Part shown: piece after piece, positions 1 through 64,000 of the stretch
Position numbering within the stretch: the first letter of the stretch is position 1
Layout of the letters: each line of letters opens with the position of its first letter
Assembly (NCBI GenBank): GCA_042218075.1
Contig: JBDGRK010000003.1
Span: 32,001-96,000, forward strand
DNA length: 64,000 nt
Reading direction: 5' to 3'
Source of the DNA: Candidatus Nanohaloarchaea archaeon
Lineage (GTDB): Archaea > Nanohalarchaeota > Nanosalinia > Nanosalinales > Nanosalinaceae
Position numbers and translations under genes: made by a program
The notes under the pieces: generated by a model
What the model saw: the letters and a program-made list of their open reading frames with translations, nothing else
Told to the model about the DNA's origin: nothing
Database searches by the model: none

Positions 1-266
1 AGAAGCAGGGAAGAGCCATTAACGCAGTGATGAGCGGTCTTGGACCGGCTCTGGTCATGGTACTCGCTCTTTCACCTTTTGTTTTTACAGGGTTTCTGTC
101 CGGCTACCAAACCACTTTAGTGTCGATCGGAATAGGAAGCTTGCTGCTTTTCGGGTTCGGATCTTACATGGGCAAGATTTCAGGAAGAAAGTGGTACATC
201 GCGGGTACGAGAATGGGGCTGGCAGGTATCTTTGTGGCTTTGCTCAACTATTTTCTCCCGGGATAA
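1..266 (+). CDS. VIT1/CCC1-family membrane transporter, 3' part (truncated by window)
   Basis: Hydrophobic C-terminus LFGFGSYMGKISGRKWYIAGTRMGLAG resembles VIT1/CCC1 C-termini. Confidence 0.6.
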   Translation, partial: KQGRAINAVMSGLGPALVMVLALSPFVFTGFLSGYQTTLVSIGIGSLLLFGFGSYMGKISGRKWYIAGTRMGLAGIFVALLNYFLPG

Positions 267-328
267 GATCGGTTTATAAAAGTTCCTCCCGCTCTACTGT
301 TTATAGTTCAAAGGAGGTGAGTTTTAGT

Positions 329-520
329 ATGAAAGGCGAAGTTAAGTTCTTCCACGACAAGAAGAAGTACGGATTTATAGTGACCGAAGATCTGGACGAC
401 GATCTTTTCTTCCACGTGAGCGATCTCGAAGGAGATTCGATCGAGGAAGGAACTGAAGTCGAGTTCGAGCAGGAAGAAGGCGACAAAGGACCAAAAGCAG
501 TCGACGTAGTCGTTGCTTGA
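329..520 (+). CDS. csp: Cold-shock domain protein
   Basis: MKGEVKFF..KKYGFI..DLFFHVS RNP1/RNP2 motifs; SD GGAGGTGA at 313-320; ATG at 329 preferred over listed start 191. Confidence 0.95.
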   Translation: MKGEVKFFHDKKKYGFIVTEDLDDDLFFHVSDLEGDSIEEGTEVEFEQEEGDKGPKAVDVVVA

Positions 521-619
521 GGTCTCTCAGTTAATTCTGAGTTTTTGATTCCATCAAATTTTCTCCATTCTATTTTCATTTTCCGAAAGTTTCTTGATAA
601 TATCAACTGATTTTTAGGT

Positions 620-1339
620 ATGACAGAACAACTCTACCTACCGGACAACGAGTACCAGAAAGAGTTTGATTCAAAAGTTTCCAAGTCAGGGGAGCAGGAC
701 GGATATATCTGCCTGGAAGAAACCCTGTTCTACAAAGAGGGTGGTGGTCAGCCCGCGGATCATGGAAAGATAAGCTGGGATGGTAAAGAAGCAGAAGTAA
801 CAGATGTTCAAAAAGAGCATGGAGAGATAAGACATTACATTGACGGCGCTGTTCCAGAGGCGGGAACAGAAATTCACGGAGAAATTGACTGGAGTAGAAG
901 ATACAGGCACATGAGGATGCATACCGCCCAGCACGTGCTTTCCTGGGTTGTCCTCAACATGTACAACGCCTCGACTTCCGGAAACCAGATTCATGAGTAT
1001 TACTCAAGGATCGACTTCAAGCCTGTAGATCTTTCAGAGGAAGAGGTTGAAAAGATCGAGAAAGCAGCAAATTCGCTCATAGAGAAAGAACTGGAGGTTG
1101 AGAAGAAGTTTATGCCCCGTGAGCAGGTGGAGCGATCAGTCAAGGAGGGAAGGACCAATCTTGATATAATCCCGGACAGCATCGATCCCCTGAGAGTAGT
1201 GGTAATCGGTGAGGAAGACCTGTGTCCATGTGGAGGAACACATGTCGACAGTATCGACGAGATTGGAAGAATAGAGATCACCGATAGAATTTCCAAGGGA
1301 GCAAACGTGGAGAGACTGGAGTTCGAGCTTGAAAGGTGA
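620..1339 (+). CDS. alaXM: Alanyl-tRNA editing protein AlaX-M
   Basis: GGGQPAD, HTAQH and CGGTH zinc motifs. Confidence 0.92.
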   Translation: MTEQLYLPDNEYQKEFDSKVSKSGEQDGYICLEETLFYKEGGGQPADHGKISWDGKEAEVTDVQKEHGEIRHYIDGAVPEAGTEIHGEIDWSRRYRHMRMHTAQHVLSWVVLNMYNASTSGNQIHEYYSRIDFKPVDLSEEEVEKIEKAANSLIEKELEVEKKFMPREQVERSVKEGRTNLDIIPDSIDPLRVVVIGEEDLCPCGGTHVDSIDEIGRIEITDRISKGANVERLEFELER

Positions 1340-1847
1340 TTTTGTAGATCATATCTCTTTTAAGGTGAATAATTTAGAATACCATGAGGCAGGGGAAGAG
1401 TTTCGTGAAGGAACAAGGATGTATGATGAAGCAGTTGTGGGCAAATTCAACCTGATGCTTAATGATCGGAAACCCTACTCTGGAATGCCCTATAAAATAA
1501 ATCTTTCAGAATCAGCTTTCAATCTATTTCAAATCTACGAAAAATCTGAGCAGAACATTTTCGAGGGTTATGTCTTGACTTGTGTATGTGGCGTTAAAGA
1601 GTGTGCGAAGGTTAAATGGAGGGTTAAGCAGAAAGGAGGAAAAATGAATATTGAAATGTCTGATAATTTGGATAATGAACACGGCGTCTACAGTGTAGAT
1701 AAAAAAGACTATTTGAAGGAACTTTCATCATTATTAACAATTTTGATTGACTTCACATCATCCAGGGGTATTTCTGAAGTTAATGGAAGAGATGTAGATA
1801 TTTTTCAAGAAAAAATAGAGAAAATAACTGATTTGAGGCGGAAATAA
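1329..1847 (+). CDS. Hypothetical protein (AT-rich orphan, CxCGxxxC motif)
   Basis: 172 aa ORF overlapping the alaXM stop; TCVCGVKEC. Confidence 0.55.
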   Translation: MKGDFVDHISFKVNNLEYHEAGEEFREGTRMYDEAVVGKFNLMLNDRKPYSGMPYKINLSESAFNLFQIYEKSEQNIFEGYVLTCVCGVKECAKVKWRVKQKGGKMNIEMSDNLDNEHGVYSVDKKDYLKELSSLLTILIDFTSSRGISEVNGRDVDIFQEKIEKITDLRRK

Positions 1848-1871
1848 TAGTTTCGCTCATTAGCCATTATT

Positions 1872-2738
1872 CTACTTCAAGTATTCCTCCAGAAACTTCA
1901 TCGGAGCATAACCGTAACCGGCGTCCTGGTGCCAGTTCAGGTTGAGGTATTCTTCCGGAGAAACCCATCTATAGTTCTGGTGCTCCTTTGAAAGCTCAAC
2001 CTCTCCCTCCCAGTCCTCGCAGAAGATTATGAAGGTATCCACGCTGTTTTCCTCCTCAACCTCTTCCCTTACAACATCCTCCATCTCGCCCAATCTCAGG
2101 CCAGTTTCTTCTTCAATCTCTCTTCTTGAAGCCTCGAATCGGTCATCGGCTGCCTTGAACCTTCCTCCAGGGAGCTCCCATTTTCCAGCCATTCTTCCGT
2201 AAAGAGTATACTTATGTCCGCTGTGGATCTTGTCTTCAGCTGTCTTCTGCACGGCCAGAAACTTCCCTTCCTCATTCTGTATCAGCAGCTTTACCACTTG
2301 GATTCCGTCTCCCTCACCGTAATTTTTATCCGATTGCCTGTAATCCTCGAGAAACTCTATAACCGGTATAATGTACGAAGCATCTCTGTGCCAGTCGAGC
2401 TCTCTTGCCTCCCCCTTTTCAATCCATCGGAAATCCTGGTGCTCATCGCTGAGCTCTATCTCGCCTGAAATCTCATCGCAGAACATCACGAAACATTCCA
2501 GGACTTGTTCATGCTCGATCTCCAGCCTAACAAGATCCTCCAATCTCTCTATCTCGAGCCCGGTCTCCGCTTCAATTTCTCTCCTGCCAGCTTCGAAACG
2601 ATCCTCTCCGTACTCCATCTTCCCGCCCGGCTGCTCCCATCTATCTCCCATGAAATCATATTCGGGTGATTTCTTCAGCATCAGCAGCTCTCCATCATCG
2701 TTCTGGATCAATAGTTTAACTACTCTTGTCTTATCCAT
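1872..2738 (-). CDS. Tandem NUDIX-domain hydrolase
   Basis: Two Nudix boxes (GGKMEYGEDRFEAGRREIEAETGL; GGRFKAADDRFEASRREIEEETGL); internal duplication. Confidence 0.9.
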   Translation of the reverse strand: MDKTRVVKLLIQNDDGELLMLKKSPEYDFMGDRWEQPGGKMEYGEDRFEAGRREIEAETGLEIERLEDLVRLEIEHEQVLECFVMFCDEISGEIELSDEHQDFRWIEKGEARELDWHRDASYIIPVIEFLEDYRQSDKNYGEGDGIQVVKLLIQNEEGKFLAVQKTAEDKIHSGHKYTLYGRMAGKWELPGGRFKAADDRFEASRREIEEETGLRLGEMEDVVREEVEEENSVDTFIIFCEDWEGEVELSKEHQNYRWVSPEEYLNLNWHQDAGYGYAPMKFLEEYLK

Positions 2739-3113
2739 TCAGAAATCACCTGATTCTGTCTCCACTTTACTGCATTTTTCTCTCAGTTCCTCATCCAGTG
2801 TCGCCAGTTTTTCTCCATGCATCCTGGCTAAATAAATGAAGGAAGCATCGTAGAATGCTATTTCTTTTTCACCGGCAATTTCCATAGTTTCCTGCCTGTC
2901 AGCTTTCCAAATTTCTATCTCTTTCTCAATCATATCAAGCAACTCGAGTAATTCCTCTTGTTCCTCCTGTTCGATCTGTTCAAGAAGTGTATGCTGCTTC
3001 CAGATAATGTTGCTGACTTCGTAGAATGCGAAGTCAAGTGTTTTCGAGCCAAAAAGTTGCTCAACTTCTCCCTCCTCTATAGATTTGAAGATAAAGCTTG
3101 AGTCAGCTATCAT
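2739..3113 (-). CDS. vapC: VapC/PIN toxin
   Basis: IADSS..YEVSN..YDASFI..LATLD PIN acidic residues; overlaps antitoxin stop. Confidence 0.85.
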   Translation of the reverse strand: MIADSSFIFKSIEEGEVEQLFGSKTLDFAFYEVSNIIWKQHTLLEQIEQEEQEELLELLDMIEKEIEIWKADRQETMEIAGEKEIAFYDASFIYLARMHGEKLATLDEELREKCSKVETESGDF

Positions 3114-3328
3114 CTATTCTCACGATCTTCCCGGATGGACTTGACGATTTCCTCATCACCTATATCCAGCTTTCTGCTCAAATCTTCAGCCTTCTCTTCA
3201 ATCTTTTCACGCCGTCTTCTTTCGATCTCCTCTTTTAAAGCTTTCCTGATAACCTCACTGACTTCTATGTTTTCTTCCGAAAGCCTGTCCTTCAGCTCGT
3301 CTGGAACCCTTGCAGAGACGGTCGCCAT
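3110..3328 (-). CDS. vapB: VapB-type RHH antitoxin
   Basis: MATVSARVPDELK..VSEVIRKAL ribbon-helix-helix; ATG at 3328; 4-nt overlap with vapC. Confidence 0.8.
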   Translation of the reverse strand: MATVSARVPDELKDRLSEENIEVSEVIRKALKEEIERRRREKIEEKAEDLSRKLDIGDEEIVKSIREDRENR

Positions 3329-3416
3329 AACTGTAAACAAAAATGTAATACTTAAATGTTTTACGTCAAGAGTTTTTGGCCGGGGATTATTGAACATTGG
3401 CCTGATTTCTAAATAC

Positions 3417-3779
3417 ATGAATGAAGGAAGTCATTTAATTTGGGAAAATTATAGAGATTTTCTGACAGAGTTTGGCTCGGACGATTTTGAAAAAATACAA
3501 TCAAAATTGAACCCGGAAGGCAGGGTGTTGGTAAGCTATCCAGACGGTAGAAGTAGCGTGTGGACAGAAGAAGTGCTTTCCAGATATGAAGATCTGAAAA
3601 ACAGTTTCGGGAATCCGGATCAGTACATTTGTGAGACACATAACGGTTCTAAACTTGTTTATGTTTCAGATGATGGAGAATTGCTCTTCTCTGTCTATGA
3701 ATCAGGAATTGAGTCCGGCATAAGTGGTTCGATCTCTGAATGGCTACGGTTTATCGGTGAAGAACTCCTTTCAACTTGA
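3417..3779 (+). CDS. Hypothetical protein (orphan)
   Basis: Acidic 120 aa ORF from ATG 3417, stop abuts ABCE1 stop. Confidence 0.55.
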   Translation: MNEGSHLIWENYRDFLTEFGSDDFEKIQSKLNPEGRVLVSYPDGRSSVWTEEVLSRYEDLKNSFGNPDQYICETHNGSKLVYVSDDGELLFSVYESGIESGISGSISEWLRFIGEELLST

Positions 3780-5561
3780 TCACTTCTCGTAGTACTCTCC
3801 CTTCTGTCTCTGCTCACGGTCTTTCTGGCTTTCGGGTTTGTTGGCTCTCATCCTTCCGGAATCGGGGTCCTTCCTGAATGTTATTCCAACTTCCTCCAGG
3901 AATCGGTCCATCGCATCTCCGATCTTCTCCGGCTCGGAACTACTTCCCTTCACTCCAGGCTCGCCGCTGAATACCATTCCACGATCAGCGACGTAATCCA
4001 GGAACATCAGGTCGTGGTCGATTACCATTAAAGGTTTCTCAGTCTTCCTCGCGAACTTCTTCAGCATCTTGCCGAGCTCTACCCTAGCCTCAACGTCGAG
4101 GTAGGCAGAGGGCTCATCCAGCAGGTAGACTTCCGCATCCCTGGAAAGGCAGATCGCGATCCCGACTTTCTGGAGCTCTCCTCCTGAAAGATCTTCGAGG
4201 TTGTTTTCGTAGAGCTTCTCGATCCCCAGAGGCTCTGCGATCCTGTTCTCGAACCTCTTCGATTCAATATCCGCATTTTTTGATAGAGCCTCTTCCACGG
4301 TCTCATCCTTGGCCTCAAGGTACTGCGGCTTGTAGGAGATCAAAACATTGGTAGATTCGCCTTCATCCGGCTCTATGCCTCCAGCCATCATCTTTGCGAA
4401 CACGGTCTTGCCGAGGCCGTTCTCACCGAAGATAGCCAGTATCTCTTCCTGATGGAGTTTCCCTTCTCTGGTCTCGAGCTCAAACTCTCCCTGACCGAAA
4501 TCCTTTGAGAAAGAAGGAAACTCAAGCACAGTCTTATTCTGCTCCACCCTGCTTCTCTTTGTACGATCAAACTTGATCTCGTCAGATCGGAAGCGGACAT
4601 TGTCGGAGGGAAGATAGCCCTCAAGGTACCGGTTTATGCCCTCCCTTGTCGACAGAGCGTTCGATACCATTCCGTAACCAGCAGGTTCGCCGTAGAATAT
4701 GTGTATAGAGTCCGATATCAGGTCGAGTGTCGCGAGGTCGTGCTCTACTGCCAGGACTTTTTCATCATCCAGCTTCCTGATCTCCCTGCCTGTCTCCAGT
4801 CTCTGCCCCACATCCAGGAAGGAGGAGGACTCGTCGAACATGTATAGATCCGCGTCATGGAGAAGTGTCCTGGCTATCGCCACCCTCTGGAGTTCTCCCC
4901 CGGAGAGGTTTTCCAGCTGCCTGTCAAGCAGATGACCTAAATCCAGCCTCTCCACCATCTCTTCGGCTTTTCCTCCTGAATCCTGCAGGAAATCTCTCAC
5001 CTTCCCATCGAACACCTCTGGAAGCCTTTCCACCTGCTGTGGCTTATAGGCTGATTCGACCTCGCCCTCCGAGAGAGCCTCGAAGTGGTCCTGGAGCCCT
5101 GTCCCGCGGTACTCCCTGACTATCTCTTCCCATCCGGGAGGACTCTCCCAGTTCCCGAGGTTGGGTTTGATCTCTCCTGACAGGATTTTGAGTGATACCG
5201 ACTTCCCGATGCCGTTCTCCCCGATCATTCCCACGGACCTACCCTTCTCCGGCGTGGGAACCCCGTAAAGCCTGAAGGAGTTCTCGTGGAACTGGTGGAT
5301 CTTATCCCCCTGCTCGAAGGGAAGCTGAATCATCTTGATCGCTCCCTCATGGGGGTAGCGGTTGATCGCCATCTTGTGGGACTCCATCACTTTCTCATCG
5401 TCGATGTGGAGCTCCTCGTTCTCGTCCAGGTAGAATCCTCCATCCTGGCCCGACCTGTTTAGAGGGTCGTACTTGATCACCGTCTCCCTCGCAAGATCCG
5501 GCTCGATCTTCTCCTGGTCTATGGCGACAATGAACTTCTTCGAGTTTCTGTCCGTTGACAT
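3780..5561 (-). CDS. abcE1: Ribosome recycling ATPase ABCE1/RLI (cysteine-free N-terminal domain)
   Basis: Two ABC NBDs (GENGIGKS, GENGLGKT; LSGGELQ x2), YKPQ motifs, C-terminal ITFRKD..GRMRANK..S.KDREQ hinge. Confidence 0.95.
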   Translation of the reverse strand: MSTDRNSKKFIVAIDQEKIEPDLARETVIKYDPLNRSGQDGGFYLDENEELHIDDEKVMESHKMAINRYPHEGAIKMIQLPFEQGDKIHQFHENSFRLYGVPTPEKGRSVGMIGENGIGKSVSLKILSGEIKPNLGNWESPPGWEEIVREYRGTGLQDHFEALSEGEVESAYKPQQVERLPEVFDGKVRDFLQDSGGKAEEMVERLDLGHLLDRQLENLSGGELQRVAIARTLLHDADLYMFDESSSFLDVGQRLETGREIRKLDDEKVLAVEHDLATLDLISDSIHIFYGEPAGYGMVSNALSTREGINRYLEGYLPSDNVRFRSDEIKFDRTKRSRVEQNKTVLEFPSFSKDFGQGEFELETREGKLHQEEILAIFGENGLGKTVFAKMMAGGIEPDEGESTNVLISYKPQYLEAKDETVEEALSKNADIESKRFENRIAEPLGIEKLYENNLEDLSGGELQKVGIAICLSRDAEVYLLDEPSAYLDVEARVELGKMLKKFARKTEKPLMVIDHDLMFLDYVADRGMVFSGEPGVKGSSSEPEKIGDAMDRFLEEVGITFRKDPDSGRMRANKPESQKDREQRQKGEYYEK

Positions 5562-5598
5562 AATCTATCATGGAATTCGCAATCTTAATATTCAATGG

Positions 5599-5862
5599 TC
5601 AGAAAAGACCGGAAAATTCTTCTCTTGCCCTGCTCTTTACTTCATCGAATTCCTCGGCTATTTTTTCTCCCTTCTCTGTCCTCTTGCCGTACTCGAGAAT
5701 ATACCTGTATGAACCGGCGCTTGCCGCGGTTACATTGGCTGTACCAATTGCACCGGTACCTGTTTTATGCCCGGCGATTGCACCTAAAGTAAATCCCAAT
5801 GCGTAGTAAGCCCAGATGTATCCGTCTCTTATATCCAGATGTTCTTCGGAGATAGATGACAC
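5599..5862 (-). CDS. Hypothetical small protein
   Basis: 87 aa ORF between nusA-like gene and abcE1, Gly/Ala-rich hydrophobic segment. Confidence 0.5.
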   Translation of the reverse strand: MSSISEEHLDIRDGYIWAYYALGFTLGAIAGHKTGTGAIGTANVTAASAGSYRYILEYGKRTEKGEKIAEEFDEVKSRAREEFSGLF

Positions 5863-5865
5863 CCT

Positions 5866-6372
5866 CTACTCAAAGCTCAGGCTGTACTCTTCCTCGGTTA
5901 TCTCCGCGATTATATTCTCAAATTCTTCGACGGAGAGGTTGATCTTCCCCTCGTACTCCTCGTCGACGACAATCTTCTTGCTCTGTCCCTCCGGCGAAAA
6001 GACGGTGTTAATGGATTCAACTTCTGCAGGACTCAGGAGACCCTTGATCGTGTCTATGTCGTCCTCGGCTTTTTCCACTACGCGTATCGATTTCCCTATC
6101 CTGTCGGCAACTTCCTTCACAATATCGCCGCTTCTTCCCACTACTTTTGCGCCGTCTCCCTCGGCCGTCACGATCACGATCACGTTCTCGGCCTCGAAAA
6201 CTTTAAGGATTTCAGAGTCCTTCAGCGAGGCGTATTCCGAGCTGAGATCGTGTAGGATCCTTGAGACCTCTATATCTGTCTCCGTTATCTCTCCGTCCTC
6301 GAGCTTCTCCTCGCACATGCTGCATAGCTCGTCCTCGCTCTTGACGCATACGTTGCAGATTGGAGTCTTCAT
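5866..6372 (-). CDS. NusA-like KH-domain protein with N-terminal CxxC/CxxC zinc motif
   Basis: PICNVC..LCSMC; VVGRSGDIVK..GKSIRVVE KH motif. Confidence 0.8.
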   Translation of the reverse strand: MKTPICNVCVKSEDELCSMCEEKLEDGEITETDIEVSRILHDLSSEYASLKDSEILKVFEAENVIVIVTAEGDGAKVVGRSGDIVKEVADRIGKSIRVVEKAEDDIDTIKGLLSPAEVESINTVFSPEGQSKKIVVDEEYEGKINLSVEEFENIIAEITEEEYSLSFE

Positions 6373-6425
6373 GTAAAGACGGGTGCTACCAAGAATTAAA
6401 TAGGTGGACGATCGCTGTTCTGGTA

Positions 6426-6569
6426 ATGACTGTATTCGAACTCGAAGATGGAGATCAGGAGATTGGAAGATTGCTTGGAAAGTATGCTGAAGTGAAGGCT
6501 ACTAAAAGTGCTGATGGACCCGGTTATGTAGTAGAATTTTACGCAGAACAGGGATTTTTAGGAGATTAA
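6426..6569 (+). CDS. Hypothetical microprotein
   Basis: Acidic 47 aa ORF MTVFELEDGDQ.. between two minus-strand genes. Confidence 0.35.
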   Translation: MTVFELEDGDQEIGRLLGKYAEVKATKSADGPGYVVEFYAEQGFLGD

Positions 6570-7081
6570 TCCCTTATAACTTTCCTGATCAGTTCAAGGG
6601 AATCCAGGAATCCGACTATACCCACCATAAGTACCGCGTAGAAAAGGTAGAAAGAGTTCAGGTAAGTGAGCAGGATTCCAAGTGCCAGGATTCCGATCCA
6701 TACCTTTTCTCCCAGCCTCAGACCATAGTTTTTACTCATTCTGGACGAGATTTCCCTATTCAGTAACATTGCCAATGAGATCGAAGCAAGAGAAAAGAGC
6801 CCGACCAGTCTCGTGACGGAGCTGTGGAGCGAGACAGTGGATACCGCGATCACTGGAACCATGAGATTGCTTACTGATTCGACTACCTTCCTCCATGTAT
6901 TCCTCCCCTCCTTGAGTATCAGCTTCCTGTTGTATCCCAGGATCAGGTAAGCAGCTATAGTTCCCAGTGCTGAGATGAACCCCATTCCTGTATCTGTAAA
7001 CTTCAGCGCGAGGGGAGAAGCCGAAAGTATTATTGATAGGGTTCCGAGAATCGTTATGAAGTAGTTTCTCACAGTTAACAA
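6566..7081 (-). CDS. Hypothetical membrane protein
   Basis: Several hydrophobic segments; start uncertain. Confidence 0.6.
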   Translation of the reverse strand: MLTVRNYFITILGTLSIILSASPLALKFTDTGMGFISALGTIAAYLILGYNRKLILKEGRNTWRKVVESVSNLMVPVIAVSTVSLHSSVTRLVGLFSLASISLAMLLNREISSRMSKNYGLRLGEKVWIGILALGILLTYLNSFYLFYAVLMVGIVGFLDSLELIRKVIRD

Positions 7082-7109
7082 TCCTGTTCAAGTGTTAAAC
7101 TTTTTCCGG

Positions 7110-7216
7110 TCTGAGAAAATAAAAGAAGATTTAAGACCTCCGCTAAGGGGGGAGGGGAGTGTGACGGTGACCAGAGAGCCTTTTTGACCCTCTGATCCCG
7201 AACACGGAGGTCTTAA
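7110..7216 (-). terminator. Structured element downstream of ftsZ followed by a U-rich tract
   Basis: 12-bp inverted repeat 7131-7142/7205-7216 enclosing a 12-bp hairpin with 3 G-U pairs on the minus strand; then ATCTTCTTTTATTTTCT. Confidence 0.55.
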
Positions 7217-7262
7217 GGGGGTGTGAAAGGGGAATATTAGATAATGGTAAAGTGAAAGGGAA

Positions 7263-8330
7263 TCAGTTCTCGATTACCTCGATTCCCAGGTCGTTGACGT
7301 CTCCGCTGACTTCCGTTTCGTGTTGCTCTTCCACGTCTCCGAGGACGTATGGTGACTCCACGCCTGTCACGATTGAGATCACCTGGAGCTTTCCTTCAAG
7401 CTCATCCTTGACTCTCGCGCCCCAGATCACCTGGGCCTTGTTGTCGAGGTGTCTCTTGACTTTCTGGCCCACCTCGTTGATCTCGTTCAGGGTCAGGTCC
7501 TGTCCTCCAGCGATGTGGATTAGAGCTCCATTCGCTCCTTCGAACTCCACGTCGAGCAGAGGATTGCTCAGCGCCTCGTGGATTGCTTCTTCTCCCTTGT
7601 TGTTGGTGTCGCTCTCTCCGTATCCCACTACAGCTACACCTCCTTCGTTCATGATGGTCTGGACGTCTGCGTAGTCGAGGTTGACGAGTGAAGGTTTTGA
7701 GATCGTTTCAGTCACGCCCTTGATCATCGTTGTAATCAGTTCGTCCGCGACTCCAAAGGCCTGGTCAAGAGGCATGTCTCCAGCAATATCCAGTAAGCGA
7801 TCATTCTCAATCACGATCGCGGTGTCTACGTGCTGTCGCAGCCTGTAGAGGCCATCCTCTGCCTTGCTCATCCTTGCACCTTCAATCTCGAATGGCATCG
7901 TGACTGTTCCTATAACTATGCAGTCCTCCTTCTTCGCGATCTCAGCCAGTACCGGAGCCGCACCAGTTCCTGTTCCTCCGCCCATTCCGGCTGTGAGGAA
8001 AACCATGTCAGCGTCCTTGAAGAGCGATCTGAGTTCAGCCCTGTTCTCTTCGGCCGATCTTGCTCCTTTCTCAGGTTCTCCTCCTGCTCCGAGACCTTTT
8101 GTGAGGTCTCTTCCCACGAGAATTTTTCGATCAGCAGAGCTCATCTCCAGGTGCTGCTTGTCGGTGTTGATCGCGACAGTGTCAGCTCCGTCGACCTCCT
8201 TGTTGTGGATTCGGGTAACCTGGTTGTTTCCAGCTCCTCCTATTCCTACAACAAGGATTCTAGCATCTTTTACATCATCGAGGTTTTCGACTTCGTTTTC
8301 GGATTCGGTATTATCGATTAGGGATTCCAT
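7263..8330 (-). CDS. ftsZ: Cell division protein FtsZ
   Basis: GGAGNN, NTD, GLGAGG, GGGTGTG, NLDYADV motifs. Confidence 0.98.
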   Translation of the reverse strand: MESLIDNTESENEVENLDDVKDARILVVGIGGAGNNQVTRIHNKEVDGADTVAINTDKQHLEMSSADRKILVGRDLTKGLGAGGEPEKGARSAEENRAELRSLFKDADMVFLTAGMGGGTGTGAAPVLAEIAKKEDCIVIGTVTMPFEIEGARMSKAEDGLYRLRQHVDTAIVIENDRLLDIAGDMPLDQAFGVADELITTMIKGVTETISKPSLVNLDYADVQTIMNEGGVAVVGYGESDTNNKGEEAIHEALSNPLLDVEFEGANGALIHIAGGQDLTLNEINEVGQKVKRHLDNKAQVIWGARVKDELEGKLQVISIVTGVESPYVLGDVEEQHETEVSGDVNDLGIEVIEN

Positions 8331-8396
8331 AGTATGATCACGCGATAGTTATGCCTAACCTTTTTAAAGCGGCATAGCTAACTCTACGATAGAACC

Positions 8397-8520
8397 CAAA
8401 GCCCAATTTGATACGATACATTCCCCGGATTCAACGCCCAAGTCGAATCCGATAGTCAAACAAACTCGCGCCCAAACGAGTTTGAGTCAACATGTCAGGT
8501 TCGTGCGCCCAAACACGAAC
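8397..8520 (-). repeat. Array of four stem-loops with identical UUGGGC loop upstream of ftsZ (leader or sRNA)
   Basis: GCCCAA on + at 8401, 8436, 8470, 8507, each in its own inverted repeat; stem mismatches are G-U pairs on the minus strand. Confidence 0.75.
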
Positions 8521-8554
8521 ATGTAAACTTGTAACCTATAATTTTCTAACCCTG

Positions 8555-8563
8555 TTTATAAAA
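8555..8563 (-). promoter_or_regulatory. TATA box upstream of the hairpin array and ftsZ
   Basis: TTTTATAAA on minus strand, about 35 nt upstream of the first hairpin. Confidence 0.55.
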
Positions 8564-8671
8564 GTTTGCTAAAACTCGGCTCTCTCGCTGTTCATACCTA
8601 ATGAACACTGAACAGTTCACGCCAGTTCATAACTGTTTATCAAAAACGTTTTTTCCCTAAAGATCGTTTCA

Positions 8672-9148
8672 CTATAATGTAAAAAAACTGGCCGGTTGAT
8701 AGTTCTCTGCAAAATGCTCTATTCCCTCTTCTGCTCCTGGATCAGGCGATAGTAGCCGGTATGCTTCCAGGTCATCGGGCATAAATACCAGAATGTAATC
8801 GTTATCGTCATTCCATTCCAGATGCAAAGCTTCTCTCGGTAGGTTTCCTCCAACTGCCTCACGCTTCAGCTGATCGAAACTTTCATATTCCCCAGAAAAA
8901 CTGAAATCACATCTTTCCAGGTTCTCCACAGCATCACCTACTATACAGGAAAAGGCTTCCTGTCTCTTCAATAAAGCAGTATATTCATCGCCGTATACCC
9001 GACTATCAATAGAAGCCTCTTCCAGAAGGTCATTTACTTTCCTGGGTTTGGCGACTGAGACTTCTGCACCAGATCCACTCCTATCCAAGTCAGGATTTAC
9101 CCAACCATTAACTTTTTCTCCGTAGTTATCATGGATAGTTTTAGACAT
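8672..9148 (-). CDS. Hypothetical protein (orphan)
   Basis: Acidic ORF, probable start MSKTIH. Confidence 0.55.
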   Translation of the reverse strand: MSKTIHDNYGEKVNGWVNPDLDRSGSGAEVSVAKPRKVNDLLEEASIDSRVYGDEYTALLKRQEAFSCIVGDAVENLERCDFSFSGEYESFDQLKREAVGGNLPREALHLEWNDDNDYILVFMPDDLEAYRLLSPDPGAEEGIEHFAENYQPASFFTL

Positions 9149-9204
9149 TCGCAACACAAAACATTTCCTGAAGCTTCATATATCTGATCTTTCCTATCCA
9201 AGAT

Positions 9205-9483
9205 ATGGTCGACGTAGAGGAAGTTGAAGATATCGCCGAGAACGCAAGGATCGAACTTCAGGACGGTGAGGCAGAGAAGTTTGCGGAAGAGTTCGAAGAA
9301 ATTCTTGATACTTTCAACACTCTGGAAAAGATAGATACTGAAGACGTTGAACCAGCATTCCATCCGGTAGATACCGATCCCGAGGCCAGAGAAGACGAAG
9401 TAGAGCAAACGCTGGGGATAGAGGAAGTTTTCAGGAATACACAAAATGTGGAAGAGGAACATTTCAAGGGTCCCTCGGTATGA
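9205..9483 (+). CDS. gatC: Asp/Glu-tRNA amidotransferase subunit C
   Basis: EVEDIAENARIEL..IDTEDVEP..REDEV..HFKGP pattern. Confidence 0.9.
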   Translation: MVDVEEVEDIAENARIELQDGEAEKFAEEFEEILDTFNTLEKIDTEDVEPAFHPVDTDPEAREDEVEQTLGIEEVFRNTQNVEEEHFKGPSV

Positions 9484-10067
9484 GTCTACAGGTTTCCAAC
9501 CTGGCGGAAGGGACGGATGATTTCACCGGTAATGTATGGTGCGTGAAGAATGGGGAAACTGTTTTGATCGATGTTGGCACAGGTGATTGCTGGCGGCATA
9601 TAAGGGAGCTTGATACTGTTGACAAGGTTTTCATTACTCATTCCCATTACGATCACGTAGACAATCTACCAAAAGTTGATGACAGGTTCAATCCGGAGAT
9701 ATACGCTTTCGAACCGGAAAACCTTCCAGTGGACTCTAGACGGGTTAAAGATGGGGAGAAAGTTGAAATTTGCAGCCTCGATTTCAGGGTGATCCATACG
9801 CCAGGACATAAAGACGATTCTATATGCATTTACTCGCCCGATAGAAAAGTTTTGTTCGCGGGAGATCTTATCTTCCCGCAGGGCGGCTTCGGCAGGACCG
9901 ACCTCGAGGAAGGTTACAGGGAAATTCTGATACAGTCTATCGAAAAGATCGCGAAAAGGGATGTTGGGGAAATGTATTGCGGTCACGACCCTGCCTCAAC
10001 AGAGAATGTAAATGAAGATATCGAAAAGTCTCTGGAGCAGGCAAGAAAGAGAGAACCGAAATATTAA
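9480..10067 (+). CDS. MBL-fold metallo-hydrolase
   Basis: THSHYDH, HTPGH, AGD, GH motifs. Confidence 0.92.
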   Translation: MSLQVSNLAEGTDDFTGNVWCVKNGETVLIDVGTGDCWRHIRELDTVDKVFITHSHYDHVDNLPKVDDRFNPEIYAFEPENLPVDSRRVKDGEKVEICSLDFRVIHTPGHKDDSICIYSPDRKVLFAGDLIFPQGGFGRTDLEEGYREILIQSIEKIAKRDVGEMYCGHDPASTENVNEDIEKSLEQARKREPKY

Positions 10068-10730
10068 TTACAGTTTTTCCAGTAAAACCCTGTGCAGATT
10101 TTCCAGGTTCCTGTAGAGTAAGAATCCGGCAACAATACCTCCGATCAAGACTGCCACAGCGGTCGAAAGGCTATCTATCTGTGTTGCGTAAACCATGAAC
10201 CTGTCCGAGGCCCACCAGCCCAGCATTCCCAGGAAGAAGTTTCTGGGTATCATTCCCACGAAGCTCCAAGTACCGTACTGCTTCCAGTCCATCCTGAAAA
10301 GACCTGCTGAGCCTGAAACAAGTGAGAGCGGTACTACAGGGATTAGCCTGAAGAGGGCCACGTAGTATTTTTCTTTATCCGAATCGAAAAAGTCCTCCAG
10401 TCTGTCGATATCTCTCTCAGATACATCGATCCATTTTCCGTACCTCGAAATTGCGGGTCTGCCGCCGAAAAAGGCCATGGAATAGACAAAGTAAGAGCTG
10501 ATGACCGAGGCGATAGAGGCAGGTATCGAAACAAAGAAGAAAACCTGGATTGACGCGTTCAGCCAAGAATCCGCACTGATTATCAGGTCGGTTGCGCCTG
10601 CGGCCATCGGAATCGCGGGTGAAGGTATCGGAACAATAATTTCCTCGATCACCGCTCCCAACATCACAGCTAAAACCCCATGCTCCGAGATCAACTGGAG
10701 CAGTGTGGTCATCAGGTTTTCAAATACCAT
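10068..10730 (-). CDS. DedA/VTT-domain membrane protein
   Basis: EEIIVPIPS, FGGRP, FRLIPVVP, AGLFRM motifs. Confidence 0.88.
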   Translation of the reverse strand: MVFENLMTTLLQLISEHGVLAVMLGAVIEEIIVPIPSPAIPMAAGATDLIISADSWLNASIQVFFFVSIPASIASVISSYFVYSMAFFGGRPAISRYGKWIDVSERDIDRLEDFFDSDKEKYYVALFRLIPVVPLSLVSGSAGLFRMDWKQYGTWSFVGMIPRNFFLGMLGWWASDRFMVYATQIDSLSTAVAVLIGGIVAGFLLYRNLENLHRVLLEKL

Positions 10731-10768
10731 AGTTTAAGCTGTCTCTCCCAGACTAATAAGCTAAATGA

Positions 10769-12244
10769 TTACACAAGTGAAATCAGGTAATCGATGAAGC
10801 CGGAAAGAAAGTCCATGAAACCGTAATTCTGGAGGTCCCCTGAGGTCCTGTTCACAATTATTCTCCGTCCATCAGTACTCCTGTTTCTTTCGGGTACTTT
10901 GATTTCGTTTATCTGGAGTTGCTCAGATGACCTGTCCGGTATTCCGGTATAGTACGGATAATCGTACTTATTTACGTTGTCCAGGCAGTCTTCAAACTTT
11001 TCTCTCGAATCATACTTGCAGGGGGTGAGATCCAGGTGATCAGAAAGAATATTCCACTTTTCCCCTGGTGATTCAATTTTCCTGGATACTTCAAGATCTG
11101 AGTAAAGATCTCTCACCGAGTTGTTGTTCGCGACGTAGTTCCGGATAATCAGGTGCGAGTAGGCGTAACCGAACTGCCTGAAATCCGGGAAATCCTGAGG
11201 ATTCCACCGCTCCATGAAATCCCGATCATTCTGGTAATAGCTCCAAAGCTTCTCTTTACTTCCCTGTGAAGGAACTGTGTAGATATAGGTGGTTCCCTGC
11301 TTCTTAACCCTGAATTTCTTCTCCTCGCCGAAAAGCTCGGCAGGACCCACATCGGTCTTTCCCTGGCTATAGAGTCGATGCTTCATCAGGTATTCGGTGT
11401 ATTCAGCCACTCCCTCATCAAGATACGAGGATTTCGTCCTGTCCCATCGCAGGAACCTGTCGTTTAGCCCGTGAACGGTCTCGTGGGCAAGTATCGGCAG
11501 ATGGTTTTCATCCAGGTCATTCCTGAGAGTTAGAGTTCCCGCAGTGTACTCTCCCGCGCTCCACCTGTTGACGGTCTCGTTGAAGCTTTTATCATCCATA
11601 ACCGCGACAGGGAATTTTTCAAACTGCTGTACCAGTCCCGTGGTTCCGACCGATAGACGGTATGCCTTCTCAGATTTTTCTCGTTTCGGACCGAAAAACT
11701 CGTAGTATTCAGTCTTCTTTCCCTCCCCAAAGTTTACGCGAAAGTTTGTAGGACCTTCGCCGGAGAACCTGAATTCCTCGCCGCGGAAAGAGGTGTTGAA
11801 CCCGAAACCAATCCATCCGGATATCAGATCTTCTACATGGAAAACTCCTGTTGTTTTCTCTCCCTTGAAGCTGGGAATCGAGAACCGCCTGTAATGAAGG
11901 TCGCGGTAGATTTTCTTTGCTTCCCGGTCTATCCTCATCTGTATCTTTACAGTCTCGCGTCTCCTGGGCTCTCCCCTGTTAGTGGTTATAGAAAGACTGT
12001 TACCGTTCTTCTCGTAATCCTCTATCTCACCAAGGCTGTCCTCCACCCTGAGTATCTCCGCATCCTCGGGAAGGTTCCAGCTCAATCTCCATCTTGATAC
12101 CGGGCAGGGATTATTGCATTCAAGCTCTACAGTCGTATTCATCAGTATCTTATCCCGATAGACTTCTCCCCTGTACTGTATCTCAGCCGCTGATAAAGTG
12201 GAGAGAAGGATCAGGACGAGAACTGTTAACGTTTTCCTGTACAT
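10769..12244 (-). CDS. Secreted gluzincin-like metallopeptidase
   Basis: Signal peptide MYRKTLTVLVLILLSTLSAA; HETVH followed by LDEGVAEY. Confidence 0.7.
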   Translation of the reverse strand: MYRKTLTVLVLILLSTLSAAEIQYRGEVYRDKILMNTTVELECNNPCPVSRWRLSWNLPEDAEILRVEDSLGEIEDYEKNGNSLSITTNRGEPRRRETVKIQMRIDREAKKIYRDLHYRRFSIPSFKGEKTTGVFHVEDLISGWIGFGFNTSFRGEEFRFSGEGPTNFRVNFGEGKKTEYYEFFGPKREKSEKAYRLSVGTTGLVQQFEKFPVAVMDDKSFNETVNRWSAGEYTAGTLTLRNDLDENHLPILAHETVHGLNDRFLRWDRTKSSYLDEGVAEYTEYLMKHRLYSQGKTDVGPAELFGEEKKFRVKKQGTTYIYTVPSQGSKEKLWSYYQNDRDFMERWNPQDFPDFRQFGYAYSHLIIRNYVANNNSVRDLYSDLEVSRKIESPGEKWNILSDHLDLTPCKYDSREKFEDCLDNVNKYDYPYYTGIPDRSSEQLQINEIKVPERNRSTDGRRIIVNRTSGDLQNYGFMDFLSGFIDYLISLV

Positions 12245-12296
12245 GCGCAGTGTTTGCCGGGGAAGGAATAAAAGAACTTTTACAGTCATAATCGGT

Positions 12297-12884
12297 ATGT
12301 CGGTACTTTCTGATAGGGATATTGAAAGACTCATAAGGCATCATAACGCTGTAAGAGTCGATGATGGACCTGAACCCAACTTCGACCTCCAGCTCGGTCC
12401 TTCTTCATTCGATTTGAGGCTGGGTTACGAGTTTGGAATACTTGAGACTAGGAGGATAGAGGCAATTGACACACGAGACATGGAGGAGTATTCGGATATC
12501 CAGGAAACCGTGAGAAAATCGCCGGAGGAGGGCATGGTGGTCCACCCGGGTGAATTCGTTCTGGGGACAACACTGGAAATTCTGAAGGTTCCTGACGACA
12601 TGATAGCAAGGATAGAGGGCAGGAGCAGTTACGCCAGGCTTGGACTGATACCTCATGCGGCTGCAGGTTTTGTTGACGCGGGATTTGAGGGCGCTATTAC
12701 CCTTGAAATCCAGAACCTCGGCAACGTGCCGATCACCATCTACCCTGAGGACAGGTTCTGCCAGGTGGCATTCGAAAGGATGACCTCTGAGGCGGAGAAT
12801 CCTTACGGCGAGAAAGAAGATTCGAAGTACATGAACCAGGAGGGCGCCACCGGATCAAAGCTGGACAGCGAGAAGAGGGAGTAG
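12297..12884 (+). CDS. dcd: dCTP deaminase
   Basis: SFDLRLG, GRSSYARLG, VDAGFEGAITLE, SKY motifs. Confidence 0.95.
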   Translation: MSVLSDRDIERLIRHHNAVRVDDGPEPNFDLQLGPSSFDLRLGYEFGILETRRIEAIDTRDMEEYSDIQETVRKSPEEGMVVHPGEFVLGTTLEILKVPDDMIARIEGRSSYARLGLIPHAAAGFVDAGFEGAITLEIQNLGNVPITIYPEDRFCQVAFERMTSEAENPYGEKEDSKYMNQEGATGSKLDSEKRE

Positions 12885-12890
12885 GAAGAC

Positions 12891-13628
12891 GTGAAACCTG
12901 CTGACTGCCACTGCCATTTGGACTTTGACAGTTTCGATGGGGATAGAGAGCAGGTTATAGAGAGAAGCCGTGCCGAGCTTGAGTTCGTGGTCAACGCTGG
13001 AAGAGATCCCGAAAGCAACAGGAAATCACTGGAGCTCGAGAAAAGCTACTCAGGTTTCGTAATTGCGAACCTCGGATTACATCCAACCCACACCGATCGC
13101 TTCTCCGAGGTGGAGTATGTTGTAGAGCAGGTGAGGAAGAACGATCCCGCCGCGATTGGAGAGATAGGATTGGATCATCATCACGTTACCGATTCTGAAA
13201 CCCGGGAGAGACAGGAAAAAGTTTTCAGGCAGATGCTGGAACTAGCGGAGGAGCTGGGGAAGCCGGTCGTAGTTCACTCCAGGGAGGCGGAGCAGAAAGC
13301 TGTTGAAATACTTGAGGAACATTCTGTGGATGCAATGCTGCACTGCTTCAACAGAAATCCGGATCTTGCGGAGAGAGCCTCTGAAAACTTCATGATCGGG
13401 GTCACGACACAGGTTCTCTATTCCGGTAAAGTCCGCGAGATCGTTGAAAGAGTAGATTTGGATGACTTGCTTCTCGAGACGGATTCCCCTTTCCTCTATA
13501 GGGATGGAAGAAACGAGCCAGTGAATGTATTGAAGTCTGTGGAGGAAATTGCTGAAATAAAAACTTTAGACGGACAGCAGGTGGTTAAAGCCACAACTGG
13601 AGCAGCTAAAGAGTTTTTCAATCTATAG
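12891..13628 (+). CDS. tatD: TatD-family hydrolase
   Basis: DCHCH, GLHP, GEIGLD, HSR, HCF, ETDSP. Confidence 0.93.
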   Translation: MKPADCHCHLDFDSFDGDREQVIERSRAELEFVVNAGRDPESNRKSLELEKSYSGFVIANLGLHPTHTDRFSEVEYVVEQVRKNDPAAIGEIGLDHHHVTDSETRERQEKVFRQMLELAEELGKPVVVHSREAEQKAVEILEEHSVDAMLHCFNRNPDLAERASENFMIGVTTQVLYSGKVREIVERVDLDDLLLETDSPFLYRDGRNEPVNVLKSVEEIAEIKTLDGQQVVKATTGAAKEFFNL

Positions 13629-13670
13629 AATTCCGAAAATATTTTAATACCAGATAAAAATTTCAATCCT

Positions 13671-14246
13671 ATGATAGAGGACGACGATAATTCTGACATT
13701 ATTGAGGGTGTTGACCTGACAGGCGAAAGCTACTCTGTAAAGCAGAGCATGGTGAGAAACGCCTACAGTGTGCTGGATTCTGAAGGGAGTGAAATACTGG
13801 AGACCAAGCAGAAGCTCTTCAAGATGAAGGAGGAGTTTCCCTTCCTTGATCCGGATGGCGAGGAGGTTTTCAGGGTAAAGGCAGCACAGGTAATGGATAT
13901 TTCAGGGGATTATTCTATTACAGATCCTGAGGGAGAGGAGCTTGCTGTACTTACACAGGATTTCACGATACTTACCCATAGGTGGAGGATAAAGGATTCA
14001 GGAGGAAAGCTTCTGGCAAAGGTGGAGAGCAGGGGAAAAGTTGTTGGGTTGCTGAGGTTTCTCTCGGATATCTTCCAGCTCCTGCCCCACAAGTATACTA
14101 TTGAAGATGAGGGAGGAGAGGAGATCGGGAGTATAAAGGGAAAACTCGGCCTGAGGGATCGCTACGTAATCAATATTGGAGATATAGACAAAAAGGAAAT
14201 CGTGCTCGCAGCAGCCATAACGATCGATGCTCTGGAAGGAAACTGA
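13671..14246 (+). CDS. LURP-one-related/scramblase family protein
   Basis: Tubby-like repeated beta pattern with hydrophobic C-terminal helix LAAAITID. Confidence 0.75.
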   Translation: MIEDDDNSDIIEGVDLTGESYSVKQSMVRNAYSVLDSEGSEILETKQKLFKMKEEFPFLDPDGEEVFRVKAAQVMDISGDYSITDPEGEELAVLTQDFTILTHRWRIKDSGGKLLAKVESRGKVVGLLRFLSDIFQLLPHKYTIEDEGGEEIGSIKGKLGLRDRYVINIGDIDKKEIVLAAAITIDALEGN

Positions 14247-14290
14247 GGACTCCAAGAATCTCTTTATAATTTGGGCTGGAAATTAATACT

Positions 14291-14755
14291 ATGGTGCTCG
14301 AAAAATTCAAGGATAAAGTGAAGAGAAGGCCGGATGTGGCCGTTTATGTCGATGGGCCTAATGTCATAAGAAAAGAGTTCGACCTTGATCTCGACAGTTT
14401 GAGGGAAAAAGTTGAAGAATTCGGCAACATAAAGATAGGTGAGGTATTCCTGAACCAGTACGCCTCAGAGAAACTGATCGAGGCGATAGTCTCTCAAGGT
14501 TTCGAGGCCTCCCTAGGACTGGGGGGCGAGAAAGACAAGGAGAGCGACGTTGACGTTTACATGGCGGTTAATGCGATGGAGGCGGTATACAACGATGATA
14601 TAGATGTTATAGCGATTGTGACGAGGGATGCGGATTTCCTGCCGGTGATCCAGAAGGCGAAGGAAAAGGGGAAAGAGACCGTTGTTATAGGCACGGATCC
14701 CGGGTTTTCGACTGCGCTACAGAATGCAGCAGATAATGTACTGGAGCTGGAGTGA
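14291..14755 (+). CDS. NYN-domain protein (TIGR00288-like)
   Basis: VDGPN, DVDV, TRDADF, GFSTALQNAAD. Confidence 0.88.
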   Translation: MVLEKFKDKVKRRPDVAVYVDGPNVIRKEFDLDLDSLREKVEEFGNIKIGEVFLNQYASEKLIEAIVSQGFEASLGLGGEKDKESDVDVYMAVNAMEAVYNDDIDVIAIVTRDADFLPVIQKAKEKGKETVVIGTDPGFSTALQNAADNVLELE

Positions 14756-14758
14756 GTT

Positions 14759-15070
14759 ATGGCGCCGATAAGACCGAGCATCATAAGTATGTTTGATATT
14801 CTCGCGGGCTTTCTACTGCTCTACACAGAGTCAGCTGTACCATCAGGGTTCGCGAAGATACACGCCAGCTTCCTGATCTTCAAGGGAGTTATCACCCAGT
14901 TTCCAATACCCCCGATACCGCCGCTTTTCATCCTCGGAAGCATAGCAGATTTAATTTCAGCCGCTATCATCTTTACCGGTAATCCGCCGTTTCTTGCGGG
15001 CTACAAGGAAATTATAGCTCTTTTCCTGTTCCAGAAGGGTCTATTCGGTTTCATGACAATGCTCAGTTAA
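14759..15070 (+). CDS. Small hypothetical membrane protein
   Basis: Hydrophobic; repeated D-I/L..KG helix pattern. Confidence 0.65.
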   Translation: MAPIRPSIISMFDILAGFLLLYTESAVPSGFAKIHASFLIFKGVITQFPIPPIPPLFILGSIADLISAAIIFTGNPPFLAGYKEIIALFLFQKGLFGFMTMLS

Positions 15071-15228
15071 GCCCGGTAATGCCTGATAAGCTCTTCCACC
15101 ATCCTTTTCTTCAGGGCTCCTGAATCAGTACCCGAGTCTAACCGTTCCAGGACCTCTTCCAGTTCGCTGACCTTCTCTTCGTCCGGTAATTCCTCGAAGT
15201 CCTGAGGTAGTTCTGACTCTATCTCCAT
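15067..15228 (-). CDS. Hypothetical 53-aa protein (not in ORF track)
   Basis: MEIESELPQDFEELPDEEKVSELEEVLERLDSGTDSGALKKRMVEELIRHYRA; starts 1 nt after the upstream stop; host-like codons. Confidence 0.65.
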   Translation of the reverse strand: MEIESELPQDFEELPDEEKVSELEEVLERLDSGTDSGALKKRMVEELIRHYRA

Positions 15229-15229
15229 C

Positions 15230-15709
15230 CTATCTTCCGAGCTGTTCCAGGTTCCTGTTTATCCTTTTCAATAGTTCGATTATCTGCTGGTTCTGTGACT
15301 TGAGCTCTTCAATACCTTTGCTGCTTTCAGCCACAGAATCACGTCTATTTCTGTCTGCCTGTCTCTGCTTGTTCTGGAGTCCTGCGTTCTCCATCTCTCT
15401 CCTTGTCTGATTACTTACCTGGGGTCTCGCGCTTCCCTCCTGCGGTCTTCCTGCCTGAGCGTTGGGGTGCTGGTCCTGAGTCCTTCCCTGGCGCATGGTA
15501 TCGCTTGAGGCCGAATCTGGCTTCTGTCTGCGCTGGCTCCGGGGCTGGTTCCCTGAATTCGATCTCTGGCTTCCAATATCCCCTCCAGTATCCGGATCGG
15601 AATCGAAAGAATCGCCTGTATCGAATGAATCCGTGGAGGGCCGCGATCTGTTTCCAGATCCTGAAGAACCCCTGTCGAGAGTATCTTTTATATCATCGAC
15701 AAAACTCAT
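15230..15709 (-). CDS. Low-complexity disordered protein with C-terminal coiled coil
   Basis: S/G/Q/R-rich body; C-terminus IEELKSQNQQIIELLKRINRNLE. Confidence 0.7.
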   Translation of the reverse strand: MSFVDDIKDTLDRGSSGSGNRSRPSTDSFDTGDSFDSDPDTGGDIGSQRSNSGNQPRSQRRQKPDSASSDTMRQGRTQDQHPNAQAGRPQEGSARPQVSNQTRREMENAGLQNKQRQADRNRRDSVAESSKGIEELKSQNQQIIELLKRINRNLEQLGR

Positions 15710-15800
15710 GCTCTAAATAAATATTTTCCGGTTGAAAAGGTTTCCCCCTACTGACTGTTACTTAGTGTATTTTAAGTAGAGCCAGACCCAACTAGAAGCT

Positions 15801-17447
15801 ATGAGCGAAGGCTCCCACCAGATGCCCGAGTTCGGCCATGTCTTCGAGGTGTACGATGAGGATGATGAGGAAGAGACGCCTCCGCCTGGAGAGGGACTGA
15901 GGGAGAAGATCAGGAAGGGTGAGATAAGAGATCTGGAAGAGCTGAAGGAAGTGAACCCTGAGGGATACTTCCTCAGACCGATAATGGGGGATCCGTACAA
16001 GACTGTAAAGATAAAGTCAGGTACCCAGGGAACACCCATAATGTTTATACTCAGCGCGGCAGACAAGTTTGATGACGACTGGGACTGGACTTCCGAGAAG
16101 ACCGAGGACAAGTTCTTCTTCTCGCCTAGAAGTAACATGCACAACGAGTTCACCCAGAGGAGGCAGCAGGCCGAGCAGAACGTCAGGCAGGCGATGCAGG
16201 GACTTGAGCAGCTCAGGAAGGACAAGCACATGCTGCAGCATGATATCAGGAAGCTCAGGAGCAAGGCAGAAGACATGAGGACTGGCGAGGAGACAAGTAT
16301 AAAGGGCGATTTTATTGAGCTGGTTGACGGTGCAGGGGGAGCAGGCCAGCAGGGCGGAGACGAGGCCTCTCTGAAGTTCTACAGGGACCAGAACTTCTAT
16401 CCCTCGATCGTGGCGGACTTCAACGAGATGGATTCGGTCGAAAACCTTGAGGGAGACGGACCGCTCGCCGACCTACCTGAGAACGAGAAGGCTATACTGA
16501 AGAAGAAGTACACGATGTACGAGAAGTGGAAGGATCTCTACGGCAGCGAGATCCAGAGGAAGCTTGAGGATCTGAAGAAGGAGTTGAGAAGGGTTGAGGC
16601 AGCACTGGAGGAGCAAAAGCAGCAGATAGCCCCCTATGTGAGGGACCTGGTGATGATCAATGAGAAGAGCCAGGAGGATCTTGCTGCTGATATAACGAGA
16701 TACATGACTTTCGAGGGATACTCCACAGAGTTCAGGCAAGTCGAGTACATCTGCTACCAGCCCTTCGAGAACGAGGAGGGCAACCTTGAGAGGGTTGAAG
16801 ATGAGGATGAAGCTACTCATTACCAGGTCGTTTACCTTCACTGTGTCCATGTAAATATAACAGGTGGAGAGGAACCCAGGACTCCCAAGGAGGGTCCGAC
16901 TGTGGCCAAGGTTTACTGGTTTCCAGCGATAGTCGACAAGTTTGTGTTCGAGCGATTTTTCCAGCAGAAGATTGAGAGAAAGGCCAACAAGTTCGAAAAC
17001 CTGATGAAGGATTACACTGGAAGCTTCGAGAACGATGAGGGAGAAGAGTTCAGGGAGAAGAGGGAGGCTGCAGGACTCCCGGTCAGGGAGCTGAGGCAGA
17101 AGGTGGGCGAGAAGCTGGATGAGAGACCTCCTCTCGAGTTTTCTTCGACAATAAGGAGGATAGAGGATGGATTTGAATCACCTTCAAAGATAGCCGAGGA
17201 ATATGGAGAAGAGTACCTGGAAGCGGTCGACGAGCTTCTTGACACGAGCTACGCAGTGGAAGAGGAGAAAGGTCCTGAAACCGTCTCCAAGTTCCAGAAG
17301 AAGCTGAAGGTTTTCACTGGCAAAACTGACGATTACTACATGAGTGATGAACAGATGAGCGAGAACTTCCGCGACTTCACTGGCAAAATCAAGTTCAACT
17401 ACTACTGGGATTTCAAGCTCAATTTCGGAATGTACACTACGAAATAA
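15801..17447 (+). CDS. Coiled-coil protein with XRE-like HTH insertion
   Basis: 548 aa; two coiled coils; GEEFREKREAAGLPVRELRQKVG..STIRRIEDG resembles Cro/XRE HTH. Confidence 0.7.
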   Translation: MSEGSHQMPEFGHVFEVYDEDDEEETPPPGEGLREKIRKGEIRDLEELKEVNPEGYFLRPIMGDPYKTVKIKSGTQGTPIMFILSAADKFDDDWDWTSEKTEDKFFFSPRSNMHNEFTQRRQQAEQNVRQAMQGLEQLRKDKHMLQHDIRKLRSKAEDMRTGEETSIKGDFIELVDGAGGAGQQGGDEASLKFYRDQNFYPSIVADFNEMDSVENLEGDGPLADLPENEKAILKKKYTMYEKWKDLYGSEIQRKLEDLKKELRRVEAALEEQKQQIAPYVRDLVMINEKSQEDLAADITRYMTFEGYSTEFRQVEYICYQPFENEEGNLERVEDEDEATHYQVVYLHCVHVNITGGEEPRTPKEGPTVAKVYWFPAIVDKFVFERFFQQKIERKANKFENLMKDYTGSFENDEGEEFREKREAAGLPVRELRQKVGEKLDERPPLEFSSTIRRIEDGFESPSKIAEEYGEEYLEAVDELLDTSYAVEEEKGPETVSKFQKKLKVFTGKTDDYYMSDEQMSENFRDFTGKIKFNYYWDFKLNFGMYTTK

Positions 17448-19903
17448 TGGGAAAATACATACTGGGAAGGCTGAAAGAGAAGTTTGAAATCGGAGAGGAG
17501 GAGAGCCAGGAAGGCTTTCCCGACATGAATTATATTGTGGGTAATACAACGGGTAAAGATATTGGAGGGGAACCAAAAGTCCTTCACAGGAGAGTTGGAA
17601 GATTTGCTCAACTCGGAGGGAGCGTGGCAGAAATACTTATCGATAATCCTGCGACCTTTCAGGTTGAAAGAGAGGGGCTGCTTAATGTGCTTGAACAACT
17701 AAATTTGGATGCCTCTTTCCATGGTGATGCCAATCTAGGTTTTACAGCCGCCTATGCGACGAGAGCACAGGGGGTCAATTACGGATACAATTTAGCCCAC
17801 AGGTATTTCACGAGATTTCTTGAACAGCTTGCGAGTTTCAAGAGTGTAGTTGACAGAGGGGAATACAGATTTGAAACTGAATACGTGAATATGCACGCTT
17901 CAACAGCTCAGGCACCGCCTTTAGAGGAACAAATCCCCAGCGACAAGGTAATGGATCCTTTCGGTTACCCCTTGAGCAATGTAAGCGACCAGAACGGCGG
18001 TAAAAAAGTGAACATCTATGCCAACAAGGATTTCATGGAAAAAATAGTTGAATTCCTCCTTATACCTTATGTAAGAGATGTTGAAGTTTATCAGGGTCTT
18101 TCCCAAATTAATGAGAAGTTTGAGAGGGAATGGCAGGATTGTAGAGAGGATGAATTGAATAAAAAATGGGGTAATCTGCGGGGAGAAATTAAAAAGAAAG
18201 CTTCTGTTATACAGAACTCAAGACGAGTAGATCAGGAGATTGATTACGAGTTTGAATCTGAGGCAGAATCAGTAGAAATAGGGCCCATTAACCCTGAGGA
18301 GGATTTTGAAGAAGCGGCTCAGGAGCCTCCAGAAATTGAAAATCTTCGGGATATTTTCAGAAATGTTACAAGCCTTGTCAGGAGAGTTAGAGAGGTGAAA
18401 GAGAACAAATCGGTCGAGCAGAATTTTGGTGGGGGGAGGATAACTTACAATCTTGAGGATGATTACGATGATATTATCGGGAAGCTCGAAAATGTACTTG
18501 ATGAACTCTGGGAAGGAGAAGATGGTCTAAATTTCGAGGCTAAACAGAGCGCTCTGATAAATACTATTGACTATCTCCAGCAGGATGATATACTGGAAGA
18601 TGCTGCCGATGAAGGTATAAAGGAGGTTGCCGGGAAAGCTTTCGCCTGTAAAGAAGAGTTTGAAGGAATTCCAGAGGAAAGATTTCAGCGTTTTTTGGAG
18701 AAGACGAGAGCCGGCCGACAGGTAGAAAGAGAAATGGAGAAGGAATCAACTGCTTATTATCGTTTAATTCCAATCTGGTTAAGATATTCAGATCAGGATT
18801 ATGGTGAAAAACATCCTGGATGGGACGAACTGAAGTTCATCTGGGATACTATTGTAGGAAATAATGAAGACTATGAAAGCTATTTTGAATCAAGAGAGAA
18901 GTTCAGGGAAGCCCTTTCAGAAGACAAAGATTTTAGATCCGATATTACTGCAGCTGTAGGTTCTGCGTACTTGTGGGGTCATTTTACCCAGAGAGAAACG
19001 GATTTTGAATCCGACAAGCCTCGTGGTCCAGAGGAATGGGAGGGAGATGTAGATGAGTGGACTTCTTCTCATGATAAGTGGACTTGGGTGGAGTATATGA
19101 ACCAGTACGGATTGACAGTTAATATAGAATCAATGTATGGAGATCCAAGCAGTATTCTTAGATTGTGGAGGCCAAAAGATATTGCTGTAGCCTGTAGAGC
19201 AGTGAATAGAACTGCACAAAAACAATTTGAGGGATGGGAGCAGGATGAATATAGAGGACCATTTACCAAATTTACGATCGACCTCGAACACACAGCTTCA
19301 TTCGGTGTTGATCCAGAGCGGGAAATAGAAATCTTCTTCGATCAGGAAAGGGAACTTGCAGAGTCAGGTGAGATTGATGTTGAACCTGAGAAAGCTGTTT
19401 CTGATATACTGAAAACTTACCACCTGACAAAGCCCGGATTTGAACAGACAGGAGGTGTAGGTCACAGACATGGCCCTTTCAGCAGAGGTGATACAGTGCT
19501 CTATAGATATCTCTACAATCTCGTGGAGGCAGGTTTCTGCCGGAATCAGGATGATCCTGGAATAGTGATGTTTGAAATTGGAGGAGATTATCAGGAGGAG
19601 ATTTACATGATAAGAATAGCCATGAACATGATAGAACTTGGGATAGAGCCTGAAGAGGTGAAGGCCGAGAATGTGGATCCTTCAAAGGATCGCTACGAGG
19701 ATGAAAGGGAGGCTTTACTCGCAAGATTCTTCGGGCTCGATAAGCCCAACGTTGACAGGGAGTGGGCCAAGATCGAGGAGCACGCCTTTGACCCGCTTGA
19801 CGGATTGCTGGAGGCGGAAGGCTTCGACAATACCTATTCCGGCGGAGCGGCGCTGGAAAACGAGAACCGTCCCCAGGAATGGAAACAGGAAGAGTTCAAG
19901 TAA
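17447..19903 (+). CDS. Large TIM-barrel protein (xylose isomerase/AP endonuclease 2-like) with long helical insertion
   Basis: SFHG, NMHAS, NIES, TIDLEH, YHL, HRHGP, MFE metal-ligand order; 1-nt overlap with upstream stop. Confidence 0.65.
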   Translation: MGKYILGRLKEKFEIGEEESQEGFPDMNYIVGNTTGKDIGGEPKVLHRRVGRFAQLGGSVAEILIDNPATFQVEREGLLNVLEQLNLDASFHGDANLGFTAAYATRAQGVNYGYNLAHRYFTRFLEQLASFKSVVDRGEYRFETEYVNMHASTAQAPPLEEQIPSDKVMDPFGYPLSNVSDQNGGKKVNIYANKDFMEKIVEFLLIPYVRDVEVYQGLSQINEKFEREWQDCREDELNKKWGNLRGEIKKKASVIQNSRRVDQEIDYEFESEAESVEIGPINPEEDFEEAAQEPPEIENLRDIFRNVTSLVRRVREVKENKSVEQNFGGGRITYNLEDDYDDIIGKLENVLDELWEGEDGLNFEAKQSALINTIDYLQQDDILEDAADEGIKEVAGKAFACKEEFEGIPEERFQRFLEKTRAGRQVEREMEKESTAYYRLIPIWLRYSDQDYGEKHPGWDELKFIWDTIVGNNEDYESYFESREKFREALSEDKDFRSDITAAVGSAYLWGHFTQRETDFESDKPRGPEEWEGDVDEWTSSHDKWTWVEYMNQYGLTVNIESMYGDPSSILRLWRPKDIAVACRAVNRTAQKQFEGWEQDEYRGPFTKFTIDLEHTASFGVDPEREIEIFFDQERELAESGEIDVEPEKAVSDILKTYHLTKPGFEQTGGVGHRHGPFSRGDTVLYRYLYNLVEAGFCRNQDDPGIVMFEIGGDYQEEIYMIRIAMNMIELGIEPEEVKAENVDPSKDRYEDEREALLARFFGLDKPNVDREWAKIEEHAFDPLDGLLEAEGFDNTYSGGAALENENRPQEWKQEEFK

Positions 19904-19974
19904 ATTATTTACTCAAGAGTAACAATAATTCAGTAAAGTTTTTAAGGGTGAGGGTTCAACCTTTAGACGTGACC

Positions 19975-21231
19975 ATGAGTTCTAAAGAAAAAATGAAGGA
20001 GATGCGCGAAAAGTCCAAGGAGAGAAGAATGGAGGCTGCTGAAGAATTTTCAGATAAACTGGAGGAAAAACTGGGCGATAAACTGAAGGTAGTAGCTGTC
20101 TGGGGCAGTGTTCCTCAGGGTGAGCACGGATACGACTCTGATATTGATACACTTGTAATTCTGGACGATACCAAGCTGAAGAAAGATGTTCCGAAAGATG
20201 CACGGAAGAAGATAAGAAAGAAGGTAAACGACGCGGCCAAAGAGACTGATGAACGGATCACACTCCAGTACTTCCCATTTCTTACAGAGTTCTGGGACTC
20301 TCTCAGGAAGGGAGAACCGCTAGCGATTGAGGCGGTCAGGAACGGTGAACCCGTGTACGATACAGGTATATTCATGCCCGCGAAGCGTCTCCTGGAGAGG
20401 GGAAAGATCAAGGCCACTCGAGAGACTGTAAAGAAGAGGTTGAAGATGGCCGCGGCGGGATACAAGAAAGCGGAGAAAGACTTCAAGCAGTCGATCCCCC
20501 ACAAGCTGGAGCAGGTTATGGCTAACGCCGGACAGGCACCCATAATGCTAGTTGGCAAAAATCCGCCAGCAAAGGAGAAAGTTCCGGATACCCTTGAAGA
20601 GATGTTTGTGGAGAAGGATATGCTTGAGCCTGAATACGTGGACATGGCCCAGGACCTGTACGACTTCGGCAACAAGGGAGAGAAGGAATCCGATAAAGTC
20701 AAGGGAGAAGAAGTGGAGGAGCACCTTGAGAAAGCTGACGACTTCGTTAGGAGGATGCACAAGCTTGTATCCCAGCTTGGAGCCAAGAAGAAGGTCAAGA
20801 ATATAGTGGACGATTACAAGAGGTTCCTGAAGGCTAACGTTGCGATGCTGAAATCCCAGGGGATTGAACCTCCCGAAGACAGAGATGATCTGCCTGAGGT
20901 TGTCAGGGAAGAACTTGAAGTCGATGAAGACCACATGGAGATGTTCGAGAAGTGGGAGCAGATCATCGAGAAGGTCAAAGACAAGGATATGGAGGAAGTC
21001 AACGACAAGGAGCTCTACGAGCTGAAGCAGGATACAAAGGAGTTCGTCTCGAAGGTCGGAAAGGACCTCAAGGAAGCCAAGGAGGAAGAGAAGGAGGCCG
21101 AACAGATGACTCCGGAGATGGATACTTCTTCAATCGCCCAGGCAGCAGATACTGAGGATATGGTGCCCAACCTGGAGGAGAAGGCGGAGCAGGAAGTAGA
21201 GTCAGATGAAGAAGAGGAGAAAGAGGAATAG
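19975..21231 (+). CDS. Minimal nucleotidyltransferase domain fused to HEPN-like helical region
   Basis: WGSV..SDIDTLVILDD Pol-beta motif, then helical domain and acidic tail. Confidence 0.75.
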   Translation: MSSKEKMKEMREKSKERRMEAAEEFSDKLEEKLGDKLKVVAVWGSVPQGEHGYDSDIDTLVILDDTKLKKDVPKDARKKIRKKVNDAAKETDERITLQYFPFLTEFWDSLRKGEPLAIEAVRNGEPVYDTGIFMPAKRLLERGKIKATRETVKKRLKMAAAGYKKAEKDFKQSIPHKLEQVMANAGQAPIMLVGKNPPAKEKVPDTLEEMFVEKDMLEPEYVDMAQDLYDFGNKGEKESDKVKGEEVEEHLEKADDFVRRMHKLVSQLGAKKKVKNIVDDYKRFLKANVAMLKSQGIEPPEDRDDLPEVVREELEVDEDHMEMFEKWEQIIEKVKDKDMEEVNDKELYELKQDTKEFVSKVGKDLKEAKEEEKEAEQMTPEMDTSSIAQAADTEDMVPNLEEKAEQEVESDEEEEKEE

Positions 21232-21299
21232 AATTCTTCCGGGTTCTTTTCTTCTATTTCAGTTGTCAAAGATTATATCTTCTCCGGTCGAGCCTTTGT

Positions 21300-21515
21300 T
21301 CAGGTAGTGGACTTTTGGACGGTATATGATATCGATACAACTAAAGTTTCTTCACCAGTTATCCTTTCGTATTCCTCCAGAACTCTTACCAGGTCTTCAT
21401 ATACTTCAAGGGATCCTAGGGCAACTAGCGCGTCAAAGCTGCTTTTTCATTGAAGGAACGTACCTGTCGTTTGCTGTATTTCTGGCTCTCCAGCATCCTC
21501 GATAGAGACATGTTC
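21300..21515 (-). pseudogene. Possible decayed SAM methyltransferase fragment
   Basis: Interrupted frame ..FLQ*KSSFDALVALGSLEVYEDLVRVLEEYERI resembles the class I MTase motif IV region. Confidence 0.3.
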
Positions 21516-21580
21516 TCACTTCAATATAACAACTTTAAATAATCGCCTAGCTCGATATTCATAGACTACAGCTAAAGTTA

Positions 21581-21703
21581 TCAATCAGTTGAAACTGTTT
21601 CACCGCATTTGATGCATTCCTTTAATCCGGTTTCATCTTCCACGAACTCGTGGCCTCTTGCCCTGTAACATTTTCCGACTTCACGTGCAAATCCTCCGCT
21701 CAT
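21581..21703 (-). CDS. Zinc-binding microprotein, copy 1 (40 aa)
   Basis: MSGGFAREVGKCYRARGHEFVEDETGLKECIKCGETVSTD; paralog at 52893; TATA about 30 nt upstream. Confidence 0.75.
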   Translation of the reverse strand: MSGGFAREVGKCYRARGHEFVEDETGLKECIKCGETVSTD

Positions 21704-21845
21704 TAGATTATCAAATTTGGATGAATTCAGTTTATAATGAAGCGGGAAAGATGCCGGAAGTTCCGCCAAACCTGAAGGTTTTTGAAGATGGAAGTTTTCT
21801 GTCTTCCCACAATCAATTATACGTCCGAAAGGCATGTATTTAGTG

Positions 21846-22241
21846 ATGGCTATTGAAAGAGTACTCTACATCTGTACCGGGAACAGTTTCAGGAGTCCTG
21901 CGGCCGAAGCCCTGACAAGGAAGTATTATCCTGATCTGGAGCTTGAATCGGCTGGTACTGAAGCTACCGATCACATCGCCAAGAACATGAAGAGACTGCT
22001 GACTGAAGAAGGTGCGATTCAGTACGTTAAACCTCAACCGGACCAGGTTTCTGAAAGAGCAGTTAATCAGGCGGACAGGATCGTCTGCATGATGCCTGAG
22101 CACAGGGAATTTCTAATGGAAAACTTCGATGTAGAGGAAGAGAAGATCCAAGTCTGGAACATAGAAGATCCGATCAGGCCGCATGTGAGTGTTAGTGAAG
22201 CTTTTGAACAGATTGAAAATGAGGTAAAGAATTTATTTTGA
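21846..22241 (+). CDS. Low-molecular-weight phosphatase / ArsC family
   Basis: CTGNSFRS P-loop, SAG, WNIEDP. Confidence 0.88.
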   Translation: MAIERVLYICTGNSFRSPAAEALTRKYYPDLELESAGTEATDHIAKNMKRLLTEEGAIQYVKPQPDQVSERAVNQADRIVCMMPEHREFLMENFDVEEEKIQVWNIEDPIRPHVSVSEAFEQIENEVKNLF

Positions 22242-22263
22242 AACTATCAACTATTAAACGAAT

Positions 22264-22968
22264 TCACTGTCTTATGTCACCCGCCCATTTTTCTATAAGT
22301 TCTTCGTGCTCATTTTCATCGTCAATATTTTCCCTTATTTCTTCTGCTGTGACTTCAGGTTCTCTCGTCTCTATTTTATCTTCTCCACGTATGATATCAT
22401 CAAAATTGTAGACTATCCTATCTGCGTAAATCATTATTTCTCTCAACGACTGCATTTTTGAAAAATCATCCTTGAAGCGGGAATTCACGAGTCTCAGGTC
22501 ATCGTATATAGTATCGGTTCCCATCCTATATTCCCTATTTCTTACAGTTCCTCTATTATTGTTTTCTGCTATTTTCCTTAACCTTGTCTTTCTGGATTCT
22601 ATTTCCGTTACCATTTCCTCTATCGTTCTCTCCTCCCAAAAATTCTCCTCTACTTTTTCTACTTCAAAAGTTAGGGTTTCTTCAATCTCGTGTCTCAACT
22701 TATTCATTTTTGGCACATATTTCCTAATTACTTGAGATATTTCCCTACCTTCTTCATATTCTCGACCTGCATCTACCATCAAGTGGTCTATAGCTTTGGT
22801 ATAATTGTTTAAATCCTCGAAAATTTCCGGGCTCGCATCAGCCACAATTTCAGTATAGGATTGCACCAATCCCTTGAAGTCTCTCAGATACCTTATCATT
22901 TCATCCCTGCTTCTTCTATCCGCATTCCTTTCATTCGGTCTTCTTCTGTCATCCCGGTCATCGAGCAT
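22264..22968 (-). CDS. Hypothetical helical protein (AT-rich orphan)
   Basis: 234 aa charged ORF. Confidence 0.6.
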   Translation of the reverse strand: MLDDRDDRRRPNERNADRRSRDEMIRYLRDFKGLVQSYTEIVADASPEIFEDLNNYTKAIDHLMVDAGREYEEGREISQVIRKYVPKMNKLRHEIEETLTFEVEKVEENFWEERTIEEMVTEIESRKTRLRKIAENNNRGTVRNREYRMGTDTIYDDLRLVNSRFKDDFSKMQSLREIMIYADRIVYNFDDIIRGEDKIETREPEVTAEEIRENIDDENEHEELIEKWAGDIRQ

Positions 22969-23062
22969 GAGCCTGGTTTAGTTATTAAGGTATAATAACT
23001 TGACTGAATAAGTCTTGAGAAATTATTTTCAAGATTTCTAAACCTCTCCTACAATTAGTAAA

Positions 23063-23692
23063 TTACTCCTCTTCCTGCATCTCCTTGATCTTTTTCATCC
23101 GGAAAGTTTCCTCTCTCGCGGATTCTTCGAGTGACTGGGAGACCATGTCCAGTGCATCCTTGAACTCCGGTATGACCTTGTGCTCCAGCGCGTTGACTCT
23201 CCTCTTGGTCTTCTCTATCTCTTCCAGCAGCTTCAGTATCTTTGTCTGGGTTTCCGCCGCTTCTACAACCTTCTCCAGCAGTTCTTCATACTTCTCAGCG
23301 ACTGAATCCACTCTTGAAGTCGCGGAAGTCATACCATACTCTCTCTCCATGATGGTCCTAGAGATTCCCTCCGACTCAATCTCCGGTACGACAACTCCCA
23401 TGATATTCCTTGTATCTGAATTAATCGTGGGTTCAGAATTTACTGGGAAGGCGTTTGACTTGACGATGTCCTCACCGTCGTAAACTTTCGCCAGAAGCAT
23501 TTTCAGCCTGGCTTCGGAGTAGAGGCTGGCTAGCTCTTCGTTCACCTCCCTCGCCTCCCCGGCGATTTCCATGAATTCGTGGATCAAGCCATCACGCTTC
23601 TTCTCCAGTATCTCGTGGCCGTTCTCCGCGAGTTCAATCCTCTCCTTCAGCCGTAATTCTTCCGAACGCGTTGGTTTAACATCCTGGCTCAT
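23063..23692 (-). CDS. atpD: A1Ao ATP synthase subunit D
   Basis: KPTRSE, LEKKRDGL, KTKRRVNALE. Confidence 0.96.
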   Translation of the reverse strand: MSQDVKPTRSEELRLKERIELAENGHEILEKKRDGLIHEFMEIAGEAREVNEELASLYSEARLKMLLAKVYDGEDIVKSNAFPVNSEPTINSDTRNIMGVVVPEIESEGISRTIMEREYGMTSATSRVDSVAEKYEELLEKVVEAAETQTKILKLLEEIEKTKRRVNALEHKVIPEFKDALDMVSQSLEESAREETFRMKKIKEMQEEE

Positions 23693-23964
23693 ATAGTTTC
23701 ACCTATTTCCGAAATTCTATCCAGGGTATATCCTTCAGGTAACTGGATATTTTCTACCACTGTTGTTTTTTCCTTTTTCCTGAACACACCATGCATCTCT
23801 TCTGTCATTTTCATTCTATAGGCTCCGTTTTTTCCTACTCTGAGCTCTATTTCATCGGCTGATTTTACTTCACTTACATCCTCTCCGTCTTCTGAAGCCC
23901 TGTAAAAATCTTGGGCGTAGCGAACCGGAATTTCATACCTTGATGTATCCGAGAGCTTGATCAT
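23689..23964 (-). CDS. Orphan gene between atpB and atpD
   Basis: ATG 4 nt after atpB stop; its stop overlaps atpD ATG (ATGA). Confidence 0.6.
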   Translation of the reverse strand: MIKLSDTSRYEIPVRYAQDFYRASEDGEDVSEVKSADEIELRVGKNGAYRMKMTEEMHGVFRKKEKTTVVENIQLPEGYTLDRISEIGETI

Positions 23965-23968
23965 CTTC

Positions 23969-25357
23969 CTATTCGAAGCTAGGACCCCGGTTTTCAAGGT
24001 ATTTTTCCCTGGTTTCAGGATCGATTCTCGTCAGCTCTGATTCCGGTAGTAGTGAAAGCAGGTCCCAGGAAAGCGATAGCGAATCGTTGATGTCGCGGTT
24101 CTCCCTGTATCCTTGCCCGACAAAGTGCTCCTCGAACTTTTCCGCGAAGTTCAGGATTTTCTCGTCTTTCTCCGATAGAGCGTCCTCCCCGACGATCGCC
24201 ACTAGATCTCTGAGTGATTCTCCCTCGGCGTACATCGCGTAGAGCTGGTCGGAGACATCCGGATGGTCCGCTCTCGTGTAGCCCTTTCCGACTCCGTTGT
24301 CCATCAACCTTGATAGCGAAGGTAAGACGTTGATCGGTGGCTGATGTCCCTTGTTCTGCAGGTCACGATCCACGACAATCTGTCCCTCCGTAATGTAACC
24401 TGTGAGGTCAGGGATGGGATGCGTTATATCGTCGTTGGGCATTGTCAGTATCGGGATCTGGGTAACTGATCCCTCCTCGCCCTTGATCAAACCCGCTCTC
24501 TCGTAGAGCTGCGCGAGATTGGTATACATGTATCCCGGGTATCCTCTCCTTCCCGGAACTTCCTCTCTCGCAGCTGAAACTTCTCTGAGGGCGTTGCAGT
24601 AGTTGGTCATGTCGGTAAGGATTACCAGCACCTCGTATCCCTTCTCGAATGCAAGGTACTCTGCGGTCGTGAGTGCCATCCTTGGCGTGATGATCCTCTC
24701 CGGAGCGGGATCCGAGGCCTTGTTCAGGAACACCACGGATCTCTCTAGGGCTCCTGTCTCCCGGAACTCCTCGATGAAGTCTTGGGATTCTTCCTCGGTG
24801 ATTCCCATGCCCGCGAATACTACAGCAAACTCCTCATCCTCTCCCTGAACATCCGCCTGTCTCGCAATCTGCATCGCAAGTTCGTTGTGCGGTAATCCGG
24901 AACCCGAGAATATAGGCAGTTTCTGGCCCCTGACCAGAGTGTTCATGACGTCGATACTTGAAATTCCCGTCTGGATGAAGTCCTCAGGGAGTTCTCTGGA
25001 GTAGGGATTGATCGCCTCTCCGATAATGTCTCTTTCCTCATCCGGGATCACTTCCGGACCGTCATCAATCGGGTTGCCTGTACCGTCTAGGATCCTTCCC
25101 AGGAGATCTTCAGTTACCGGCATCTTCACGTTCTCGTTAAGGAATCGGACTGATGCGTCCCGTCCGATTCCCCTTGTCTCCTCGTAGACCTGTACGACTA
25201 CTACATCCTTCGAGGTCTCAAGGACTTCTCCCTTCTTGACCTGCCCATCAGGGGTCTCAACTTCCACAATATCTCCATATGCTATATCGTCGGTTTTCTC
25301 GACATATACCAGAGGTCCTTTGACCTCGTTGATCGTCTTGTACTCTTGTTGTGTCAT
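23969..25357 (-). CDS. atpB: A1Ao ATP synthase subunit B
   Basis: [41 protein letters not shown]. Confidence 0.98.
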
Positions 25358-25373
25358 AGTATCTGTTTCACCC

Positions 25374-25769
25374 TCAGTTTTCAGTAAAATCTCCTATTAT
25401 TTCTGCAGAAATTTCTAATTTGGTTTCGACTTGATCGTATTTATCTTCCAATTTCTTATCCAATTTTCTGGCCAATTCTTTTGCTTCCATGTAATTACCT
25501 TCCCTTAGATATCTTTTGAGATTTCCCGCTTCTTCAACATCTGTACGCTCAACAAGATCCTCGAGAGGCGACTCTAATAGTTGTTCAGCTACTTTGCTTG
25601 ATACTTCTTCAGAACTTAATATTCTTGCTATCTGGCCGTCTGCATAGGTGGCTGGATATTCAGGATCAAAACCCGCATATAGTTCCACTATTTCTTCATG
25701 CGGGCCTATAAGTTCTTTGGAAGGTGTCCTCAACTTTCCATCACCCTTGAACTCCTTCTTGAATGTCAT
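25374..25769 (-). CDS. Orphan gene between atpA and atpB
   Basis: Acidic AT-rich ORF; start uncertain (MTFKK). Confidence 0.55.
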
Positions 25770-26058
25770 ATTCGTTTTCATCATCAAGCTTTTCTTCTCT
25801 CACTGAATCCATATCTCCCTGGCTTGTGGAAGTAGTTGACCTGTCCAGAGGAAGTAGGTCTATATGGTATTGATCTTCTAGAGTTTCTACAACCGCAGCT
25901 ACAGACTCCCAGTCCCGGTCATCAATCTGTCTTTCAAGTGTTTCCACCATCCCAAGACATAGATCTTCTACTTGACTCACTAACTCATCTGTATAAGTTT
26001 CATCCCTGCTGTATCTCTCCGAAAGATGTCTGGCATAGGGTACAGTTTCCACGCTCAT
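25741..26058 (-). CDS. Orphan gene between atpA and atpB
   Basis: ATG overlaps atpA stop (ATGA); acidic 105 aa. Confidence 0.55.
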
Positions 26059-27818
26059 TCCTCAACCACCTCTCTGAATTCTTTCTCCATCTCTTCTCTA
26101 ATCTCGTCCCTTAATTCCTGGTAGTTTTCCTCGAACTTGAGCTCGGAAATCCTGTTGGAGGCATCCAGGGAGATTATATCCTCTACAAGAGCACCCTGTT
26201 CAAGTGCTTCATAGGCCTGGTCCGCCCACTCTAAAATCAGCTCCAGTATCTCGAAGGTTTTCTCCGGGTCCGAGTACTGGTCTACTTCGTGGAACGCATT
26301 CTGCTGCAGGTAGAACTGCTTTATCATGGTTCCTATCTCAAGAGTCAGTCTCTCCCTGTCCGGAAGCGCGTCTTTACCCACTAGCTGGACAGTCTCCTGC
26401 AGCTCTCCATCCTTCTGGAGGATATCTTTCATCCTCTGGATATTGTCCGACCATTCAGAGTTAACTTCTCTCTCAAAGTAATTGGATAGCATCTCCGAGT
26501 AACCCGAGTATGAGTCATCCCAGTTGATCGCGGGGAAGTGCCTCTTCTCTGCAAGATCTGAATCAAGAGCCCAGAAGTTTTTAACCACTCTCAAAGTGTT
26601 CTGGGTTACCGGTTCTGAAAAGTCTCCGCCCGGCGGTGAAACAGCGCCGATAATCGACACCGATCCGGGTTCCTCAGGTCCCAGCGGTTCAACCCTTCCA
26701 GCCCTCTCGTAGAACTCCGCGAGCTTTGAAGCCAGGTAGGCGGGAAAACCTCTCTCGCCGGGCATCTCTTCAAGCCTGGATGAGATTTCTCGCATCGCCT
26801 CCGCCCACCTTGAAGTGGAGTCCGCCATCAGCGCAACATCGAGACCCTGGTCGCGGAAGTACTCGGCGATAGTTATCCCGGTATAAATCGAGGCCTCTCT
26901 CGCCGCAACAGGCATGTTGGAAGTGTTCGCAATCAGTACCGTACGGTTGATTATCTTGTCGCCGGTCTGCGGATCTTCCAGCTCCGGGAACTCTTCCAGC
27001 ACTTCTGTCATCTCGTTTCCTCTCTCCCCGCATCCGATGTAGACGATTATATCGGCGTCCGCAAACTTCGCGAGCGACTGCTGTGTCACCGTCTTGCCTG
27101 ATCCGAAAGGTCCCGGGATTGCTGCTGTACCTCCCTTCGCAAGAGGGAAAAGTCCGTCCAGAACTCTCTGTCCGGTTATCAGCGGAATTTCAGGTTTCAG
27201 GTCGTCTTTAACCTCTCTTGACTCCCTGATCGGCCATTCCTGCCTCATCGAGACTTCCTCGCCATCAACGACAGCAACTGTATCTTCAACAGTAAATTCT
27301 CCCTGCTTTATCTCTTCAACTTCTCCCTCAATACCGGGAGGAAGCATTACCTTGTGTTCGCCGTACTCCACCTCGGTCAAGCCGAGAACATCTCCGCCTT
27401 TCACGTACTTGCCTTCCTCCGTCTCTGGCTCGAACTCGTATTTTTTTTCCGGGTCGATTCCCGGTGCGTCTTCTCCCCTTGAGATGAATGCTCCGGTCTT
27501 CTCCTCCAGATCCGGTAGAGGTCTCTGTAGTCCATCGTAGATCGATCCAAGCAGTCCGGGTCCTAGCTCAACTGAAAGAGGTTGCCCGGTGTTTTTAACC
27601 GGTTCTCCCGGCCTTATGCCCGTAGTTTCCTCGTATACCTGTATGTACGTTTTATCTCCCTCTATCTGGATGACCTCGCCCATCAGTCCTTCCTCTCCTA
27701 CCTGGACGACGTCGTTCATCTGCGGGTTCATATCTTTTGCTATAACCACCGGTCCCGCCACCTTGTAGATTTCGCCTTCAGATTCTGATTGTTCGATCTG
27801 CTTCTGAGATTGTGCCAT
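26055..27818 (-). CDS. atpA: A1Ao ATP synthase subunit A (no intein)
   Basis: [38 protein letters not shown]. Confidence 0.98.
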
Positions 27819-27868
27819 TTTAACTTACACCCTAGTATTCTTTACGAAAACACTTTCCATGCATTTTT

Positions 27869-28177
27869 TCATGAAATATCTACCCCGATTACTTTCTGGA
27901 TTTTGTGCTGTAGCTGTGCATCCTCCGCAGTCTCTGAGAGCGTGACAACGACCGGATCCACCGATTCGTTAACCCTTCTTCTCAACCTGTCTGGAAGCTT
28001 TTTCACATCCGATTCCTCCGCCACCAGGATTCCCACATCATCTCTTTCTATAAGCTCTTCAATTTTCTGTTCATAGTTTTCAGTTCCGAAGACTTTCTGG
28101 ATTCCCGCCAGCTGGAAGCCCAGAGTGAACTCCTCTTCGCCTATAACTGCTATAGATTTCCTGTCATCCTTATCCAT
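27869..28177 (-). CDS. atpF: A1Ao ATP synthase subunit F
   Basis: IAVIGEEEFTLGFQLAGI..IQKVIGVDI. Confidence 0.93.
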   Translation of the reverse strand: MDKDDRKSIAVIGEEEFTLGFQLAGIQKVFGTENYEQKIEELIERDDVGILVAEESDVKKLPDRLRRRVNESVDPVVVTLSETAEDAQLQHKIQKVIGVDIS

Positions 28178-28189
28178 CTATGATCAACC

Positions 28190-29185
28190 TCAAGCTGTCA
28201 CCAGGTTAGATCTTATCGTATCAAGGTTTTGGATTTCAGTTTCCTTTGCACGGATCAACATCCTCAGGTTTTTCACTTCGATCATCTTCGCAACTATAAA
28301 TCCGAAAATCGAGGTTACTCCGAGAGGTTCCGTGTGAAGTGATCTCAGGGCTGTCCTCAACCTCTCTACCTCCAGTCTGTGCTCCACTTCTTCCAGGTTA
28401 CCTGGCTTTTCAAAGCTTATATCCTCGCATTCTTCCACCGCCTCTACAGCAGCTTCAAGACTCTCTGATTCTATAACTTTTTCAACACACGTCGATACCT
28501 CAGGAGATACAAGCCACTCCCTGATCTCTTGCTTCATTCCATCCTTCTTCAGCCTGAGTGCTATCTTCAGGTTCTCGTACTCCATTTCCTTTCTCACGAA
28601 CCGGCTGAACCAGATGCTTTCTGTTCCCTCCGCCATCATCGACATCTCCTTGAAGTATGCCCTGTCAAGGTCTCTTTCCACTTTCTTGACTTCCGAATAA
28701 TCCTCTATTTCTTTCTGGTAGTCAACTTCCGATCCTGGAAACTCTATTGAAGAACATATTTCCTCTACAGACTTCTCCGAGAGGTCCATCAATCCCTCCA
28801 CCGAATAGTAACCGACCGGAACAAGAAGATCCTCGATGTTTCCCCTCTCACCTCCCTTTTTCCATCTCAACAACCTCTTTATACTGAGTATATCGTACCT
28901 TCTCAGGAAGGAGTTGATCAGAGGTTCCAGGGAGTCAGGTGATATTTCTATAAGCTCGCCCATCATCCTCGAAATATTCCTCATCAGCGCCAATTCCACC
29001 AGTTCCATTCCATCATGGTCCGACCCAAGTTCATCAATATCTTCCTTGTACTCTCCCTCTTCGAGATTCCTTGCTATCTCGCTAGGACCCATCTTTACCA
29101 GTCTATCGTAATCCTCCTTCTCCAGGAGTTTGGCTCTCTTCGCGCTAATTCTGGCATACATGTAGGGATAATCAGTCTTCAGCAT
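28190..29185 (-). CDS. atpC: A1Ao ATP synthase subunit C
   Basis: YPYMYARISAKRAKLL, EVKNLRMLIRAK; operon position. Confidence 0.92.
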   Translation of the reverse strand: MLKTDYPYMYARISAKRAKLLEKEDYDRLVKMGPSEIARNLEEGEYKEDIDELGSDHDGMELVELALMRNISRMMGELIEISPDSLEPLINSFLRRYDILSIKRLLRWKKGGERGNIEDLLVPVGYYSVEGLMDLSEKSVEEICSSIEFPGSEVDYQKEIEDYSEVKKVERDLDRAYFKEMSMMAEGTESIWFSRFVRKEMEYENLKIALRLKKDGMKQEIREWLVSPEVSTCVEKVIESESLEAAVEAVEECEDISFEKPGNLEEVEHRLEVERLRTALRSLHTEPLGVTSIFGFIVAKMIEVKNLRMLIRAKETEIQNLDTIRSNLVTA

Positions 29186-29186
29186 T

Positions 29187-29723
29187 TCACTCACCAAAAA
29201 GCGTTTCAGCCACCTCTCTGCGGTATTTCTGCCTGAATTCTTCCAGTATTTTGTCGAAAGTGAAGCTCTGTCGTCTCTCTCCGTCTTCCGAGACAACTAC
29301 TATTCCTTCAACATCTGTTTCTCTGAATTCTTCATCCACAGCTTCCTCGAAACCCGGAGATCCTTCAATTCTTCCCACTTCGAACTCGACCTTCTCCATG
29401 CATCTCTCTACAAATTTCTGCCTGTCGCCTCTTGAAAGGTTTTCCAGGTATTCCCTGAAGTTTTCGAACACTTCGTCAATCTTCTGCTGTTTTGCCTCCA
29501 TTTTTGCCTCTTTTGCCTTCATCCTGGCACTTGAAAGGGTCTTCTTCCTCATCGATTCCTTTTCCTGCTCCAGTTTCTCTTCCTCATGCTCTCTTATCTC
29601 CTGGGCTTCTTCCTCTGCTTTTTCGATAATTTCGTCTCTCTCGTTTTCTGCTTCCTTTCTGATTTTTTCGGCCTTCTTCTCGGCTTCTTCCAAGATTTCC
29701 GATTTGATCTCCTGTAGTCCCAT
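29187..29723 (-). CDS. atpE: A1Ao ATP synthase subunit E
   Basis: MGLQEIKSEILEEA coiled coil; GIVVVSEDG..TFD. Confidence 0.9.
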   Translation of the reverse strand: MGLQEIKSEILEEAEKKAEKIRKEAENERDEIIEKAEEEAQEIREHEEEKLEQEKESMRKKTLSSARMKAKEAKMEAKQQKIDEVFENFREYLENLSRGDRQKFVERCMEKVEFEVGRIEGSPGFEEAVDEEFRETDVEGIVVVSEDGERRQSFTFDKILEEFRQKYRREVAETLFGE

Positions 29724-29770
29724 AGTATCACGTTAAATAAAGTGGTTGAAGGGGCGTTTGCCCCCTTGAT

Positions 29771-29989
29771 TTAGATGAATCCCGCTGCGACCAGCGCGAC
29801 CACGAACCCGAAGATAACCATGGTCTCCGGGATGACTGTAAGCACCAGCACCTGTCCGAACAGACTGTCGTCTTCAGCGATTGCTCCAACACCGGAGCTT
29901 CCGATCTTAGCCTGTGCCCATCCTGTTCCGATAGCTGCCAGTCCCACAGCGATTCCTGCACCGATCATTGCGAGTGGTTCTCCTGCCAT
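29771..29989 (-). CDS. atpK: A1Ao ATP synthase subunit K (c), single hairpin
   Basis: GAGIAVGLAAIG..GAIAED..PET. Confidence 0.95.
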   Translation of the reverse strand: MAGEPLAMIGAGIAVGLAAIGTGWAQAKIGSSGVGAIAEDDSLFGQVLVLTVIPETMVIFGFVVALVAAGFI

Positions 29990-30025
29990 TCAAATTTCAC
30001 CTCTCTTCTTTTGTTTTGATTTCAT
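29990..30025 (-). CDS. 11-codon uORF (MKSKQKKRGEI) abutting atpK
   Basis: Own SD (AGGTGA); TGA directly followed by atpK ATG; contains the atpK SD. Confidence 0.4.
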   Translation of the reverse strand: MKSKQKKRGEI

Positions 30026-30074
30026 GTTGATTTTCACCTAGAGTATTCTTTTATGGTCATCGTGAAAGATTTCA

Positions 30075-31901
30075 TCAGATTTCCCTCGCACCGAAAGGAG
30101 AGTACTTCTTTCCTCCTCCCTCGTAAAATTTTGAGAACATCTCCACGTAGTGGAGGCGGATTCCCTGAAGGAATCCTTCCATGATTTTGATGAAAGTGTT
30201 GAAGCTGTGGCCCACCATCAGCATTAGAACCCCTGCAGCAATCCCCAGAAGACTGCCTGTGGCGAACAACGGATGAGCGAAGGCATTCACAACTTTTGCC
30301 AGTGAAAAAGCCGCCACCGAGACCCCAAAAAGCCTCAGGTAGGAAAGCACGTTCGAAAGCAGCGAAGGTATCTCGATTACTCCTGCTATTCCCTCTCCCA
30401 GGTAAAGCAGTATCACCGCGACAGCGAACACTGGTGCTCCAGCCTTCAATCCCAGGAAGAACGCCAGAGCGACAGCGATCTCCAGCAGCAACCAGCTTCC
30501 CTTTTCCAGGAAAGCTTCTCTGAAGCCGTGCTTCACATGTTCATTATAAAATCCGAGGAGATATCCGGCGTTTATGTGGATTATTCCTATAAGTGCCGAC
30601 AGCTGGAAGACCTGCGACCAGTGGGCGGAACGATGGAATAGAATAGGGATTTTCTCGAACAGGTGGATGCCCGTGGCCTTTGCCAGTTCCGAGTGATGTC
30701 CAAATATGATGTAACCAAAAGCGTCGCCGTATATCAACCCGAATATTATCGTGGCGACGGAAGCGTACATTAGAGACCTGAAAATCTTCTCCGCCTCTGG
30801 AAAGAACCTGTAGCCCGCGTAGAAAACCGCCAGAGATGAAAGACCGTAGCCCGCATCCCCTATCATGAAGCCGAAGAACAGCGGGAAGGTAAGGAAGATT
30901 ATAAACGATGGGTCCAGCTCATTATATCTTGGAACAGACATAAGGTCGGTGAGAGATTCAAAGGATCTTACAGGGCCGGGATTTTGGTGCTTAACCGGGG
31001 GATTTTCTCCCTCAATCTTCTCCACGTGGATTTTTCCTTCAGTCTCACCTGCAAGCTCCTCCTCCATCTCACTGAACCTCTCCGCAGGTATCCATCCCTC
31101 TGCCACGAACGTTTCTTCAGTAGTACCGAACTCCAGCGGTGCTTCAGCCTTCTCAACCTTCTCCGCCAGGAATTCTTCGGCCTCTTCAAGCTCGGGCCTC
31201 CACTTCCCAGCCAGGTTCTCCAGACTCTTCCTTTTTTCCCTCTTCTCCTTTTCGAAAGATTCAATCTCTACCTGAATCTTCTCAATTATTTCCGAAGGGC
31301 GACCATCAAACTCCGAATCTACAACACCAAATTCCTCGATTGATGCATCTCTTACAGCTTTCTCCCTGTTCTCTCCTTCCTGGAAGAAAACAACCTCTGC
31401 TTCTTCTCCCTCCAAAACTTCGTATCTTTCATCCGGCATTTTTTTACTGAGTGTCTCCAGGTCGATCCTTCCCACGAAGCAGTCAAGCTCCCTGGTTCCT
31501 TCAAGGTCACGGTACTCGATGCCAGCTCCCTCCAGCTTCTCGAAGTATTCTCTCTGCTCCTCCAGCTTTGCAATACTGTTATCGATAGCAGAAATCTGCT
31601 CCTCTAGATCATTTACCTCCTGGTTTAGCTCCGGGATATTTTCCTGTATCTCGGCTATTGTTCTTCCGCTACCTGATTCTCCCTCTACCTGGGGAAGCTT
31701 TGAAATCGTCGAACGGAGATCAACAATAAGCTGGGATACTTGCTCCGCTTCCTCAAGACTTTCTCCTTTTTCAAGATCGCCATCGTAGTTTTCAATATCC
31801 AGTAGCTGCATGGAGTGAAGCCTCTCCACTACCGGCCTGAGATTCTCTTTCAGTCCAACTATTGAAACCTTCTCCATCTCTGCAGGTCTGATAAATTTCA
31901 C
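30075..31901 (-). CDS. atpI: A1Ao ATP synthase subunit I (a)
   Basis: PRYNELDP, GFMIGDAGYG, LSYLRL, IRLHYVEMFSKFY. Confidence 0.96.
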   Translation of the reverse strand: MKFIRPAEMEKVSIVGLKENLRPVVERLHSMQLLDIENYDGDLEKGESLEEAEQVSQLIVDLRSTISKLPQVEGESGSGRTIAEIQENIPELNQEVNDLEEQISAIDNSIAKLEEQREYFEKLEGAGIEYRDLEGTRELDCFVGRIDLETLSKKMPDERYEVLEGEEAEVVFFQEGENREKAVRDASIEEFGVVDSEFDGRPSEIIEKIQVEIESFEKEKREKRKSLENLAGKWRPELEEAEEFLAEKVEKAEAPLEFGTTEETFVAEGWIPAERFSEMEEELAGETEGKIHVEKIEGENPPVKHQNPGPVRSFESLTDLMSVPRYNELDPSFIIFLTFPLFFGFMIGDAGYGLSSLAVFYAGYRFFPEAEKIFRSLMYASVATIIFGLIYGDAFGYIIFGHHSELAKATGIHLFEKIPILFHRSAHWSQVFQLSALIGIIHINAGYLLGFYNEHVKHGFREAFLEKGSWLLLEIAVALAFFLGLKAGAPVFAVAVILLYLGEGIAGVIEIPSLLSNVLSYLRLFGVSVAAFSLAKVVNAFAHPLFATGSLLGIAAGVLMLMVGHSFNTFIKIMEGFLQGIRLHYVEMFSKFYEGGGKKYSPFGAREI

Positions 31902-32222
31902 CTACTGGAACTCATCTTCAAACTTTTGCCACAAGAAATCTTCCGCTTCATCAACTTGTGAGGACCCGGTCTGTCTCAGTTTTTCTGCTTCTCCTCTTCC
32001 TTCCTCAATCATCCTTTCTTTTTCCTGTTCCATTTCCTCCCTGAAGTTTTCCATCCTCTTCATCCGATCTTTTTCTGCTTCATTCCTGGCTTCTTCCACT
32101 ATGCTTTCCGCTCTTTCCCTCGCATCACTGACAATTTGCTCTTTCTCCTCTCTCGCATCTTCAACTATAGAACTGGCGTCTTTCTCAGCTTTACGTACTT
32201 CCTTAACAACTGTTTCAGCCAT
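31902..32222 (-). CDS. atpH: A1Ao ATP synthase subunit H (G)
   Basis: Charged coiled coil VRKAEKDA..; first gene of the operon. Confidence 0.85.
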   Translation of the reverse strand: MAETVVKEVRKAEKDASSIVEDAREEKEQIVSDARERAESIVEEARNEAEKDRMKRMENFREEMEQEKERMIEEGRGEAEKLRQTGSSQVDEAEDFLWQKFEDEFQ

Positions 32223-32354
32223 TATGTCACCATTAAATCGTGCGAACGCAGAAGTTTATAAAGGCTATCTTGGCGCTCACAGCGGCTTCCTTTATAAAAA
32301 TTTTCCAAATTTTTCCAGCTCTTGATTATAAAGATTCCAGAATATAAATTTAGT

Positions 32355-33452
32355 ATGAAGGAGCGGGGTTACAGAATATTTGCTCCAGAAGAGGAAGAAC
32401 CTGACAAGGATTCAGAAGTTTTCTACAACAGAGAGATGCTGACAAACAGGGACCTCTCTGAGATAGCGGGAGAAGTTTTCGGCGAAAAGATCGATCCGGA
32501 AGAGTTCAGGTGCTGCGATGCCTTAACAGGTACCGGCATCCGTGGTTTAAGATACTCCTCTTTCTCCGACAGCACCTTCCTGAACGATGCTAACCCTGAA
32601 GCTGTAGAAGCCGCAGAAAAAGCAGTTGAGGCAAACAATATGGAGGCAGAGATTTCCAATCTTGATGCAAATGTCTTCTTATCCGGGAACAGGAACTACT
32701 TTCACCTCATAGATATCGATCCCTTTGGACCCTTCACTCCCTACCTGGATTCGGCTGCAAGAGCCTCAAACCACCAGTCACTTGCTGGTTTTACCGCTAC
32801 CGACAACGCTGTTGCATCAGGAAGCTACCGGAAGACCTGTATAAGGAGATACGGTTCGAAGCCTATCAAAAATAGTTTCATGCACGAGACCGGCCTGAGA
32901 ATCTATATCAAAGAGATTTTCGAAAACTACGCCCGGCACGACAAGTGCTTCGATCCAAAAGTGTGCTGGCATGAGAGGCATTACTCCAGGGTGATCGGCA
33001 GAGTTACCGAATCGAAGAAGAGGACGAACCGAAGTCTTGAAAATATCGGATACCTTTCATTCTGCCCGGAATGCCGCTGGAGGAAGCTTGAGAGAAAGGA
33101 GAAGTGCGGTGGCTGCGGAAACACCGGTCTGGAATATGCTGGACCTATCTGGACTGGGAAGTTTGCGGACCAGCGCTTTACAGCTAAAATGCTGGAAGAG
33201 ATGAATGAAGATTGGGAGGAAAGCATGGAGTTGCTCCAGAGGATTGATGGGGAGGCAGAAATCTTGACACCTTTCTATGATCTCCACGAGCTCTGCTCGA
33301 GCATCGGAATCCACGTACCGAAGAGAGACAAGGTTATTGAGGAAATCAGGCAGAAAGGCTATCCGGTTTCGAGGACTCACTTCTCCGCCACCGGTTTCAG
33401 GACTGACGCACCTATTGGAGACGTGAAAGAAATTATCAAGAGTTCTGATTAA
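32355..33452 (+). CDS. trm1: tRNA (guanine-26 N2)-dimethyltransferase
   Basis: VFYNREM..NRD, GTGIRGLRY, IDIDPFG, TATD, SRTHF. Confidence 0.93.
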   Translation: MKERGYRIFAPEEEEPDKDSEVFYNREMLTNRDLSEIAGEVFGEKIDPEEFRCCDALTGTGIRGLRYSSFSDSTFLNDANPEAVEAAEKAVEANNMEAEISNLDANVFLSGNRNYFHLIDIDPFGPFTPYLDSAARASNHQSLAGFTATDNAVASGSYRKTCIRRYGSKPIKNSFMHETGLRIYIKEIFENYARHDKCFDPKVCWHERHYSRVIGRVTESKKRTNRSLENIGYLSFCPECRWRKLERKEKCGGCGNTGLEYAGPIWTGKFADQRFTAKMLEEMNEDWEESMELLQRIDGEAEILTPFYDLHELCSSIGIHVPKRDKVIEEIRQKGYPVSRTHFSATGFRTDAPIGDVKEIIKSSD

Positions 33453-33460
33453 CTTAGATC

Positions 33461-34429
33461 ATGGATATTAACCAAACAGATGTGGTAAAAGCAGTTTCTC
33501 ATGTTAGAGATGAAAATGTTTCGAACATCAAAGACGTTTCCAGCAGCGCCAAGAAAACTTTCAGGGTAGAATTCAAAAAATCCATAAACCTGATCGTCTG
33601 CTTCAGTAGCAAAGAACTGAAGAAAAGGTTCAGGAAAGAAGAAAAAGTGGTGGAACTGGTGAACAGGAGAACAAACATCCCTACCCAGAGAATAGTCTAC
33701 TCCAGTCTGGACTCAGACCCAATGTTTTACATAGCTGAGGAGATGGAGGGAACTGAATGTCTGGAATTATATGAAGCACTCTCCTTCACCGAAAAGAAGA
33801 AAATAGTAAAACAGATCGGGAAAATACTGGCGGTGCTTCACAGCCAGACCGAATTCGAATCACATGGAGACTTGATTCTCTCAAGTGGAAAACTAAGAGT
33901 TCAAGATGAACCTTCATGGAAAGAATACCTTCAAAAATTTATACTGGGAGAAATAGAAAAACTGGAAGGTACAAGATTTGAAGATTTACAGCAGAACTAC
34001 CGGAAATATCTCAAGCAGAACCTAGACCTGCTGGGAACAGAGAAACCAGTACTTGTCCACTTCGATGTCTCTCCCGATAACATCTTCCTGGAAGACACTG
34101 ATGTATCCGGAATAATCGACTGGGAGCGATCATTTTCCGGGCACTCGGAATGGGATCTCGCCTACACTGAGACACAGATGATTCACAGATTTATCGAAAA
34201 CGATGAAGAGATCAAGAAACTTAAGGAGGCATTCTACAGCAGCTATAGAGAAAATTACAGGCTGGAAGACGGATGGAAGGAAAGAATTGAGTTCTACAAG
34301 ACACTGAAAGCTATCTATGCAATGAGATATTTCGAGAGCTGGACGGAAAAAGAAGGACTAACAGCTAAGGAGAGGAAGGAAGAGGAGGAAATCCTGAGAA
34401 ATATACTGAAGCAAAACTGTAGCAAATAG
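33461..34429 (+). CDS. APH/choline-kinase-like phosphotransferase
   Basis: LVHFDVSPDNI, IIDWE. Confidence 0.82.
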   Translation: MDINQTDVVKAVSHVRDENVSNIKDVSSSAKKTFRVEFKKSINLIVCFSSKELKKRFRKEEKVVELVNRRTNIPTQRIVYSSLDSDPMFYIAEEMEGTECLELYEALSFTEKKKIVKQIGKILAVLHSQTEFESHGDLILSSGKLRVQDEPSWKEYLQKFILGEIEKLEGTRFEDLQQNYRKYLKQNLDLLGTEKPVLVHFDVSPDNIFLEDTDVSGIIDWERSFSGHSEWDLAYTETQMIHRFIENDEEIKKLKEAFYSSYRENYRLEDGWKERIEFYKTLKAIYAMRYFESWTEKEGLTAKERKEEEEILRNILKQNCSK

Positions 34430-34453
34430 TCTCTGGACAGAAAACAACTTAAG

Positions 34454-34472
34454 TGTACAAAATGTATACATT
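34454..34472. promoter_or_regulatory. Palindromic operator of the second vapBC pair
   Basis: TGTACA plus perfect 12-bp palindrome AATGTATACATT (34461-34472) just before the antitoxin start. Confidence 0.5.
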
Positions 34473-34481
34473 GATGTGAAG

Positions 34482-34745
34482 ATGGGAACTGTCAGCATCA
34501 GGATGCCGGATGAAGAGATCGAGAAGCTGGAGAGACTGGCTGAAAGAGAGGGAAAGAGTCGTTCCGCTTTTTTGAGAGAGATAGCGGAGGAAAAGATAGA
34601 GAAAGATTCGACTTCGAGTCTCTGGGATCTCGCAGGTATTTTATCCGATGAAGAAGCAGAAGAAATGAGGGAAGTAATAAAGGAAAAAAGAAAGAAAACT
34701 ACAGAAGATTTAAAGAAGAGGGCAAAAGAGGCGTTTGAAGATTGA
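34482..34745 (+). CDS. vapB: CopG/RHH VapB antitoxin
   Basis: TVSIRMPDEE..SRSAFLRE; LWDLAGILSDEEA. Confidence 0.82.
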   Translation: MGTVSIRMPDEEIEKLERLAEREGKSRSAFLREIAEEKIEKDSTSSLWDLAGILSDEEAEEMREVIKEKRKKTTEDLKKRAKEAFED

Positions 34746-35140
34746 TTGTAGACACATCTTTCATAATCGATCTTATGGACGACAAAGAGGAGGCGATAAA
34801 AAAACTCACTGAAATCGAGAAAAGAGATGTCACAATTTCCGTTACACCCGTAACTGCATTTGAACTACGTTATGGTGCACTCCAATACCACGACACGGAG
34901 TCTGAGAAGACGAAGATAAATCAGACACTTGACGAACTATCTACCAGAAGATTGCCGCTTGGATGGAGCCAGGGAAACCAGGCAGCGGAAATAATGCATA
35001 AACTAGAAAAACAAGGCGACAAGATCGAGTTCGAAGACGTCACCATCGCCTCCCTAGCCAAAGACACAGACCAGAAAATCCTCACCGGAAACCCGGAACA
35101 CTTCCAGAAAATCAACGGAGTAGAAGTCGAGAGCTACTGA
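34742..35140 (+). CDS. vapC: VapC/PIN toxin
   Basis: IVDTSFIID, FEL, EDVTIA, TGNPEHF; TTG start overlapping antitoxin stop. Confidence 0.88.
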   Translation: MIVDTSFIIDLMDDKEEAIKKLTEIEKRDVTISVTPVTAFELRYGALQYHDTESEKTKINQTLDELSTRRLPLGWSQGNQAAEIMHKLEKQGDKIEFEDVTIASLAKDTDQKILTGNPEHFQKINGVEVESY

Positions 35141-35198
35141 AGCTCCAGAAACTCTGGGAAAGCTACATCTACAACGAAGAACAAGACCGGCCTCATGG

Positions 35199-35774
35199 TT
35201 AGACCTTTTCTAATTCACCATATTCAACTCTGTACGAACTGAGTTGACTCCAAGGATCGCTATTATCGTACCACTCAGGATTACGAGAAACCAGACTCTG
35301 GAAATGAATTACAGCAGCTTTGTCCCTATCCTGGAGAGCCTCTATTTCCTCCATGTCCGAAGGATGTCCTGGAGGATCTATCATCTTGAAACCCTCCTGA
35401 TCCGAATAAATTATGTTCTTATAAAGGTCGCCATGAGCTAGCCCTTTTTCATGCATCTTCTCAACTAAGTCAAAAAGCCGTATAACTCTTTCCACTCCGG
35501 TAGTTAAACCGAAATCAGGCATATTGAAATAGCTATCAATTCTTCTCCCGGAAACCTTATTCATCGAATAACCAGTTAACTCGCCTTCTAAGAACATTGG
35601 ATTTAACGGCTCTACTACATGATCTGGCATTTCTTCATGAAGGACATTTAACCACTCCCACTCTGCCTCAAAGCTCTTATTCTCAATCGGGACCAAGTTA
35701 GGGTAAGTTCTATCCAACTCCCACTTAAAGTGGCGGTTATCCAAAATATCCAGATCAGGTTTTGAAACAGACAT
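35199..35774 (-). CDS. Protein-kinase-like (RIO/Bud32-type) orphan
   Basis: HEKGLAHGDLYKNII..KMIDP catalytic loop. Confidence 0.6.
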   Translation of the reverse strand: MSVSKPDLDILDNRHFKWELDRTYPNLVPIENKSFEAEWEWLNVLHEEMPDHVVEPLNPMFLEGELTGYSMNKVSGRRIDSYFNMPDFGLTTGVERVIRLFDLVEKMHEKGLAHGDLYKNIIYSDQEGFKMIDPPGHPSDMEEIEALQDRDKAAVIHFQSLVSRNPEWYDNSDPWSQLSSYRVEYGELEKV

Positions 35775-35821
35775 TAGAACCCTCTGAACTGATGAAGAAA
35801 CAAGAGAAAAATGAAAGATAT

Positions 35822-36910
35822 TTAGTTGGACTTCTCTTCCAGTTCTTCCTCGAGGCCGAGTTTCTCCGCAAGTTCCTTGTAGCGGTTCCTGATAGTGACT
35901 TCGGTAACTCCCACTACATCCGCAACTTCTCTCTGGGTTCTCTTCTCTCCTTCAAGCACCGCTGCGATGTAGAGCGCTGCTGCGGCAAGACCTGTAGGTC
36001 CTTTGCCGGAAAGAAGATCTTTCTCCCTAGCCTCTTTCAGGATGTTCCTGGCTCTGGCCTGTACTTCTCCGGATAGCTGTAGCTTTCCAGCGAAGCGTGG
36101 AACATAGTCCTGAGGCTTCGCGGGAAGAATCCTGAGTCCGAGTTCCCTTGCCACATACCTGTAGGCTCGTCCTATCTCTCTTTTTTCAATACCGGATGCT
36201 TCGGAAATCTCGTCGAGTGTCCTCGGTGTCCCCTGCTTCCTCGCAACTATGTAGAGGAGTGCGGAGATGATCGATTCCATCGACCTTCCCCTGACAAGTC
36301 CCTGGTCGACAGCTTTTTCATAGAGTCGTGCGACCTCTTCGTGGACTGATTCCGGAAGGTTCAGGTTGGAAACCATCGAGTTGAGCTCGGAGAGCGCAAA
36401 TCCTAGATTCCTGTCCTTTGACTTGGTAAGCCTCTTGTGCCACTTCCTCAGCCTGTAGTACTGGGCTCTCTTGTTACCTGAAACCTTGTAGAGCTCTCCG
36501 GATCCCTGGCCTATCTCGGTTGAGATACCCATGTCGTGCTTGGTGTAGGTCAGTGGCTGTCCGGCTCTCGCTTTCTTCTCCCTTTCCTGCTCGTTGAACG
36601 CTCTCCATTCAGCAGTCTCATCGATCCGGTCTTCCTCTATTACTAGACCACATTCCACACAGGTGAGCTCTCCCTGTGCAGAGTTTTCCTCGAAGCGCTG
36701 TGCTTCGCATTCGGGACAGGTAAGTACGGTATCGCCTTCGTCGGCTTCCTCTCTTCTAACCTCGTAGCCTTTTCCGGCCTCAACTTCTTTGTCTTCAGTC
36801 TCCTGTTCTTCTTCAAGGTTTTCGTCTTCTTCCTCTTCTTCGTCCCATTCCTCAGGGACCTGGTACTCGTCAAATTCTCGACGTGGAACGTTGTGTGCTT
36901 GGTCTGACAT
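35822..36910 (-). CDS. tfb: Transcription initiation factor TFB with acidic N-terminal extension
   Basis: CPEC..CVECG zinc ribbon, EWRAF, two cyclin repeats, TEVTIRNRYKEL. Confidence 0.97.
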   Translation of the reverse strand: MSDQAHNVPRREFDEYQVPEEWDEEEEEDENLEEEQETEDKEVEAGKGYEVRREEADEGDTVLTCPECEAQRFEENSAQGELTCVECGLVIEEDRIDETAEWRAFNEQEREKKARAGQPLTYTKHDMGISTEIGQGSGELYKVSGNKRAQYYRLRKWHKRLTKSKDRNLGFALSELNSMVSNLNLPESVHEEVARLYEKAVDQGLVRGRSMESIISALLYIVARKQGTPRTLDEISEASGIEKREIGRAYRYVARELGLRILPAKPQDYVPRFAGKLQLSGEVQARARNILKEAREKDLLSGKGPTGLAAAALYIAAVLEGEKRTQREVADVVGVTEVTIRNRYKELAEKLGLEEELEEKSN

Positions 36911-37106
36911 AGTATTTTTAGCCTCTTTGACAGGGAAGCATCTGGTCTGGAGTTAGTAACCGATCTGCTAGAAATCCTTGACCCTCCCCTACGAATATTA
37001 AAGGGCGGCCCAAACTTTTAAATATCTTTTCCATAGTTGTTTATTGCTTTGTGACAACATTTATCAGGGACAGCTAATATAATCCGTTAAAAACAATAAT
37101 GTAACG

Positions 37107-38141
37107 ATGGAAGATCAGGAAAGATTCAAGAGAGAGGTGCTGGGAGTATCCATCATTCTAGTTCTGGGGACAATATTAATAATATATCCGTTTCTGGATG
37201 CGATCGTGCTGGCCGTCGCGACATCTTACCTGTTGAGGCATGCCCACAGAAGGCTGAACGACAGGCTGGCTAACGAATTCCTGTCCTCGGTGGTGATAAC
37301 TACCTCGATAGTAGGAATAATTACACTGGGAGTATTCATGTTCATAAGCAATTTTGACTATGTACTGGGGATGCTGAAATTCTTTGCATTTGATCTCCAG
37401 CAGAATATACAGGGTATAGTGGAAACATTGAACCTGCCGGATACCTACAATAAATCCGCGGAGCAGTATATCGGGGCGGCCGTCCAGAACGTAAAGGCAT
37501 GGCTCGAATCGAGTATTGCATCGGTTCCGGTGGTTGTGATTAACGTTGGTATATACCTTGTTACTGCTATTTACCTCTACAGGGATGGGGAGAGAATAAA
37601 GCAGAGACTTTTTGACTTCGCGGAGAGTCTCTCCGAGAACGAGGAGAAAATAGTAAAAAGCCTGATAAGGTCGACGGATTCTATATTCAGGGGAGTCTTC
37701 ATAACACAGTTGATGGTTGCGACGATACTGGCAGTTGTGGCGGGTATTGGCTTCTACATTATAGGGCTGATAACTTCGCCTATACCTTTTGCCGTATTCT
37801 GGTCATTACTGATAGGTATTGCGGCGCTACTGCCACTGGTCGCTGCTTTCATGTTCTACGGTCCGATAGGAGCATTCTACATATTTACAGGAGCTCCCCT
37901 GAAGGGTTTTCTCATCCTTGGTTTCGGGGCGGTATTCCTGAATATCCTGCCAGAAATGTTCCTAAGGCCTTTTGTGGGATCAAGACAGATGGACGAGCAT
38001 CCACTGATAATATTCCTGGGATTCCTTGCCGGACCACTCACACTTGGACTGAAGGGAATAGTCCTGGGACCAGTAATACTGATCCTGTCGAAGGAGTTCT
38101 TCCTTAACTACAGCGAACTTGTTTCAGAACCCGAGAGCTAG
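37107..38141 (+). CDS. AI-2E family transporter
   Basis: LRPFVGSRQMDEHPL..GLKGIVLGP. Confidence 0.9.
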   Translation: MEDQERFKREVLGVSIILVLGTILIIYPFLDAIVLAVATSYLLRHAHRRLNDRLANEFLSSVVITTSIVGIITLGVFMFISNFDYVLGMLKFFAFDLQQNIQGIVETLNLPDTYNKSAEQYIGAAVQNVKAWLESSIASVPVVVINVGIYLVTAIYLYRDGERIKQRLFDFAESLSENEEKIVKSLIRSTDSIFRGVFITQLMVATILAVVAGIGFYIIGLITSPIPFAVFWSLLIGIAALLPLVAAFMFYGPIGAFYIFTGAPLKGFLILGFGAVFLNILPEMFLRPFVGSRQMDEHPLIIFLGFLAGPLTLGLKGIVLGPVILILSKEFFLNYSELVSEPES

Positions 38142-38559
38142 ATCCGCAGCCCGAGCAACTGGATTTAGAGAATTTTTTTCCGCAGTTTTTACACTCAGGC
38201 TTCCATTCGATCTTTTCCCTTACAGAATTTTCCAGAAAACCTCTGACATCTACTCCGAGATGGAGACCCAGGTTCTGTACTGCCTTATCATCGGATACCA
38301 AGGTGTAATCTTTTTCCAGCGCAAGAGCCACAAGATTCTCATCTTCTGGGGATGTGGGTGAGTTTATCTCTTTCGCCATATCTTCAACTCTCTCAATCGA
38401 TTCCTGGCCCGGCTCCTCAATCCTGTAGCCAGTGCTTTCAAGCACGTTCCTTGAATTTTCCGACCTCAACTCCTCTATAACATCAGGTACAGTAAAAACC
38501 TTGAAGTCGAAGTTGCCCCGCCCGTGTATAAATACGTTTGCGTCCACCGCGGCTTTCAT
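38104..38559 (-). CDS. nob1: Nob1-family PIN endonuclease
   Basis: VDANVF, SPED, SDDKAVQN, CKNC..CSGCG zinc ribbon. Confidence 0.85.
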   Translation of the reverse strand: MKAAVDANVFIHGRGNFDFKVFTVPDVIEELRSENSRNVLESTGYRIEEPGQESIERVEDMAKEINSPTSPEDENLVALALEKDYTLVSDDKAVQNLGLHLGVDVRGFLENSVREKIEWKPECKNCGKKFSKSSCSGCGSSSRVLKQVRCS

Positions 38560-38649
38560 GACTGAGAGTTGACTTGAAACCATAAAAGTTTCAGCAGACC
38601 CGGGTAGTTATTAAAAACCTGAGACCGAGAATTTAACTGTGATAAGACA

Positions 38650-38847
38650 ATGAGCCTACCTAACGCACCAGTTGAAAGAATAATCCGGAACGCCGGAGCG
38701 GACAGAGTTTCAAAAGACGCTGTAGAAGAGCTGAGAGATGCAGTCGAGGATGTTGGAGAGGAAATTGCCAGGGAAGCAGTCGAGATGGCAGAGCACGCGG
38801 AAAGGAAAACCGTCAAGGCGTCGGATGTAACGATGGCGACCAAGTGA
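38650..38847 (+). CDS. Archaeal histone (HMf family, single fold)
   Basis: [30 protein letters not shown]. Confidence 0.95.
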
Positions 38848-38881
38848 GTCCCAGGTTTTGTTGATTCCAGAGGTGTGAAAA

Positions 38882-39265
38882 GTGCCGCAGCAGATAGAGG
38901 CAGGTAAGGTCAGGAACGGAAGCTATGTGATGATAGATGGTGAGCCCTGCGAGGTCAGGAGCGTATCCAAGTCCTCTCCCGGCAAGCACGGCAGCGCCAA
39001 AGCCAAGATCAAGGCCAAGGAAGTTTTCGGGGGTAAAAACAGGCACATTACGAAGCCTGTAGACTCCATGATGATGTCTCCTGATGTAGAGAAAAAGGTG
39101 GGACAGGTTGTCTCAAAGGATGGAAACATCGCACAGGTCATGGATATGGAAACCTACGAGACAGAGGAAATGCAGCTGCCTGACGACATAGAAGTTTCAG
39201 AGGGACAGGAGATAGAGTACCAGGTTATCGACGACAGGAAGCTTTTCGAAGGCGTGAGGGATTAA
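38882..39265 (+). CDS. eif5a: Translation factor aIF5A
   Basis: SPGKHGSAKA hypusine-site motif; GTG start with SD GAGGTG. Confidence 0.96.
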   Translation: MPQQIEAGKVRNGSYVMIDGEPCEVRSVSKSSPGKHGSAKAKIKAKEVFGGKNRHITKPVDSMMMSPDVEKKVGQVVSKDGNIAQVMDMETYETEEMQLPDDIEVSEGQEIEYQVIDDRKLFEGVRD

Positions 39266-39618
39266 ATTCCAGTCATCTCGTATATCTCGATCAGGTTTCC
39301 GGAAGGATCTTTCACAAAGAATCCCCTGTGATCGTTCAGTTCGTATCCTGACTCCACATCCGCGATCCTTCCTATTCTTTCCCTTTCTGATTCCAGGTCT
39401 TTAACTTCGAAGGCGGGAATAGAATTATTACCGTAGACAACTTCTCTATTGTTTGATCCATCAGCTTCAGGATTGTAGAGACTGAACTGCATCTCTCCGT
39501 ACCTGAATTTGACCAGTCTTTCGCTGGAGTGAACCGGTTCCTTTCCAAGAAGCTCGATGTAAAAGTTTTTAGCTTTTTCCAGGTTTTCTACCGTCAGCGA
39601 CACGAAATTGAATTTCAC
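39262..39618 (-). CDS. VOC/glyoxalase family protein
   Basis: VENLEKAKNFY..LLG; DPSGNLIEI. Confidence 0.88.
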   Translation of the reverse strand: MKFNFVSLTVENLEKAKNFYIELLGKEPVHSSERLVKFRYGEMQFSLYNPEADGSNNREVVYGNNSIPAFEVKDLESERERIGRIADVESGYELNDHRGFFVKDPSGNLIEIYEMTGI

Positions 39619-39671
39619 GTAGAGGTCTTTGCCGACAACTGATTAAAACCTGATTCTGTAATTTCTAAATT

Positions 39672-41033
39672 ATGAAGTTTGAAAGATTAAGGCAGAAAGT
39701 GCTTGAAGAGAATTATCCTTCAGAGCAAGAGCTAGAGGAAATAGAGCAAAAATACCGGGAAATCTCGGCATTCATAGAAAAAGAGTTCGATCAAAGCACG
39801 CATTTTGCAGGATCCGCGGGTAGAGCCACATGCATGAAGGACGACCGGGATATAGATATATTCGTTTTATTCCCGGAATCCGTCGATCCCGAAGAGCTTG
39901 AGCAGAGAGCTCTTGAGATAGGAAAGAAGACCTTCAAAGAGTTTGACGGCAAACACCACGTCGAGTACGCGGAGCACCCATACGTTAAGGGCAGGATTGA
40001 TGGTTTCAAAGTTGAGATAGTGCCCTGCTACGATACCGGGCCTGAAAGCATAAAGAGCAGCGTTGACAGGACGCCGCACCACACTCGGTGGACGGAAGAA
40101 AATCTCTCAGACAGGCAGAGAAAGGATGTAGTCGTACTCAAAAAGTTCCTGGATGCTGGAGGACTCTACGGCTCATCTCTGAAAGTTAGAGGCTTCTCGG
40201 GGTATCTGTGCGAAATCCTGGTATCCGAATCCGGGAGTTTCAGGCAACTAGTTGAAGAAGCAGCTTCCTGGAGTGAGGATGAAGTACTGTATCCGGCCGG
40301 ATACTATGAAGAGAAGCTGCCCTCTGAGCTAGAGGAGAAGTTCAGTAGAGATGAGCTGGTTGTGATTGATCCTGTTGATCCGGAGAGAAACGTCGCGTCT
40401 GTTCTATCCACGGAAAACTACTCGAAGTTTATCTACAGGTGCTGGAGGTTCCAGAGCAATCCAGGAATGAACTACTTCAGGAGCGATGAAACTGAGTACT
40501 CGGAATTCGAGGTGAAGCAGGAGTTGAAGAGGAGATCCGACTTTATGCTTGTAGAATTCGAGAATATAGATGATGTGGACGATATTGTCTATCCCCAGTT
40601 GAGAAAAGCTCTCAGGAGGTTGAAGTCAGAGCTGGAGGAGAAGAGTTTCAGGATCTACGAATCCGGCTTTTATGTAGGGCAGACTACTAAAATATTCTTC
40701 GAGATGGATCGAAAACTGCCGGAAGTACAGGAAAAAGATGGACCGAAAGTTTTCCACGGAAGGGATCATCTTGAACAGTTCAGCTCCAAGTACTCGAACA
40801 TCTATGTGGAAGAGGATAGAATTAAGGCGAAAACTGAGAGAGAGTTCACGGATGCGAGGGAGTTTCTGCAGCATTTCCTGAAGGAGGGAGATCTTGAGAA
40901 GAAAGGTGTGCCGGATCGAGTGGCGGAGAAGCTTGAAGACTTCAGTTTTGCATCTCCGCTGGAGGGGGACAGCGAATGGTTTAATTACCTGGGGGAGAAG
41001 TTGAAAATACAGCACGGTGAAAATGATGGGTGA
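39672..41033 (+). CDS. cca: Class I CCA-adding enzyme
   Basis: AGS..DIDIF, YAEHPY, SSVDRTPHH, GFSGYLCE, DPVDPERNVA. Confidence 0.95.
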   Translation: MKFERLRQKVLEENYPSEQELEEIEQKYREISAFIEKEFDQSTHFAGSAGRATCMKDDRDIDIFVLFPESVDPEELEQRALEIGKKTFKEFDGKHHVEYAEHPYVKGRIDGFKVEIVPCYDTGPESIKSSVDRTPHHTRWTEENLSDRQRKDVVVLKKFLDAGGLYGSSLKVRGFSGYLCEILVSESGSFRQLVEEAASWSEDEVLYPAGYYEEKLPSELEEKFSRDELVVIDPVDPERNVASVLSTENYSKFIYRCWRFQSNPGMNYFRSDETEYSEFEVKQELKRRSDFMLVEFENIDDVDDIVYPQLRKALRRLKSELEEKSFRIYESGFYVGQTTKIFFEMDRKLPEVQEKDGPKVFHGRDHLEQFSSKYSNIYVEEDRIKAKTEREFTDAREFLQHFLKEGDLEKKGVPDRVAEKLEDFSFASPLEGDSEWFNYLGEKLKIQHGENDG

Positions 41034-41595
41034 GGTAAACATTGTTGTCGGTCTATCAGGAGTTGGAAAAGGTACGGTTATGGAGGAGGCTATGCTACTC
41101 TCCGAAACTGATTACAAGCTTATAAACTACGGCGACAGGATGCTCGAAATCGCCAGGGAGCAGAACCTGGTGAAGGATCGGGACGAGATGAAGAATATAG
41201 AGGTTGAAACCTACAGGCAGGTCCAGATGGACGCTGCAGAGTCGATAGTGGAGGAATCTGAAGACAGCGATGTGATAGTCGAAACGCACGCAACCATAGA
41301 AACACCGTATGGATATATTCCCGGGCTTCCAAGGTGGACGGTGGAAAACCTGGAACCGTCAAAGATAATCATGATAACCGCAGATCCCAGGGAAATCTAC
41401 AGGAGAAGTGCTGACGACGATGACAGGGATAGAGAGCATGAAGATGTGGAGGGAGTCAGAGAGTACCAGAGAGTTGCGAGAGAAATGGCTTCCGCCGGAG
41501 CCGTTTTGACAGGAGCATACCTCAAGACTATTGAGAACGAGAATGGAAGAGCTGAGAAGGCAGCGGAGCAACTAGTTGAGACTCTCAGGGGCTGA
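41023..41595 (+). CDS. adkA: Archaeal adenylate kinase
   Basis: GLSGVGKGT, NYGD, RDEM, ETHA..TPYGYIPGLP. Confidence 0.92.
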   Translation: MMGEVNIVVGLSGVGKGTVMEEAMLLSETDYKLINYGDRMLEIAREQNLVKDRDEMKNIEVETYRQVQMDAAESIVEESEDSDVIVETHATIETPYGYIPGLPRWTVENLEPSKIIMITADPREIYRRSADDDDRDREHEDVEGVREYQRVAREMASAGAVLTGAYLKTIENENGRAEKAAEQLVETLRG

Positions 41596-42306
41596 ATAGT
41601 AGATTTTTGGAGACATCACGAATACATATGTGTTGACAACCGTGGATGACATTCTACCCAGTAAGAATCCTGCGTAACCAAGTTTCTCCAGAATTCCGGA
41701 GGAAAGAAAGGCTGCTCCCAGCATTATGATAGAAAGAAACACAAGAGAGGTGACCAAACCGCTATTATCTCTGGAGACCGAGTAAGAGTCCTTTACACTT
41801 TTCGTCAGCGTTGAATGTTCTAGAAGAGTGGCGGGCAGGAAGTAGGAGGCAAAACTGATCGCTATCACTGCCAAAAGAATCAACAACCCTGCTAATACCA
41901 GGTAAAATGTGCTTCCGCCACCTAAATAGTAGAAGTATAACAGGCTCATAGGTACAGAGATTGTTACTGCCAGTGCAGCCAATAGCAGGGTTGTCTTTAC
42001 CGCCTGCCTGATTCTTTCTACAACCTCGGTAATACTTTTCCTGACAATTCTGGGATCGTCAAAATGTTTGACCATGGCCGCCACCAGCATTGAAGCTAAA
42101 ACTCCAATTAGAGTCATTATTAGTGGAAGGATCAGCGCGACAGCGAGCAGTTTATAGGAGGAAAGCGACTTTAGGAACTGGAAGTTTGAGACAATCAGGA
42201 CCAGAAGTACAGAACTCATTCCCGTGGACACTAGCTTTGGTAGGAAGATTACGGGGTTCTCCCACAGCATTTCCAGGCTTTCTTTGAGGATTTTCAGCGC
42301 TTCCAT
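41572..42306 (-). CDS. Hypothetical multi-pass membrane protein
   Basis: About six hydrophobic segments. Confidence 0.7.
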   Translation of the reverse strand: MEALKILKESLEMLWENPVIFLPKLVSTGMSSVLLVLIVSNFQFLKSLSSYKLLAVALILPLIMTLIGVLASMLVAAMVKHFDDPRIVRKSITEVVERIRQAVKTTLLLAALAVTISVPMSLLYFYYLGGGSTFYLVLAGLLILLAVIAISFASYFLPATLLEHSTLTKSVKDSYSVSRDNSGLVTSLVFLSIIMLGAAFLSSGILEKLGYAGFLLGRMSSTVVNTYVFVMSPKIYYSAPESLN

Positions 42307-42453
42307 GCAAAGCTTTTAGATTCGAACGAATAAAATATGAAAAATATCTAAAAGATTTTATTACTGTGAGAAAACAAAAACGTTCTTTAAGCGGGTTTCA
42401 GCGCACGAAACCGGCGTAATGATTAAAAGAGTTACCAGTTGATGATTAGATAT

Positions 42454-42735
42454 ATGGCGAGCCTCTGGGACATTGGAAAAAGCACGGAGGAAAAGCTCGC
42501 CGATGAGTTGAAGAGTAACGGAGAATTTCAGGAGATGGTAGATCAGCACAGGGAAAAGTTCGAGCCAAGATTTGAGGATAACATGAAAGAAGAAGTTCCC
42601 ACCCATCCCTACAAGATTTACAGGAACATAGTCGAACAGAACGAGCTTAGCGACGAGGAGAAGGTAGCACTTGAGAAGATGAAAGACGAGTTCTCCGAGA
42701 AATGGCAGACACTCAAGAACTCCCAGTCAAACTAG
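42454..42735 (+). CDS. Hypothetical protein
   Basis: Acidic helical 93 aa from MASLWD; GC-rich host-like codons. Confidence 0.7.
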   Translation: MASLWDIGKSTEEKLADELKSNGEFQEMVDQHREKFEPRFEDNMKEEVPTHPYKIYRNIVEQNELSDEEKVALEKMKDEFSEKWQTLKNSQSN

Positions 42736-42746
42736 ACTGGATCATC

Positions 42747-42793
42747 GGTGAGTCTTTCCCAAGGGGAGGGGAGACCACCACCTATTTTTCTTT
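42747..42793 (+). terminator. Hairpin plus T-tract after the 42454 gene
   Basis: GGTG-A-GTCTTTCC..GGGGAGAC-CACC followed by TATTTTTCTTT. Confidence 0.45.
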
Positions 42794-42886
42794 AACAATT
42801 TCCGGGCGAAATTGGGACGCCGAGAGCATTCGCAGGGCGAATGCACTTTGGAAGGAGTTTAAAATTCTAGATTACAATTATGATTT

Positions 42887-44059
42887 ATGAATGCAGATTC
42901 CAAAATCGACGATTTCCTGGAATCGAGTAAATTTGATGCATTTCTAATTTTTGATGATTCGGCATCGAATGAAAATCTTTTCTACCTGACAAGTTTTAAG
43001 GCGTCTGATTCTTTTCTCTATTTCTTTGCGAAAGGTGAAAGCACTGTAGTAGTCCCACAGCTCGAGTATTCGAGGGCTGAAGAAGAGGCAGAAGTAGACA
43101 ATATCTACAGCAGTTCGAAATATGTTAGCGGCGAATCGAGAGATAATGAAAGTAAGAGAATAGAAACCATAAGAAAAGCGCTAGAGGATAAAGGAATTAA
43201 TAGAGTAGCAGTTCCAGGTGAATTTCCACTGAAGCTAGCCGATGATCTGGAAAGTGAGGGAATAGAAGTTGAGCCAGCAGAACAAAATCCTGTAATGGAA
43301 GCCAGGAAGAGGAAAGACAGTGGGGAACTTGAAAAATTGAGAGAAGTGCAGGAGTTGACGGAGGAAGCCATGAAAAGAACGAGAGAAATTATAGGAAATG
43401 CAGAGGTCAGGGATGGAGTTCTTTACAGAGATGGAGAGATACTTACATCTGAAAGGGTGAAGAAGAAAATCAAGCTCTTCATGTTGGAAAACAACTGTGA
43501 GGTACCTGAAAATACAATAGTGGCCTCTGGAGCTGAATCTGCGAAACCTCATTCGAGAGGTTCAGGGCCTATAGAAGCGGGAGAACCGATCATCGTTGAC
43601 ATCTTTCCAAGACATGATAATAATTATTTCGGCGACATGACCCGGACGTTTGTCAAGGGAGAAGTACCTTCAGAAGTCCAGGAGATGAAGCAATCAGTTG
43701 ATGAGGCCCTAGAAGCTGCTTTTGAGGTACTTGAGAGAGGAGCAGGTGTCAAGGCAAAAGAAGTTCATGCGAGGGTCTGCGATGTCCTGGAGAAGCATGG
43801 ATATGAAACTTTGAGAAATAATGAAGAGGCGGAAAGCGGGTTTTTACATTCTACAGGTCATGCGGTGGGACTTGAACTGCATGAGAGTCCGCGTGTAGCT
43901 GGCAACAAAGATGAACTTGAAGAGGGAATGGTGCTTACGATAGAACCTGGCCTATACATTCCAGAAATCGGAGGCCTGAGACTGGAAGACATGATAGTTG
44001 TTGAGGAAGATGGATTTGAGAACTTCAATTCTATGAGCAGGGAAATAAAGCTTGATTAA
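42887..44059 (+). CDS. Xaa-Pro peptidase (M24 family)
   Basis: PH, D..DMTRT, HSTGHAVGLELHE, TIEPG, LED. Confidence 0.93.
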   Translation: MNADSKIDDFLESSKFDAFLIFDDSASNENLFYLTSFKASDSFLYFFAKGESTVVVPQLEYSRAEEEAEVDNIYSSSKYVSGESRDNESKRIETIRKALEDKGINRVAVPGEFPLKLADDLESEGIEVEPAEQNPVMEARKRKDSGELEKLREVQELTEEAMKRTREIIGNAEVRDGVLYRDGEILTSERVKKKIKLFMLENNCEVPENTIVASGAESAKPHSRGSGPIEAGEPIIVDIFPRHDNNYFGDMTRTFVKGEVPSEVQEMKQSVDEALEAAFEVLERGAGVKAKEVHARVCDVLEKHGYETLRNNEEAESGFLHSTGHAVGLELHESPRVAGNKDELEEGMVLTIEPGLYIPEIGGLRLEDMIVVEEDGFENFNSMSREIKLD

Positions 44060-45636
44060 TCCAGTTCCTTGACCATGTAAGGCCCTTCCTTCTCGTAACC
44101 TAACTTCCGGTAGTACTCCCGTGTTCCAACCGCGGAGATTACCACGACCTTCTCTCTTCCGATCTCTCGGGCTTTTTCCTCAGCTCGCTCCATCAACCTT
44201 CTTCCAAAACCCTGGTGCTGGGCCTCTCCCTCCTCCCCGAGCTCTGTCGCTGTTCCAAGGACCTTCAGCTGCCTGACTATAAGTGAATCATCATCGATCT
44301 CCGGCCTGAAGGATTCCGGGGGAGCTCTCAGTCTCGTGAAACCGAGGATTATATCCTTTCCAGTATCCTCGTAGCTCAGGAAGTACTCTTTGCCGCCTGA
44401 GGCATCGTAGATTCTCTCCACTGCTTCTACATCCTCAGGGGTCTCACCATGCTTCTGCCTGACGTGTCCGACTTCCCTGCAGCGGATGCACCTGCATCTA
44501 TCTCCCTCTTCCTCCATCTCCTGGAGGGCCATCTGGCGCATATTTGTGAGCTGTGGTCCCGCATCTACTTCAGTCGAGGGAATGTCACGCATCACCCTCT
44601 TCACCCTGACATGGGGAGGAATTTGGCTTACGAGTATCTCTTTCAGCCTTTCTTTTGCCTCCTCGTCGTCTATCGGATCGAACTCGCCCTCCTCGTACCT
44701 CCTGTAGAGCTCGGTTCCCTGGATGACTTCGCAGGGATAGATCTTTACCTCGTCGGGCTGGAGGTCCGGGTCGGAAAAGGTCTTCCTGAATTTCTGTATA
44801 TCTTCTTCGTATCCCTCGCCGGGAAGACCGAGCATCAGGTGGTAGGCGACCTTGAAACCCGCGTTTTTCAACCGCTTAGTTGCCTCGATTACAGGCTCCA
44901 TGCCGTGGCCTCTGTTCGTTATTTCATGGGTTTCATCGAACACAGTCTGTACACCCATCTCGACCCTGGTTCCCCCCATTTCAAGGATGCGGTCGATATG
45001 CTCGGTCTCGCAGATGTCAGGCCTTGTCTCGAAGGTCACTCCAACATTCCTGACCTCCGCTTTCTCATTCTTCAGCTGTGCCTCTTCAAGTTTGTCAGCT
45101 TCTTCAAGCCCTGAATTGTCCGGGTAGGTGTTGAACCCATCGAAAGCTCTCTTCAAAAATTCTCGCTGGTAATCCGGGTCCTGGAAGGGGAAGGTTCCTC
45201 CCATCACTATCAGCTTTGACTTGTCTATGGAGTGCCCGTTCTTCTCGTACTGATTCAGTCTATCGTGGACCTGGTCGAAAGGATCGTAGTCGTTCCTGAT
45301 AGCTCTCCTCGTTGCCGGTTCTTTACCTGTATAGCTCTGGGGAGCATCTTTTCCCTTCGGACAGTAGATGCAGCCCCCGCCGCATGGAGCAGGTCTCGCC
45401 ATTATCGCTATGTTTGCGATTCCGGATATCGTCCTCATGGGCTTGGTTTTCAGAAGTTTCCTTGCGTCTTCCTCTCCTTCTTCCGCAAATTCCAGTATGT
45501 CTGAGTTCTTCGGCATCCCCTCGAAATCGCTCTCCCCGCAGAGCTGCTTTTTCCTCGCCTCTATCTCTTGCTTGGATTCTATCTCGCCATCCTGAATCTC
45601 TTCTATTATATTGCGTGAAATCTTTTCGAGGCTCAT
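44056..45636 (-). CDS. elp3: Elp3 radical SAM/GNAT tRNA U34 acetyltransferase
   Basis: KPMRTISG, CGGGCIYCP, QSYTG, ETRPD, CRCIRCRE, QHQGFG; start MSLEKI at 45636. Confidence 0.95.
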   Translation of the reverse strand: MSLEKISRNIIEEIQDGEIESKQEIEARKKQLCGESDFEGMPKNSDILEFAEEGEEDARKLLKTKPMRTISGIANIAIMARPAPCGGGCIYCPKGKDAPQSYTGKEPATRRAIRNDYDPFDQVHDRLNQYEKNGHSIDKSKLIVMGGTFPFQDPDYQREFLKRAFDGFNTYPDNSGLEEADKLEEAQLKNEKAEVRNVGVTFETRPDICETEHIDRILEMGGTRVEMGVQTVFDETHEITNRGHGMEPVIEATKRLKNAGFKVAYHLMLGLPGEGYEEDIQKFRKTFSDPDLQPDEVKIYPCEVIQGTELYRRYEEGEFDPIDDEEAKERLKEILVSQIPPHVRVKRVMRDIPSTEVDAGPQLTNMRQMALQEMEEEGDRCRCIRCREVGHVRQKHGETPEDVEAVERIYDASGGKEYFLSYEDTGKDIILGFTRLRAPPESFRPEIDDDSLIVRQLKVLGTATELGEEGEAQHQGFGRRLMERAEEKAREIGREKVVVISAVGTREYYRKLGYEKEGPYMVKELD

Positions 45637-45688
45637 GGTGTCCAGAGCTGTATGAAGAATTAAAAAGAAACAGTTAATTGATTGATTT

Positions 45689-46564
45689 ATGGAAAAACGA
45701 ACGAGGAATCTCCTGGCGGGCGGAATTGGTCTAATATTGATTTTTTCGCTTATTGGGTTCTTTGCCTCTGGAAAGGCATCTGAACTTGATCTGAGGAAGG
45801 GAGATGTCGCGGTGGTCTCGCTGGACGGATCGATAACTTCTTCGTCCTCGGGCTTTGGCTCTTCCTCCATCACACCCTCGAAGGTTAGAGACCTGAATGA
45901 GAGAGCTTTGAACTCGGGAGCGGACGCGATTATCTACGAGATAAACTCAGGAGGTGGAGCAGTAGTTGCCTCGAAAGATGTAAAGCGTGAGATTGAATCG
46001 GTTGGAGTCCCCACAGTTTGCAGGTTGAGGGATGTGGCTGCATCCGGAGGCTACCTGATCTCACTGGGATGTAACAGAACAGTTGCCGATTCCGCATCTA
46101 TTACCGGCAGTATAGGTGTCAGGAGCTCTTTCCTTGAATTCTCTGGACTCCTGAACAGGCTCGGGGTTGAATACGTCAATATTACCTCTGGTAAGCTGAA
46201 GGGCGTGGGTTCACCTTACAGGAATATTACCCCTGAGGAGAGGAGACTCCTGAAGCAGAAGTCCGAGATGATACACAGGGAGTTCATCAATCTAGTTGAA
46301 AAGGAGAGGAATCTGAGTCAATCGGAGGTGGAGAAGATTAGCACGGGTGAGATTTTCCTTGGTAGCGAAGCGAAGAAGCTGGAACTTGTCGACAAGCTAG
46401 GAGGCCGGCAGCAGGCAGTTGAGGAGGCAGAAAACCTTACGGGCCATGATCTCAAGGTTAAACAGGTCGACGAGGGGCCGGATTTCAGTTTCCTGGATTT
46501 GATGGGAATAGAATCTTTTCTTTCCTCGGGAGCAAATCCTCCCCTGAGGGCTGAGATTGGATAG
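45689..46564 (+). CDS. sppA: Signal peptide peptidase SppA
   Basis: INSGGG, AASGGY, TGSIGV, GKLK. Confidence 0.92.
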   Translation: MEKRTRNLLAGGIGLILIFSLIGFFASGKASELDLRKGDVAVVSLDGSITSSSSGFGSSSITPSKVRDLNERALNSGADAIIYEINSGGGAVVASKDVKREIESVGVPTVCRLRDVAASGGYLISLGCNRTVADSASITGSIGVRSSFLEFSGLLNRLGVEYVNITSGKLKGVGSPYRNITPEERRLLKQKSEMIHREFINLVEKERNLSQSEVEKISTGEIFLGSEAKKLELVDKLGGRQQAVEEAENLTGHDLKVKQVDEGPDFSFLDLMGIESFLSSGANPPLRAEIG

Positions 46565-46593
46565 ATAGCTCACAGGTATTATAGGAAAAAGTG

Positions 46594-47436
46594 TTATCTA
46601 TCAGGTCCTTCAGGTGACCCTGGCTCGTCCGAATGATGCCAGAGCATGTCGAACACTGGTTCCATGGTTTCCTCCGCCATGTGGTCGCTCTTGGTCCAGA
46701 ATGCTGTATCCTGGGTGTCGTGTACCTGGTCATGTGTCATCGACATCGTCAGAGCATTATTGTCGATTATCGCGAACCTTCCCTCCGGAACGTCAAATTC
46801 GTCTCTTCCCTCCAGATGCCTGACTTCCACAGCATCCTTTATTGATTCGAAAGCTTCCCTGTTACTGTCTGTTACCGGAGCCAGTACCTGAACTTTCACA
46901 CCGTTCTCCCTTGCTTCCTGTAGCAGATCGGCATGATTACTGTAAAGCTGGTTAAGTCCGTCCTCCGAGGTCACGATCTTTATGCTTTCCTCGGCGTCCT
47001 GGAACATTGTTCCCATGTGCTGGTTGATCTGGTGGGAACCCTGCAGGGAGCCTGACATTTCCTCTGGATCAACCAGTTCAAGTCCCTGATCGTAGAGGCT
47101 CTCAAGCTCATCTACGGCTTCTGAATCCTTGAAGGAATCAAGCTTGTCTAGTTTGTCCTCCAGCTCCTGCCTGTGCTGTTCTTTTATGTTTTCAATCGCC
47201 TGCTGCGGAGGGATAGCCACGTATTCCATAGGCTGATTCGACTTGATGACCGCGCATCCTTTCTCCGCAAGAGACTCCAGGACATCATAGGTACGCGAGC
47301 GTGGAACATTGGTCATTTCCGAGAGTTCTCCTGCTGTTGAGACACCTCTGCTGATCAGGGCAGAGTAAATTTTCCTCTCGTACATGTTTAGACCGATATC
47401 TTCAAGCTTGTCCAGAGTCTCCTGACTTGCAACCAT
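46594..47436 (-). CDS. TrmB-family transcriptional regulator
   Basis: GLNMYERKIY..VPRSRTYDVLESL HTH plus PLD-like domain. Confidence 0.9.
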   Translation of the reverse strand: MVASQETLDKLEDIGLNMYERKIYSALISRGVSTAGELSEMTNVPRSRTYDVLESLAEKGCAVIKSNQPMEYVAIPPQQAIENIKEQHRQELEDKLDKLDSFKDSEAVDELESLYDQGLELVDPEEMSGSLQGSHQINQHMGTMFQDAEESIKIVTSEDGLNQLYSNHADLLQEARENGVKVQVLAPVTDSNREAFESIKDAVEVRHLEGRDEFDVPEGRFAIIDNNALTMSMTHDQVHDTQDTAFWTKSDHMAEETMEPVFDMLWHHSDEPGSPEGPDR

Positions 47437-47559
47437 TTTTGAATGACACCTTAGCTATGTTACCATTCTGTGCGGGTAGTTATAAACCTTATCCGGGGCT
47501 TTCCCCTGTCGGTAGTAAGATTTTATGATCACCGAGTAATAATTAATTAAGCTTAAAGT

Positions 47560-48204
47560 TTATAAATACTTGGCAATAGCTGATTCAATTTTTGTCCGAA
47601 GGCTGCCTAGCTTTCTACCGTACATCTCCTTCTCCTCCCTGATTCCGTCCCATTCCACGTTGTCAAAGTCGCTATCGATCTTGTTGTCGTAGATATCGTA
47701 GTGGGCGATCTGGTTGAGCCCGAACTTTGAACCTCTCTGAACCCTGTCATCAGAGTAACCAAGAATTACAATCGCCAGCGGCTGCTTTCCAGATGGTATC
47801 TCGAGTTGCTCGGCGACAGCGTCCTCATCGAATCCTCCTATCCAGCAGGATGCCAGGCCTTCCTCCTCCGCTACAAGCCTCATATTCTGGACTGCACACG
47901 CGATCTCGGAGTTACAGGCCTCTCTGCACTTTTTCTCACCTACCTTTCTCGCCATCCTGTCCATGTCTCCCAGAAGAACTATAGTTGTCGGAGCCCCCTC
48001 AATCCTTTCATCCCCCGCAGCCCTGGCCATGAATTGCTTCCTCTCCTCATCCTCCACCACGATAAACTCAATTGAGTGGACATTGCCTGGAGAGGGAGAC
48101 TGTCTGCCCGCTTCAAGAATCTTGCCAATCTTTTTCCTTGGAATGACCTTCTCCTCGCAATCCCTGAAAGACGAAAGCTGCTTAACCGCTTCAAAGACAC
48201 TCAT
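47560..48204 (-). CDS. Nitroreductase family protein
   Basis: SPSPGN, QNMRLVA..GLASCWIG. Confidence 0.85.
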   Translation of the reverse strand: MSVFEAVKQLSSFRDCEEKVIPRKKIGKILEAGRQSPSPGNVHSIEFIVVEDEERKQFMARAAGDERIEGAPTTIVLLGDMDRMARKVGEKKCREACNSEIACAVQNMRLVAEEEGLASCWIGGFDEDAVAEQLEIPSGKQPLAIVILGYSDDRVQRGSKFGLNQIAHYDIYDNKIDSDFDNVEWDGIREEKEMYGRKLGSLRTKIESAIAKYL

Positions 48205-48255
48205 GAAACTTATTTTGCACTAACCGTTTAAACAATTGGCGAAGAATCATGTCCC

Positions 48256-49929
48256 ATGAAGTTATCAAAGCTCGTGGATGTTTACAGGAATCTCGAGGAA
48301 ACTCAATCCAACCTAGAAATGACCTCCATACTCGCCGAGTTCTACTCAGAAAACGCTGAGGAGCTGGAAGAGGTGGTTCTACTCTCCATGGGTCGCTCGT
48401 TTCCCTACTGGAAGGACCTGGACCTTGGAATCTCAAGCAAGACTATGGTTGATGTGATCCAGGAAGCCACGGGAAGGACTGAAAAGGATATAGAGGGGGC
48501 ATGGAGGGAGGAAGGAGATCTGGGTAGCGCTGCCGAAGTCCTGATGGAAGGCGAAGGCGGGCAGAGAAGCTTGATGGACCAGGAACTGACCGTGGAGCGG
48601 GTAAACGAGAAGCTGGAGAAAATCGCCAGGATGGAGCAGGAATCACTGGAGAGTGTCTCGATGGACAAGAAGAAGAGAAACGTCGCATCGCTCCTGAATG
48701 ACGCGGACCCGGAGCAGGGAAAGTACATAGTCAGGATTTTCCTGGAGAACCTGAGACTTGGAGTGGGAGAGGGAACTGTTAGGGACGCTCTCGCAGAGGC
48801 CTTCTTTAAAGGTGAAAACGCGGAGGAGATACAGAGAGCCTACGACATGACCAACGACTTCAGAGAGGTCGCTGTTGCGTGTAGAGACGGTGGCTTGGAA
48901 GCCCTGGAGGAGCTTGACATGGAGCTTTTCCGGCCGATCAACTCGATGCTTGCGAAGAAGGTGGAGACTATCGAAGAGGGCTTTGAAGAAGTAGGGAAAC
49001 CTGCGGCTATAGATTACAAGTACGATGGGATGAGAGCCAAGATACATTCGAAGGGTGATGAGGTGAAGGTCTTCACGAGAAGGCTGGAGGACGTTACTCA
49101 GCAGTTCCCGGATGTGGTGGAGGCTGTGAAAAAGCATGTTGATGCGGAAAATGTGATAATCGATGCGGAGATAGTAGGATTTGATCCTGAAGACGGTTCT
49201 TCAATAGAGTTCCAGCAGCTCTCGAAGAGGATCAAGCGGAAGTACGATATAGAGAAGCTGAAACAGGAGATACCTGTCGAAGTCAGGCCTTTCGACCTGA
49301 TCTTCCTTGATGGATCGATGCTGGATGAAGCATACTCTGACAGGTGGGAAAAGCTGGGTGAGATCGTAAGTGAGGAGGAGAAACAGCTGAGGCTCGTTGA
49401 TCATGAAGAGACTGATGAGGAGCAAAAGGTGCAGGAGATGCAGCAGAGGAGCCTGGCGGAAGGACACGAGGGCATCATGATGAAGTCGATGGAGGCTAAG
49501 TACAAGCCCGGAAAGAGAGTGGGCTACATGGTGAAACTGAAGCCGGTGATGGAGACCCTGGACCTCGCGATAATCGGGGCGAAGTGGAGCGAGGGGAGAA
49601 GGTCTGGATGGCTGGGAAGGCTGAAGCTCGGGTGCTGGGATGGAGAAGAGCAGGAGTACAGGATGGTGGGTCGAATGGCGACCGGACTGACGGATGAACA
49701 GCTGGAGGAGATTACGCAGAAGCTGGAGCCCCTGATCCTGGAGGAGAAGGGCAGGGATGTAGAGGTCAGGCCGGAAGTCATAGTTGAGGTCGAGTACGAG
49801 GAAATTCAGCAGTCGCCAAACTACAATTCAGGTTTTGCCCTGCGTTTCCCGAGGCTGAAGCAGTTCCGCGACGACAAGGAGGAGGCGGATTCGATGGAGA
49901 AGATTGAGAAACTGTACCTGGATCAATAA
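48256..49929 (+). CDS. lig: ATP-dependent DNA ligase
   Basis: KYDG, LRLGVG, EGIMMK, KLK, ALRFPR. Confidence 0.97.
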   Translation: MKLSKLVDVYRNLEETQSNLEMTSILAEFYSENAEELEEVVLLSMGRSFPYWKDLDLGISSKTMVDVIQEATGRTEKDIEGAWREEGDLGSAAEVLMEGEGGQRSLMDQELTVERVNEKLEKIARMEQESLESVSMDKKKRNVASLLNDADPEQGKYIVRIFLENLRLGVGEGTVRDALAEAFFKGENAEEIQRAYDMTNDFREVAVACRDGGLEALEELDMELFRPINSMLAKKVETIEEGFEEVGKPAAIDYKYDGMRAKIHSKGDEVKVFTRRLEDVTQQFPDVVEAVKKHVDAENVIIDAEIVGFDPEDGSSIEFQQLSKRIKRKYDIEKLKQEIPVEVRPFDLIFLDGSMLDEAYSDRWEKLGEIVSEEEKQLRLVDHEETDEEQKVQEMQQRSLAEGHEGIMMKSMEAKYKPGKRVGYMVKLKPVMETLDLAIIGAKWSEGRRSGWLGRLKLGCWDGEEQEYRMVGRMATGLTDEQLEEITQKLEPLILEEKGRDVEVRPEVIVEVEYEEIQQSPNYNSGFALRFPRLKQFRDDKEEADSMEKIEKLYLDQ

Positions 49930-49997
49930 TAGAATTCATAGAATAAAAATGGAGAAAATCATTCTTATTGCTTCAAGGCTCTACATCTAAACTGTTT

Positions 49998-50324
49998 CTA
50001 CTCGTGCTTCTGAGCCTGGTGGATGTGCATTCCTCTCTCTGTATCGAACTTCTTCCCGCACTCGGGGCATTCATGCCTGTCGTCTTCAACAGTTTCTTCG
50101 GTTTCTGCAACCTCTGAAAACTGCTGCTGGACTTCTCTTGACTCCTCTCTCCTCATCTTGAGCTCGTCACTTTCAAGCCAGACAATAAATGCACCAACAA
50201 GCGCCAGAATCGGGCCTATACCCGCCCTCGCAACGTAAACCAGTTTGTCGAAGTTCAGTATCGTCGAGAATACACCTGCCACGATCAGTAGCGCACCAAT
50301 CAGTATCTTCAGAGCTGGATGCAT
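49998..50324 (-). CDS. Two-TM membrane protein with C-terminal C2H2 zinc finger
   Basis: Two hydrophobic helices; CPECGKKFDTERGMHIHQAQKH. Confidence 0.75.
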   Translation of the reverse strand: MHPALKILIGALLIVAGVFSTILNFDKLVYVARAGIGPILALVGAFIVWLESDELKMRREESREVQQQFSEVAETEETVEDDRHECPECGKKFDTERGMHIHQAQKHE

Positions 50325-50426
50325 GGTATCACACAACTGTAATAACACCGAGAAGTTTTATGTATTAGGGTGTTCAAGACCTGTCTCCCTACTGCTTTTA
50401 TAATATTTTCACCGCCTATTGAATCC

Positions 50427-51002
50427 ATGAGCTACTACAAATACGCCAGAGAACAGTACGAGCAGCCGAAAGAGAACCTTGAAGAATTGTGGCAGGAAAG
50501 ACTGGTGGAGTGGAGACAGCAGGAAACTGTTGTGAAGGTGGATAATCCTACCAGGATACCAAAGGCAAGGCAGAAAGGCTACAGGTCGAAGAACGGCTTC
50601 TCAATAGTTAGATCAAGGGTCAGCAAGGGAGGATCGAAACGTAAAAGACCTTCAGGCGGTAGAAGGCCCAAGAGAGCCGGACAGAACCGTTTCTCACCCT
50701 CCAAGTCGAAACAGGTGATTGCGGAGGAGCGCGCATCAAGCAAATACAAGAACCTTGAAGTGCTAGACTCTTACTGGGTCGCAGAGGATGGAAACAGGAA
50801 GTGGTTCGAGATCATCATGGTGGATCCCGAACATCCGGAGATAGAGAGTGACGAAGAACTAAACTGGATCTGCAACGATAGAGATAGAGCGGAGAGAGGA
50901 GTTACCCCTGCCTCCAGAGAATCGAGAGGCCTCGAGAATAGAGGAAAGGGTGCGGAGAAGCTCAGGCCTTCACTCAATGCAAATGAGAACCGTGGCAAGT
51001 GA
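50427..51002 (+). CDS. rpl15e: 50S ribosomal protein L15e
   Basis: PTRIPKARQKGY, GRRPK, AEERA, NLEVLDSYWV.ED..KWFEII.VDP. Confidence 0.96.
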   Translation: MSYYKYAREQYEQPKENLEELWQERLVEWRQQETVVKVDNPTRIPKARQKGYRSKNGFSIVRSRVSKGGSKRKRPSGGRRPKRAGQNRFSPSKSKQVIAEERASSKYKNLEVLDSYWVAEDGNRKWFEIIMVDPEHPEIESDEELNWICNDRDRAERGVTPASRESRGLENRGKGAEKLRPSLNANENRGK

Positions 51003-51007
51003 ATATA

Positions 51008-51595
51008 TTAATCTGAGAGTATAATTTTGGAACCATTCTTGGTAATTTTTTCAGAATTTCTTATCCTATTATCAACGCTCTGAGGTTCCAGTAAAGGAGG
51101 AACAGATTCCTCAAATTCATATATTAAATTGTTAAATTCTGTTGTTAGCGATTTCCTAGTGTAGGATTCTCCCTCTTTTTCTCTAACAATGTTCTCCATT
51201 ATCCTCATTTCATGTACAAATGTAGGCATACTCTCCATCTCGCGAAGCTCACGCGAAATCTCGAGTAGATACTCGCAAATCCTTTCATAGGTCATTTTTT
51301 CTCCTTCCTCCAGCGGAGCCTTCTTGCCTTTAAGAGCGTATGTATTATTATTTTTACTCAAAGCATCAACCACATCTGATAGCTCGCTTAATGCTCTACC
51401 AACGTTATAGGTTCTCAATCCATATTTTTCGGCTATATCATCGGCTTCCATCTTTATAGATGTGAATTCCTGTCCGTTCTCCATCCTTCTCTCCACTTCA
51501 TCTTTTATGTAGTGACCGATCTGCGTCGAATAACGCTCCTTGAAGTAACGTTCGCCATCACCTTTCCCAACCTTTGCCTCTGGTTCTATGCTCAC
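51008..51595 (-). CDS. Hypothetical AT-rich orphan (possible HTH)
   Basis: ADDIAEKYGLRTYNVGRALSEL. Confidence 0.55.
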   Translation of the reverse strand: MSIEPEAKVGKGDGERYFKERYSTQIGHYIKDEVERRMENGQEFTSIKMEADDIAEKYGLRTYNVGRALSELSDVVDALSKNNNTYALKGKKAPLEEGEKMTYERICEYLLEISRELREMESMPTFVHEMRIMENIVREKEGESYTRKSLTTEFNNLIYEFEESVPPLLEPQSVDNRIRNSEKITKNGSKIILSD

Positions 51596-51723
51596 AGCCT
51601 CTGATCTATTCAGGAAAATTTATATCTATAGATTACGGATTCCCGAGTACTATTTTATTTTCTAGTTTACAACTTTTCCGAACATTTAGATATTTTCACA
51701 AATATAAGATTCGAACTTTAGTC

Positions 51724-52734
51724 ATGCCTATGGCTGGATTAGGTGAAGATACCTATTTACAGATCGGAGAAGAAGCATACAAAGGATTAAGGAGGTCTAT
51801 AGGTTCTGGAAATCTCAACAAGATTCCGGAAGATTACCTGCCACTTGCTTTCCATCCTTCTGTCTATCCACGTGAGGCTGCAGGGGCTGCTCTGGCAGTT
51901 TACGAAACTCAGCAGAATTTCAGATCAATTGAAAGTGTAGCCGAAGAATTCGGTGTCTCAGGAATTAACTTAGAAGAAATTATCGAAGAAATTGAGTCAG
52001 AATCTGATATAGAGGGAATGACTCTAGATGAATATATTTCACATATTTCTGAAGAAGAGGTTCCGGAAGGATATTTAACGGATATCTCACTTATAGCTAT
52101 GGCTGAAAAATTAGAGGAAACATGGTTAGAAATGCGTACGGGAGGAATTGACATAGAAGATAGAGATCAACTGGAAGAAAGTGACGAACTTTTGGCTTTC
52201 TGGTTTCAGAATGATGGTAGCTGGATTGATATAGGTTATTATGATAACGGTAATGTAGTGTTCGATGCAAGTAGGTCCATAAGGTACTTTCCTGTGCCAG
52301 AAAATGGATTGGGGCCAAACTTTTCCTACGGGGGAGTTTCTCCAGAAATTGACGATGTAAGAGTTGATTTTGAAGGGGCAGTAGAAATTGGAGAATATGA
52401 TGATATAATCTGGTCGGCATACAGTGAGACAGACCGCCTCCAGGGACTTTTCCTGAAGGATCGGGTTCAGGATAGGATCAATTCAAATATTGAATCAAAT
52501 TTTGAATTTGAACCAAATGAAAATGAATTAAGGGAGAGAATACTCTACCTCTTTGCCCAGGATTTCTCACAGCGCGATATAGCCGAACATTTAGATATTG
52601 GTAAAAATAAGGTTCAAGATATTGCAGGATCGTTAAAAGAAGATGAGCTAATTGATACAAGGCGCGGGCCTGGCGGAGGCACGTTTCTTACAGATGCTGG
52701 AAGATTGGAATTAAACAGGAAGAAGACTTCATGA
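51724..52734 (+). CDS. Hypothetical protein with TFB-like helical motif and C-terminal wHTH
   Basis: FSQRDIAEHLDIGKNKVQDIAGSLKEDELIDTRRGPGGG (Rrf2-like wing). Confidence 0.6.
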   Translation: MPMAGLGEDTYLQIGEEAYKGLRRSIGSGNLNKIPEDYLPLAFHPSVYPREAAGAALAVYETQQNFRSIESVAEEFGVSGINLEEIIEEIESESDIEGMTLDEYISHISEEEVPEGYLTDISLIAMAEKLEETWLEMRTGGIDIEDRDQLEESDELLAFWFQNDGSWIDIGYYDNGNVVFDASRSIRYFPVPENGLGPNFSYGGVSPEIDDVRVDFEGAVEIGEYDDIIWSAYSETDRLQGLFLKDRVQDRINSNIESNFEFEPNENELRERILYLFAQDFSQRDIAEHLDIGKNKVQDIAGSLKEDELIDTRRGPGGGTFLTDAGRLELNRKKTS

Positions 52735-52892
52735 TGAATTTGCTGGAAATCAACTACCTCTCAAATCTTTACCACTGAGACTTCGGTAGGTCTCGCCAGT
52801 TTTGATCCAACCTGATAGCTTTTTCAAGTAACGGAATCTCCGGCAAGCTCTCCACTTCAATTTAAACCAGATTTATCCAATCCCTTTAACCG

Positions 52893-53006
52893 ATGAGCGG
52901 AGGATTTGCACGTGAAGTCGGTTCCTGTTACAGAACTCAGGGTCACGAAATCGTGGAGGATGAACAAGGAGTTGTGATATGCATCCACTGCGGGGAAAGA
53001 CTATGA
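52893..53006 (+). CDS. Zinc-binding microprotein, copy 2 (37 aa; not in ORF track)
   Basis: MSGGFAREVGSCYRTQGHEIVEDEQGVVICIHCGERL; stop overlaps next ATG. Confidence 0.75.
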   Translation: MSGGFAREVGSCYRTQGHEIVEDEQGVVICIHCGERL

Positions 53007-53833
53007 ATCTTCCGCTGGAAAAGGTAGAGAAGCTTGAGAAAAGGGAATTAGCCAAACAGATGGATCTTTCGGAGGAAAGGCTTGACGAAAAACTGAGGGA
53101 TCTCGGATTCACTTCACTTGCAGATTTCACAGATAACCAGTCCCGAACAGAGAAAAAGAAGATTAACTACAGCTTATCGGAAATGGAGAAAAGAAAGCTT
53201 CAGGGATTGCTTGGGGAGAAAGTCACAAGATTCATCGAAGGCAAAATCAGGCGTTTCATCAGATCAGGCTTCAACAATGAATGGATAATCAAATCCTACC
53301 TGGACCTGAGAACTCTGGATGAATGCCGACAGCTTCACTTCGGGGAAAGACAGAGCTTCCAGGGTAACAGCCTGTCGATAAGCGGTGGAAACGTCACACA
53401 CTACGGGGTGGAGGAAGAAGTTATAAGGGAAAAAATAAGGCAGAAGCATTACGCATGCAGCGCCTATCTTTTCGAAAAATTCACGGAATACCAGGTTCCA
53501 TCTATAGATCATGTGCTTTACGCGCTTAGAAAGACGGGGGAAACAGAAAGTTTTGAATATAGAGTGAAAGATCACTCTGAAGAATCCGGAAGTTTCACTG
53601 GTGAAAAACTGGAAGTGGATCTGGAGAAGATCCGGGATTTCAAGGTGATCGGGCTGGAGGTGAAGACGAGTGAAAGCTCCGATGCTGAAAATCTCTTTTC
53701 CAGTCTCCAGAGAGAAGTACGTGATACCGCGAAAGAATCAGCATTCCTCGACCTCTATAAAGCTCACGTCAATTACAGCATTTCGACCCAGAAGATTCCG
53801 GAAGAAGTGCCAGTGGAGATTGAGAAGGTTTAA
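53003..53833 (+). CDS. Putative PD-(D/E)XK nuclease-fold protein
   Basis: GLLGE..SID..LEVKTS..LQ motif order. Confidence 0.5.
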   Translation: MNLPLEKVEKLEKRELAKQMDLSEERLDEKLRDLGFTSLADFTDNQSRTEKKKINYSLSEMEKRKLQGLLGEKVTRFIEGKIRRFIRSGFNNEWIIKSYLDLRTLDECRQLHFGERQSFQGNSLSISGGNVTHYGVEEEVIREKIRQKHYACSAYLFEKFTEYQVPSIDHVLYALRKTGETESFEYRVKDHSEESGSFTGEKLEVDLEKIRDFKVIGLEVKTSESSDAENLFSSLQREVRDTAKESAFLDLYKAHVNYSISTQKIPEEVPVEIEKV

Positions 53834-54087
53834 GAAAATAAATTTGTGAAGAAAGTTCATTTCTAAGCCGATGAGGAAGTTTCCAAAGCCTATGTTTAAG
53901 TTAAGCCTGAGGGGTTTTAATGTACTCCTAGACAGAGAATTTTATCAATATAACATCTTCTGTTCTCTCAGCTTCTGAGAAGTAAGTTATATTTGACATT
54001 CATTCAATTCGATTTGAATCGAACATTAAACCATGGTATAAAAAGTAAAAGTTAGACAGTCGTTTTTCAGAAGGTATTTAATCAAGA

Positions 54088-54267
54088 ATGGTATTAGATT
54101 TAATAGGTCTAGGTTTAGGAGGCGGAATAGCAGCTACCGCAGTTCTCAGCTTTGTATTACTGCTCTATGTAATATTCGATGTAATAGTGTCGGAGGAAAT
54201 GCTTTTACTGGAGAAACTGACCTTTTCGACTTTAAACAGGAAACGAGCAAGTCATTCAAGGATTTGA
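54088..54267 (+). pseudogene. Truncated small membrane protein (PLDc_N-like) fused to integrase remnant
   Basis: MVLDLIGLGLGGG..YVIFDVIVSEEMLLLEKL, then no second hydrophobic helix. Confidence 0.4.
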
Positions 54268-54518
54268 CGGTGGAACGGTGGCGTCTGTGGGAAGACCTTC
54301 GTTCTCTGGCAGTAGATGCAGGACTTAATGAGGCAGAAAAGCTATCAAGTCACGATTTTCGAACCAGCCAAATACGTAAAGTCTACAACACAGTCAGAGA
54401 CCTCAAGAAAACTGCTCTCGTTGCACGGCATAATTCTTCCGAGACGACTGAAGATTATTATCTCGCAGGCGACGAAGAAGAAACTCTGAATACCTACACA
54501 GAGACCTTTGAAGATTGA
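54220..54518 (+). pseudogene. Tyrosine recombinase C-terminal remnant
   Basis: SHDFR..ARHNSSETTEDYY (HxxR, H, Y); N-terminal part absent. Confidence 0.75.
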
Positions 54519-54520
54519 TT

Positions 54521-54964
54521 TCAGATGCTTTCATCGGTTCGATACCCTACATAGCATTCTATTTTTTCTGAATCGTTGGCTAAGATTTTGGCGATTGTTC
54601 GGTGGTTTCCGTCGTTTATCATTCCCCAGGTATCTGCTATATCCCAGTCCTTCTTTCCGTGAACTCTGTTTAATCTATCTCGTTTGCTCTCTCTGTTTCC
54701 AGGAGTTACGACCCAAGGATAAAATTCATTCAAGACCTCAGGGACTTCCTTCAAACGCATTATATACTTTACATTCTTGTATTTGTCTGGGTCAGCCTGT
54801 TCTACGAACTCTATAATGGCGTCAGCGTCCGACTGATAGATGTCGTGTTCTGTAAGAAGTTCTCGGGTTTTGCGTTCGACTTCAGGCGATACAACGTCTG
54901 AGTCGATGTTGATTTGAACTTTGTCTGGTGTTTCGTCTTCGTTGTCGTGTTGTGGTGTTGTCAT
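54521..54964 (-). CDS. ParB/Srx-like motif protein
   Basis: INDGNHRTIAKIL. Confidence 0.55.
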   Translation of the reverse strand: MTTPQHDNEDETPDKVQINIDSDVVSPEVERKTRELLTEHDIYQSDADAIIEFVEQADPDKYKNVKYIMRLKEVPEVLNEFYPWVVTPGNRESKRDRLNRVHGKKDWDIADTWGMINDGNHRTIAKILANDSEKIECYVGYRTDESI

Positions 54965-55182
54965 CTTCAGGAGTCACCTTTGTTGTTTGGGTGACCCCTC
55001 GGGGTCAGAAACGGTGTTCTGACGCTGTTGGAAGGATTGCTCCCTCTTTACTTTCACCATCCATCCTGCTCTTCCCCACTTAGAGAAGGAGGATGTCCCC
55101 ACGTATCGTCCGAAGGATACGTCGTGAAAACTGCCTCAATCAATTCCCACGAGCTGTGGGCTTACGAAGCAAGTTTTCACAA

Positions 55183-55324
55183 AGCCCCCTCCGAGATTTG
55201 AACCCGGGACCTCGTCCTATCCAGATTGTTTCGAAGATCAGAGATCTTCTCAAGCCACCATCTCTCACATAGTTCGAGAAAGTGGCATTACCAAGGACGC
55301 GCTCTACCGCTGAGCCAAGGGGGC
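55183..55324 (-). tRNA. tRNA-Thr(GGT) with 70-nt intron (55219-55288), no encoded CCA
   Basis: GCCCCCT/AGGGGGC acceptor, GCTC/GAGC D stem, CGTCC/GGACG anticodon stem, TTCAAAT T loop. Confidence 0.9.
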
Positions 55325-55380
55325 TTTAATGTGAAGAGTTCCTGTTATTTTCTTAATAGTTAACTAAGAGTTTTCCGATA

Positions 55381-55902
55381 GTGACAGGTAAAAAAGAATT
55401 TGTAGAGGAATTTCTGGAGCGAAACCAAGAAGCTAAATCAATAGGTGACGGCTATCTTCACGAAGGAGAAGATATAGTCATCAAAGTTGTGGAACCTGAA
55501 CGCGTTACAGAGGTTGAGGAAAACTTTTCTGTTTTCAGTAATTTCTGGGACCAGACCGCCATTTATTCAGTGTGGGAATTTGACGAAGAAGTCTCCGGAT
55601 ATTCTCCTGAAAACTACTTTGTACCGCAGGAAAGGGCGGACAGGGTACTTTCAACTTCTGATTTCAATGATCCGGAGATCAGGAAGATGTTGATAGATAC
55701 AGTAGAAAGTTTTTGCGAAAACAGGCTTGTACTCGATAACTGGATTGACAATTTTGGAGTTTTCAGGTACAATGGTGATAGAACAGTAAAGTATCTTGAT
55801 GTTCAGGATATGCAATCAGTTAGACCGTTAAAGGCTACAGGTTATGAAGATCCCTTTGAACCATTTACCGCCAGGTACTTGAATCAGCCCGCTGACTGCT
55901 GA
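55381..55902 (+). CDS. Degenerate kinase-like orphan
   Basis: IGDG..VIK..LDNWIDNFG..YLD motif order. Confidence 0.45.
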   Translation: MTGKKEFVEEFLERNQEAKSIGDGYLHEGEDIVIKVVEPERVTEVEENFSVFSNFWDQTAIYSVWEFDEEVSGYSPENYFVPQERADRVLSTSDFNDPEIRKMLIDTVESFCENRLVLDNWIDNFGVFRYNGDRTVKYLDVQDMQSVRPLKATGYEDPFEPFTARYLNQPADC

Positions 55903-55910
55903 ATTAAAAT

Positions 55911-56072
55911 TCAACCCGCGAACTCTTCATTCTTCTTCCTGAGGTGTGAGTAACCGCATTTCCTGCATGAAGCGTTTTCCGGGTTCTGGGTCCTGTTCCT
56001 GGCGTTGCATTTTCTGCACACGTATACATCGCCAAAGATTCTTTCCTTCGCCTCATCAAAACGCTGTGCCAT
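55911..56072 (-). CDS. rpl40e: 50S ribosomal protein L40e (not in ORF track)
   Basis: MAQRFDEAKERIFGDVYVCRKCNARN..CRKCGYSHLRKK. Confidence 0.92.
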   Translation of the reverse strand: MAQRFDEAKERIFGDVYVCRKCNARNRTQNPENASCRKCGYSHLRKKNEEFAG

Positions 56073-56137
56073 TTACAATACCTAGGAATAGAAAAGGGCT
56101 GTAATTTTAAATAAGCTGGAAGCCGGAGAAACATGTA

Positions 56138-56941
56138 ATGAGTCTGGCCCAGGCCGTGATTCTCGGAGTTCTGCAGGGAGTTTTCGAGTGGCTTCCGGTT
56201 TCCAGTGAGGCAGTGATATCGATAGTTATGACGCAGGTGTTTGGTGCTGGAGTCACTGAGTCACTGAACTCCGCGATCTGGCTCCACACCGGCACGATGC
56301 TAGCGGCTCTTATCTACTTCAGGAAGGACTTCAGTGAGATGCTTGACTTCTCCTTTGAAAGACTGAAGAACCGGAACTTTGAAATTGAAGAAACGGAGAC
56401 CGGGAAAGTCTTTGCCTTCCTGCTCGTGGCAACGGTATTTACATCGGCAGTCGGTGGCGCAATCTATCTTGGAGTCCTGCAGTTTTTGAACTCCCGTCCT
56501 GATCTCTTCGCAGGGCTTACAGGGGCGGCTCTGCTCGCGACCGGGCTACTCAGGTTCTACCAGGGAGGCGATGAACGCAACCCTAAGAACCTCGACCTGA
56601 TTGACTCTTCCTTAGTCGGAGTTCTGCAGGGAATGGCGGTGATTCCGGGAGTCTCCAGGTCAGGCTCCACAGTCTTCGGTCTGCTATACAGGAATTTCTC
56701 CGGTAGAGAGGCTTTCAGACTTTCCTTCCTGCTGAGCGTTCCTGCGATACTCATCGCCAACATCGGGATCAACATCCTGTCCGGATTTACAGCCGGTACC
56801 GAGATGATAGTTGCGGCGGGTGTGGCATTTGTAGTAGGCTACCTATCCATTGATATAGTTCTGAAAATCGCGGAAAAAACAGCAGTGGCCTACCTGTGCT
56901 TTATATTGGCCATGTTCAGTTTTGTTCCAGTTTTTCTCTAG
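56138..56941 (+). CDS. uppP: Undecaprenyl-diphosphate phosphatase (BacA/UppP family)
   Basis: QGVFEWLPVSSE, LHTGT, PGVSRSGST, SFLLSVP. Confidence 0.92.
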   Translation: MSLAQAVILGVLQGVFEWLPVSSEAVISIVMTQVFGAGVTESLNSAIWLHTGTMLAALIYFRKDFSEMLDFSFERLKNRNFEIEETETGKVFAFLLVATVFTSAVGGAIYLGVLQFLNSRPDLFAGLTGAALLATGLLRFYQGGDERNPKNLDLIDSSLVGVLQGMAVIPGVSRSGSTVFGLLYRNFSGREAFRLSFLLSVPAILIANIGINILSGFTAGTEMIVAAGVAFVVGYLSIDIVLKIAEKTAVAYLCFILAMFSFVPVFL

Positions 56942-57407
56942 GAACTGAATCTAATAATCTTCCTATCATCCAGTAATCTTCTACCTTACCTGTCATTCTT
57001 CTTCTAGAGGAATCACTGAACCTGTTTTGAGCTAGGTCAATATCTTCCAGGTAACCCATTACAGCTCCGTAGGCACTGTTACTTACGGAAAACTGACTAT
57101 TGCTGACCGCTCTATTTGCAGGAGTTAATTTTGAGCATGCTGTTCTGCATACCTCCTGATAGTAATTTTCTATCATCGAGACATGGATCTCATCTACCTT
57201 CTCATCGGAGTTGACCAGTTCTTCATACTTTTCAAAGGCTTTTCTGATAATTTCAAGACCTTCTCTACCCCGGTATCGGATATAATCAGTTTCTTCACTG
57301 ACAAAATTATCTAGACTGTCATGCTCGCTTAAATCGAAGTCAGAAGCTTCGCTCAGCATGTAAATTAACTCAAGGTCTTTCTCACTTTCTACTTGAACTG
57401 AACTCAT
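56916..57407 (-). CDS. Hypothetical AT-rich orphan
   Basis: Acidic ORF, probable start MSSVQV; overlaps uppP 3' end. Confidence 0.5.
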   Translation of the reverse strand: MSSVQVESEKDLELIYMLSEASDFDLSEHDSLDNFVSEETDYIRYRGREGLEIIRKAFEKYEELVNSDEKVDEIHVSMIENYYQEVCRTACSKLTPANRAVSNSQFSVSNSAYGAVMGYLEDIDLAQNRFSDSSRRRMTGKVEDYWMIGRLLDSVPREKLEQN

Positions 57408-57458
57408 ACCGCAGTTTTTAGACCCAAAATTAATAGTATGTTTATCCAAACTCAAATT

Positions 57459-58019
57459 ATGAGAAAAGTTATTGTCATAGGCGGAGGAGTTTCCGGTCTA
57501 CAAGCAGGTGTTTTCACGGCAAAAGCCGGCGAAGACACTCTAGTTCTCGATACTGACGAGTCACTTGTATTCAACACTTCAAACATCCAGAACCTAATAG
57601 GCCACGAGTCAGTATCAGGGCAGGAGCTGATCAGGTCGGGCAGGAACAAGCTGGAAGAGTTCGATGGAGAATTAAAGGAGGAAAAAGTCGAGAAAGTTGA
57701 GAGAACTGATGACGGCTTCAGGATCGAGACCGAAAACGGGGAGCACGAATCCGAGTACATCATCGTTGCTTCCGCCGGGGAACTGGATTTCCTCGATCCT
57801 CTAGAGCTTGAATTCGAGGATGGCGTGGAAGGACCCTACATGATGGAGGAGCATATCAGGACCGACGACTCAAATAAAGCAGGAGAGGGAATCTACGCCG
57901 CAGGACTCGCCAACTCCTGGGAGTACCAGACCTCCACTGCTATAGGAGACGGGGCGAAAGCCGCTTTAAACCTGATCTCTGAGATTAATGGAGAACCATA
58001 TACAGATCACGATACCTGA
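57459..58019 (+). CDS. Short thioredoxin-reductase-like FAD-binding oxidoreductase
   Basis: GGGVSG, IVASAG, IYAAG, AIGDGAKAA; no CxxC or NADPH domain. Confidence 0.8.
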   Translation: MRKVIVIGGGVSGLQAGVFTAKAGEDTLVLDTDESLVFNTSNIQNLIGHESVSGQELIRSGRNKLEEFDGELKEEKVEKVERTDDGFRIETENGEHESEYIIVASAGELDFLDPLELEFEDGVEGPYMMEEHIRTDDSNKAGEGIYAAGLANSWEYQTSTAIGDGAKAALNLISEINGEPYTDHDT

Positions 58020-58067
58020 GAACTCTACTGTAACAATAAGGTTAATAAGCAAATGCGCAGTTAGCCT

Positions 58068-58415
58068 ATAGCCCTACTAGGTTCCATCATAGTGTTCCTG
58101 GTCAGCCTGGTTATAGGCTACCTGGGAATCTATACAGGCAGTATGATAGTTGCTGGAGGCAGTTTCGGGAGAGCTTTTGGAACAGCCTTAATAGGAGCTA
58201 TTGCCTGGGCTCTTTTGTCATGGATACCTCTGATCGGTTCGGCTCTGGCATTGATTGCCTGGGTTACAGTGATCAACATGCGGTACGAGGGAGGATGGAT
58301 TAATGCGATCCCTATCGAGGCGGTATCCTGGATCGCTACTCTCTTCATACTGTACCTTCTGGTGCAGTTTGGAATAGGAGATTTCAATCCGGTAAGTGTG
58401 CCGGGCACAACTTGA
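58068..58415 (+). CDS. Small four-TM membrane protein (start ambiguous)
   Basis: Hydrophobic ORF, open from ATA 58068; first canonical start GTG 58092. Confidence 0.6.
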   Translation: MALLGSIIVFLVSLVIGYLGIYTGSMIVAGGSFGRAFGTALIGAIAWALLSWIPLIGSALALIAWVTVINMRYEGGWINAIPIEAVSWIATLFILYLLVQFGIGDFNPVSVPGTT

Positions 58416-58431
58416 ATTACATTATTGTTTC

Positions 58432-59160
58432 TCAGTCGATGTAACTGCTAACAGTCTTTGCTCCTTCTACCAGCCTGGGCCCCGGACGGTTCAGTAGAGC
58501 GTCATCGATCACATGAACATTTTCCTCTTGTACCGCTGTAATTTCACTCCAGTCATCCCTCTTGAGAACTTCTTCAGGACTCAGGTTGTCTCCGGCACCG
58601 CAGACGTTCAGAAAAATGTATTCCGGATCAAACCCCTTCAGCTCTTGGAGATCAAATTCTCGGCTTCTTCCACCATCGATAAAGTATTCTCCTCCAATAT
58701 ACCTGACAAGATCTGGAATCCAGTTGCCGGAAACCATCGGCGGATCCATCCACTCCTCGCAGTAGATCCTGGGACTATCCTTAAGCTCAAACCCTTCCAA
58801 TTCAGCTTGCATCTCACTTACAACGGCTTCAGCCTCGCTTTCCATACCGATTCGCTCCCCTATCGAGACAATTGACTTGAAAACCTCCTCAAGACTGTGA
58901 GGCTTTACCTGGAACACATCAAAGCCCGTGTCCTCGAGCTTCTCCACCGCTCTATCCTGCAGGTCATCCGAGGCCATGATTAAATCAGGTTCAAATTTTT
59001 GAATTCGATCGATCTCAGGATTGGTCCAGCCGCCAACCGAGGGCTTTTGCCTCGCCTCGGTAGGGTGATCACATAGCGAGGTTGTCGCAACGATCCTGTT
59101 TGCTGCTCCTATGCTGTACAGAATTTCAGTGTTGGAAGGTGCCAGTGAAACTATTCTCAT
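58432..59160 (-). CDS. Cobalamin-binding (BtuF-like) protein without signal peptide
   Basis: MRIVSLAPSNTEILY, CDHP, RPGPRL. Confidence 0.85.
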   Translation of the reverse strand: MRIVSLAPSNTEILYSIGAANRIVATTSLCDHPTEARQKPSVGGWTNPEIDRIQKFEPDLIMASDDLQDRAVEKLEDTGFDVFQVKPHSLEEVFKSIVSIGERIGMESEAEAVVSEMQAELEGFELKDSPRIYCEEWMDPPMVSGNWIPDLVRYIGGEYFIDGGRSREFDLQELKGFDPEYIFLNVCGAGDNLSPEEVLKRDDWSEITAVQEENVHVIDDALLNRPGPRLVEGAKTVSSYID

Positions 59161-59166
59161 CTTATA

Positions 59167-59499
59167 TCACCTCTCTAGAGCGGCAATAATTTGCTCTCCA
59201 TTATTTATTTCGTCCTCAAAGAAAATAAATTCGGCTTCTTTCTCCCCTGGATCGTATACAAGTCGGCCCATTTTACTCTGTTCAAAGTAAACCTGGATCA
59301 TGTAGTCCTGGCCCTCAAAAATCTCCCATTCGTCAGCAACTTCTCCAATACTTTTTCCAGTAGCTTTCGGTGTTGCACCTCCAGTATCGGTTTCCTTGGG
59401 AACAATCTCATAGTAGTCGATCTCAAGTGAAGTCGATCCCATTGATTCCCTGCATTTAGTGAGGTAGTCCTCAATATTGTAGATGTAACTAGAAGTCAT
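59167..59499 (-). CDS. Hypothetical orphan
   Basis: Acidic 110 aa ORF. Confidence 0.5.
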   Translation of the reverse strand: MTSSYIYNIEDYLTKCRESMGSTSLEIDYYEIVPKETDTGGATPKATGKSIGEVADEWEIFEGQDYMIQVYFEQSKMGRLVYDPGEKEAEFIFFEDEINNGEQIIAALER

Positions 59500-59560
59500 G
59501 AATCCGATTCTCTAAATATTGTGCCGGAAACGTTTTGAATCTGGTGATCACTTCTAACAC

Positions 59561-60403
59561 ATGACTTTCAGAGTAGGTGCACACGTTTCGATCTCGGGCG
59601 GTGTGGAAAAAGCTGTAGATAGACAAAAAGGAGAGAATGGAAACTGTGGACAGATATTCGCGGGAAGTCCAAGAACCTGGAGCGTTTCGGAATACACTCA
59701 AGAGGATGGAGAAACGTTCCAGGAAGCGAGGCAAAGGGAAGATCAGCACCCATACGTCATACATTCCACCTACCTTGTGAACCTAGCAACTCCAAAGGAT
59801 GATCTCTTCCAGAAATCGCTGAAATGTCTACAGGCAGAGCTTGAGGCTGCTCGCAACCTGGGAATAGAGTATGTTGTTTTCCATCCAGGCGCACACACCG
59901 GATCGGGCCGGAAGAACGGAATCACGAGGATAGCTGAAGGAATTGATGAACTGGAAATCCCCGAAGAAGTGACGCTGCTGCTCGAAAATACAGCGGGAAA
60001 GGGCACAACCCTTGGAAAGACAATGGGGGAGCTCAGGCAGATGATGGATAAAGCGGACACAGATGGTGAAAAGCTTGGAGTCTGCATCGATACCTGTCAC
60101 GCCCACGCAGCGGGTTATGAACTGAGGAAGGAAGAAGGTTTCTCGGATTTCATCCAGGAAATGGAGAAAGATCTGGGCATTGATAGAGTAAAAGTAATCC
60201 ACCTGAACGATTCGAAGGATGAGAAAGGCAGCGAGAAAGACAACCACGAGGACATAGGCCAAGGAAACATAGGTGAAGACGGTTTCAGGAACTTGGTCAA
60301 TTCATCGGAACTTGAGCAGAAGCCCATGATACTTGAGACCCCACAGGACCACAGGGAAAGCTACAGGCAGAACGTGGAGAAGATCAGGCAACTGAGAGAA
60401 TAG
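59561..60403 (+). CDS. nfo: Endonuclease IV
   Basis: GAHVS, HSTYLVNL, FHPG, LENTAG, DTCH, HLNDS, DNH, LETP. Confidence 0.96.
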   Translation: MTFRVGAHVSISGGVEKAVDRQKGENGNCGQIFAGSPRTWSVSEYTQEDGETFQEARQREDQHPYVIHSTYLVNLATPKDDLFQKSLKCLQAELEAARNLGIEYVVFHPGAHTGSGRKNGITRIAEGIDELEIPEEVTLLLENTAGKGTTLGKTMGELRQMMDKADTDGEKLGVCIDTCHAHAAGYELRKEEGFSDFIQEMEKDLGIDRVKVIHLNDSKDEKGSEKDNHEDIGQGNIGEDGFRNLVNSSELEQKPMILETPQDHRESYRQNVEKIRQLRE

Positions 60404-60523
60404 TATCTTGATTAACAAGAATCACAGTTTAATTTAAGCGATTTTAAGTCTAAAAATATTTTAGAAACCGTTATATTTGTTTTAGTGGTTATATTTTTTA
60501 TACATAGATTTCAATCTGGAGAT

Positions 60524-60676
60524 ATGAATCTGATCTACCTGATATCAGTGACTGCAAAAATTGCAACTATCCTTGGTTTTCTACTAACAGTGGCTCAATT
60601 GCAGCGGGCAGTAAATGCCATAAAGAACCAAGACCGAATTAAAGATAGCGAGCACTTTACTGTAATAAACAGGTGA
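60524..60676 (+). CDS. Small single-TM protein
   Basis: MNLIYLISVTAKIATILGFLLTVAQLQ. Confidence 0.4.
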   Translation: MNLIYLISVTAKIATILGFLLTVAQLQRAVNAIKNQDRIKDSEHFTVINR

Positions 60677-60681
60677 TTTAG

Positions 60682-61058
60682 GTGGAAGAGCTTGACGTAG
60701 CAGAGGGAGGCATCAGAATCTGGCAGCCTATTTCCGAATTATAGGTGATAAGGAGATATTCAGCAGAACCCTGGAGGAAGGCGCCATAAGTGTTTACGCG
60801 GACCACGGAGAGATCATCTTCTCCTACATACACGATCGGTTAGGTAAGAAAGTCGTGAAAGCGGATTTAAACGAATACGTGGAAGATGAAAAAGGAAGCG
60901 TCAGTATGAAAATGAATTGGAGTGTAGAAGAGAACAGTCTGAGAATAGATATAGACGGTAAAGAGGTGTTTGAAGGCTGCATCTCAGGAGAAAATACCGG
61001 AGTAAATGAGAGGCAAAGGGAATCCCGAGCAGAAAAATTCAGTTTTTTCAGTCTTTGA
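60682..61058 (+). pseudogene. Frameshifted hypothetical gene
   Basis: GTG after SD AGGTGA gives VEELDVAEGGIRIWQPISEL*; a shifted frame near 60738 continues IGDKEIFSRTLEEG.. into ORF 60855-61058. Confidence 0.45.
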
Positions 61059-61104
61059 ATATTTGACCGTTCATCTTATTAACAAATGTTACTCAGCATA
61101 AGAC

Positions 61105-62034
61105 ATGCCGCTTCACGGGCTGAAGGCCGACCTGGAGCTAATCGTACTTGTTTTATCAGCCGGAATCGTTTCATTTTTCGTTTCGGGAGCAGTATTCTCG
61201 AATGTCATGTTTACCGTATTGCTTGTCGCTCTGTTCTTCCTTATGGGCCTTCATGCCGACCTGAGGTTTTTCCAGGCCTTGAGAACTAGGAGGAAGGAGA
61301 TCATGTTGTCGCTGGAAGGTATTTTCATTTTGGCACCGGTCATAGCTTTCGTTTTTTCCTACATTCCCGGGCCTATCGGAAAGGCTGTTCTCGTGGTCGG
61401 GGTATCGGCTTCGGCGTTTGGATCTCCAAAGATATGGTCTAACATTTCTAACTCGGATGGAGAGCTTGTATCCTTCGCGGCGACCTTCAGTCTGCTGGGA
61501 TCTGTAGCAATTCTACCCCTGATAATGCAGGTGTATCCGCTCGAAATAGAAATGGATCTTTTACTCGGGAACTTACCCTTTGTTGTGGTACCCTTCCTTG
61601 TGGGCGTGGTTTCACAGAGCTATGAAACAGGGATTTTGGAGGATATAAGGCTTCACTTCTCAAAGCTCAGTTTCTGGCTTATAGTGGCTATAACCCTGGT
61701 ACAGGCCCGGCTTCTCTACGTGAACGAGGGATTGTTACAGCTATCAGTTCTGGCTCTCAGCTCCCTTGTTTTCATTCTTTTCATAATCATGAGTTTTGGA
61801 TACTCACACCTTCTCTCAAGGATGTCGGGATTCTACGAGAAGGAAGCCAGGAGCATCGGCTACATAACTTCAAGCAAGAATATTGGCGTGGCGCTTTTCA
61901 TCGCGGCCCAGGTTTCAGGGGAGGTAATACTTCTGGTTTGCCTCTACTACTTCGTAAGACAGCTCACAGGTCTAGCCATCACAGATCTGTACCGACATGG
62001 AGAAACCAGGCTGAAGGATAGAGTAGCCTTTTAA
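61105..62034 (+). CDS. Bile acid:Na+ symporter (SBF/BASS) family membrane protein
   Basis: FLMGL, LAPVIAF, KNIGVAL; about ten TM segments. Confidence 0.72.
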   Translation: MPLHGLKADLELIVLVLSAGIVSFFVSGAVFSNVMFTVLLVALFFLMGLHADLRFFQALRTRRKEIMLSLEGIFILAPVIAFVFSYIPGPIGKAVLVVGVSASAFGSPKIWSNISNSDGELVSFAATFSLLGSVAILPLIMQVYPLEIEMDLLLGNLPFVVVPFLVGVVSQSYETGILEDIRLHFSKLSFWLIVAITLVQARLLYVNEGLLQLSVLALSSLVFILFIIMSFGYSHLLSRMSGFYEKEARSIGYITSSKNIGVALFIAAQVSGEVILLVCLYYFVRQLTGLAITDLYRHGETRLKDRVAF

Positions 62035-62105
62035 AACTGATACCCGAATTTCGATATATAAAGTCGATACATATTGATATCGATTTCTAATTTGAAGTGA
62101 AATTT

Positions 62106-62609
62106 ATGAGCGAAATACATCGAGACCAAAGAGTGGGCGTCTACGTGGACGTCCAGAACATGTACTACAGCGCAAAAAACCTTTACGATTCAAAAGTTGA
62201 TTTCGAGAAACTGCTTGACAGGGCGGTGATGAACCGTGCACTGGTAAGGGCGAAGGCCTACGTTATACAGGCAGACACGCCTGACGAATCAAACTTTTTC
62301 GAGGCCCTCCGCCAGATAGGATACGAAGTGAAGCAGAAAGAGCTGAAGGAATTCTACGGAGGACAGAAAAAGGGAGACTGGGACATAGGAATAACCATCG
62401 ACATGGTGCAGGAGGCAAAGAAGCTCGATTCAGTGATTCTTGTGACCGGAGACGGAGACTTCGCACCTGTGGTAAACCACCTGCAATCAATGGGATGCAG
62501 GGTTGAGGTAATGAGCTTCGGAAGTTCCTCTGCAAAAGAGATTAGACAGGCAGCGACCAAGTTCCTTGACATGGATGAAAACCCGGAGAAATACCTGGTA
62601 GATGACTGA
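62106..62609 (+). CDS. NYN-domain protein (LabA/DUF88)
   Basis: VDVQN, KGDWDIG, TGDGDF. Confidence 0.9.
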   Translation: MSEIHRDQRVGVYVDVQNMYYSAKNLYDSKVDFEKLLDRAVMNRALVRAKAYVIQADTPDESNFFEALRQIGYEVKQKELKEFYGGQKKGDWDIGITIDMVQEAKKLDSVILVTGDGDFAPVVNHLQSMGCRVEVMSFGSSSAKEIRQAATKFLDMDENPEKYLVDD

Positions 62610-62612
62610 ATA

Positions 62613-63782
62613 ATGACGTCAGTAGAGAAGGTTGCCGCCCTGGAAGTGATGGAGGAGGATCCGGTTACAGTCCAGAGGCACAGAAACCTGGGATCCGTAA
62701 AGAACCTGATGGAGGAGGAAGAGCTGAGAGCAATCACCGTGGTCGACTCTGAGGATAGACTTGAGGGAGCGGTCAGCTACAGGGAGCTTATCAGGCATAT
62801 TAAGTTCAATCCGGGCGAGTCGAATATTGGAAAGGTGATGCACCAGCCACCCAAGTTTGATCAGAAGGATTCCCTGGTGGAATTGTGCGACCTCAGGATC
62901 AACTCGGGTAGAAAGCTTCTGGTTGCCCTGGATAGTGGGAAGCTCGCGGGTGTAATCGGCGATGAACAGTTCAGGCAGGCATTCAGTGGTATAGAAGAGC
63001 TTCAGGATGTCACTACAGGAAATCTGGCATCAAGAAATGTTGAAACAGTCGAAGAATCGGAAAGCCTGGAGAAGGCCAGGCACAGCATGCTTGACAACAA
63101 TATATCCAGGCTGCCTGTCGTTGACTCAAGTGAAAATCTCACCGGTATAGTAAGAAGTACAGATCTGCTGAGGATGATCGTTCCGATGGAATCCCAGGAC
63201 GCAGGAGGAACATCAGGAGGAAGAAAAAATGCCAGGGATATCAATATTGCGGGAGGATCAGAGAAGCAGAAAATGTCGGATATCCCTGTCAGGGAATTGA
63301 TGAAAAAGAATGTGGATTCAAGTGAACACCACATCGAAGCCAGCTCAGCCGCGGAAAAGTTTGAAAGCCAGGGGCTGAAAGAGATGATTTTTACCGATCA
63401 GGGCCATCCGGATTCAATTCTGAGCCTGAAGGATTTCGTGGATTATCTTGCGGAGTTTGCACCCGGTAGAACGATAATGGTTAATCTGATAGGACTTGAG
63501 ATGCCAGAGGAAAAGGCTGCTGTCCACGACAAGATAAGCAACCAGCTGAGAGGTTCCCTTGGCCGTAAACTTGAGAGACCGGAGGAACTGACTGTCAGGT
63601 TCAAGAAGGCCGAGAAAGACGGTAAAAAGCACAGGTGGGAGATAGAGATGAAGCTTTACTCCGAGTACGGCATGCTGAACGTGGAGGAAGAGGCCTGGGA
63701 CATGCTGGAGGCTGTCGATGAAGCCCTGGGAGAGCTTGACTCCATTGTCAGGAAAAGAAAGGAGAGGCGAAAGGAACACTGA
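62613..63782 (+). CDS. Four-CBS-domain protein with C-terminal HPF/RaiA-like domain (putative ribosome hibernation factor)
   Basis: CBS repeats (ISRLPVVD..LTGIV); C-terminal pattern ending WDMLEAVDEALGELDSIVRKRKE. Confidence 0.75.
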   Translation: MTSVEKVAALEVMEEDPVTVQRHRNLGSVKNLMEEEELRAITVVDSEDRLEGAVSYRELIRHIKFNPGESNIGKVMHQPPKFDQKDSLVELCDLRINSGRKLLVALDSGKLAGVIGDEQFRQAFSGIEELQDVTTGNLASRNVETVEESESLEKARHSMLDNNISRLPVVDSSENLTGIVRSTDLLRMIVPMESQDAGGTSGGRKNARDINIAGGSEKQKMSDIPVRELMKKNVDSSEHHIEASSAAEKFESQGLKEMIFTDQGHPDSILSLKDFVDYLAEFAPGRTIMVNLIGLEMPEEKAAVHDKISNQLRGSLGRKLERPEELTVRFKKAEKDGKKHRWEIEMKLYSEYGMLNVEEEAWDMLEAVDEALGELDSIVRKRKERRKEH

Positions 63783-64000
63783 TCAGCCAAGCTCTTCTTT
63801 CTCCATCTTCTCAAGCTTGCTTTGCTGCGAGATTCCATATTTCTCGGCGATTTTTTCGAACCCCATCGCCGCATAGATCAGGTAGATGAAAACCGCCACA
63901 AGCGTGAAGTAGAGCGGGTACTTGGCAGCTAATGATCCCGAGAAAAAAGTGTTGTAAAGCTGGTAGTACGAAACGTATAGAAGCAGTACCGCGATAGCCA
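63783..64000 (-). CDS. Membrane protein, 3' part (truncated by window)
   Basis: Open hydrophobic frame ..AIAVLLLYVSYY..YPLYFTLVAVFIYLIYAAMGFEKIAEKYG.. Confidence 0.6.
   Translation of the reverse strand, partial: AIAVLLLYVSYYQLYNTFFSGSLAAKYPLYFTLVAVFIYLIYAAMGFEKIAEKYGISQQSKLEKMEKEELG

Follow-up and report, generated by a model that had tools for sequence, protein, structure and literature searches.

Cytosolic Fe-S assembly is essential in eukaryotes, and ABCE1 (Rli1) is often cited as the reason for this. [quoted passage not shown] The closest described relatives of the protein reported here are the canonical ABCE1/Rli1 proteins of P. abyssi (3BK7), S. solfataricus (6TMF), yeast and human, with which it shares the domain order, the ATP sites, the hinges and the loop that contacts uS12. 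It differs from them in that all eight ligand cysteines are replaced, the N-terminal domain (N-domain) is net acidic, the rRNA-contact residues are different and the Pfam domains Fer4 and RLI are not matched.

Laboratory constructs from which the FeS domain was deleted (1YQT, 3OZX) are likewise cluster-free and have a similar ATPase body (Z 43.5). However, such constructs lack the whole domain, whereas the protein reported here has it at full length and conserved. In 2011, Barthelme and colleagues reportedly observed that FeS-domain-deleted ABCE1 constructs do not split ribosomes. A further group of relatives, the single-cluster variants described below, likewise consists of natural ABCE1 and has a partial ligand set, but these variants keep four cysteines for one cluster where our protein keeps none.

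Here, we describe the ABCE1 protein encoded in a window of 64,000 nucleotides, the whole stretch of DNA that was analysed, from a Candidatus Nanohaloarchaea archaeon. With a probability of roughly 70%, we take this protein to be the organism's single working ABCE1, which would split ribosomes after termination or stalling with an N-domain that has the shape of an FeS domain but would be free of clusters.

An ABCE1 orthologue with a cysteine-free N-terminal domain

The window protein matched the NCBIfam equivalog model for RLI (NF009945) with 690 bits against a cut-off of 469 (E 2.9e-207), and the match was full-length, residues 11-592 being aligned to positions 4-589 of the 592 in the profile. 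In a sequence search the ABCE1 chains of the PDB were matched at E 8e-160, and the identity to solved ABCE1 chains was 36-49%. Pfam recognised ABC_tran in two stretches, and neither Fer4 nor RLI was matched at E<=1. When the N-domain alone was compared with PDB sequences, only 6tmf_d was found, at E 0.36, and the FeS relationship is thus barely recognisable by sequence. A motif scan identified all five ATPase motifs twice, one set per NBD, which indicates that both ATP sites are intact, as had been proposed in a sequence-only reading of this DNA. The features of the gene are listed in Table 1.

Table 1. Features of the ABCE1 gene, and position of Elp3, in the window
Feature	Position	Strand	Basis and remarks
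ABCE1/Rli1 orthologue	3780..5561	minus	593 codons + stop; ORF and NCBIfam NF009945
N-terminal domain, counterpart of the 2x[4Fe-4S] FeS domain	5322..5534	minus	residues 10-80; 0 Cys
I19, former cluster-1 ligand C1	5505..5507	minus	Ile 73, Val 5, Leu 1 of 79 Cys-free sequences
A24, former cluster-1 ligand C2	5490..5492	minus	Ala 74, Val 5 of 79
V28, former cluster-1 ligand C3	5478..5480	minus	Val 74, Ala 5 of 79
D32, former cluster-2 ligand C4	5466..5468	minus	Asp 79/79, also in L030; codon gac; Cys-Pro replaced by Asp-Pro
D32-S37 loop, counterparts of uS12-contacting residues	5451..5468	minus	alignment to S. solfataricus ABCE1
M59, former cluster-2 ligand C5	5385..5387	minus	Met 78/79; codon atg
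H62, former cluster-2 ligand C6	5376..5378	minus	His 79/79, also in L030; codon cac
A65, former cluster-2 ligand C7	5367..5369	minus	Ala 74, Ile 5 of 79
Y69, former cluster-1 ligand C8	5355..5357	minus	Tyr 74, Ile 5 of 79; Cys-Pro motif replaced by Tyr-Pro
Cantilever/linker and NBD1	4572..5312	minus	residues ~84-330; motif scan, Pfam ABC_tran, structural match
NBD1 motifs			Walker A 114-121, Q-loop 173-175, signature 219-223, Walker B 239-244, H-loop 272-275
Hinge 1, NBD2 and hinge 2	3783..4529	minus	residues ~345-593; motif scan, Pfam, structural match
NBD2 motifs			Walker A 379-386, Q-loop 411-413, signature 458-462, Walker B 478-483, H-loop 514-517
Elp3	44056..45873	minus	

The minus-strand stretch 5320-5561 corresponds to codons 1 to about 81 of the ABCE1 ORF. 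Its translation agreed with the sequence given in the sequence-only reading and bore out the earlier claim that the N-terminus has no cysteine: cysteine occupied none of the eight ligand positions in an alignment to S. solfataricus ABCE1 (6tmf_d) and to a relative with five cysteines, L030, and the whole protein contains a single cysteine, C471 in NBD2. The ligand sets of the two canonical clusters are given in Table 1 of PMC13255074. The scaffold around these positions, also claimed to be kept (P, P.NR, P and AI....LP), is present as P21, P33, N35, R36, P70, A74-I75 and L80-P81. The set of residues that replaces the cluster-1 ligands is Ile/Ala/Val/Tyr in family f1, to which the window belongs, versus Val/Val/Ala/Ile in family f4.

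The cysteine-free domain is conserved in two families

The N-domain was Cys-free in 35 of the 36 f1 genomes examined, the exception being genome G007 with L030, and in 5/5 f4 genomes. All 120 nearest database homologues (at least 63% identity) were Cys-free as well, including those of Ca. Nanosalina and of the cultured Ca. Nanohalobium constans and Ca. Nanohalococcus occultus. With considerably more than 100 orthologues alike in lacking these cysteines, chance can be set aside. In f1 no part of the protein was better conserved than the N-domain, which had a mean pairwise identity of 0.79 versus 0.66-0.72 for the ATPase parts, and the corresponding values in f4 were 0.88 versus 0.63-0.72. The same pattern was seen in cluster-bearing haloarchaea (0.83 versus 0.76). 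As judged from these identities, the Cys-free domain is under strong purifying selection in two Nanohaloarchaeota families.

All ligand cysteines were kept in 17/17 haloarchaea with a complete N-domain, and an ESM Atlas search in which Fe-S families were skipped yielded nothing but fragments of ABCE1 (283-454 aa) and ABC proteins unrelated to it, with no pointer to other Cys-free lineages. Across the sequences compared, the Cys-free ABCE1 is specific to Nanohaloarchaeota and not a general halophile trait. A cause common to halophiles, such as a 'salt-in' lifestyle, was rejected on the basis of the same 17 haloarchaeal domains, and also because the Cys-poor, f1-like sequence P0130 is not acidic. 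A haloarchaeal origin of the gene was likewise rejected: in a tree of the ATPase body, nanohaloarchaeal ABCE1 groups with Aenigmatarchaeota (SH-aLRT 95), apart from haloarchaea. Among the papers listed in searches of the freely accessible literature we found none on Cys-free ABCE1 or on nanohaloarchaeal ribosome recycling, and the one paper that covers ABCE1 together with DPANN is silent on cysteines in its accessible part.

Single-cluster relatives and a proposed order of cluster loss

L030 has cysteines at C1, C2, C3, C7 and C8, and Asp, Thr and His at C4-C6. It retains the complete cluster-1 ligand set, while the cluster-2 set is broken. The same cluster-1-only form with Asp and His at C4 and C6 was found in the metagenomic representatives P0135, P0136, P0138 and P0141, and these cluster-1-only sequences have Thr or Ser at C5. 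Conversely, ABCE1 with cluster 2 only occurs in Ca. Woesearchaeota (L123, L148) and in P0181, P0238 and P0245. No paper describing single-cluster ABCE1 variants was found, again among the papers listed in searches of the freely accessible literature.

In AU tests, neither a single clade of f1 and f4 (p 0.5) nor a sister relationship between L030 and all other f1 sequences (p 0.44) was rejected, and a single clade of all Cys-free sequences was rejected (p 0.0005). These results would be consistent with a stepwise loss in which cluster 2 went first, the Asp/His state being common to both families and to the relative with four cluster-1 cysteines. Cluster 1 would then have been lost at least twice.

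Predicted fold of the N-domain and the former cluster sites

The structure was predicted by AlphaFold2 from 79 Cys-free sequences and with no templates. The full-length model had a mean pLDDT of 89.2, with 84-93 per 10-residue block of the N-domain. It was matched to post-splitting ABCE1 6tmf_d (Z 45.7, rmsd 3.0 Å over 570 residues, model range 9-592), to 6zvj_1 (Z 43.3, rmsd 2.5 Å, 565 residues) and to 3jag_jj (Z 47.5, rmsd 1.9 Å, 497 residues), whereas the next-best structural family, other ABC ATPases, reached a Z of 28 or less. The model superposes on canonical ABCE1 in its closed, small-subunit-bound states with an rmsd of 2.3-3.0 Å, N-domain included. In this model, the ABCE1-specific architecture with the helix-loop-helix insert and hinges 1 and 2 is as in the solved structures, and the N-domain is predicted to adopt the canonical FeS-domain fold and position, which counts in favour of the earlier interpretation. 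The canonical look of the model is no proof of metal-free folding, because solved ABCE1 structures were among the training data of AlphaFold2 and the program takes no account of cofactors.

When the N-domain was folded alone, the pLDDT was 72. The best Foldseek match was ABCE1 at a weak E of 0.017 (matches at E 0.017-0.1), with none at E<=0.001. In a comparison of this isolated-domain model with 48,161 chains, the top four were single-cluster ferredoxins, which were weak matches (Z 3.7-4.4, rmsd 1.9-2.2 Å, range 9-80), and there was no VIA Z of at least 5. These best matches include the bacterial-type [4Fe-4S]/[3Fe-4S] ferredoxins 4OV1, 8AMP and 1IQZ, which align over 49-50 residues at about 2 Å with the same low scores. 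Unlike these ferredoxins, the N-domain has no cluster ligands, and an electron-transfer role is not expected.

In the reading that we favour, Ile19, Ala24, Val28 and Tyr69 would occupy the space of cluster 1, and a polar pair of Asp32 and His62 together with Met59 and Ala65 that of cluster 2, which would allow this small domain to fold without a cofactor. The earlier proposal of a domain packed by hydrophobic residues is only partly right: it fits the cluster-1 sites, but the cluster-2 sites have an invariant Asp and His, plus Met. At the latter, a polar pair and a small metal site are equally possible.

If there were such a site, the domain would not be cofactor-free: D32 and H62 with M59, perhaps joined by His52 or Glu60, would bind, where cluster 2 used to be, one metal ion (e.g. 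Zn, Fe or Cu) or else a cluster with unusual ligation, and the hydrophobic core would replace cluster 1 only. This reading draws on the fact that Asp (79/79), His (79/79) and Met (78/79) stand at three of four canonical cluster ligand positions, as given in PMC13255074, that Asp and His recur in every sequence seen without cluster 2 (L030 and the four metagenomic representatives), and that conservation reaches 90% or more at His52 and Glu60. We nevertheless consider it unlikely, since the Thr or Ser at C5 of the single-cluster intermediates indicates that Met is not required, L030 lacks His52, and a hydrogen bond between Asp and His would account equally well for their pairing. Moreover, we know of no structural metal site with three ligands that include one Met.

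Predicted ribosome contacts

If the window protein is a cluster-free splitting factor, as we favour, ATP-driven closure of the NBDs would push the N-domain against the A-site factor, aRF1 or Pelota, both of which are encoded in the organism's own genome (two eRF1_3 matches). The N-domain would swing into the pocket that lies between uS12 and rRNA helix 44, part the ribosomal subunits and block their re-joining until ATP is hydrolysed. PMC7196836 lists P25, R28 and S29 as the residues of S. solfataricus ABCE1 that touch uS12, and their counterparts P33, R36 and S37 are identical (3/3). D32, P33, L34, N35 and R36 were invariant across the 79 Cys-free sequences, the organism's own uS12 retains the Gln and His in matching sequence contexts, and the cantilever Glu (E83) is retained.

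Of the five residues of S. solfataricus ABCE1 listed in PMC7196836 as contacting rRNA, R2, K15, N17, E19 and K59, none is identical; their counterparts are F10, L23, R25, T27 and N67. The net charge of the N-domain is -8.4 per 100 residues, versus +6.7 in 20 canonical representatives. As an objection to canonical function this acidity is weakened, because the cluster-bearing N-domains of haloarchaea, at -14.5 per 100 residues, are still more acidic.

The altered rRNA contacts, the high divergence of the isolated N-domain from canonical FeS domains and the presence in the same phylum of a family without ABCE1 (see below) would all suit a true orthologue with a changed job. The N-domain would then no longer be a splitting wedge, and the protein might be limited to a role in anti-association or initiation, or might bind a partner specific to the lineage, in a setting of generally relaxed ribosome recycling in Nanohaloarchaeota. 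However, conservation in the protein is highest in the N-domain, whose ratio to the ATPase body matches that seen in haloarchaea, the uS12-contact loop and E83 are kept, both ATP sites are intact, as are the hinge regions, and aRF1 and Pelota are encoded in the genome. For these reasons, we regard a changed job as quite improbable.

Copy number and integrity of the gene

One protein of the organism's own genome (40 contigs, 92% complete) scored above the NF009945 cut-off, making it the sole ABCE1 copy. The same cut-off yielded one copy in every relative that has the gene, including the single-contig family genomes G002, G005, G010, G017, G020, G021 and G023. Accordingly, the search for a second, Cys-containing paralogue came out in favour of the earlier interpretation, as did the conservation of the N-domain, which is not decaying. 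Nucleotides 5246-5700, which include the N-terminal coding stretch, had no differing letter in contigs from two public runs of two studies, one of which may be the source sample. Although a second copy could lie in the missing part of the genome, it is extremely improbable that the assembly is in error here or that the gene is a pseudogene or redundant beside a canonical copy, given the open frame with every motif intact, the identical N-terminal sequence from two studies, the single copy in each of seven single-contig genomes and the 120/120 Cys-free homologues.

Fe-S use in the organism

The genome encodes SufB and SufD, SufBD was found in 24/24 f1 genomes, and Elp3, in the window itself, keeps its three-Cys radical-SAM motif. 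As the sequence-only reading had argued from Elp3, Fe-S use has therefore not been lost. The motif CxxCxxCxxxC (including CxxCxxCxxxCP) occurred in no ORF of at least 60 aa of this genome, which thus shows no FeS domain in trans, and PriL (PF04104) was not found in it. The sequence-only reading had suggested oxygen tolerance or iron sparing as possible benefits. Oxygen alone would be a poor explanation for the loss of the cysteines, because no ligand cysteine is missing in any of the 17 haloarchaea, which inhabit the same brines.

Implications for the role of the clusters

Conserved Cys-free ABCE1 makes the question of what the clusters do directly testable, and experiments are feasible because the cultured Ca. 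Nanohalobium constans and Ca. Nanohalococcus occultus carry the same form. Should it prove able to split ribosomes without metal, the clusters would be structural only, and the Ile/Ala/Val/Tyr and Asp/Met/His/Ala substitutions would be a ready-made design for an oxidation-proof ABCE1. The order of events can be read from the single-cluster relatives. We lean slightly towards a broader view, in which the protein would do the full ABCE1 job without a cofactor. The clusters would be replaceable props rather than the mechanism, replaced at least twice via single-cluster intermediates that are still extant, and the existence of one family of the same phylum without ABCE1 would point to archaeal ribosome recycling of an unknown kind.

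In this sister family, ABCE1 was found in 0/10 genomes (80-93% complete). Bacterial RRF was rejected as a substitute (0/10 genomes), and eRF1-type factors are kept in 9/10 genomes. The family appears to have lost ABCE1 entirely, and the constraints on ribosome recycling in this phylum may be unusual.

An ABCE1 orthologue without cluster-ligand cysteines

The ABCE1/Rli1 protein encoded in the window reached 690 bits over residues 11-592 against the NCBIfam equivalog model RLI (ABCE1; ribosome biogenesis/translation initiation ATPase), which has a curated cut-off of 469, and it matched solved ABCE1 chains at E-values of 8e-160 to 5e-123. Pfam assigned two ABC_tran domains only, with neither a Fer4 nor an RLI domain even at E≤1. 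A motif scan located Walker A, Q-loop, signature, Walker B and H-loop in each of the two nucleotide-binding domains (NBD1 and NBD2), which bears out the sequence-only reading that both ATPase domains are intact. The single cysteine of the protein lies in NBD2, and the translated N-domain (residues ~10-80, the counterpart of the canonical FeS domain) contains none, as that reading had also claimed.

Genes and open reading frames discussed in the text (window coordinates unless stated otherwise)
Feature	Coordinates	Strand	Basis or remark
ABCE1/Rli1 ORF, 593 codons	3780..5561	minus	ORF reading and NCBIfam match
ABCE1 N-terminal stretch, first ~81 codons	5320-5561	minus	translation
ORF of 521 aa	10769-12334	minus	no Pfam match at E≤1e-5
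ORF of 548 aa	15801-17447	plus	no Pfam match at E≤1e-5
ORF of 818 aa	17447-19903	plus	no Pfam match at E≤1e-5
A-type ATP synthase operon, subunits D, B, A, F, C, E, I and H-like gene	22264-32222	minus	ordinary
Three PIN- and two NYN-domain ribonuclease genes	2739-3113 (-), 34742-35140 (+), 38104-38583 (-), 14291-14755 (+), 62097-62609 (+)
Elp3	44056..45873	minus	Radical_SAM, Radical_SAM_C, ELP3_N and GNAT domains; three-Cys motif
SufB with intein and LAGLIDADG homing endonuclease	G000:C15:71841-74318 (L156, 842-3319)		own genome (G000), outside window
aRF1 with intein, LAGLIDADG homing endonuclease and HTH domain	G000:C23:16409-18490 (L157, 2410-4491)		own genome (G000), outside window

Ligand positions were assigned by aligning the N-terminal 100 residues to S. 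solfataricus ABCE1 (6tmf_d) and to the closest Cys-bearing relative, L030, a five-cysteine ABCE1 from genome G007 of the same family, Nanosalinaceae (f1). The human ligand sets are C16-C21-C25-C65 and C29-C55-C58-C61 (Table 1 of a 2026 review, PMC13255074); we refer to the eight positions as C1-C8, with C1, C2, C3 and C8 serving cluster 1 and C4-C7 serving cluster 2. In the window protein, the cluster-1 positions are occupied by Ile19, Ala24, Val28 and Tyr69, and the cluster-2 positions C4-C7 by Asp32, Met59, His62 and Ala65, while the prolines following C4 and C8 are both retained. These residues would fill both cluster cavities. At the cluster-2 positions, Asp, Met and His are common to f1 and to family f4 of the same phylum, whereas at the cluster-1 positions f1 carries Ile/Ala/Val/Tyr and f4 Val/Val/Ala/Ile. 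That the shared residues Asp32, His62 and Met59 form a small metal site is unlikely in our judgement. Two reviews describe the eight ABCE1 cysteines as conserved and essential (PMC13255074; PMC6088178), and a literature search of limited coverage returned no published description of a cysteine-free or single-cluster ABCE1.

Predicted fold and docking surface

An AlphaFold2 model of the full-length protein, computed from 79 rows of Cys-free sequences only and no templates, had a mean pLDDT of 89.2 and a pTM of 0.84, with 10-residue blocks of the N-domain at 84-93. It superposed on 6tmf_d (Z 45.7, rmsd 3.0 Å, 570 residues, model range 9-592), 6zvj_1 (Z 43.3, 2.5 Å, 565 residues) and 7a1g_x (Z 40.0, 2.3 Å, 564 residues), and Foldseek gave TM scores of 0.87-0.89 against small-subunit-bound ABCE1 chains. 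Thus the model resembled the closed, small-subunit-bound states of canonical ABCE1, N-domain included, whereas pre-splitting and free structures matched from residue ~80 onward only. The N-domain modelled in isolation (27 rows) had a pLDDT of 72.2; its best Foldseek matches were 6tmf_d (E 0.017) and 3bk7 (E 0.055), followed by small ferredoxins, none at E≤0.001. A Foldseek-independent comparison with 48,161 chains placed four single-cluster ferredoxins on top, at low Z-scores of 4.4-3.7 (rmsd 1.9-2.2 Å over 49-50 residues, model range 9-80/81). The sequence-only reading had proposed a cluster-free ferredoxin-like fold, and the canonical fold was indeed modelled. However, because the isolated-domain scores are low and AlphaFold2 has seen ABCE1 structures and ignores cofactors, so that a canonical-looking model is no proof of metal-free folding, the models agree with a retained FeS-domain fold in the Cys-free N-domain but do not prove that it folds without metal.

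For the S. solfataricus post-splitting complex, PMC7196836 names P25, R28 and S29 of the FeS domain as uS12 contacts, R2, K15, N17, E19 and K59 as rRNA contacts, and I68, N70 and E74 as cantilever residues. According to the alignment with 6tmf_d, the three uS12 contacts are identical in the window protein (P33, R36, S37), and D32-P33-L34-N35-R36 is invariant in 79 sequences. E74 corresponds to the invariant Glu83 and N70 to Gln79, and at all five rRNA contacts the residue differs (F10, L23, R25, T27, N67). The organism's own uS12 retains Gln and His within a stretch whose local sequence agrees with that of the 6tmf chain, given an offset of two that we infer between that chain and the paper's numbering. 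The N-domain is net acidic, at -8.4 per 100 residues versus +6.7 in 20 canonical representatives; in haloarchaeal N-domains the acidity goes further (-14.5), so that it reflects a halophile character rather than any loss of function. That the N-domain has a changed or reduced role is rather improbable. We favour, with a probability of about 0.7, the view that this ABCE1 works, its N-terminal wedge domain folding without a cofactor and following the canonical cycle described in PMC7196836: closure of the ATP sites would displace the N-domain, the ribosomal subunits would be split, and the N-domain would settle at h44/uS12 until ATP hydrolysis.

Copy number, authenticity and constraint

The own genome (1.10 Mb in 40 contigs, 92% complete) yielded one ABCE1 match above the family cut-off, the six further matches being single-domain ABC ATPases; a second, Cys-containing paralog was not found over the cut-off. 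The motif CxxCxxCxxxC was absent from all of its ORFs of 60 aa or more, and hence there is no free-standing FeS domain acting in trans. An artefact is highly improbable: positions 5246-5700 showed 0 differing letters in contigs of two public runs from two studies, and one of these runs is possibly the source sample. One contig from each of the two runs differed by eight substitutions within 29 bases (3815-3843) at the gene's 3′ end and nowhere else in the gene; a strain variant or a recombination edge is the probable cause. The nearest database proteins belong to Ca. Nanosalina, Ca. Nanohalobium constans, Ca. Nanohalococcus occultus and a Nanohaloarchaea archaeon and, judged by sequence, the window belongs to Nanohaloarchaeota.

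In the 120 closest homologues (identity 63-77%), no cysteine stands ahead of the conserved Phe-Arg-Leu-Tyr motif. The Cys-free N-domain is the best-conserved part of ABCE1: mean pairwise identity over residues 10-80 was 0.79 in f1-like sequences, versus 0.66 for NBD1, 0.72 for NBD2 and 0.70 for hinge 2, and 0.88 in f4, versus 0.72, 0.71 and 0.63, respectively. As the cluster-bearing N-domain of 17 haloarchaea behaved alike in this comparison (0.83 vs 0.76), the cluster-free domain is under the same relative constraint, and purifying selection on it is strong. The scenario of a canonical copy elsewhere with this one decaying thus finds no match in a single-copy gene whose N-domain is its most conserved part.

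Distribution among archaea

We surveyed 70 genomes of the phylum, comprising one order and five families. In f1, ABCE1 was present in 45/49 genomes, the own genome not counted; of 36 N-domains examined, including the own, 35 were without Cys, G007 being the exception. In f4, 6/8 genomes had ABCE1 and all five N-domains examined were Cys-free, and the only f5 genome had the full canonical set. By these counts the Cys-free state covers two families out of five, f1 and f4, with a single exception within f1. No ABCE1 was found in the ten f3 genomes (G026, G029, G031, G033, G035, G037, G039, G041, G042, G043), which are 80-93% complete and yielded single-domain ABC ATPases only (best E 1.7e-15). 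Genes with an eRF1_3 domain occurred in nine of these ten, mostly two each (aRF1 and Pelota), and bacterial RRF in none. An archaeal family lacking ABCE1, if true, would be remarkable.

In a scan with one genome per species, we examined the N-domains of all 80 ABCE1 loci returned with organism names. Four nanohaloarchaeal loci (L076, L078, L079, L095) had no Cys at readable ligand positions, C1 of L076 being lost to a contig end; two (L077, L090) lacked the N-terminal part at a contig end; and two from Ca. Woesearchaeota (L123, L148) were without cluster-1 ligands. The remaining 72 had 7-10 Cys in the N-domain region. Each of the 17 haloarchaeal loci whose N-domain is complete, including Halorubrum, Haloferax, Haloarcula, Halobellus, Halohasta, Natronomonas and Halanaeroarchaeum, falls among these 72, and none of the 17 is Cys-free, which rules out cysteine loss as a general halophile trait.

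Single-cluster forms and the origin of the Cys-free state

L030 (1495-1800) retains C1, C2, C3, C7 and C8, and thereby the complete cluster-1 set, and has Asp at C4, Thr at C5 and His at C6. A profile of the Cys-free domain searched against 1.84 billion representatives gave 242 matches at E≤0.001, of which we examined the best 150; seeming 7-Cys rows among them were mostly alignment shifts at C5. In eleven of these 150 every ligand column was free of Cys, and each of the eleven carried f1-type or f4-type residues. The L030 pattern (Asp at C4, His at C6) recurred in four metagenomic proteins (P0135, P0136, P0138, P0141) to which L030 is nearest (47-62% identity); C7 is also retained in some of the cluster-1-only forms. 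These four are not acidic, and the cluster-1-only form is therefore not confined to halophiles. The opposite intermediate, with cluster-2 Cys only, was represented among the same 150 by P0181, P0238 and P0245, which are 78-85% identical to the Woesearchaeota genes L123 and L148. All five keep the four cluster-2 Cys and have Leu, Gln or Glu, and Ala or Phe at C1, C2 and C8; at C3 all but L148, in which a Cys aligned, have Ile or Tyr. A further metagenome protein, P0130 (583 aa), is an f1-like ABCE1, 46% identical to the window's, with the f1 replacements except for Cys at C7. With a charge close to neutral (-1.4 per 100 residues), it suggests that Cys-poor ABCE1 may also occur outside acidic, salt-in proteomes.

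In gene trees of this one protein, restricted to its ATPase body, f1 with L030 inside it formed a clade (100/99), as did f4 (99/95), and L030 lay in an unresolved basal polytomy of f1. When outgroups were included in a quick search, f1, f4 and f5 grouped together (SH-aLRT 88), adjoining an Aenigmatarchaeota sequence (95), and haloarchaea lay far away with Methanosarcinales and Archaeoglobales (99). AU tests did not reject an f1+f4 clade with f5 outside (p 0.5) or L030 as sister to all other f1 (p 0.44), and rejected a single clade of all fully Cys-free sequences (p 0.0005). The simplest reading would be a two-step loss, in which cluster 2 would have been lost once, replaced by Asp and His, and cluster 1 later, independently in f1 and in f4. 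Alternatively, G007 may have had its N-domain replaced.

Fe-S biology and possible drivers

SufBD-core genes were present in 24/24 f1 relatives; the own genome has two, SufD following the intein-interrupted SufB, and Elp3 keeps its radical-SAM cysteines. The sequence-only reading was therefore right that there is no global loss of Fe-S use, and the loss in ABCE1 concerns one client protein specifically. Elp3 was the only Radical_SAM match in the genome, and PF04104 (archaeal/eukaryotic primase large subunit, with [4Fe-4S] members) had no match; the Fe-S proteome looks very small.

Oxidant exposure could have driven cluster loss: Ca. Nanohalobium constans is described as an aerotolerant fermenting anaerobe (PMC7443923) and yeast ABCE1 clusters are reported to be oxidant-sensitive (PMC3442406). 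However, haloarchaea of the same brines retain their clusters. A reduced Fe-S economy of the 1-Mb symbiont genome is at least as likely a driver, because this genome has one radical-SAM gene and no ferredoxin motif.

The Fe-S assembly system differs in type between families of the phylum: in G028, the f5 genome with the canonical 8-Cys ABCE1, a NifU_N/IscU-type scaffold matched (E 6e-45) and SufBD did not, whereas the own genome has SufBD and no NifU_N match. At the aRF1 locus, several relatives have open frames of 917-973 aa, which suggests that they carry the same aRF1 intein.

Other features of the window

The 548-aa and 818-aa ORFs are neighbours of the same orientation, and an ORF with a nucleotidyltransferase domain comes after them. 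The five PIN/NYN ribonuclease genes lie within one 64-kb window of a 1.1-Mb genome.

Follow-up and report, generated by a model that had tools for sequence, protein, structure and literature searches.

In bacteria, CsrB/RsmZ RNAs and the leaders bound by CsrA present several hairpins with the same G-rich loop motif, A(N)GGA, ANTAR target RNAs consist of two tandem hairpins whose hexaloops carry A at position 1 and G at position 4, and the TRAP-trp leader holds many copies of a short motif that is read by one factor. To our knowledge, the timing of FtsZ-based division in archaea is largely obscure, and the part that is known is transcriptional. The archaeal L7Ae 5' leader is autoregulatory, a structured element bound by protein controlling expression, as outlined in PMC6298567; archaeal division genes are described as being under the control of transcription factors such as aCcr1 (PMC9976878); and a conserved 266-nt intergenic small RNA has been reported in a Nanohaloarchaeon, the main text of the report giving no locus for it (PMC7002113). 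Here, we describe a hairpin array upstream of ftsZ in Nanohaloarchaeota, a genuine regulatory array that extends across the order, serves this gene only and appears to be undescribed. Its best reading, which we favour with moderate confidence, is a leader RNA of ~200 nt that would bind one sequence-specific reader at several sites.

The window, that is, the whole 64,000-nt stretch of DNA analysed, contains on its minus strand an ftsZ gene (7263-8330) encoding an FtsZ1-like protein of 355 aa, with matches to Pfam Tubulin and FtsZ_C and to TIGR00065 (399.5 bits), and whose best solved relative is 'FtsZ homolog 1' (E 2.7e-100). The gap of 341 nt that separates this gene from a 161-aa ORF on the same strand (8672-9157) holds four TTGGGC-centred elements. 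Their minus-strand sequence reads exactly as listed in a first-pass annotation of this DNA, and the loop starts at 8512, 8475, 8441 and 8406 reproduce the spacings of 37, 34 and 35 nt given there. Hairpin 1 (8499-8520) reads GTTCGTGT-TTGGGC-GCACGAAC, that is, GTTCGTG(T)-TTGGGC-(G)CACGAAC, and hairpin 2 (8461-8484) reads CAAACTCGT-TTGGGC-GCGAGTTTG, that is, CAAACTCG(T)-TTGGGC-(G)CGAGTTTG. Hairpin 3 (8425-8452) has the core CGGATTCGAC-TTGGGC-GTTGAATCCG at 8451-8426, flanked by (T)...(G), with 11 pairs and one internal G.T. The annotation had counted four hairpins, of which these three stand as solid structures of 8-11 pairs. The fourth TTGGGC copy (8397-8410, CAAA-TTGGGC-TTTG), beside which a further GGG is found at 8397-8395, forms only a weak stem of 4-5 bp, and in relatives its position is occupied by a hairpin (ATTCAAG-TTGGG-CTTGAAT) or, often, by unstructured tandem TTGGGC copies.

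On both strands of the window, TTGGGC occurs 12 times, against 24.95 +/- 4.65 expected from shuffles, and four of the 12 copies lie in the array, on one strand and within 112 nt. Genome-wide (1,103,323 nt), six of 124 TTGGGC copies are flanked by stems of at least 4 bp, four of them in the array, and the three copies with stems of at least 6 bp are all in the array, permuted six-letter control loops giving 0-4. Thus, the window-wide shuffle count and the genome-wide stem counts exclude chance as an explanation for the TTGGGC hairpin array. Genome-wide avoidance of TTGGGC was considered and rejected (124 copies observed vs 136 expected under an order-4 model), the general scarcity of the motif being due to lower-order composition. 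A dispersed repeat or mobile element was likewise discarded, since the genome has no other such hairpins and the covariance model described below finds one match per genome. Compared with shuffles, the window fold gave z-scores of -1.88 on the sense strand and -4.52 on the antisense strand, values that speak against a preference for the sense strand. No ORF of at least 40 aa was found in 8331-8671, and a coding role for an 11-codon ATG frame over hairpin 1 was rejected because the frame is not conserved in relatives.

As in CsrB/RsmZ, several hairpins on what would be one RNA carry the same short G-rich loop motif, which implies a multivalent reader, a likeness drawn feature by feature. As on CsrB-type RNAs, the motifs are many: 77 of 79 unique leaders carry three to seven GGGC or GGGA motifs, nearly all of them on the ftsZ sense strand. 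These leaders are the genome, genome-contig and metagenome loci left after duplicate removal, two non-nanohaloarchaeal loci (L138 and L139, FtsZ identity 44%) having been dropped. Unlike CsrB/RsmZ, the array uses UUGGGC or GGGA instead of A(N)GGA, with GGA present only within GGGA (16 leaders), and it is one locus per genome, fixed before one gene, in an archaeal host. The analogy with CsrB/RsmZ drawn in the first-pass annotation therefore holds for the many motifs per RNA and stops short of the protein, as no CsrA gene (PF02599) was found in the window's own genome (G000, 92% complete), by a search whose control recovered PF02599 in three of 14 reference genomes. Tandem hairpins, six-base loops and a G at loop position 4 are shared with ANTAR targets, from which the array differs in that loop position 1 is U or G and not A, and in having at least three hairpins, linkers of 10-20 nt and no overlapping terminator; the genome gave no match to ANTAR (PF03861), and neither did the 14 genomes of the control search. 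Like the TRAP-trp leader, the array presents many copies of a short motif in a putative leader for which one reader is proposed, but its motifs lie mostly in hairpin loops ~35 nt apart and no attenuator terminator is visible.

Among the archaeal systems, the L7Ae leader is outlined in PMC6298567 as a single k-turn in the mRNA of the binder itself, whereas the array would be a repeated loop motif on ftsZ with a putative binder. A dedicated region before a division gene recalls control of the aCcr1 type, and a cluster of RTGAACDG boxes at 8585-8640 may be such a region; the TTGGGC elements, with their variable and covarying arms, differ from the conserved DNA boxes described for that system (PMC9976878). 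The 266-nt small RNA, as presented in the main text of PMC7002113, may be the same element as the ftsZ array. A search of Rfam 15 with positions 7800-9200 on both strands, at E up to 10, returned only snoU61 (14.8 bits, gathering threshold 55), inside ftsZ and on the other strand, in line with the earlier statement that no named RNA family matches the array. In the literature on UUGGGC/TTGGGC motifs and on the nanohaloarchaeal ftsZ promoter, leader or hairpins, supplements being outside the scope of the search, no description of the array was found.

The array is conserved across the order, upstream of orthologous ftsZ. The motif counts in the 79 leaders bear out the conservation of the loops at orthologous loci, on which the first-pass reading depended. 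At least two sense-strand TTGGGC copies precede ftsZ in 27 of 30 family genomes, with a single antisense copy in all 30 together; for 20 further genomes of the family or order, tblastn parsed 16 loci, 13 of which have at least two sense copies, and antisense copies numbered zero. The four loci left unparsed all match R1, a covariance model of the three hairpins, L031 with 82.7 bits and L046, L039 and L049 weakly (24.4, 24.2 and 15.1 bits). At E 0.01 or better, R1 has a match in 36 of the order's 70 genomes, and only in G064 is there more than one (37 matches). By family, matches were obtained in 31 of 49 genomes of f1 plus the window's own genome, one of 10 of f3, three of eight of f4, and neither of the single genomes of f2 and f5. 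The coordinates of ftsZ are known for 31 of the 37 matches, and all 31 lie directly upstream of ftsZ, a count that leaves out six matches in five genomes. Genomes without a match show mostly variant architectures when inspected by eye.

Stems differ between hairpins, as had been claimed, and the loop core is near-fixed; the loop is not invariant. Among 148 hairpins, the loops were TTGGGC (40), T-TTGGGC-G (33), a GGGC tetraloop closed by TT/AA (20), CGGGCA (10) and GTGGGA (5), UUUGGCGA loops, with only GG, occur in one family, and the single genome of family f5 has TTTGGCGA loops in place of TTGGGC. Stems range from 5 to 13 bp and loops from 4 to 8 nt, and arm sequences differ both between hairpins and between families. 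Applying one strand-symmetric rule throughout, we find 246 of the 411 GGG sites of the 79 leaders in hairpin loops, vs 394 of 10,239 genome-wide. In relatives such as L002-L004, L015 and L027, the first linker, between hairpins 1 and 2, contains a semi-conserved GACTGAT(C)/CAGATC stretch.

Strong covariation was found in the stems. When 42 leaders were aligned to R1, 92.1% of cells paired vs 73.3% in shuffles, 20 of 21 pairs changed on both sides, and the covariation score was 0.517 vs 0.207, a value reached by none of 500 shuffles, with slid controls at 0.083 or less; this alignment was fitted to R1 and hence favours the structure, and the results from plain MAFFT agree with it in direction. 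Indeed, RNAalifold recovers the three hairpins on plain MAFFT alignments, with compensatory changes in 14 of the 29 pairs of one alignment (18 sequences) and in 12 of the 21 pairs of another (21 sequences). In hairpin 1, orthologous stems covary, as in TTCGTC/GACGAA, TTCACGC/GCGTGAA and GTTCATG/CATGAAC; in hairpin 2, an inner ACTCG/CGAGT is conserved and the outer pairs covary; and in hairpin 3, each of the nine helix pairs has changed on both sides among the 42 aligned sequences.

These patterns bear on an alternative in which the region is a DNA operator array, TTGGGC/TTGGGA being duplex sites for a transcription factor that controls a proximal promoter (TTTAAAAAGG, described below) or blocks the distal one, and the dyads being incidental or aiding DNA recognition. 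We regard this alternative as unlikely. Arms that covary without sequence conservation, on stems and loops of varying length, find no explanation in a dimeric DNA binder, and the centre is asymmetric. No conserved half-site at fixed spacing was found, and the changes on both sides in 20 of 21 pairs point the same way: with arms free in sequence and length and a fixed centre, the elements are the reverse of a protein-bound DNA palindrome.

The TATA box that the first-pass annotation placed just before the first hairpin proved to be part of a conserved promoter. This distal core promoter (8555-8567, minus strand) comprises a BRE-like AAA, a C and then TTTTATAAA as TATA at 8563-8555, with AA at 8544-8543 as the -11/-10 element. 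TTTATAAA is invariant in 33 family sequences, with an A-rich stretch before it, and in nearly all regions, other families included, the BRE/TATA lies 46-63 nt before the first loop GGG. In each of 46 orthologous regions, a promoter matrix built from the leaderless-looking genes of the window's own genome (consensus AAA.tTTttAAa, AA at -11/-10) has its best hit at the distal site (scores 7.8-12.2). In the window, the site scores 10.5, the 99.9th percentile of random positions being 8.1, and the predicted +1 is 8533, 13 nt before hairpin 1. Positions 8567-8533 thus have the make-up of an archaeal core promoter as found at the leaderless genes of the same genome: an A-rich BRE, a TATA ~30 nt upstream of the predicted start and, at -11/-10, AA. 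The predicted ftsZ leader, of ~203 nt (8331-8533, minus strand), follows from this start and is consistent with the oligo-T depletion described below and the lack of ORFs of at least 40 aa in 8331-8671. Its length would be unusual here, most genes looking leaderless as had been stated, with A/T-rich boxes peaking genome-wide 26-35 nt before start codons.

Two further conserved elements lie between the array and ftsZ on the minus strand. A TTCTA-TCG-TAGAG box (8382-8394; family consensus TTCTA-AGG-TAGAA) is highly conserved, with its arms kept and its centre varying, and is paired by RNAalifold; a small hairpin and a palindromic site for a protein are both conceivable. The proximal A-box TTTAAAAAGG (8368-8359), within an inverted repeat TAGCTATGCC/GGCATAACTA (8346-8380), shows no variation within the family and can still be recognised throughout the order. 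Located 38 nt upstream of the ftsZ ATG, it has a predicted +1 at 8338 and scores 6.3, like ordinary promoters of the genome (selected genes 4.9 +/- 3.6). The CTATRCC/GGYATAG inverted repeat around it has one covarying R-Y pair in the family (AU 9, GC 5, GU 2). An order-wide hairpin around the A-box was rejected, the flanking dyad averaging 5.25 pairs vs 4.85 in shuffles, which is not above chance. The A-box region may act as a second promoter, of lower strength, or belong to the leader; taken with the TTCTA-NNN-TAGAA dyad, the A-box repeat could represent either a second promoter plus operator or a further pair of leader hairpins. An operator array would find support here, in an A-box that is invariant and placed where promoters sit in this genome: if ftsZ were transcribed mainly from it, the array would lie upstream of the ftsZ promoter, and in several relatives a spacing of 8-14 nt separates the tandem, unstructured TTGGGC copies closest to the A-box.

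Closer to the gene, GTGAT(C)- or GGAGG-like stretches are found 8-14 nt before the ftsZ ATG (GTGATC in the window, 8331-8343; GGAGA or GAGGT in other families), and GTGAT(C)/GGAGG-like motifs peak genome-wide at -15 to -6. These stretches suggest a leadered mRNA as the template for ftsZ translation, in contrast to most genes of this genome. With ~70 nt between the last TTGGGC and the ftsZ start codon, a simple blocking of the ribosome site is not apparent.

With two promoter-like elements in tandem, the distal promoter might instead produce an independent small RNA of ~140-190 nt that ends before the A-box and acts as a sponge or decoy for the reader, ftsZ being transcribed from the A-box. The array is self-contained and in this respect analogous to CsrB-type sponges, and T runs of five or more are archaeal termination signals. 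Neither a conserved oligo-T nor any other terminator lies between the array and ftsZ, and such T runs are depleted throughout: from the distal promoter to the ATG, the sense strand of the 79 leaders has six, vs 22.6 +/- 4.3 expected, two of them (L035 and L137) occurring in one shared sequence context and probably being the TATA of those loci, parsed wrongly. By comparison, 39 such runs are found in the 95 nt that precede the TATA, where there is a third as much sequence. This depletion favours read-through into ftsZ over a terminated small RNA, and one array per genome, always before ftsZ, fits action in cis better than a free sponge. A precedent for an independent transcript exists in the conserved 266-nt intergenic small RNA reported in the main text on a Nanohaloarchaeon (PMC7002113); all the same, we judge this reading improbable.

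Evidence on the strand is mixed for base pairs. The three non-Watson-Crick stem positions of the window array are T.G, T.G and G.T on the minus strand, so the earlier argument from G-U pairs holds within this array. It is not general: when the 158 unique hairpins of the 79 leaders were scanned for internal mismatches flanked on either side by two Watson-Crick pairs, 23 were G.T, 20 A.C and 21 other (an earlier count had given 15 G.T vs 12 A.C). Equally common G.T and A.C mismatches are what a strand-symmetric constraint gives, which counts in favour of a DNA operator. Alignments gave G-U vs A-C ratios of 44:4 (RNAalifold) and 83:27 (model-fitted alignment), although both methods reward G-U and the sequences are related; similarly, in each of 18 leaders the more stable fold is that of the sense strand, but this strand is G+U-rich.

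Composition separates the strands more clearly. The 79 leaders contain 364 GGGC and GGGA vs four GCCC and TCCC. On the sense strand, CCC occurs 17 times vs 119.5 +/- 12.5 expected, an observed/expected ratio of 0.14 vs 0.78 genome-wide, and GGG is enriched (425 vs 314 expected). In an RNA, CCC would be expected to pair with the GGG loops, so its avoidance fits an RNA, whereas a DNA site gives no reason for it. Depletion of CCC and oligo-T on one strand has no DNA-binding rationale, and under an operator array the much stronger, invariant distal promoter, at its fixed distance to hairpin 1, would have no product. In favour of an operator, archaeal division genes are described as being controlled by transcription factors (PMC9976878). 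Taken together, the CCC and oligo-T depletion fits a read-through RNA with exposed GGG loops.

The last base of the loop motif points to the nature of the reader. It is the same in all copies of nearly every leader: 61 of 79 are all-GGGC and 16 all-GGGA, L064 being mixed and L050 lacking both motifs. Mapped on an FtsZ tree (FastTree, 62 full-length proteins, the 17 leaders without a full gene being left out), the label has changed at least three times, a number forced by well-supported branches. Leader L119, for instance, reads GGGA in all six copies and is 73% identical to its closest relatives, L016 and L108, which read GGGC. Gene conversion restricted to the loops would be unlikely, because the copies have different stems. 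The simplest account is that a single trans-acting, sequence-specific reader changed its specificity and every site followed, and the concerted switch thereby backs the multivalent, sequence-specific reader proposed in the first-pass annotation. A concerted switch would be expected of a DNA-binding reader too.

It is less easily reconciled with a structure that acts without any specific reader, through protection of the 5' end, polymerase pausing or a K+-stabilised G-quadruplex tuning ftsZ in the high-salt cytoplasm. The first hairpin lies ~13 nt from the predicted 5' end, and each leader has three to seven sense-strand GGG tracts and almost no CCC, as such a structure might have it. The bases on either side of GGG are conserved, with UU preceding it and C or A following, and at the C/A position all copies change at once; neither stability nor a quadruplex demands this. 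The family with UUUGGCGA loops has only GG. The concerted GGGC/GGGA switch thus argues against readings based on GGG tracts only, and we give this one a slim chance.

As to the identity of the reader, a 168-aa protein is encoded downstream of ftsZ (5866-6372, minus strand), with an N-terminal CxxC...CxxC, a NusA-like KH domain (PF13184) and a match to PRK06418 (E 5.9e-40, below the curated cut-off). The gene for this NusA-like KH/zinc-ribbon protein lies on the same strand downstream of ftsZ in most genomes of the window's family. It was rejected as the reader because other families with the array have the gene on other contigs or 5 kb away; when its covariation with GGGC/GGGA was examined, no signal emerged, the only discriminating column being I/L, and only one GGGA clade had sequences. 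An RNA partner complementary to the loops was also discarded, the 30 GCCCAA sites outside long ORFs revealing no multi-site partner; GCCCAA in 23S rRNA faces CTTGGG in what appears to be its own helix, and other sites include tRNA flanks. Viral decoy copies were dismissed as well, the single hairpin-2 motif match in viral contigs being a chance match in GC-rich, coding-like sequence, with no array and no ftsZ.

Elsewhere, positions 9114-9150 of contig C22 (L154 ~1515-1551) hold TTGGGC, TTGGGC, TTTGGGT and TTGGAAC at a spacing of 10-11 nt. These repeats follow an HTH gene and a membrane-protein gene; a 41-aa CxxC ORF has its TATA-like box ~60 nt further on. They were rejected as a second array, since the HTH gene was found in one of five relatives searched and the repeats are absent there. 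A TTGGGC cluster at 62344-62571 of contig C10 was rejected too, as it maps to a tRNA gene, at its ends and in its flanks.

Upstream of the distal promoter, the RTGAACDG cluster (8585-8640, minus strand) consists of ATAAACAGT, ATGAACTGG, GTGAACTGTTCAG, TGTTCAT and ATGAACAGC, that is, three to five boxes, some of them arranged as GAACTGTTC dyads, and similar boxes are aligned in family relatives. It is the only cluster of at least three such boxes in the genome and probably represents the operator for a dedicated transcription factor. The 161-aa ORF (8672-9157) lies between gatC and the ftsZ control region and has no Pfam or NCBIfam match. By tblastn it is present in one of 153 loci, the window's own, and 97 other loci have divergent gatC as the upstream neighbour. 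Interposed before the ftsZ region, with boxes, TATA and array all having stayed with ftsZ, it appears to be either a lineage-specific insertion or a spurious ORF.

Returning to the leader RNA with one sequence-specific reader, the sequence data would fit the following course of events. Transcription would start near 8533, ~13 nt upstream of hairpin 1, at a very strong promoter with regulation of its own, and the RNA would most likely run on into ftsZ as a leader of ~200 nt. This leader would display three UUGGGC-loop hairpins and one to three further UUGGGC copies, which together would form a multivalent docking platform for one trans-acting reader, probably a protein, and the degree to which the reader occupies it would determine how much ftsZ is made, by way of mRNA stability, translation or elongation. 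In this scheme, we infer the RNA nature of the array, the read-through into ftsZ, the binding of a protein and the direction of the effect.

Nanohaloarchaea are tiny, host-dependent cells with genomes of ~1 Mb, and in such genomes ~340 nt of dedicated control DNA has been kept before ftsZ, with unique boxes, an unusually strong promoter and the array. If the array is an RNA platform, its loop motif, copy number and natural swaps would offer a handle for finding the reader, a route to testing whether division is coupled to host contact or growth state, and a clean new structured-RNA family for Rfam. More broadly, and tentatively, Nanohaloarchaeota may control their main division gene post-transcriptionally, through a leader of ~200 nt with UUGGGC loops and a lineage-specific reader, either a protein or a loop-pairing RNA, whose specificity would have flipped at least three times; we regard this proposal as quite possible without leaning towards it. 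If true, this would be the first RNA-based switch on archaeal cell division, operating in host-dependent DPANN cells, and a natural GGGC/GGGA specificity-swap experiment would already be present in the sequence data.
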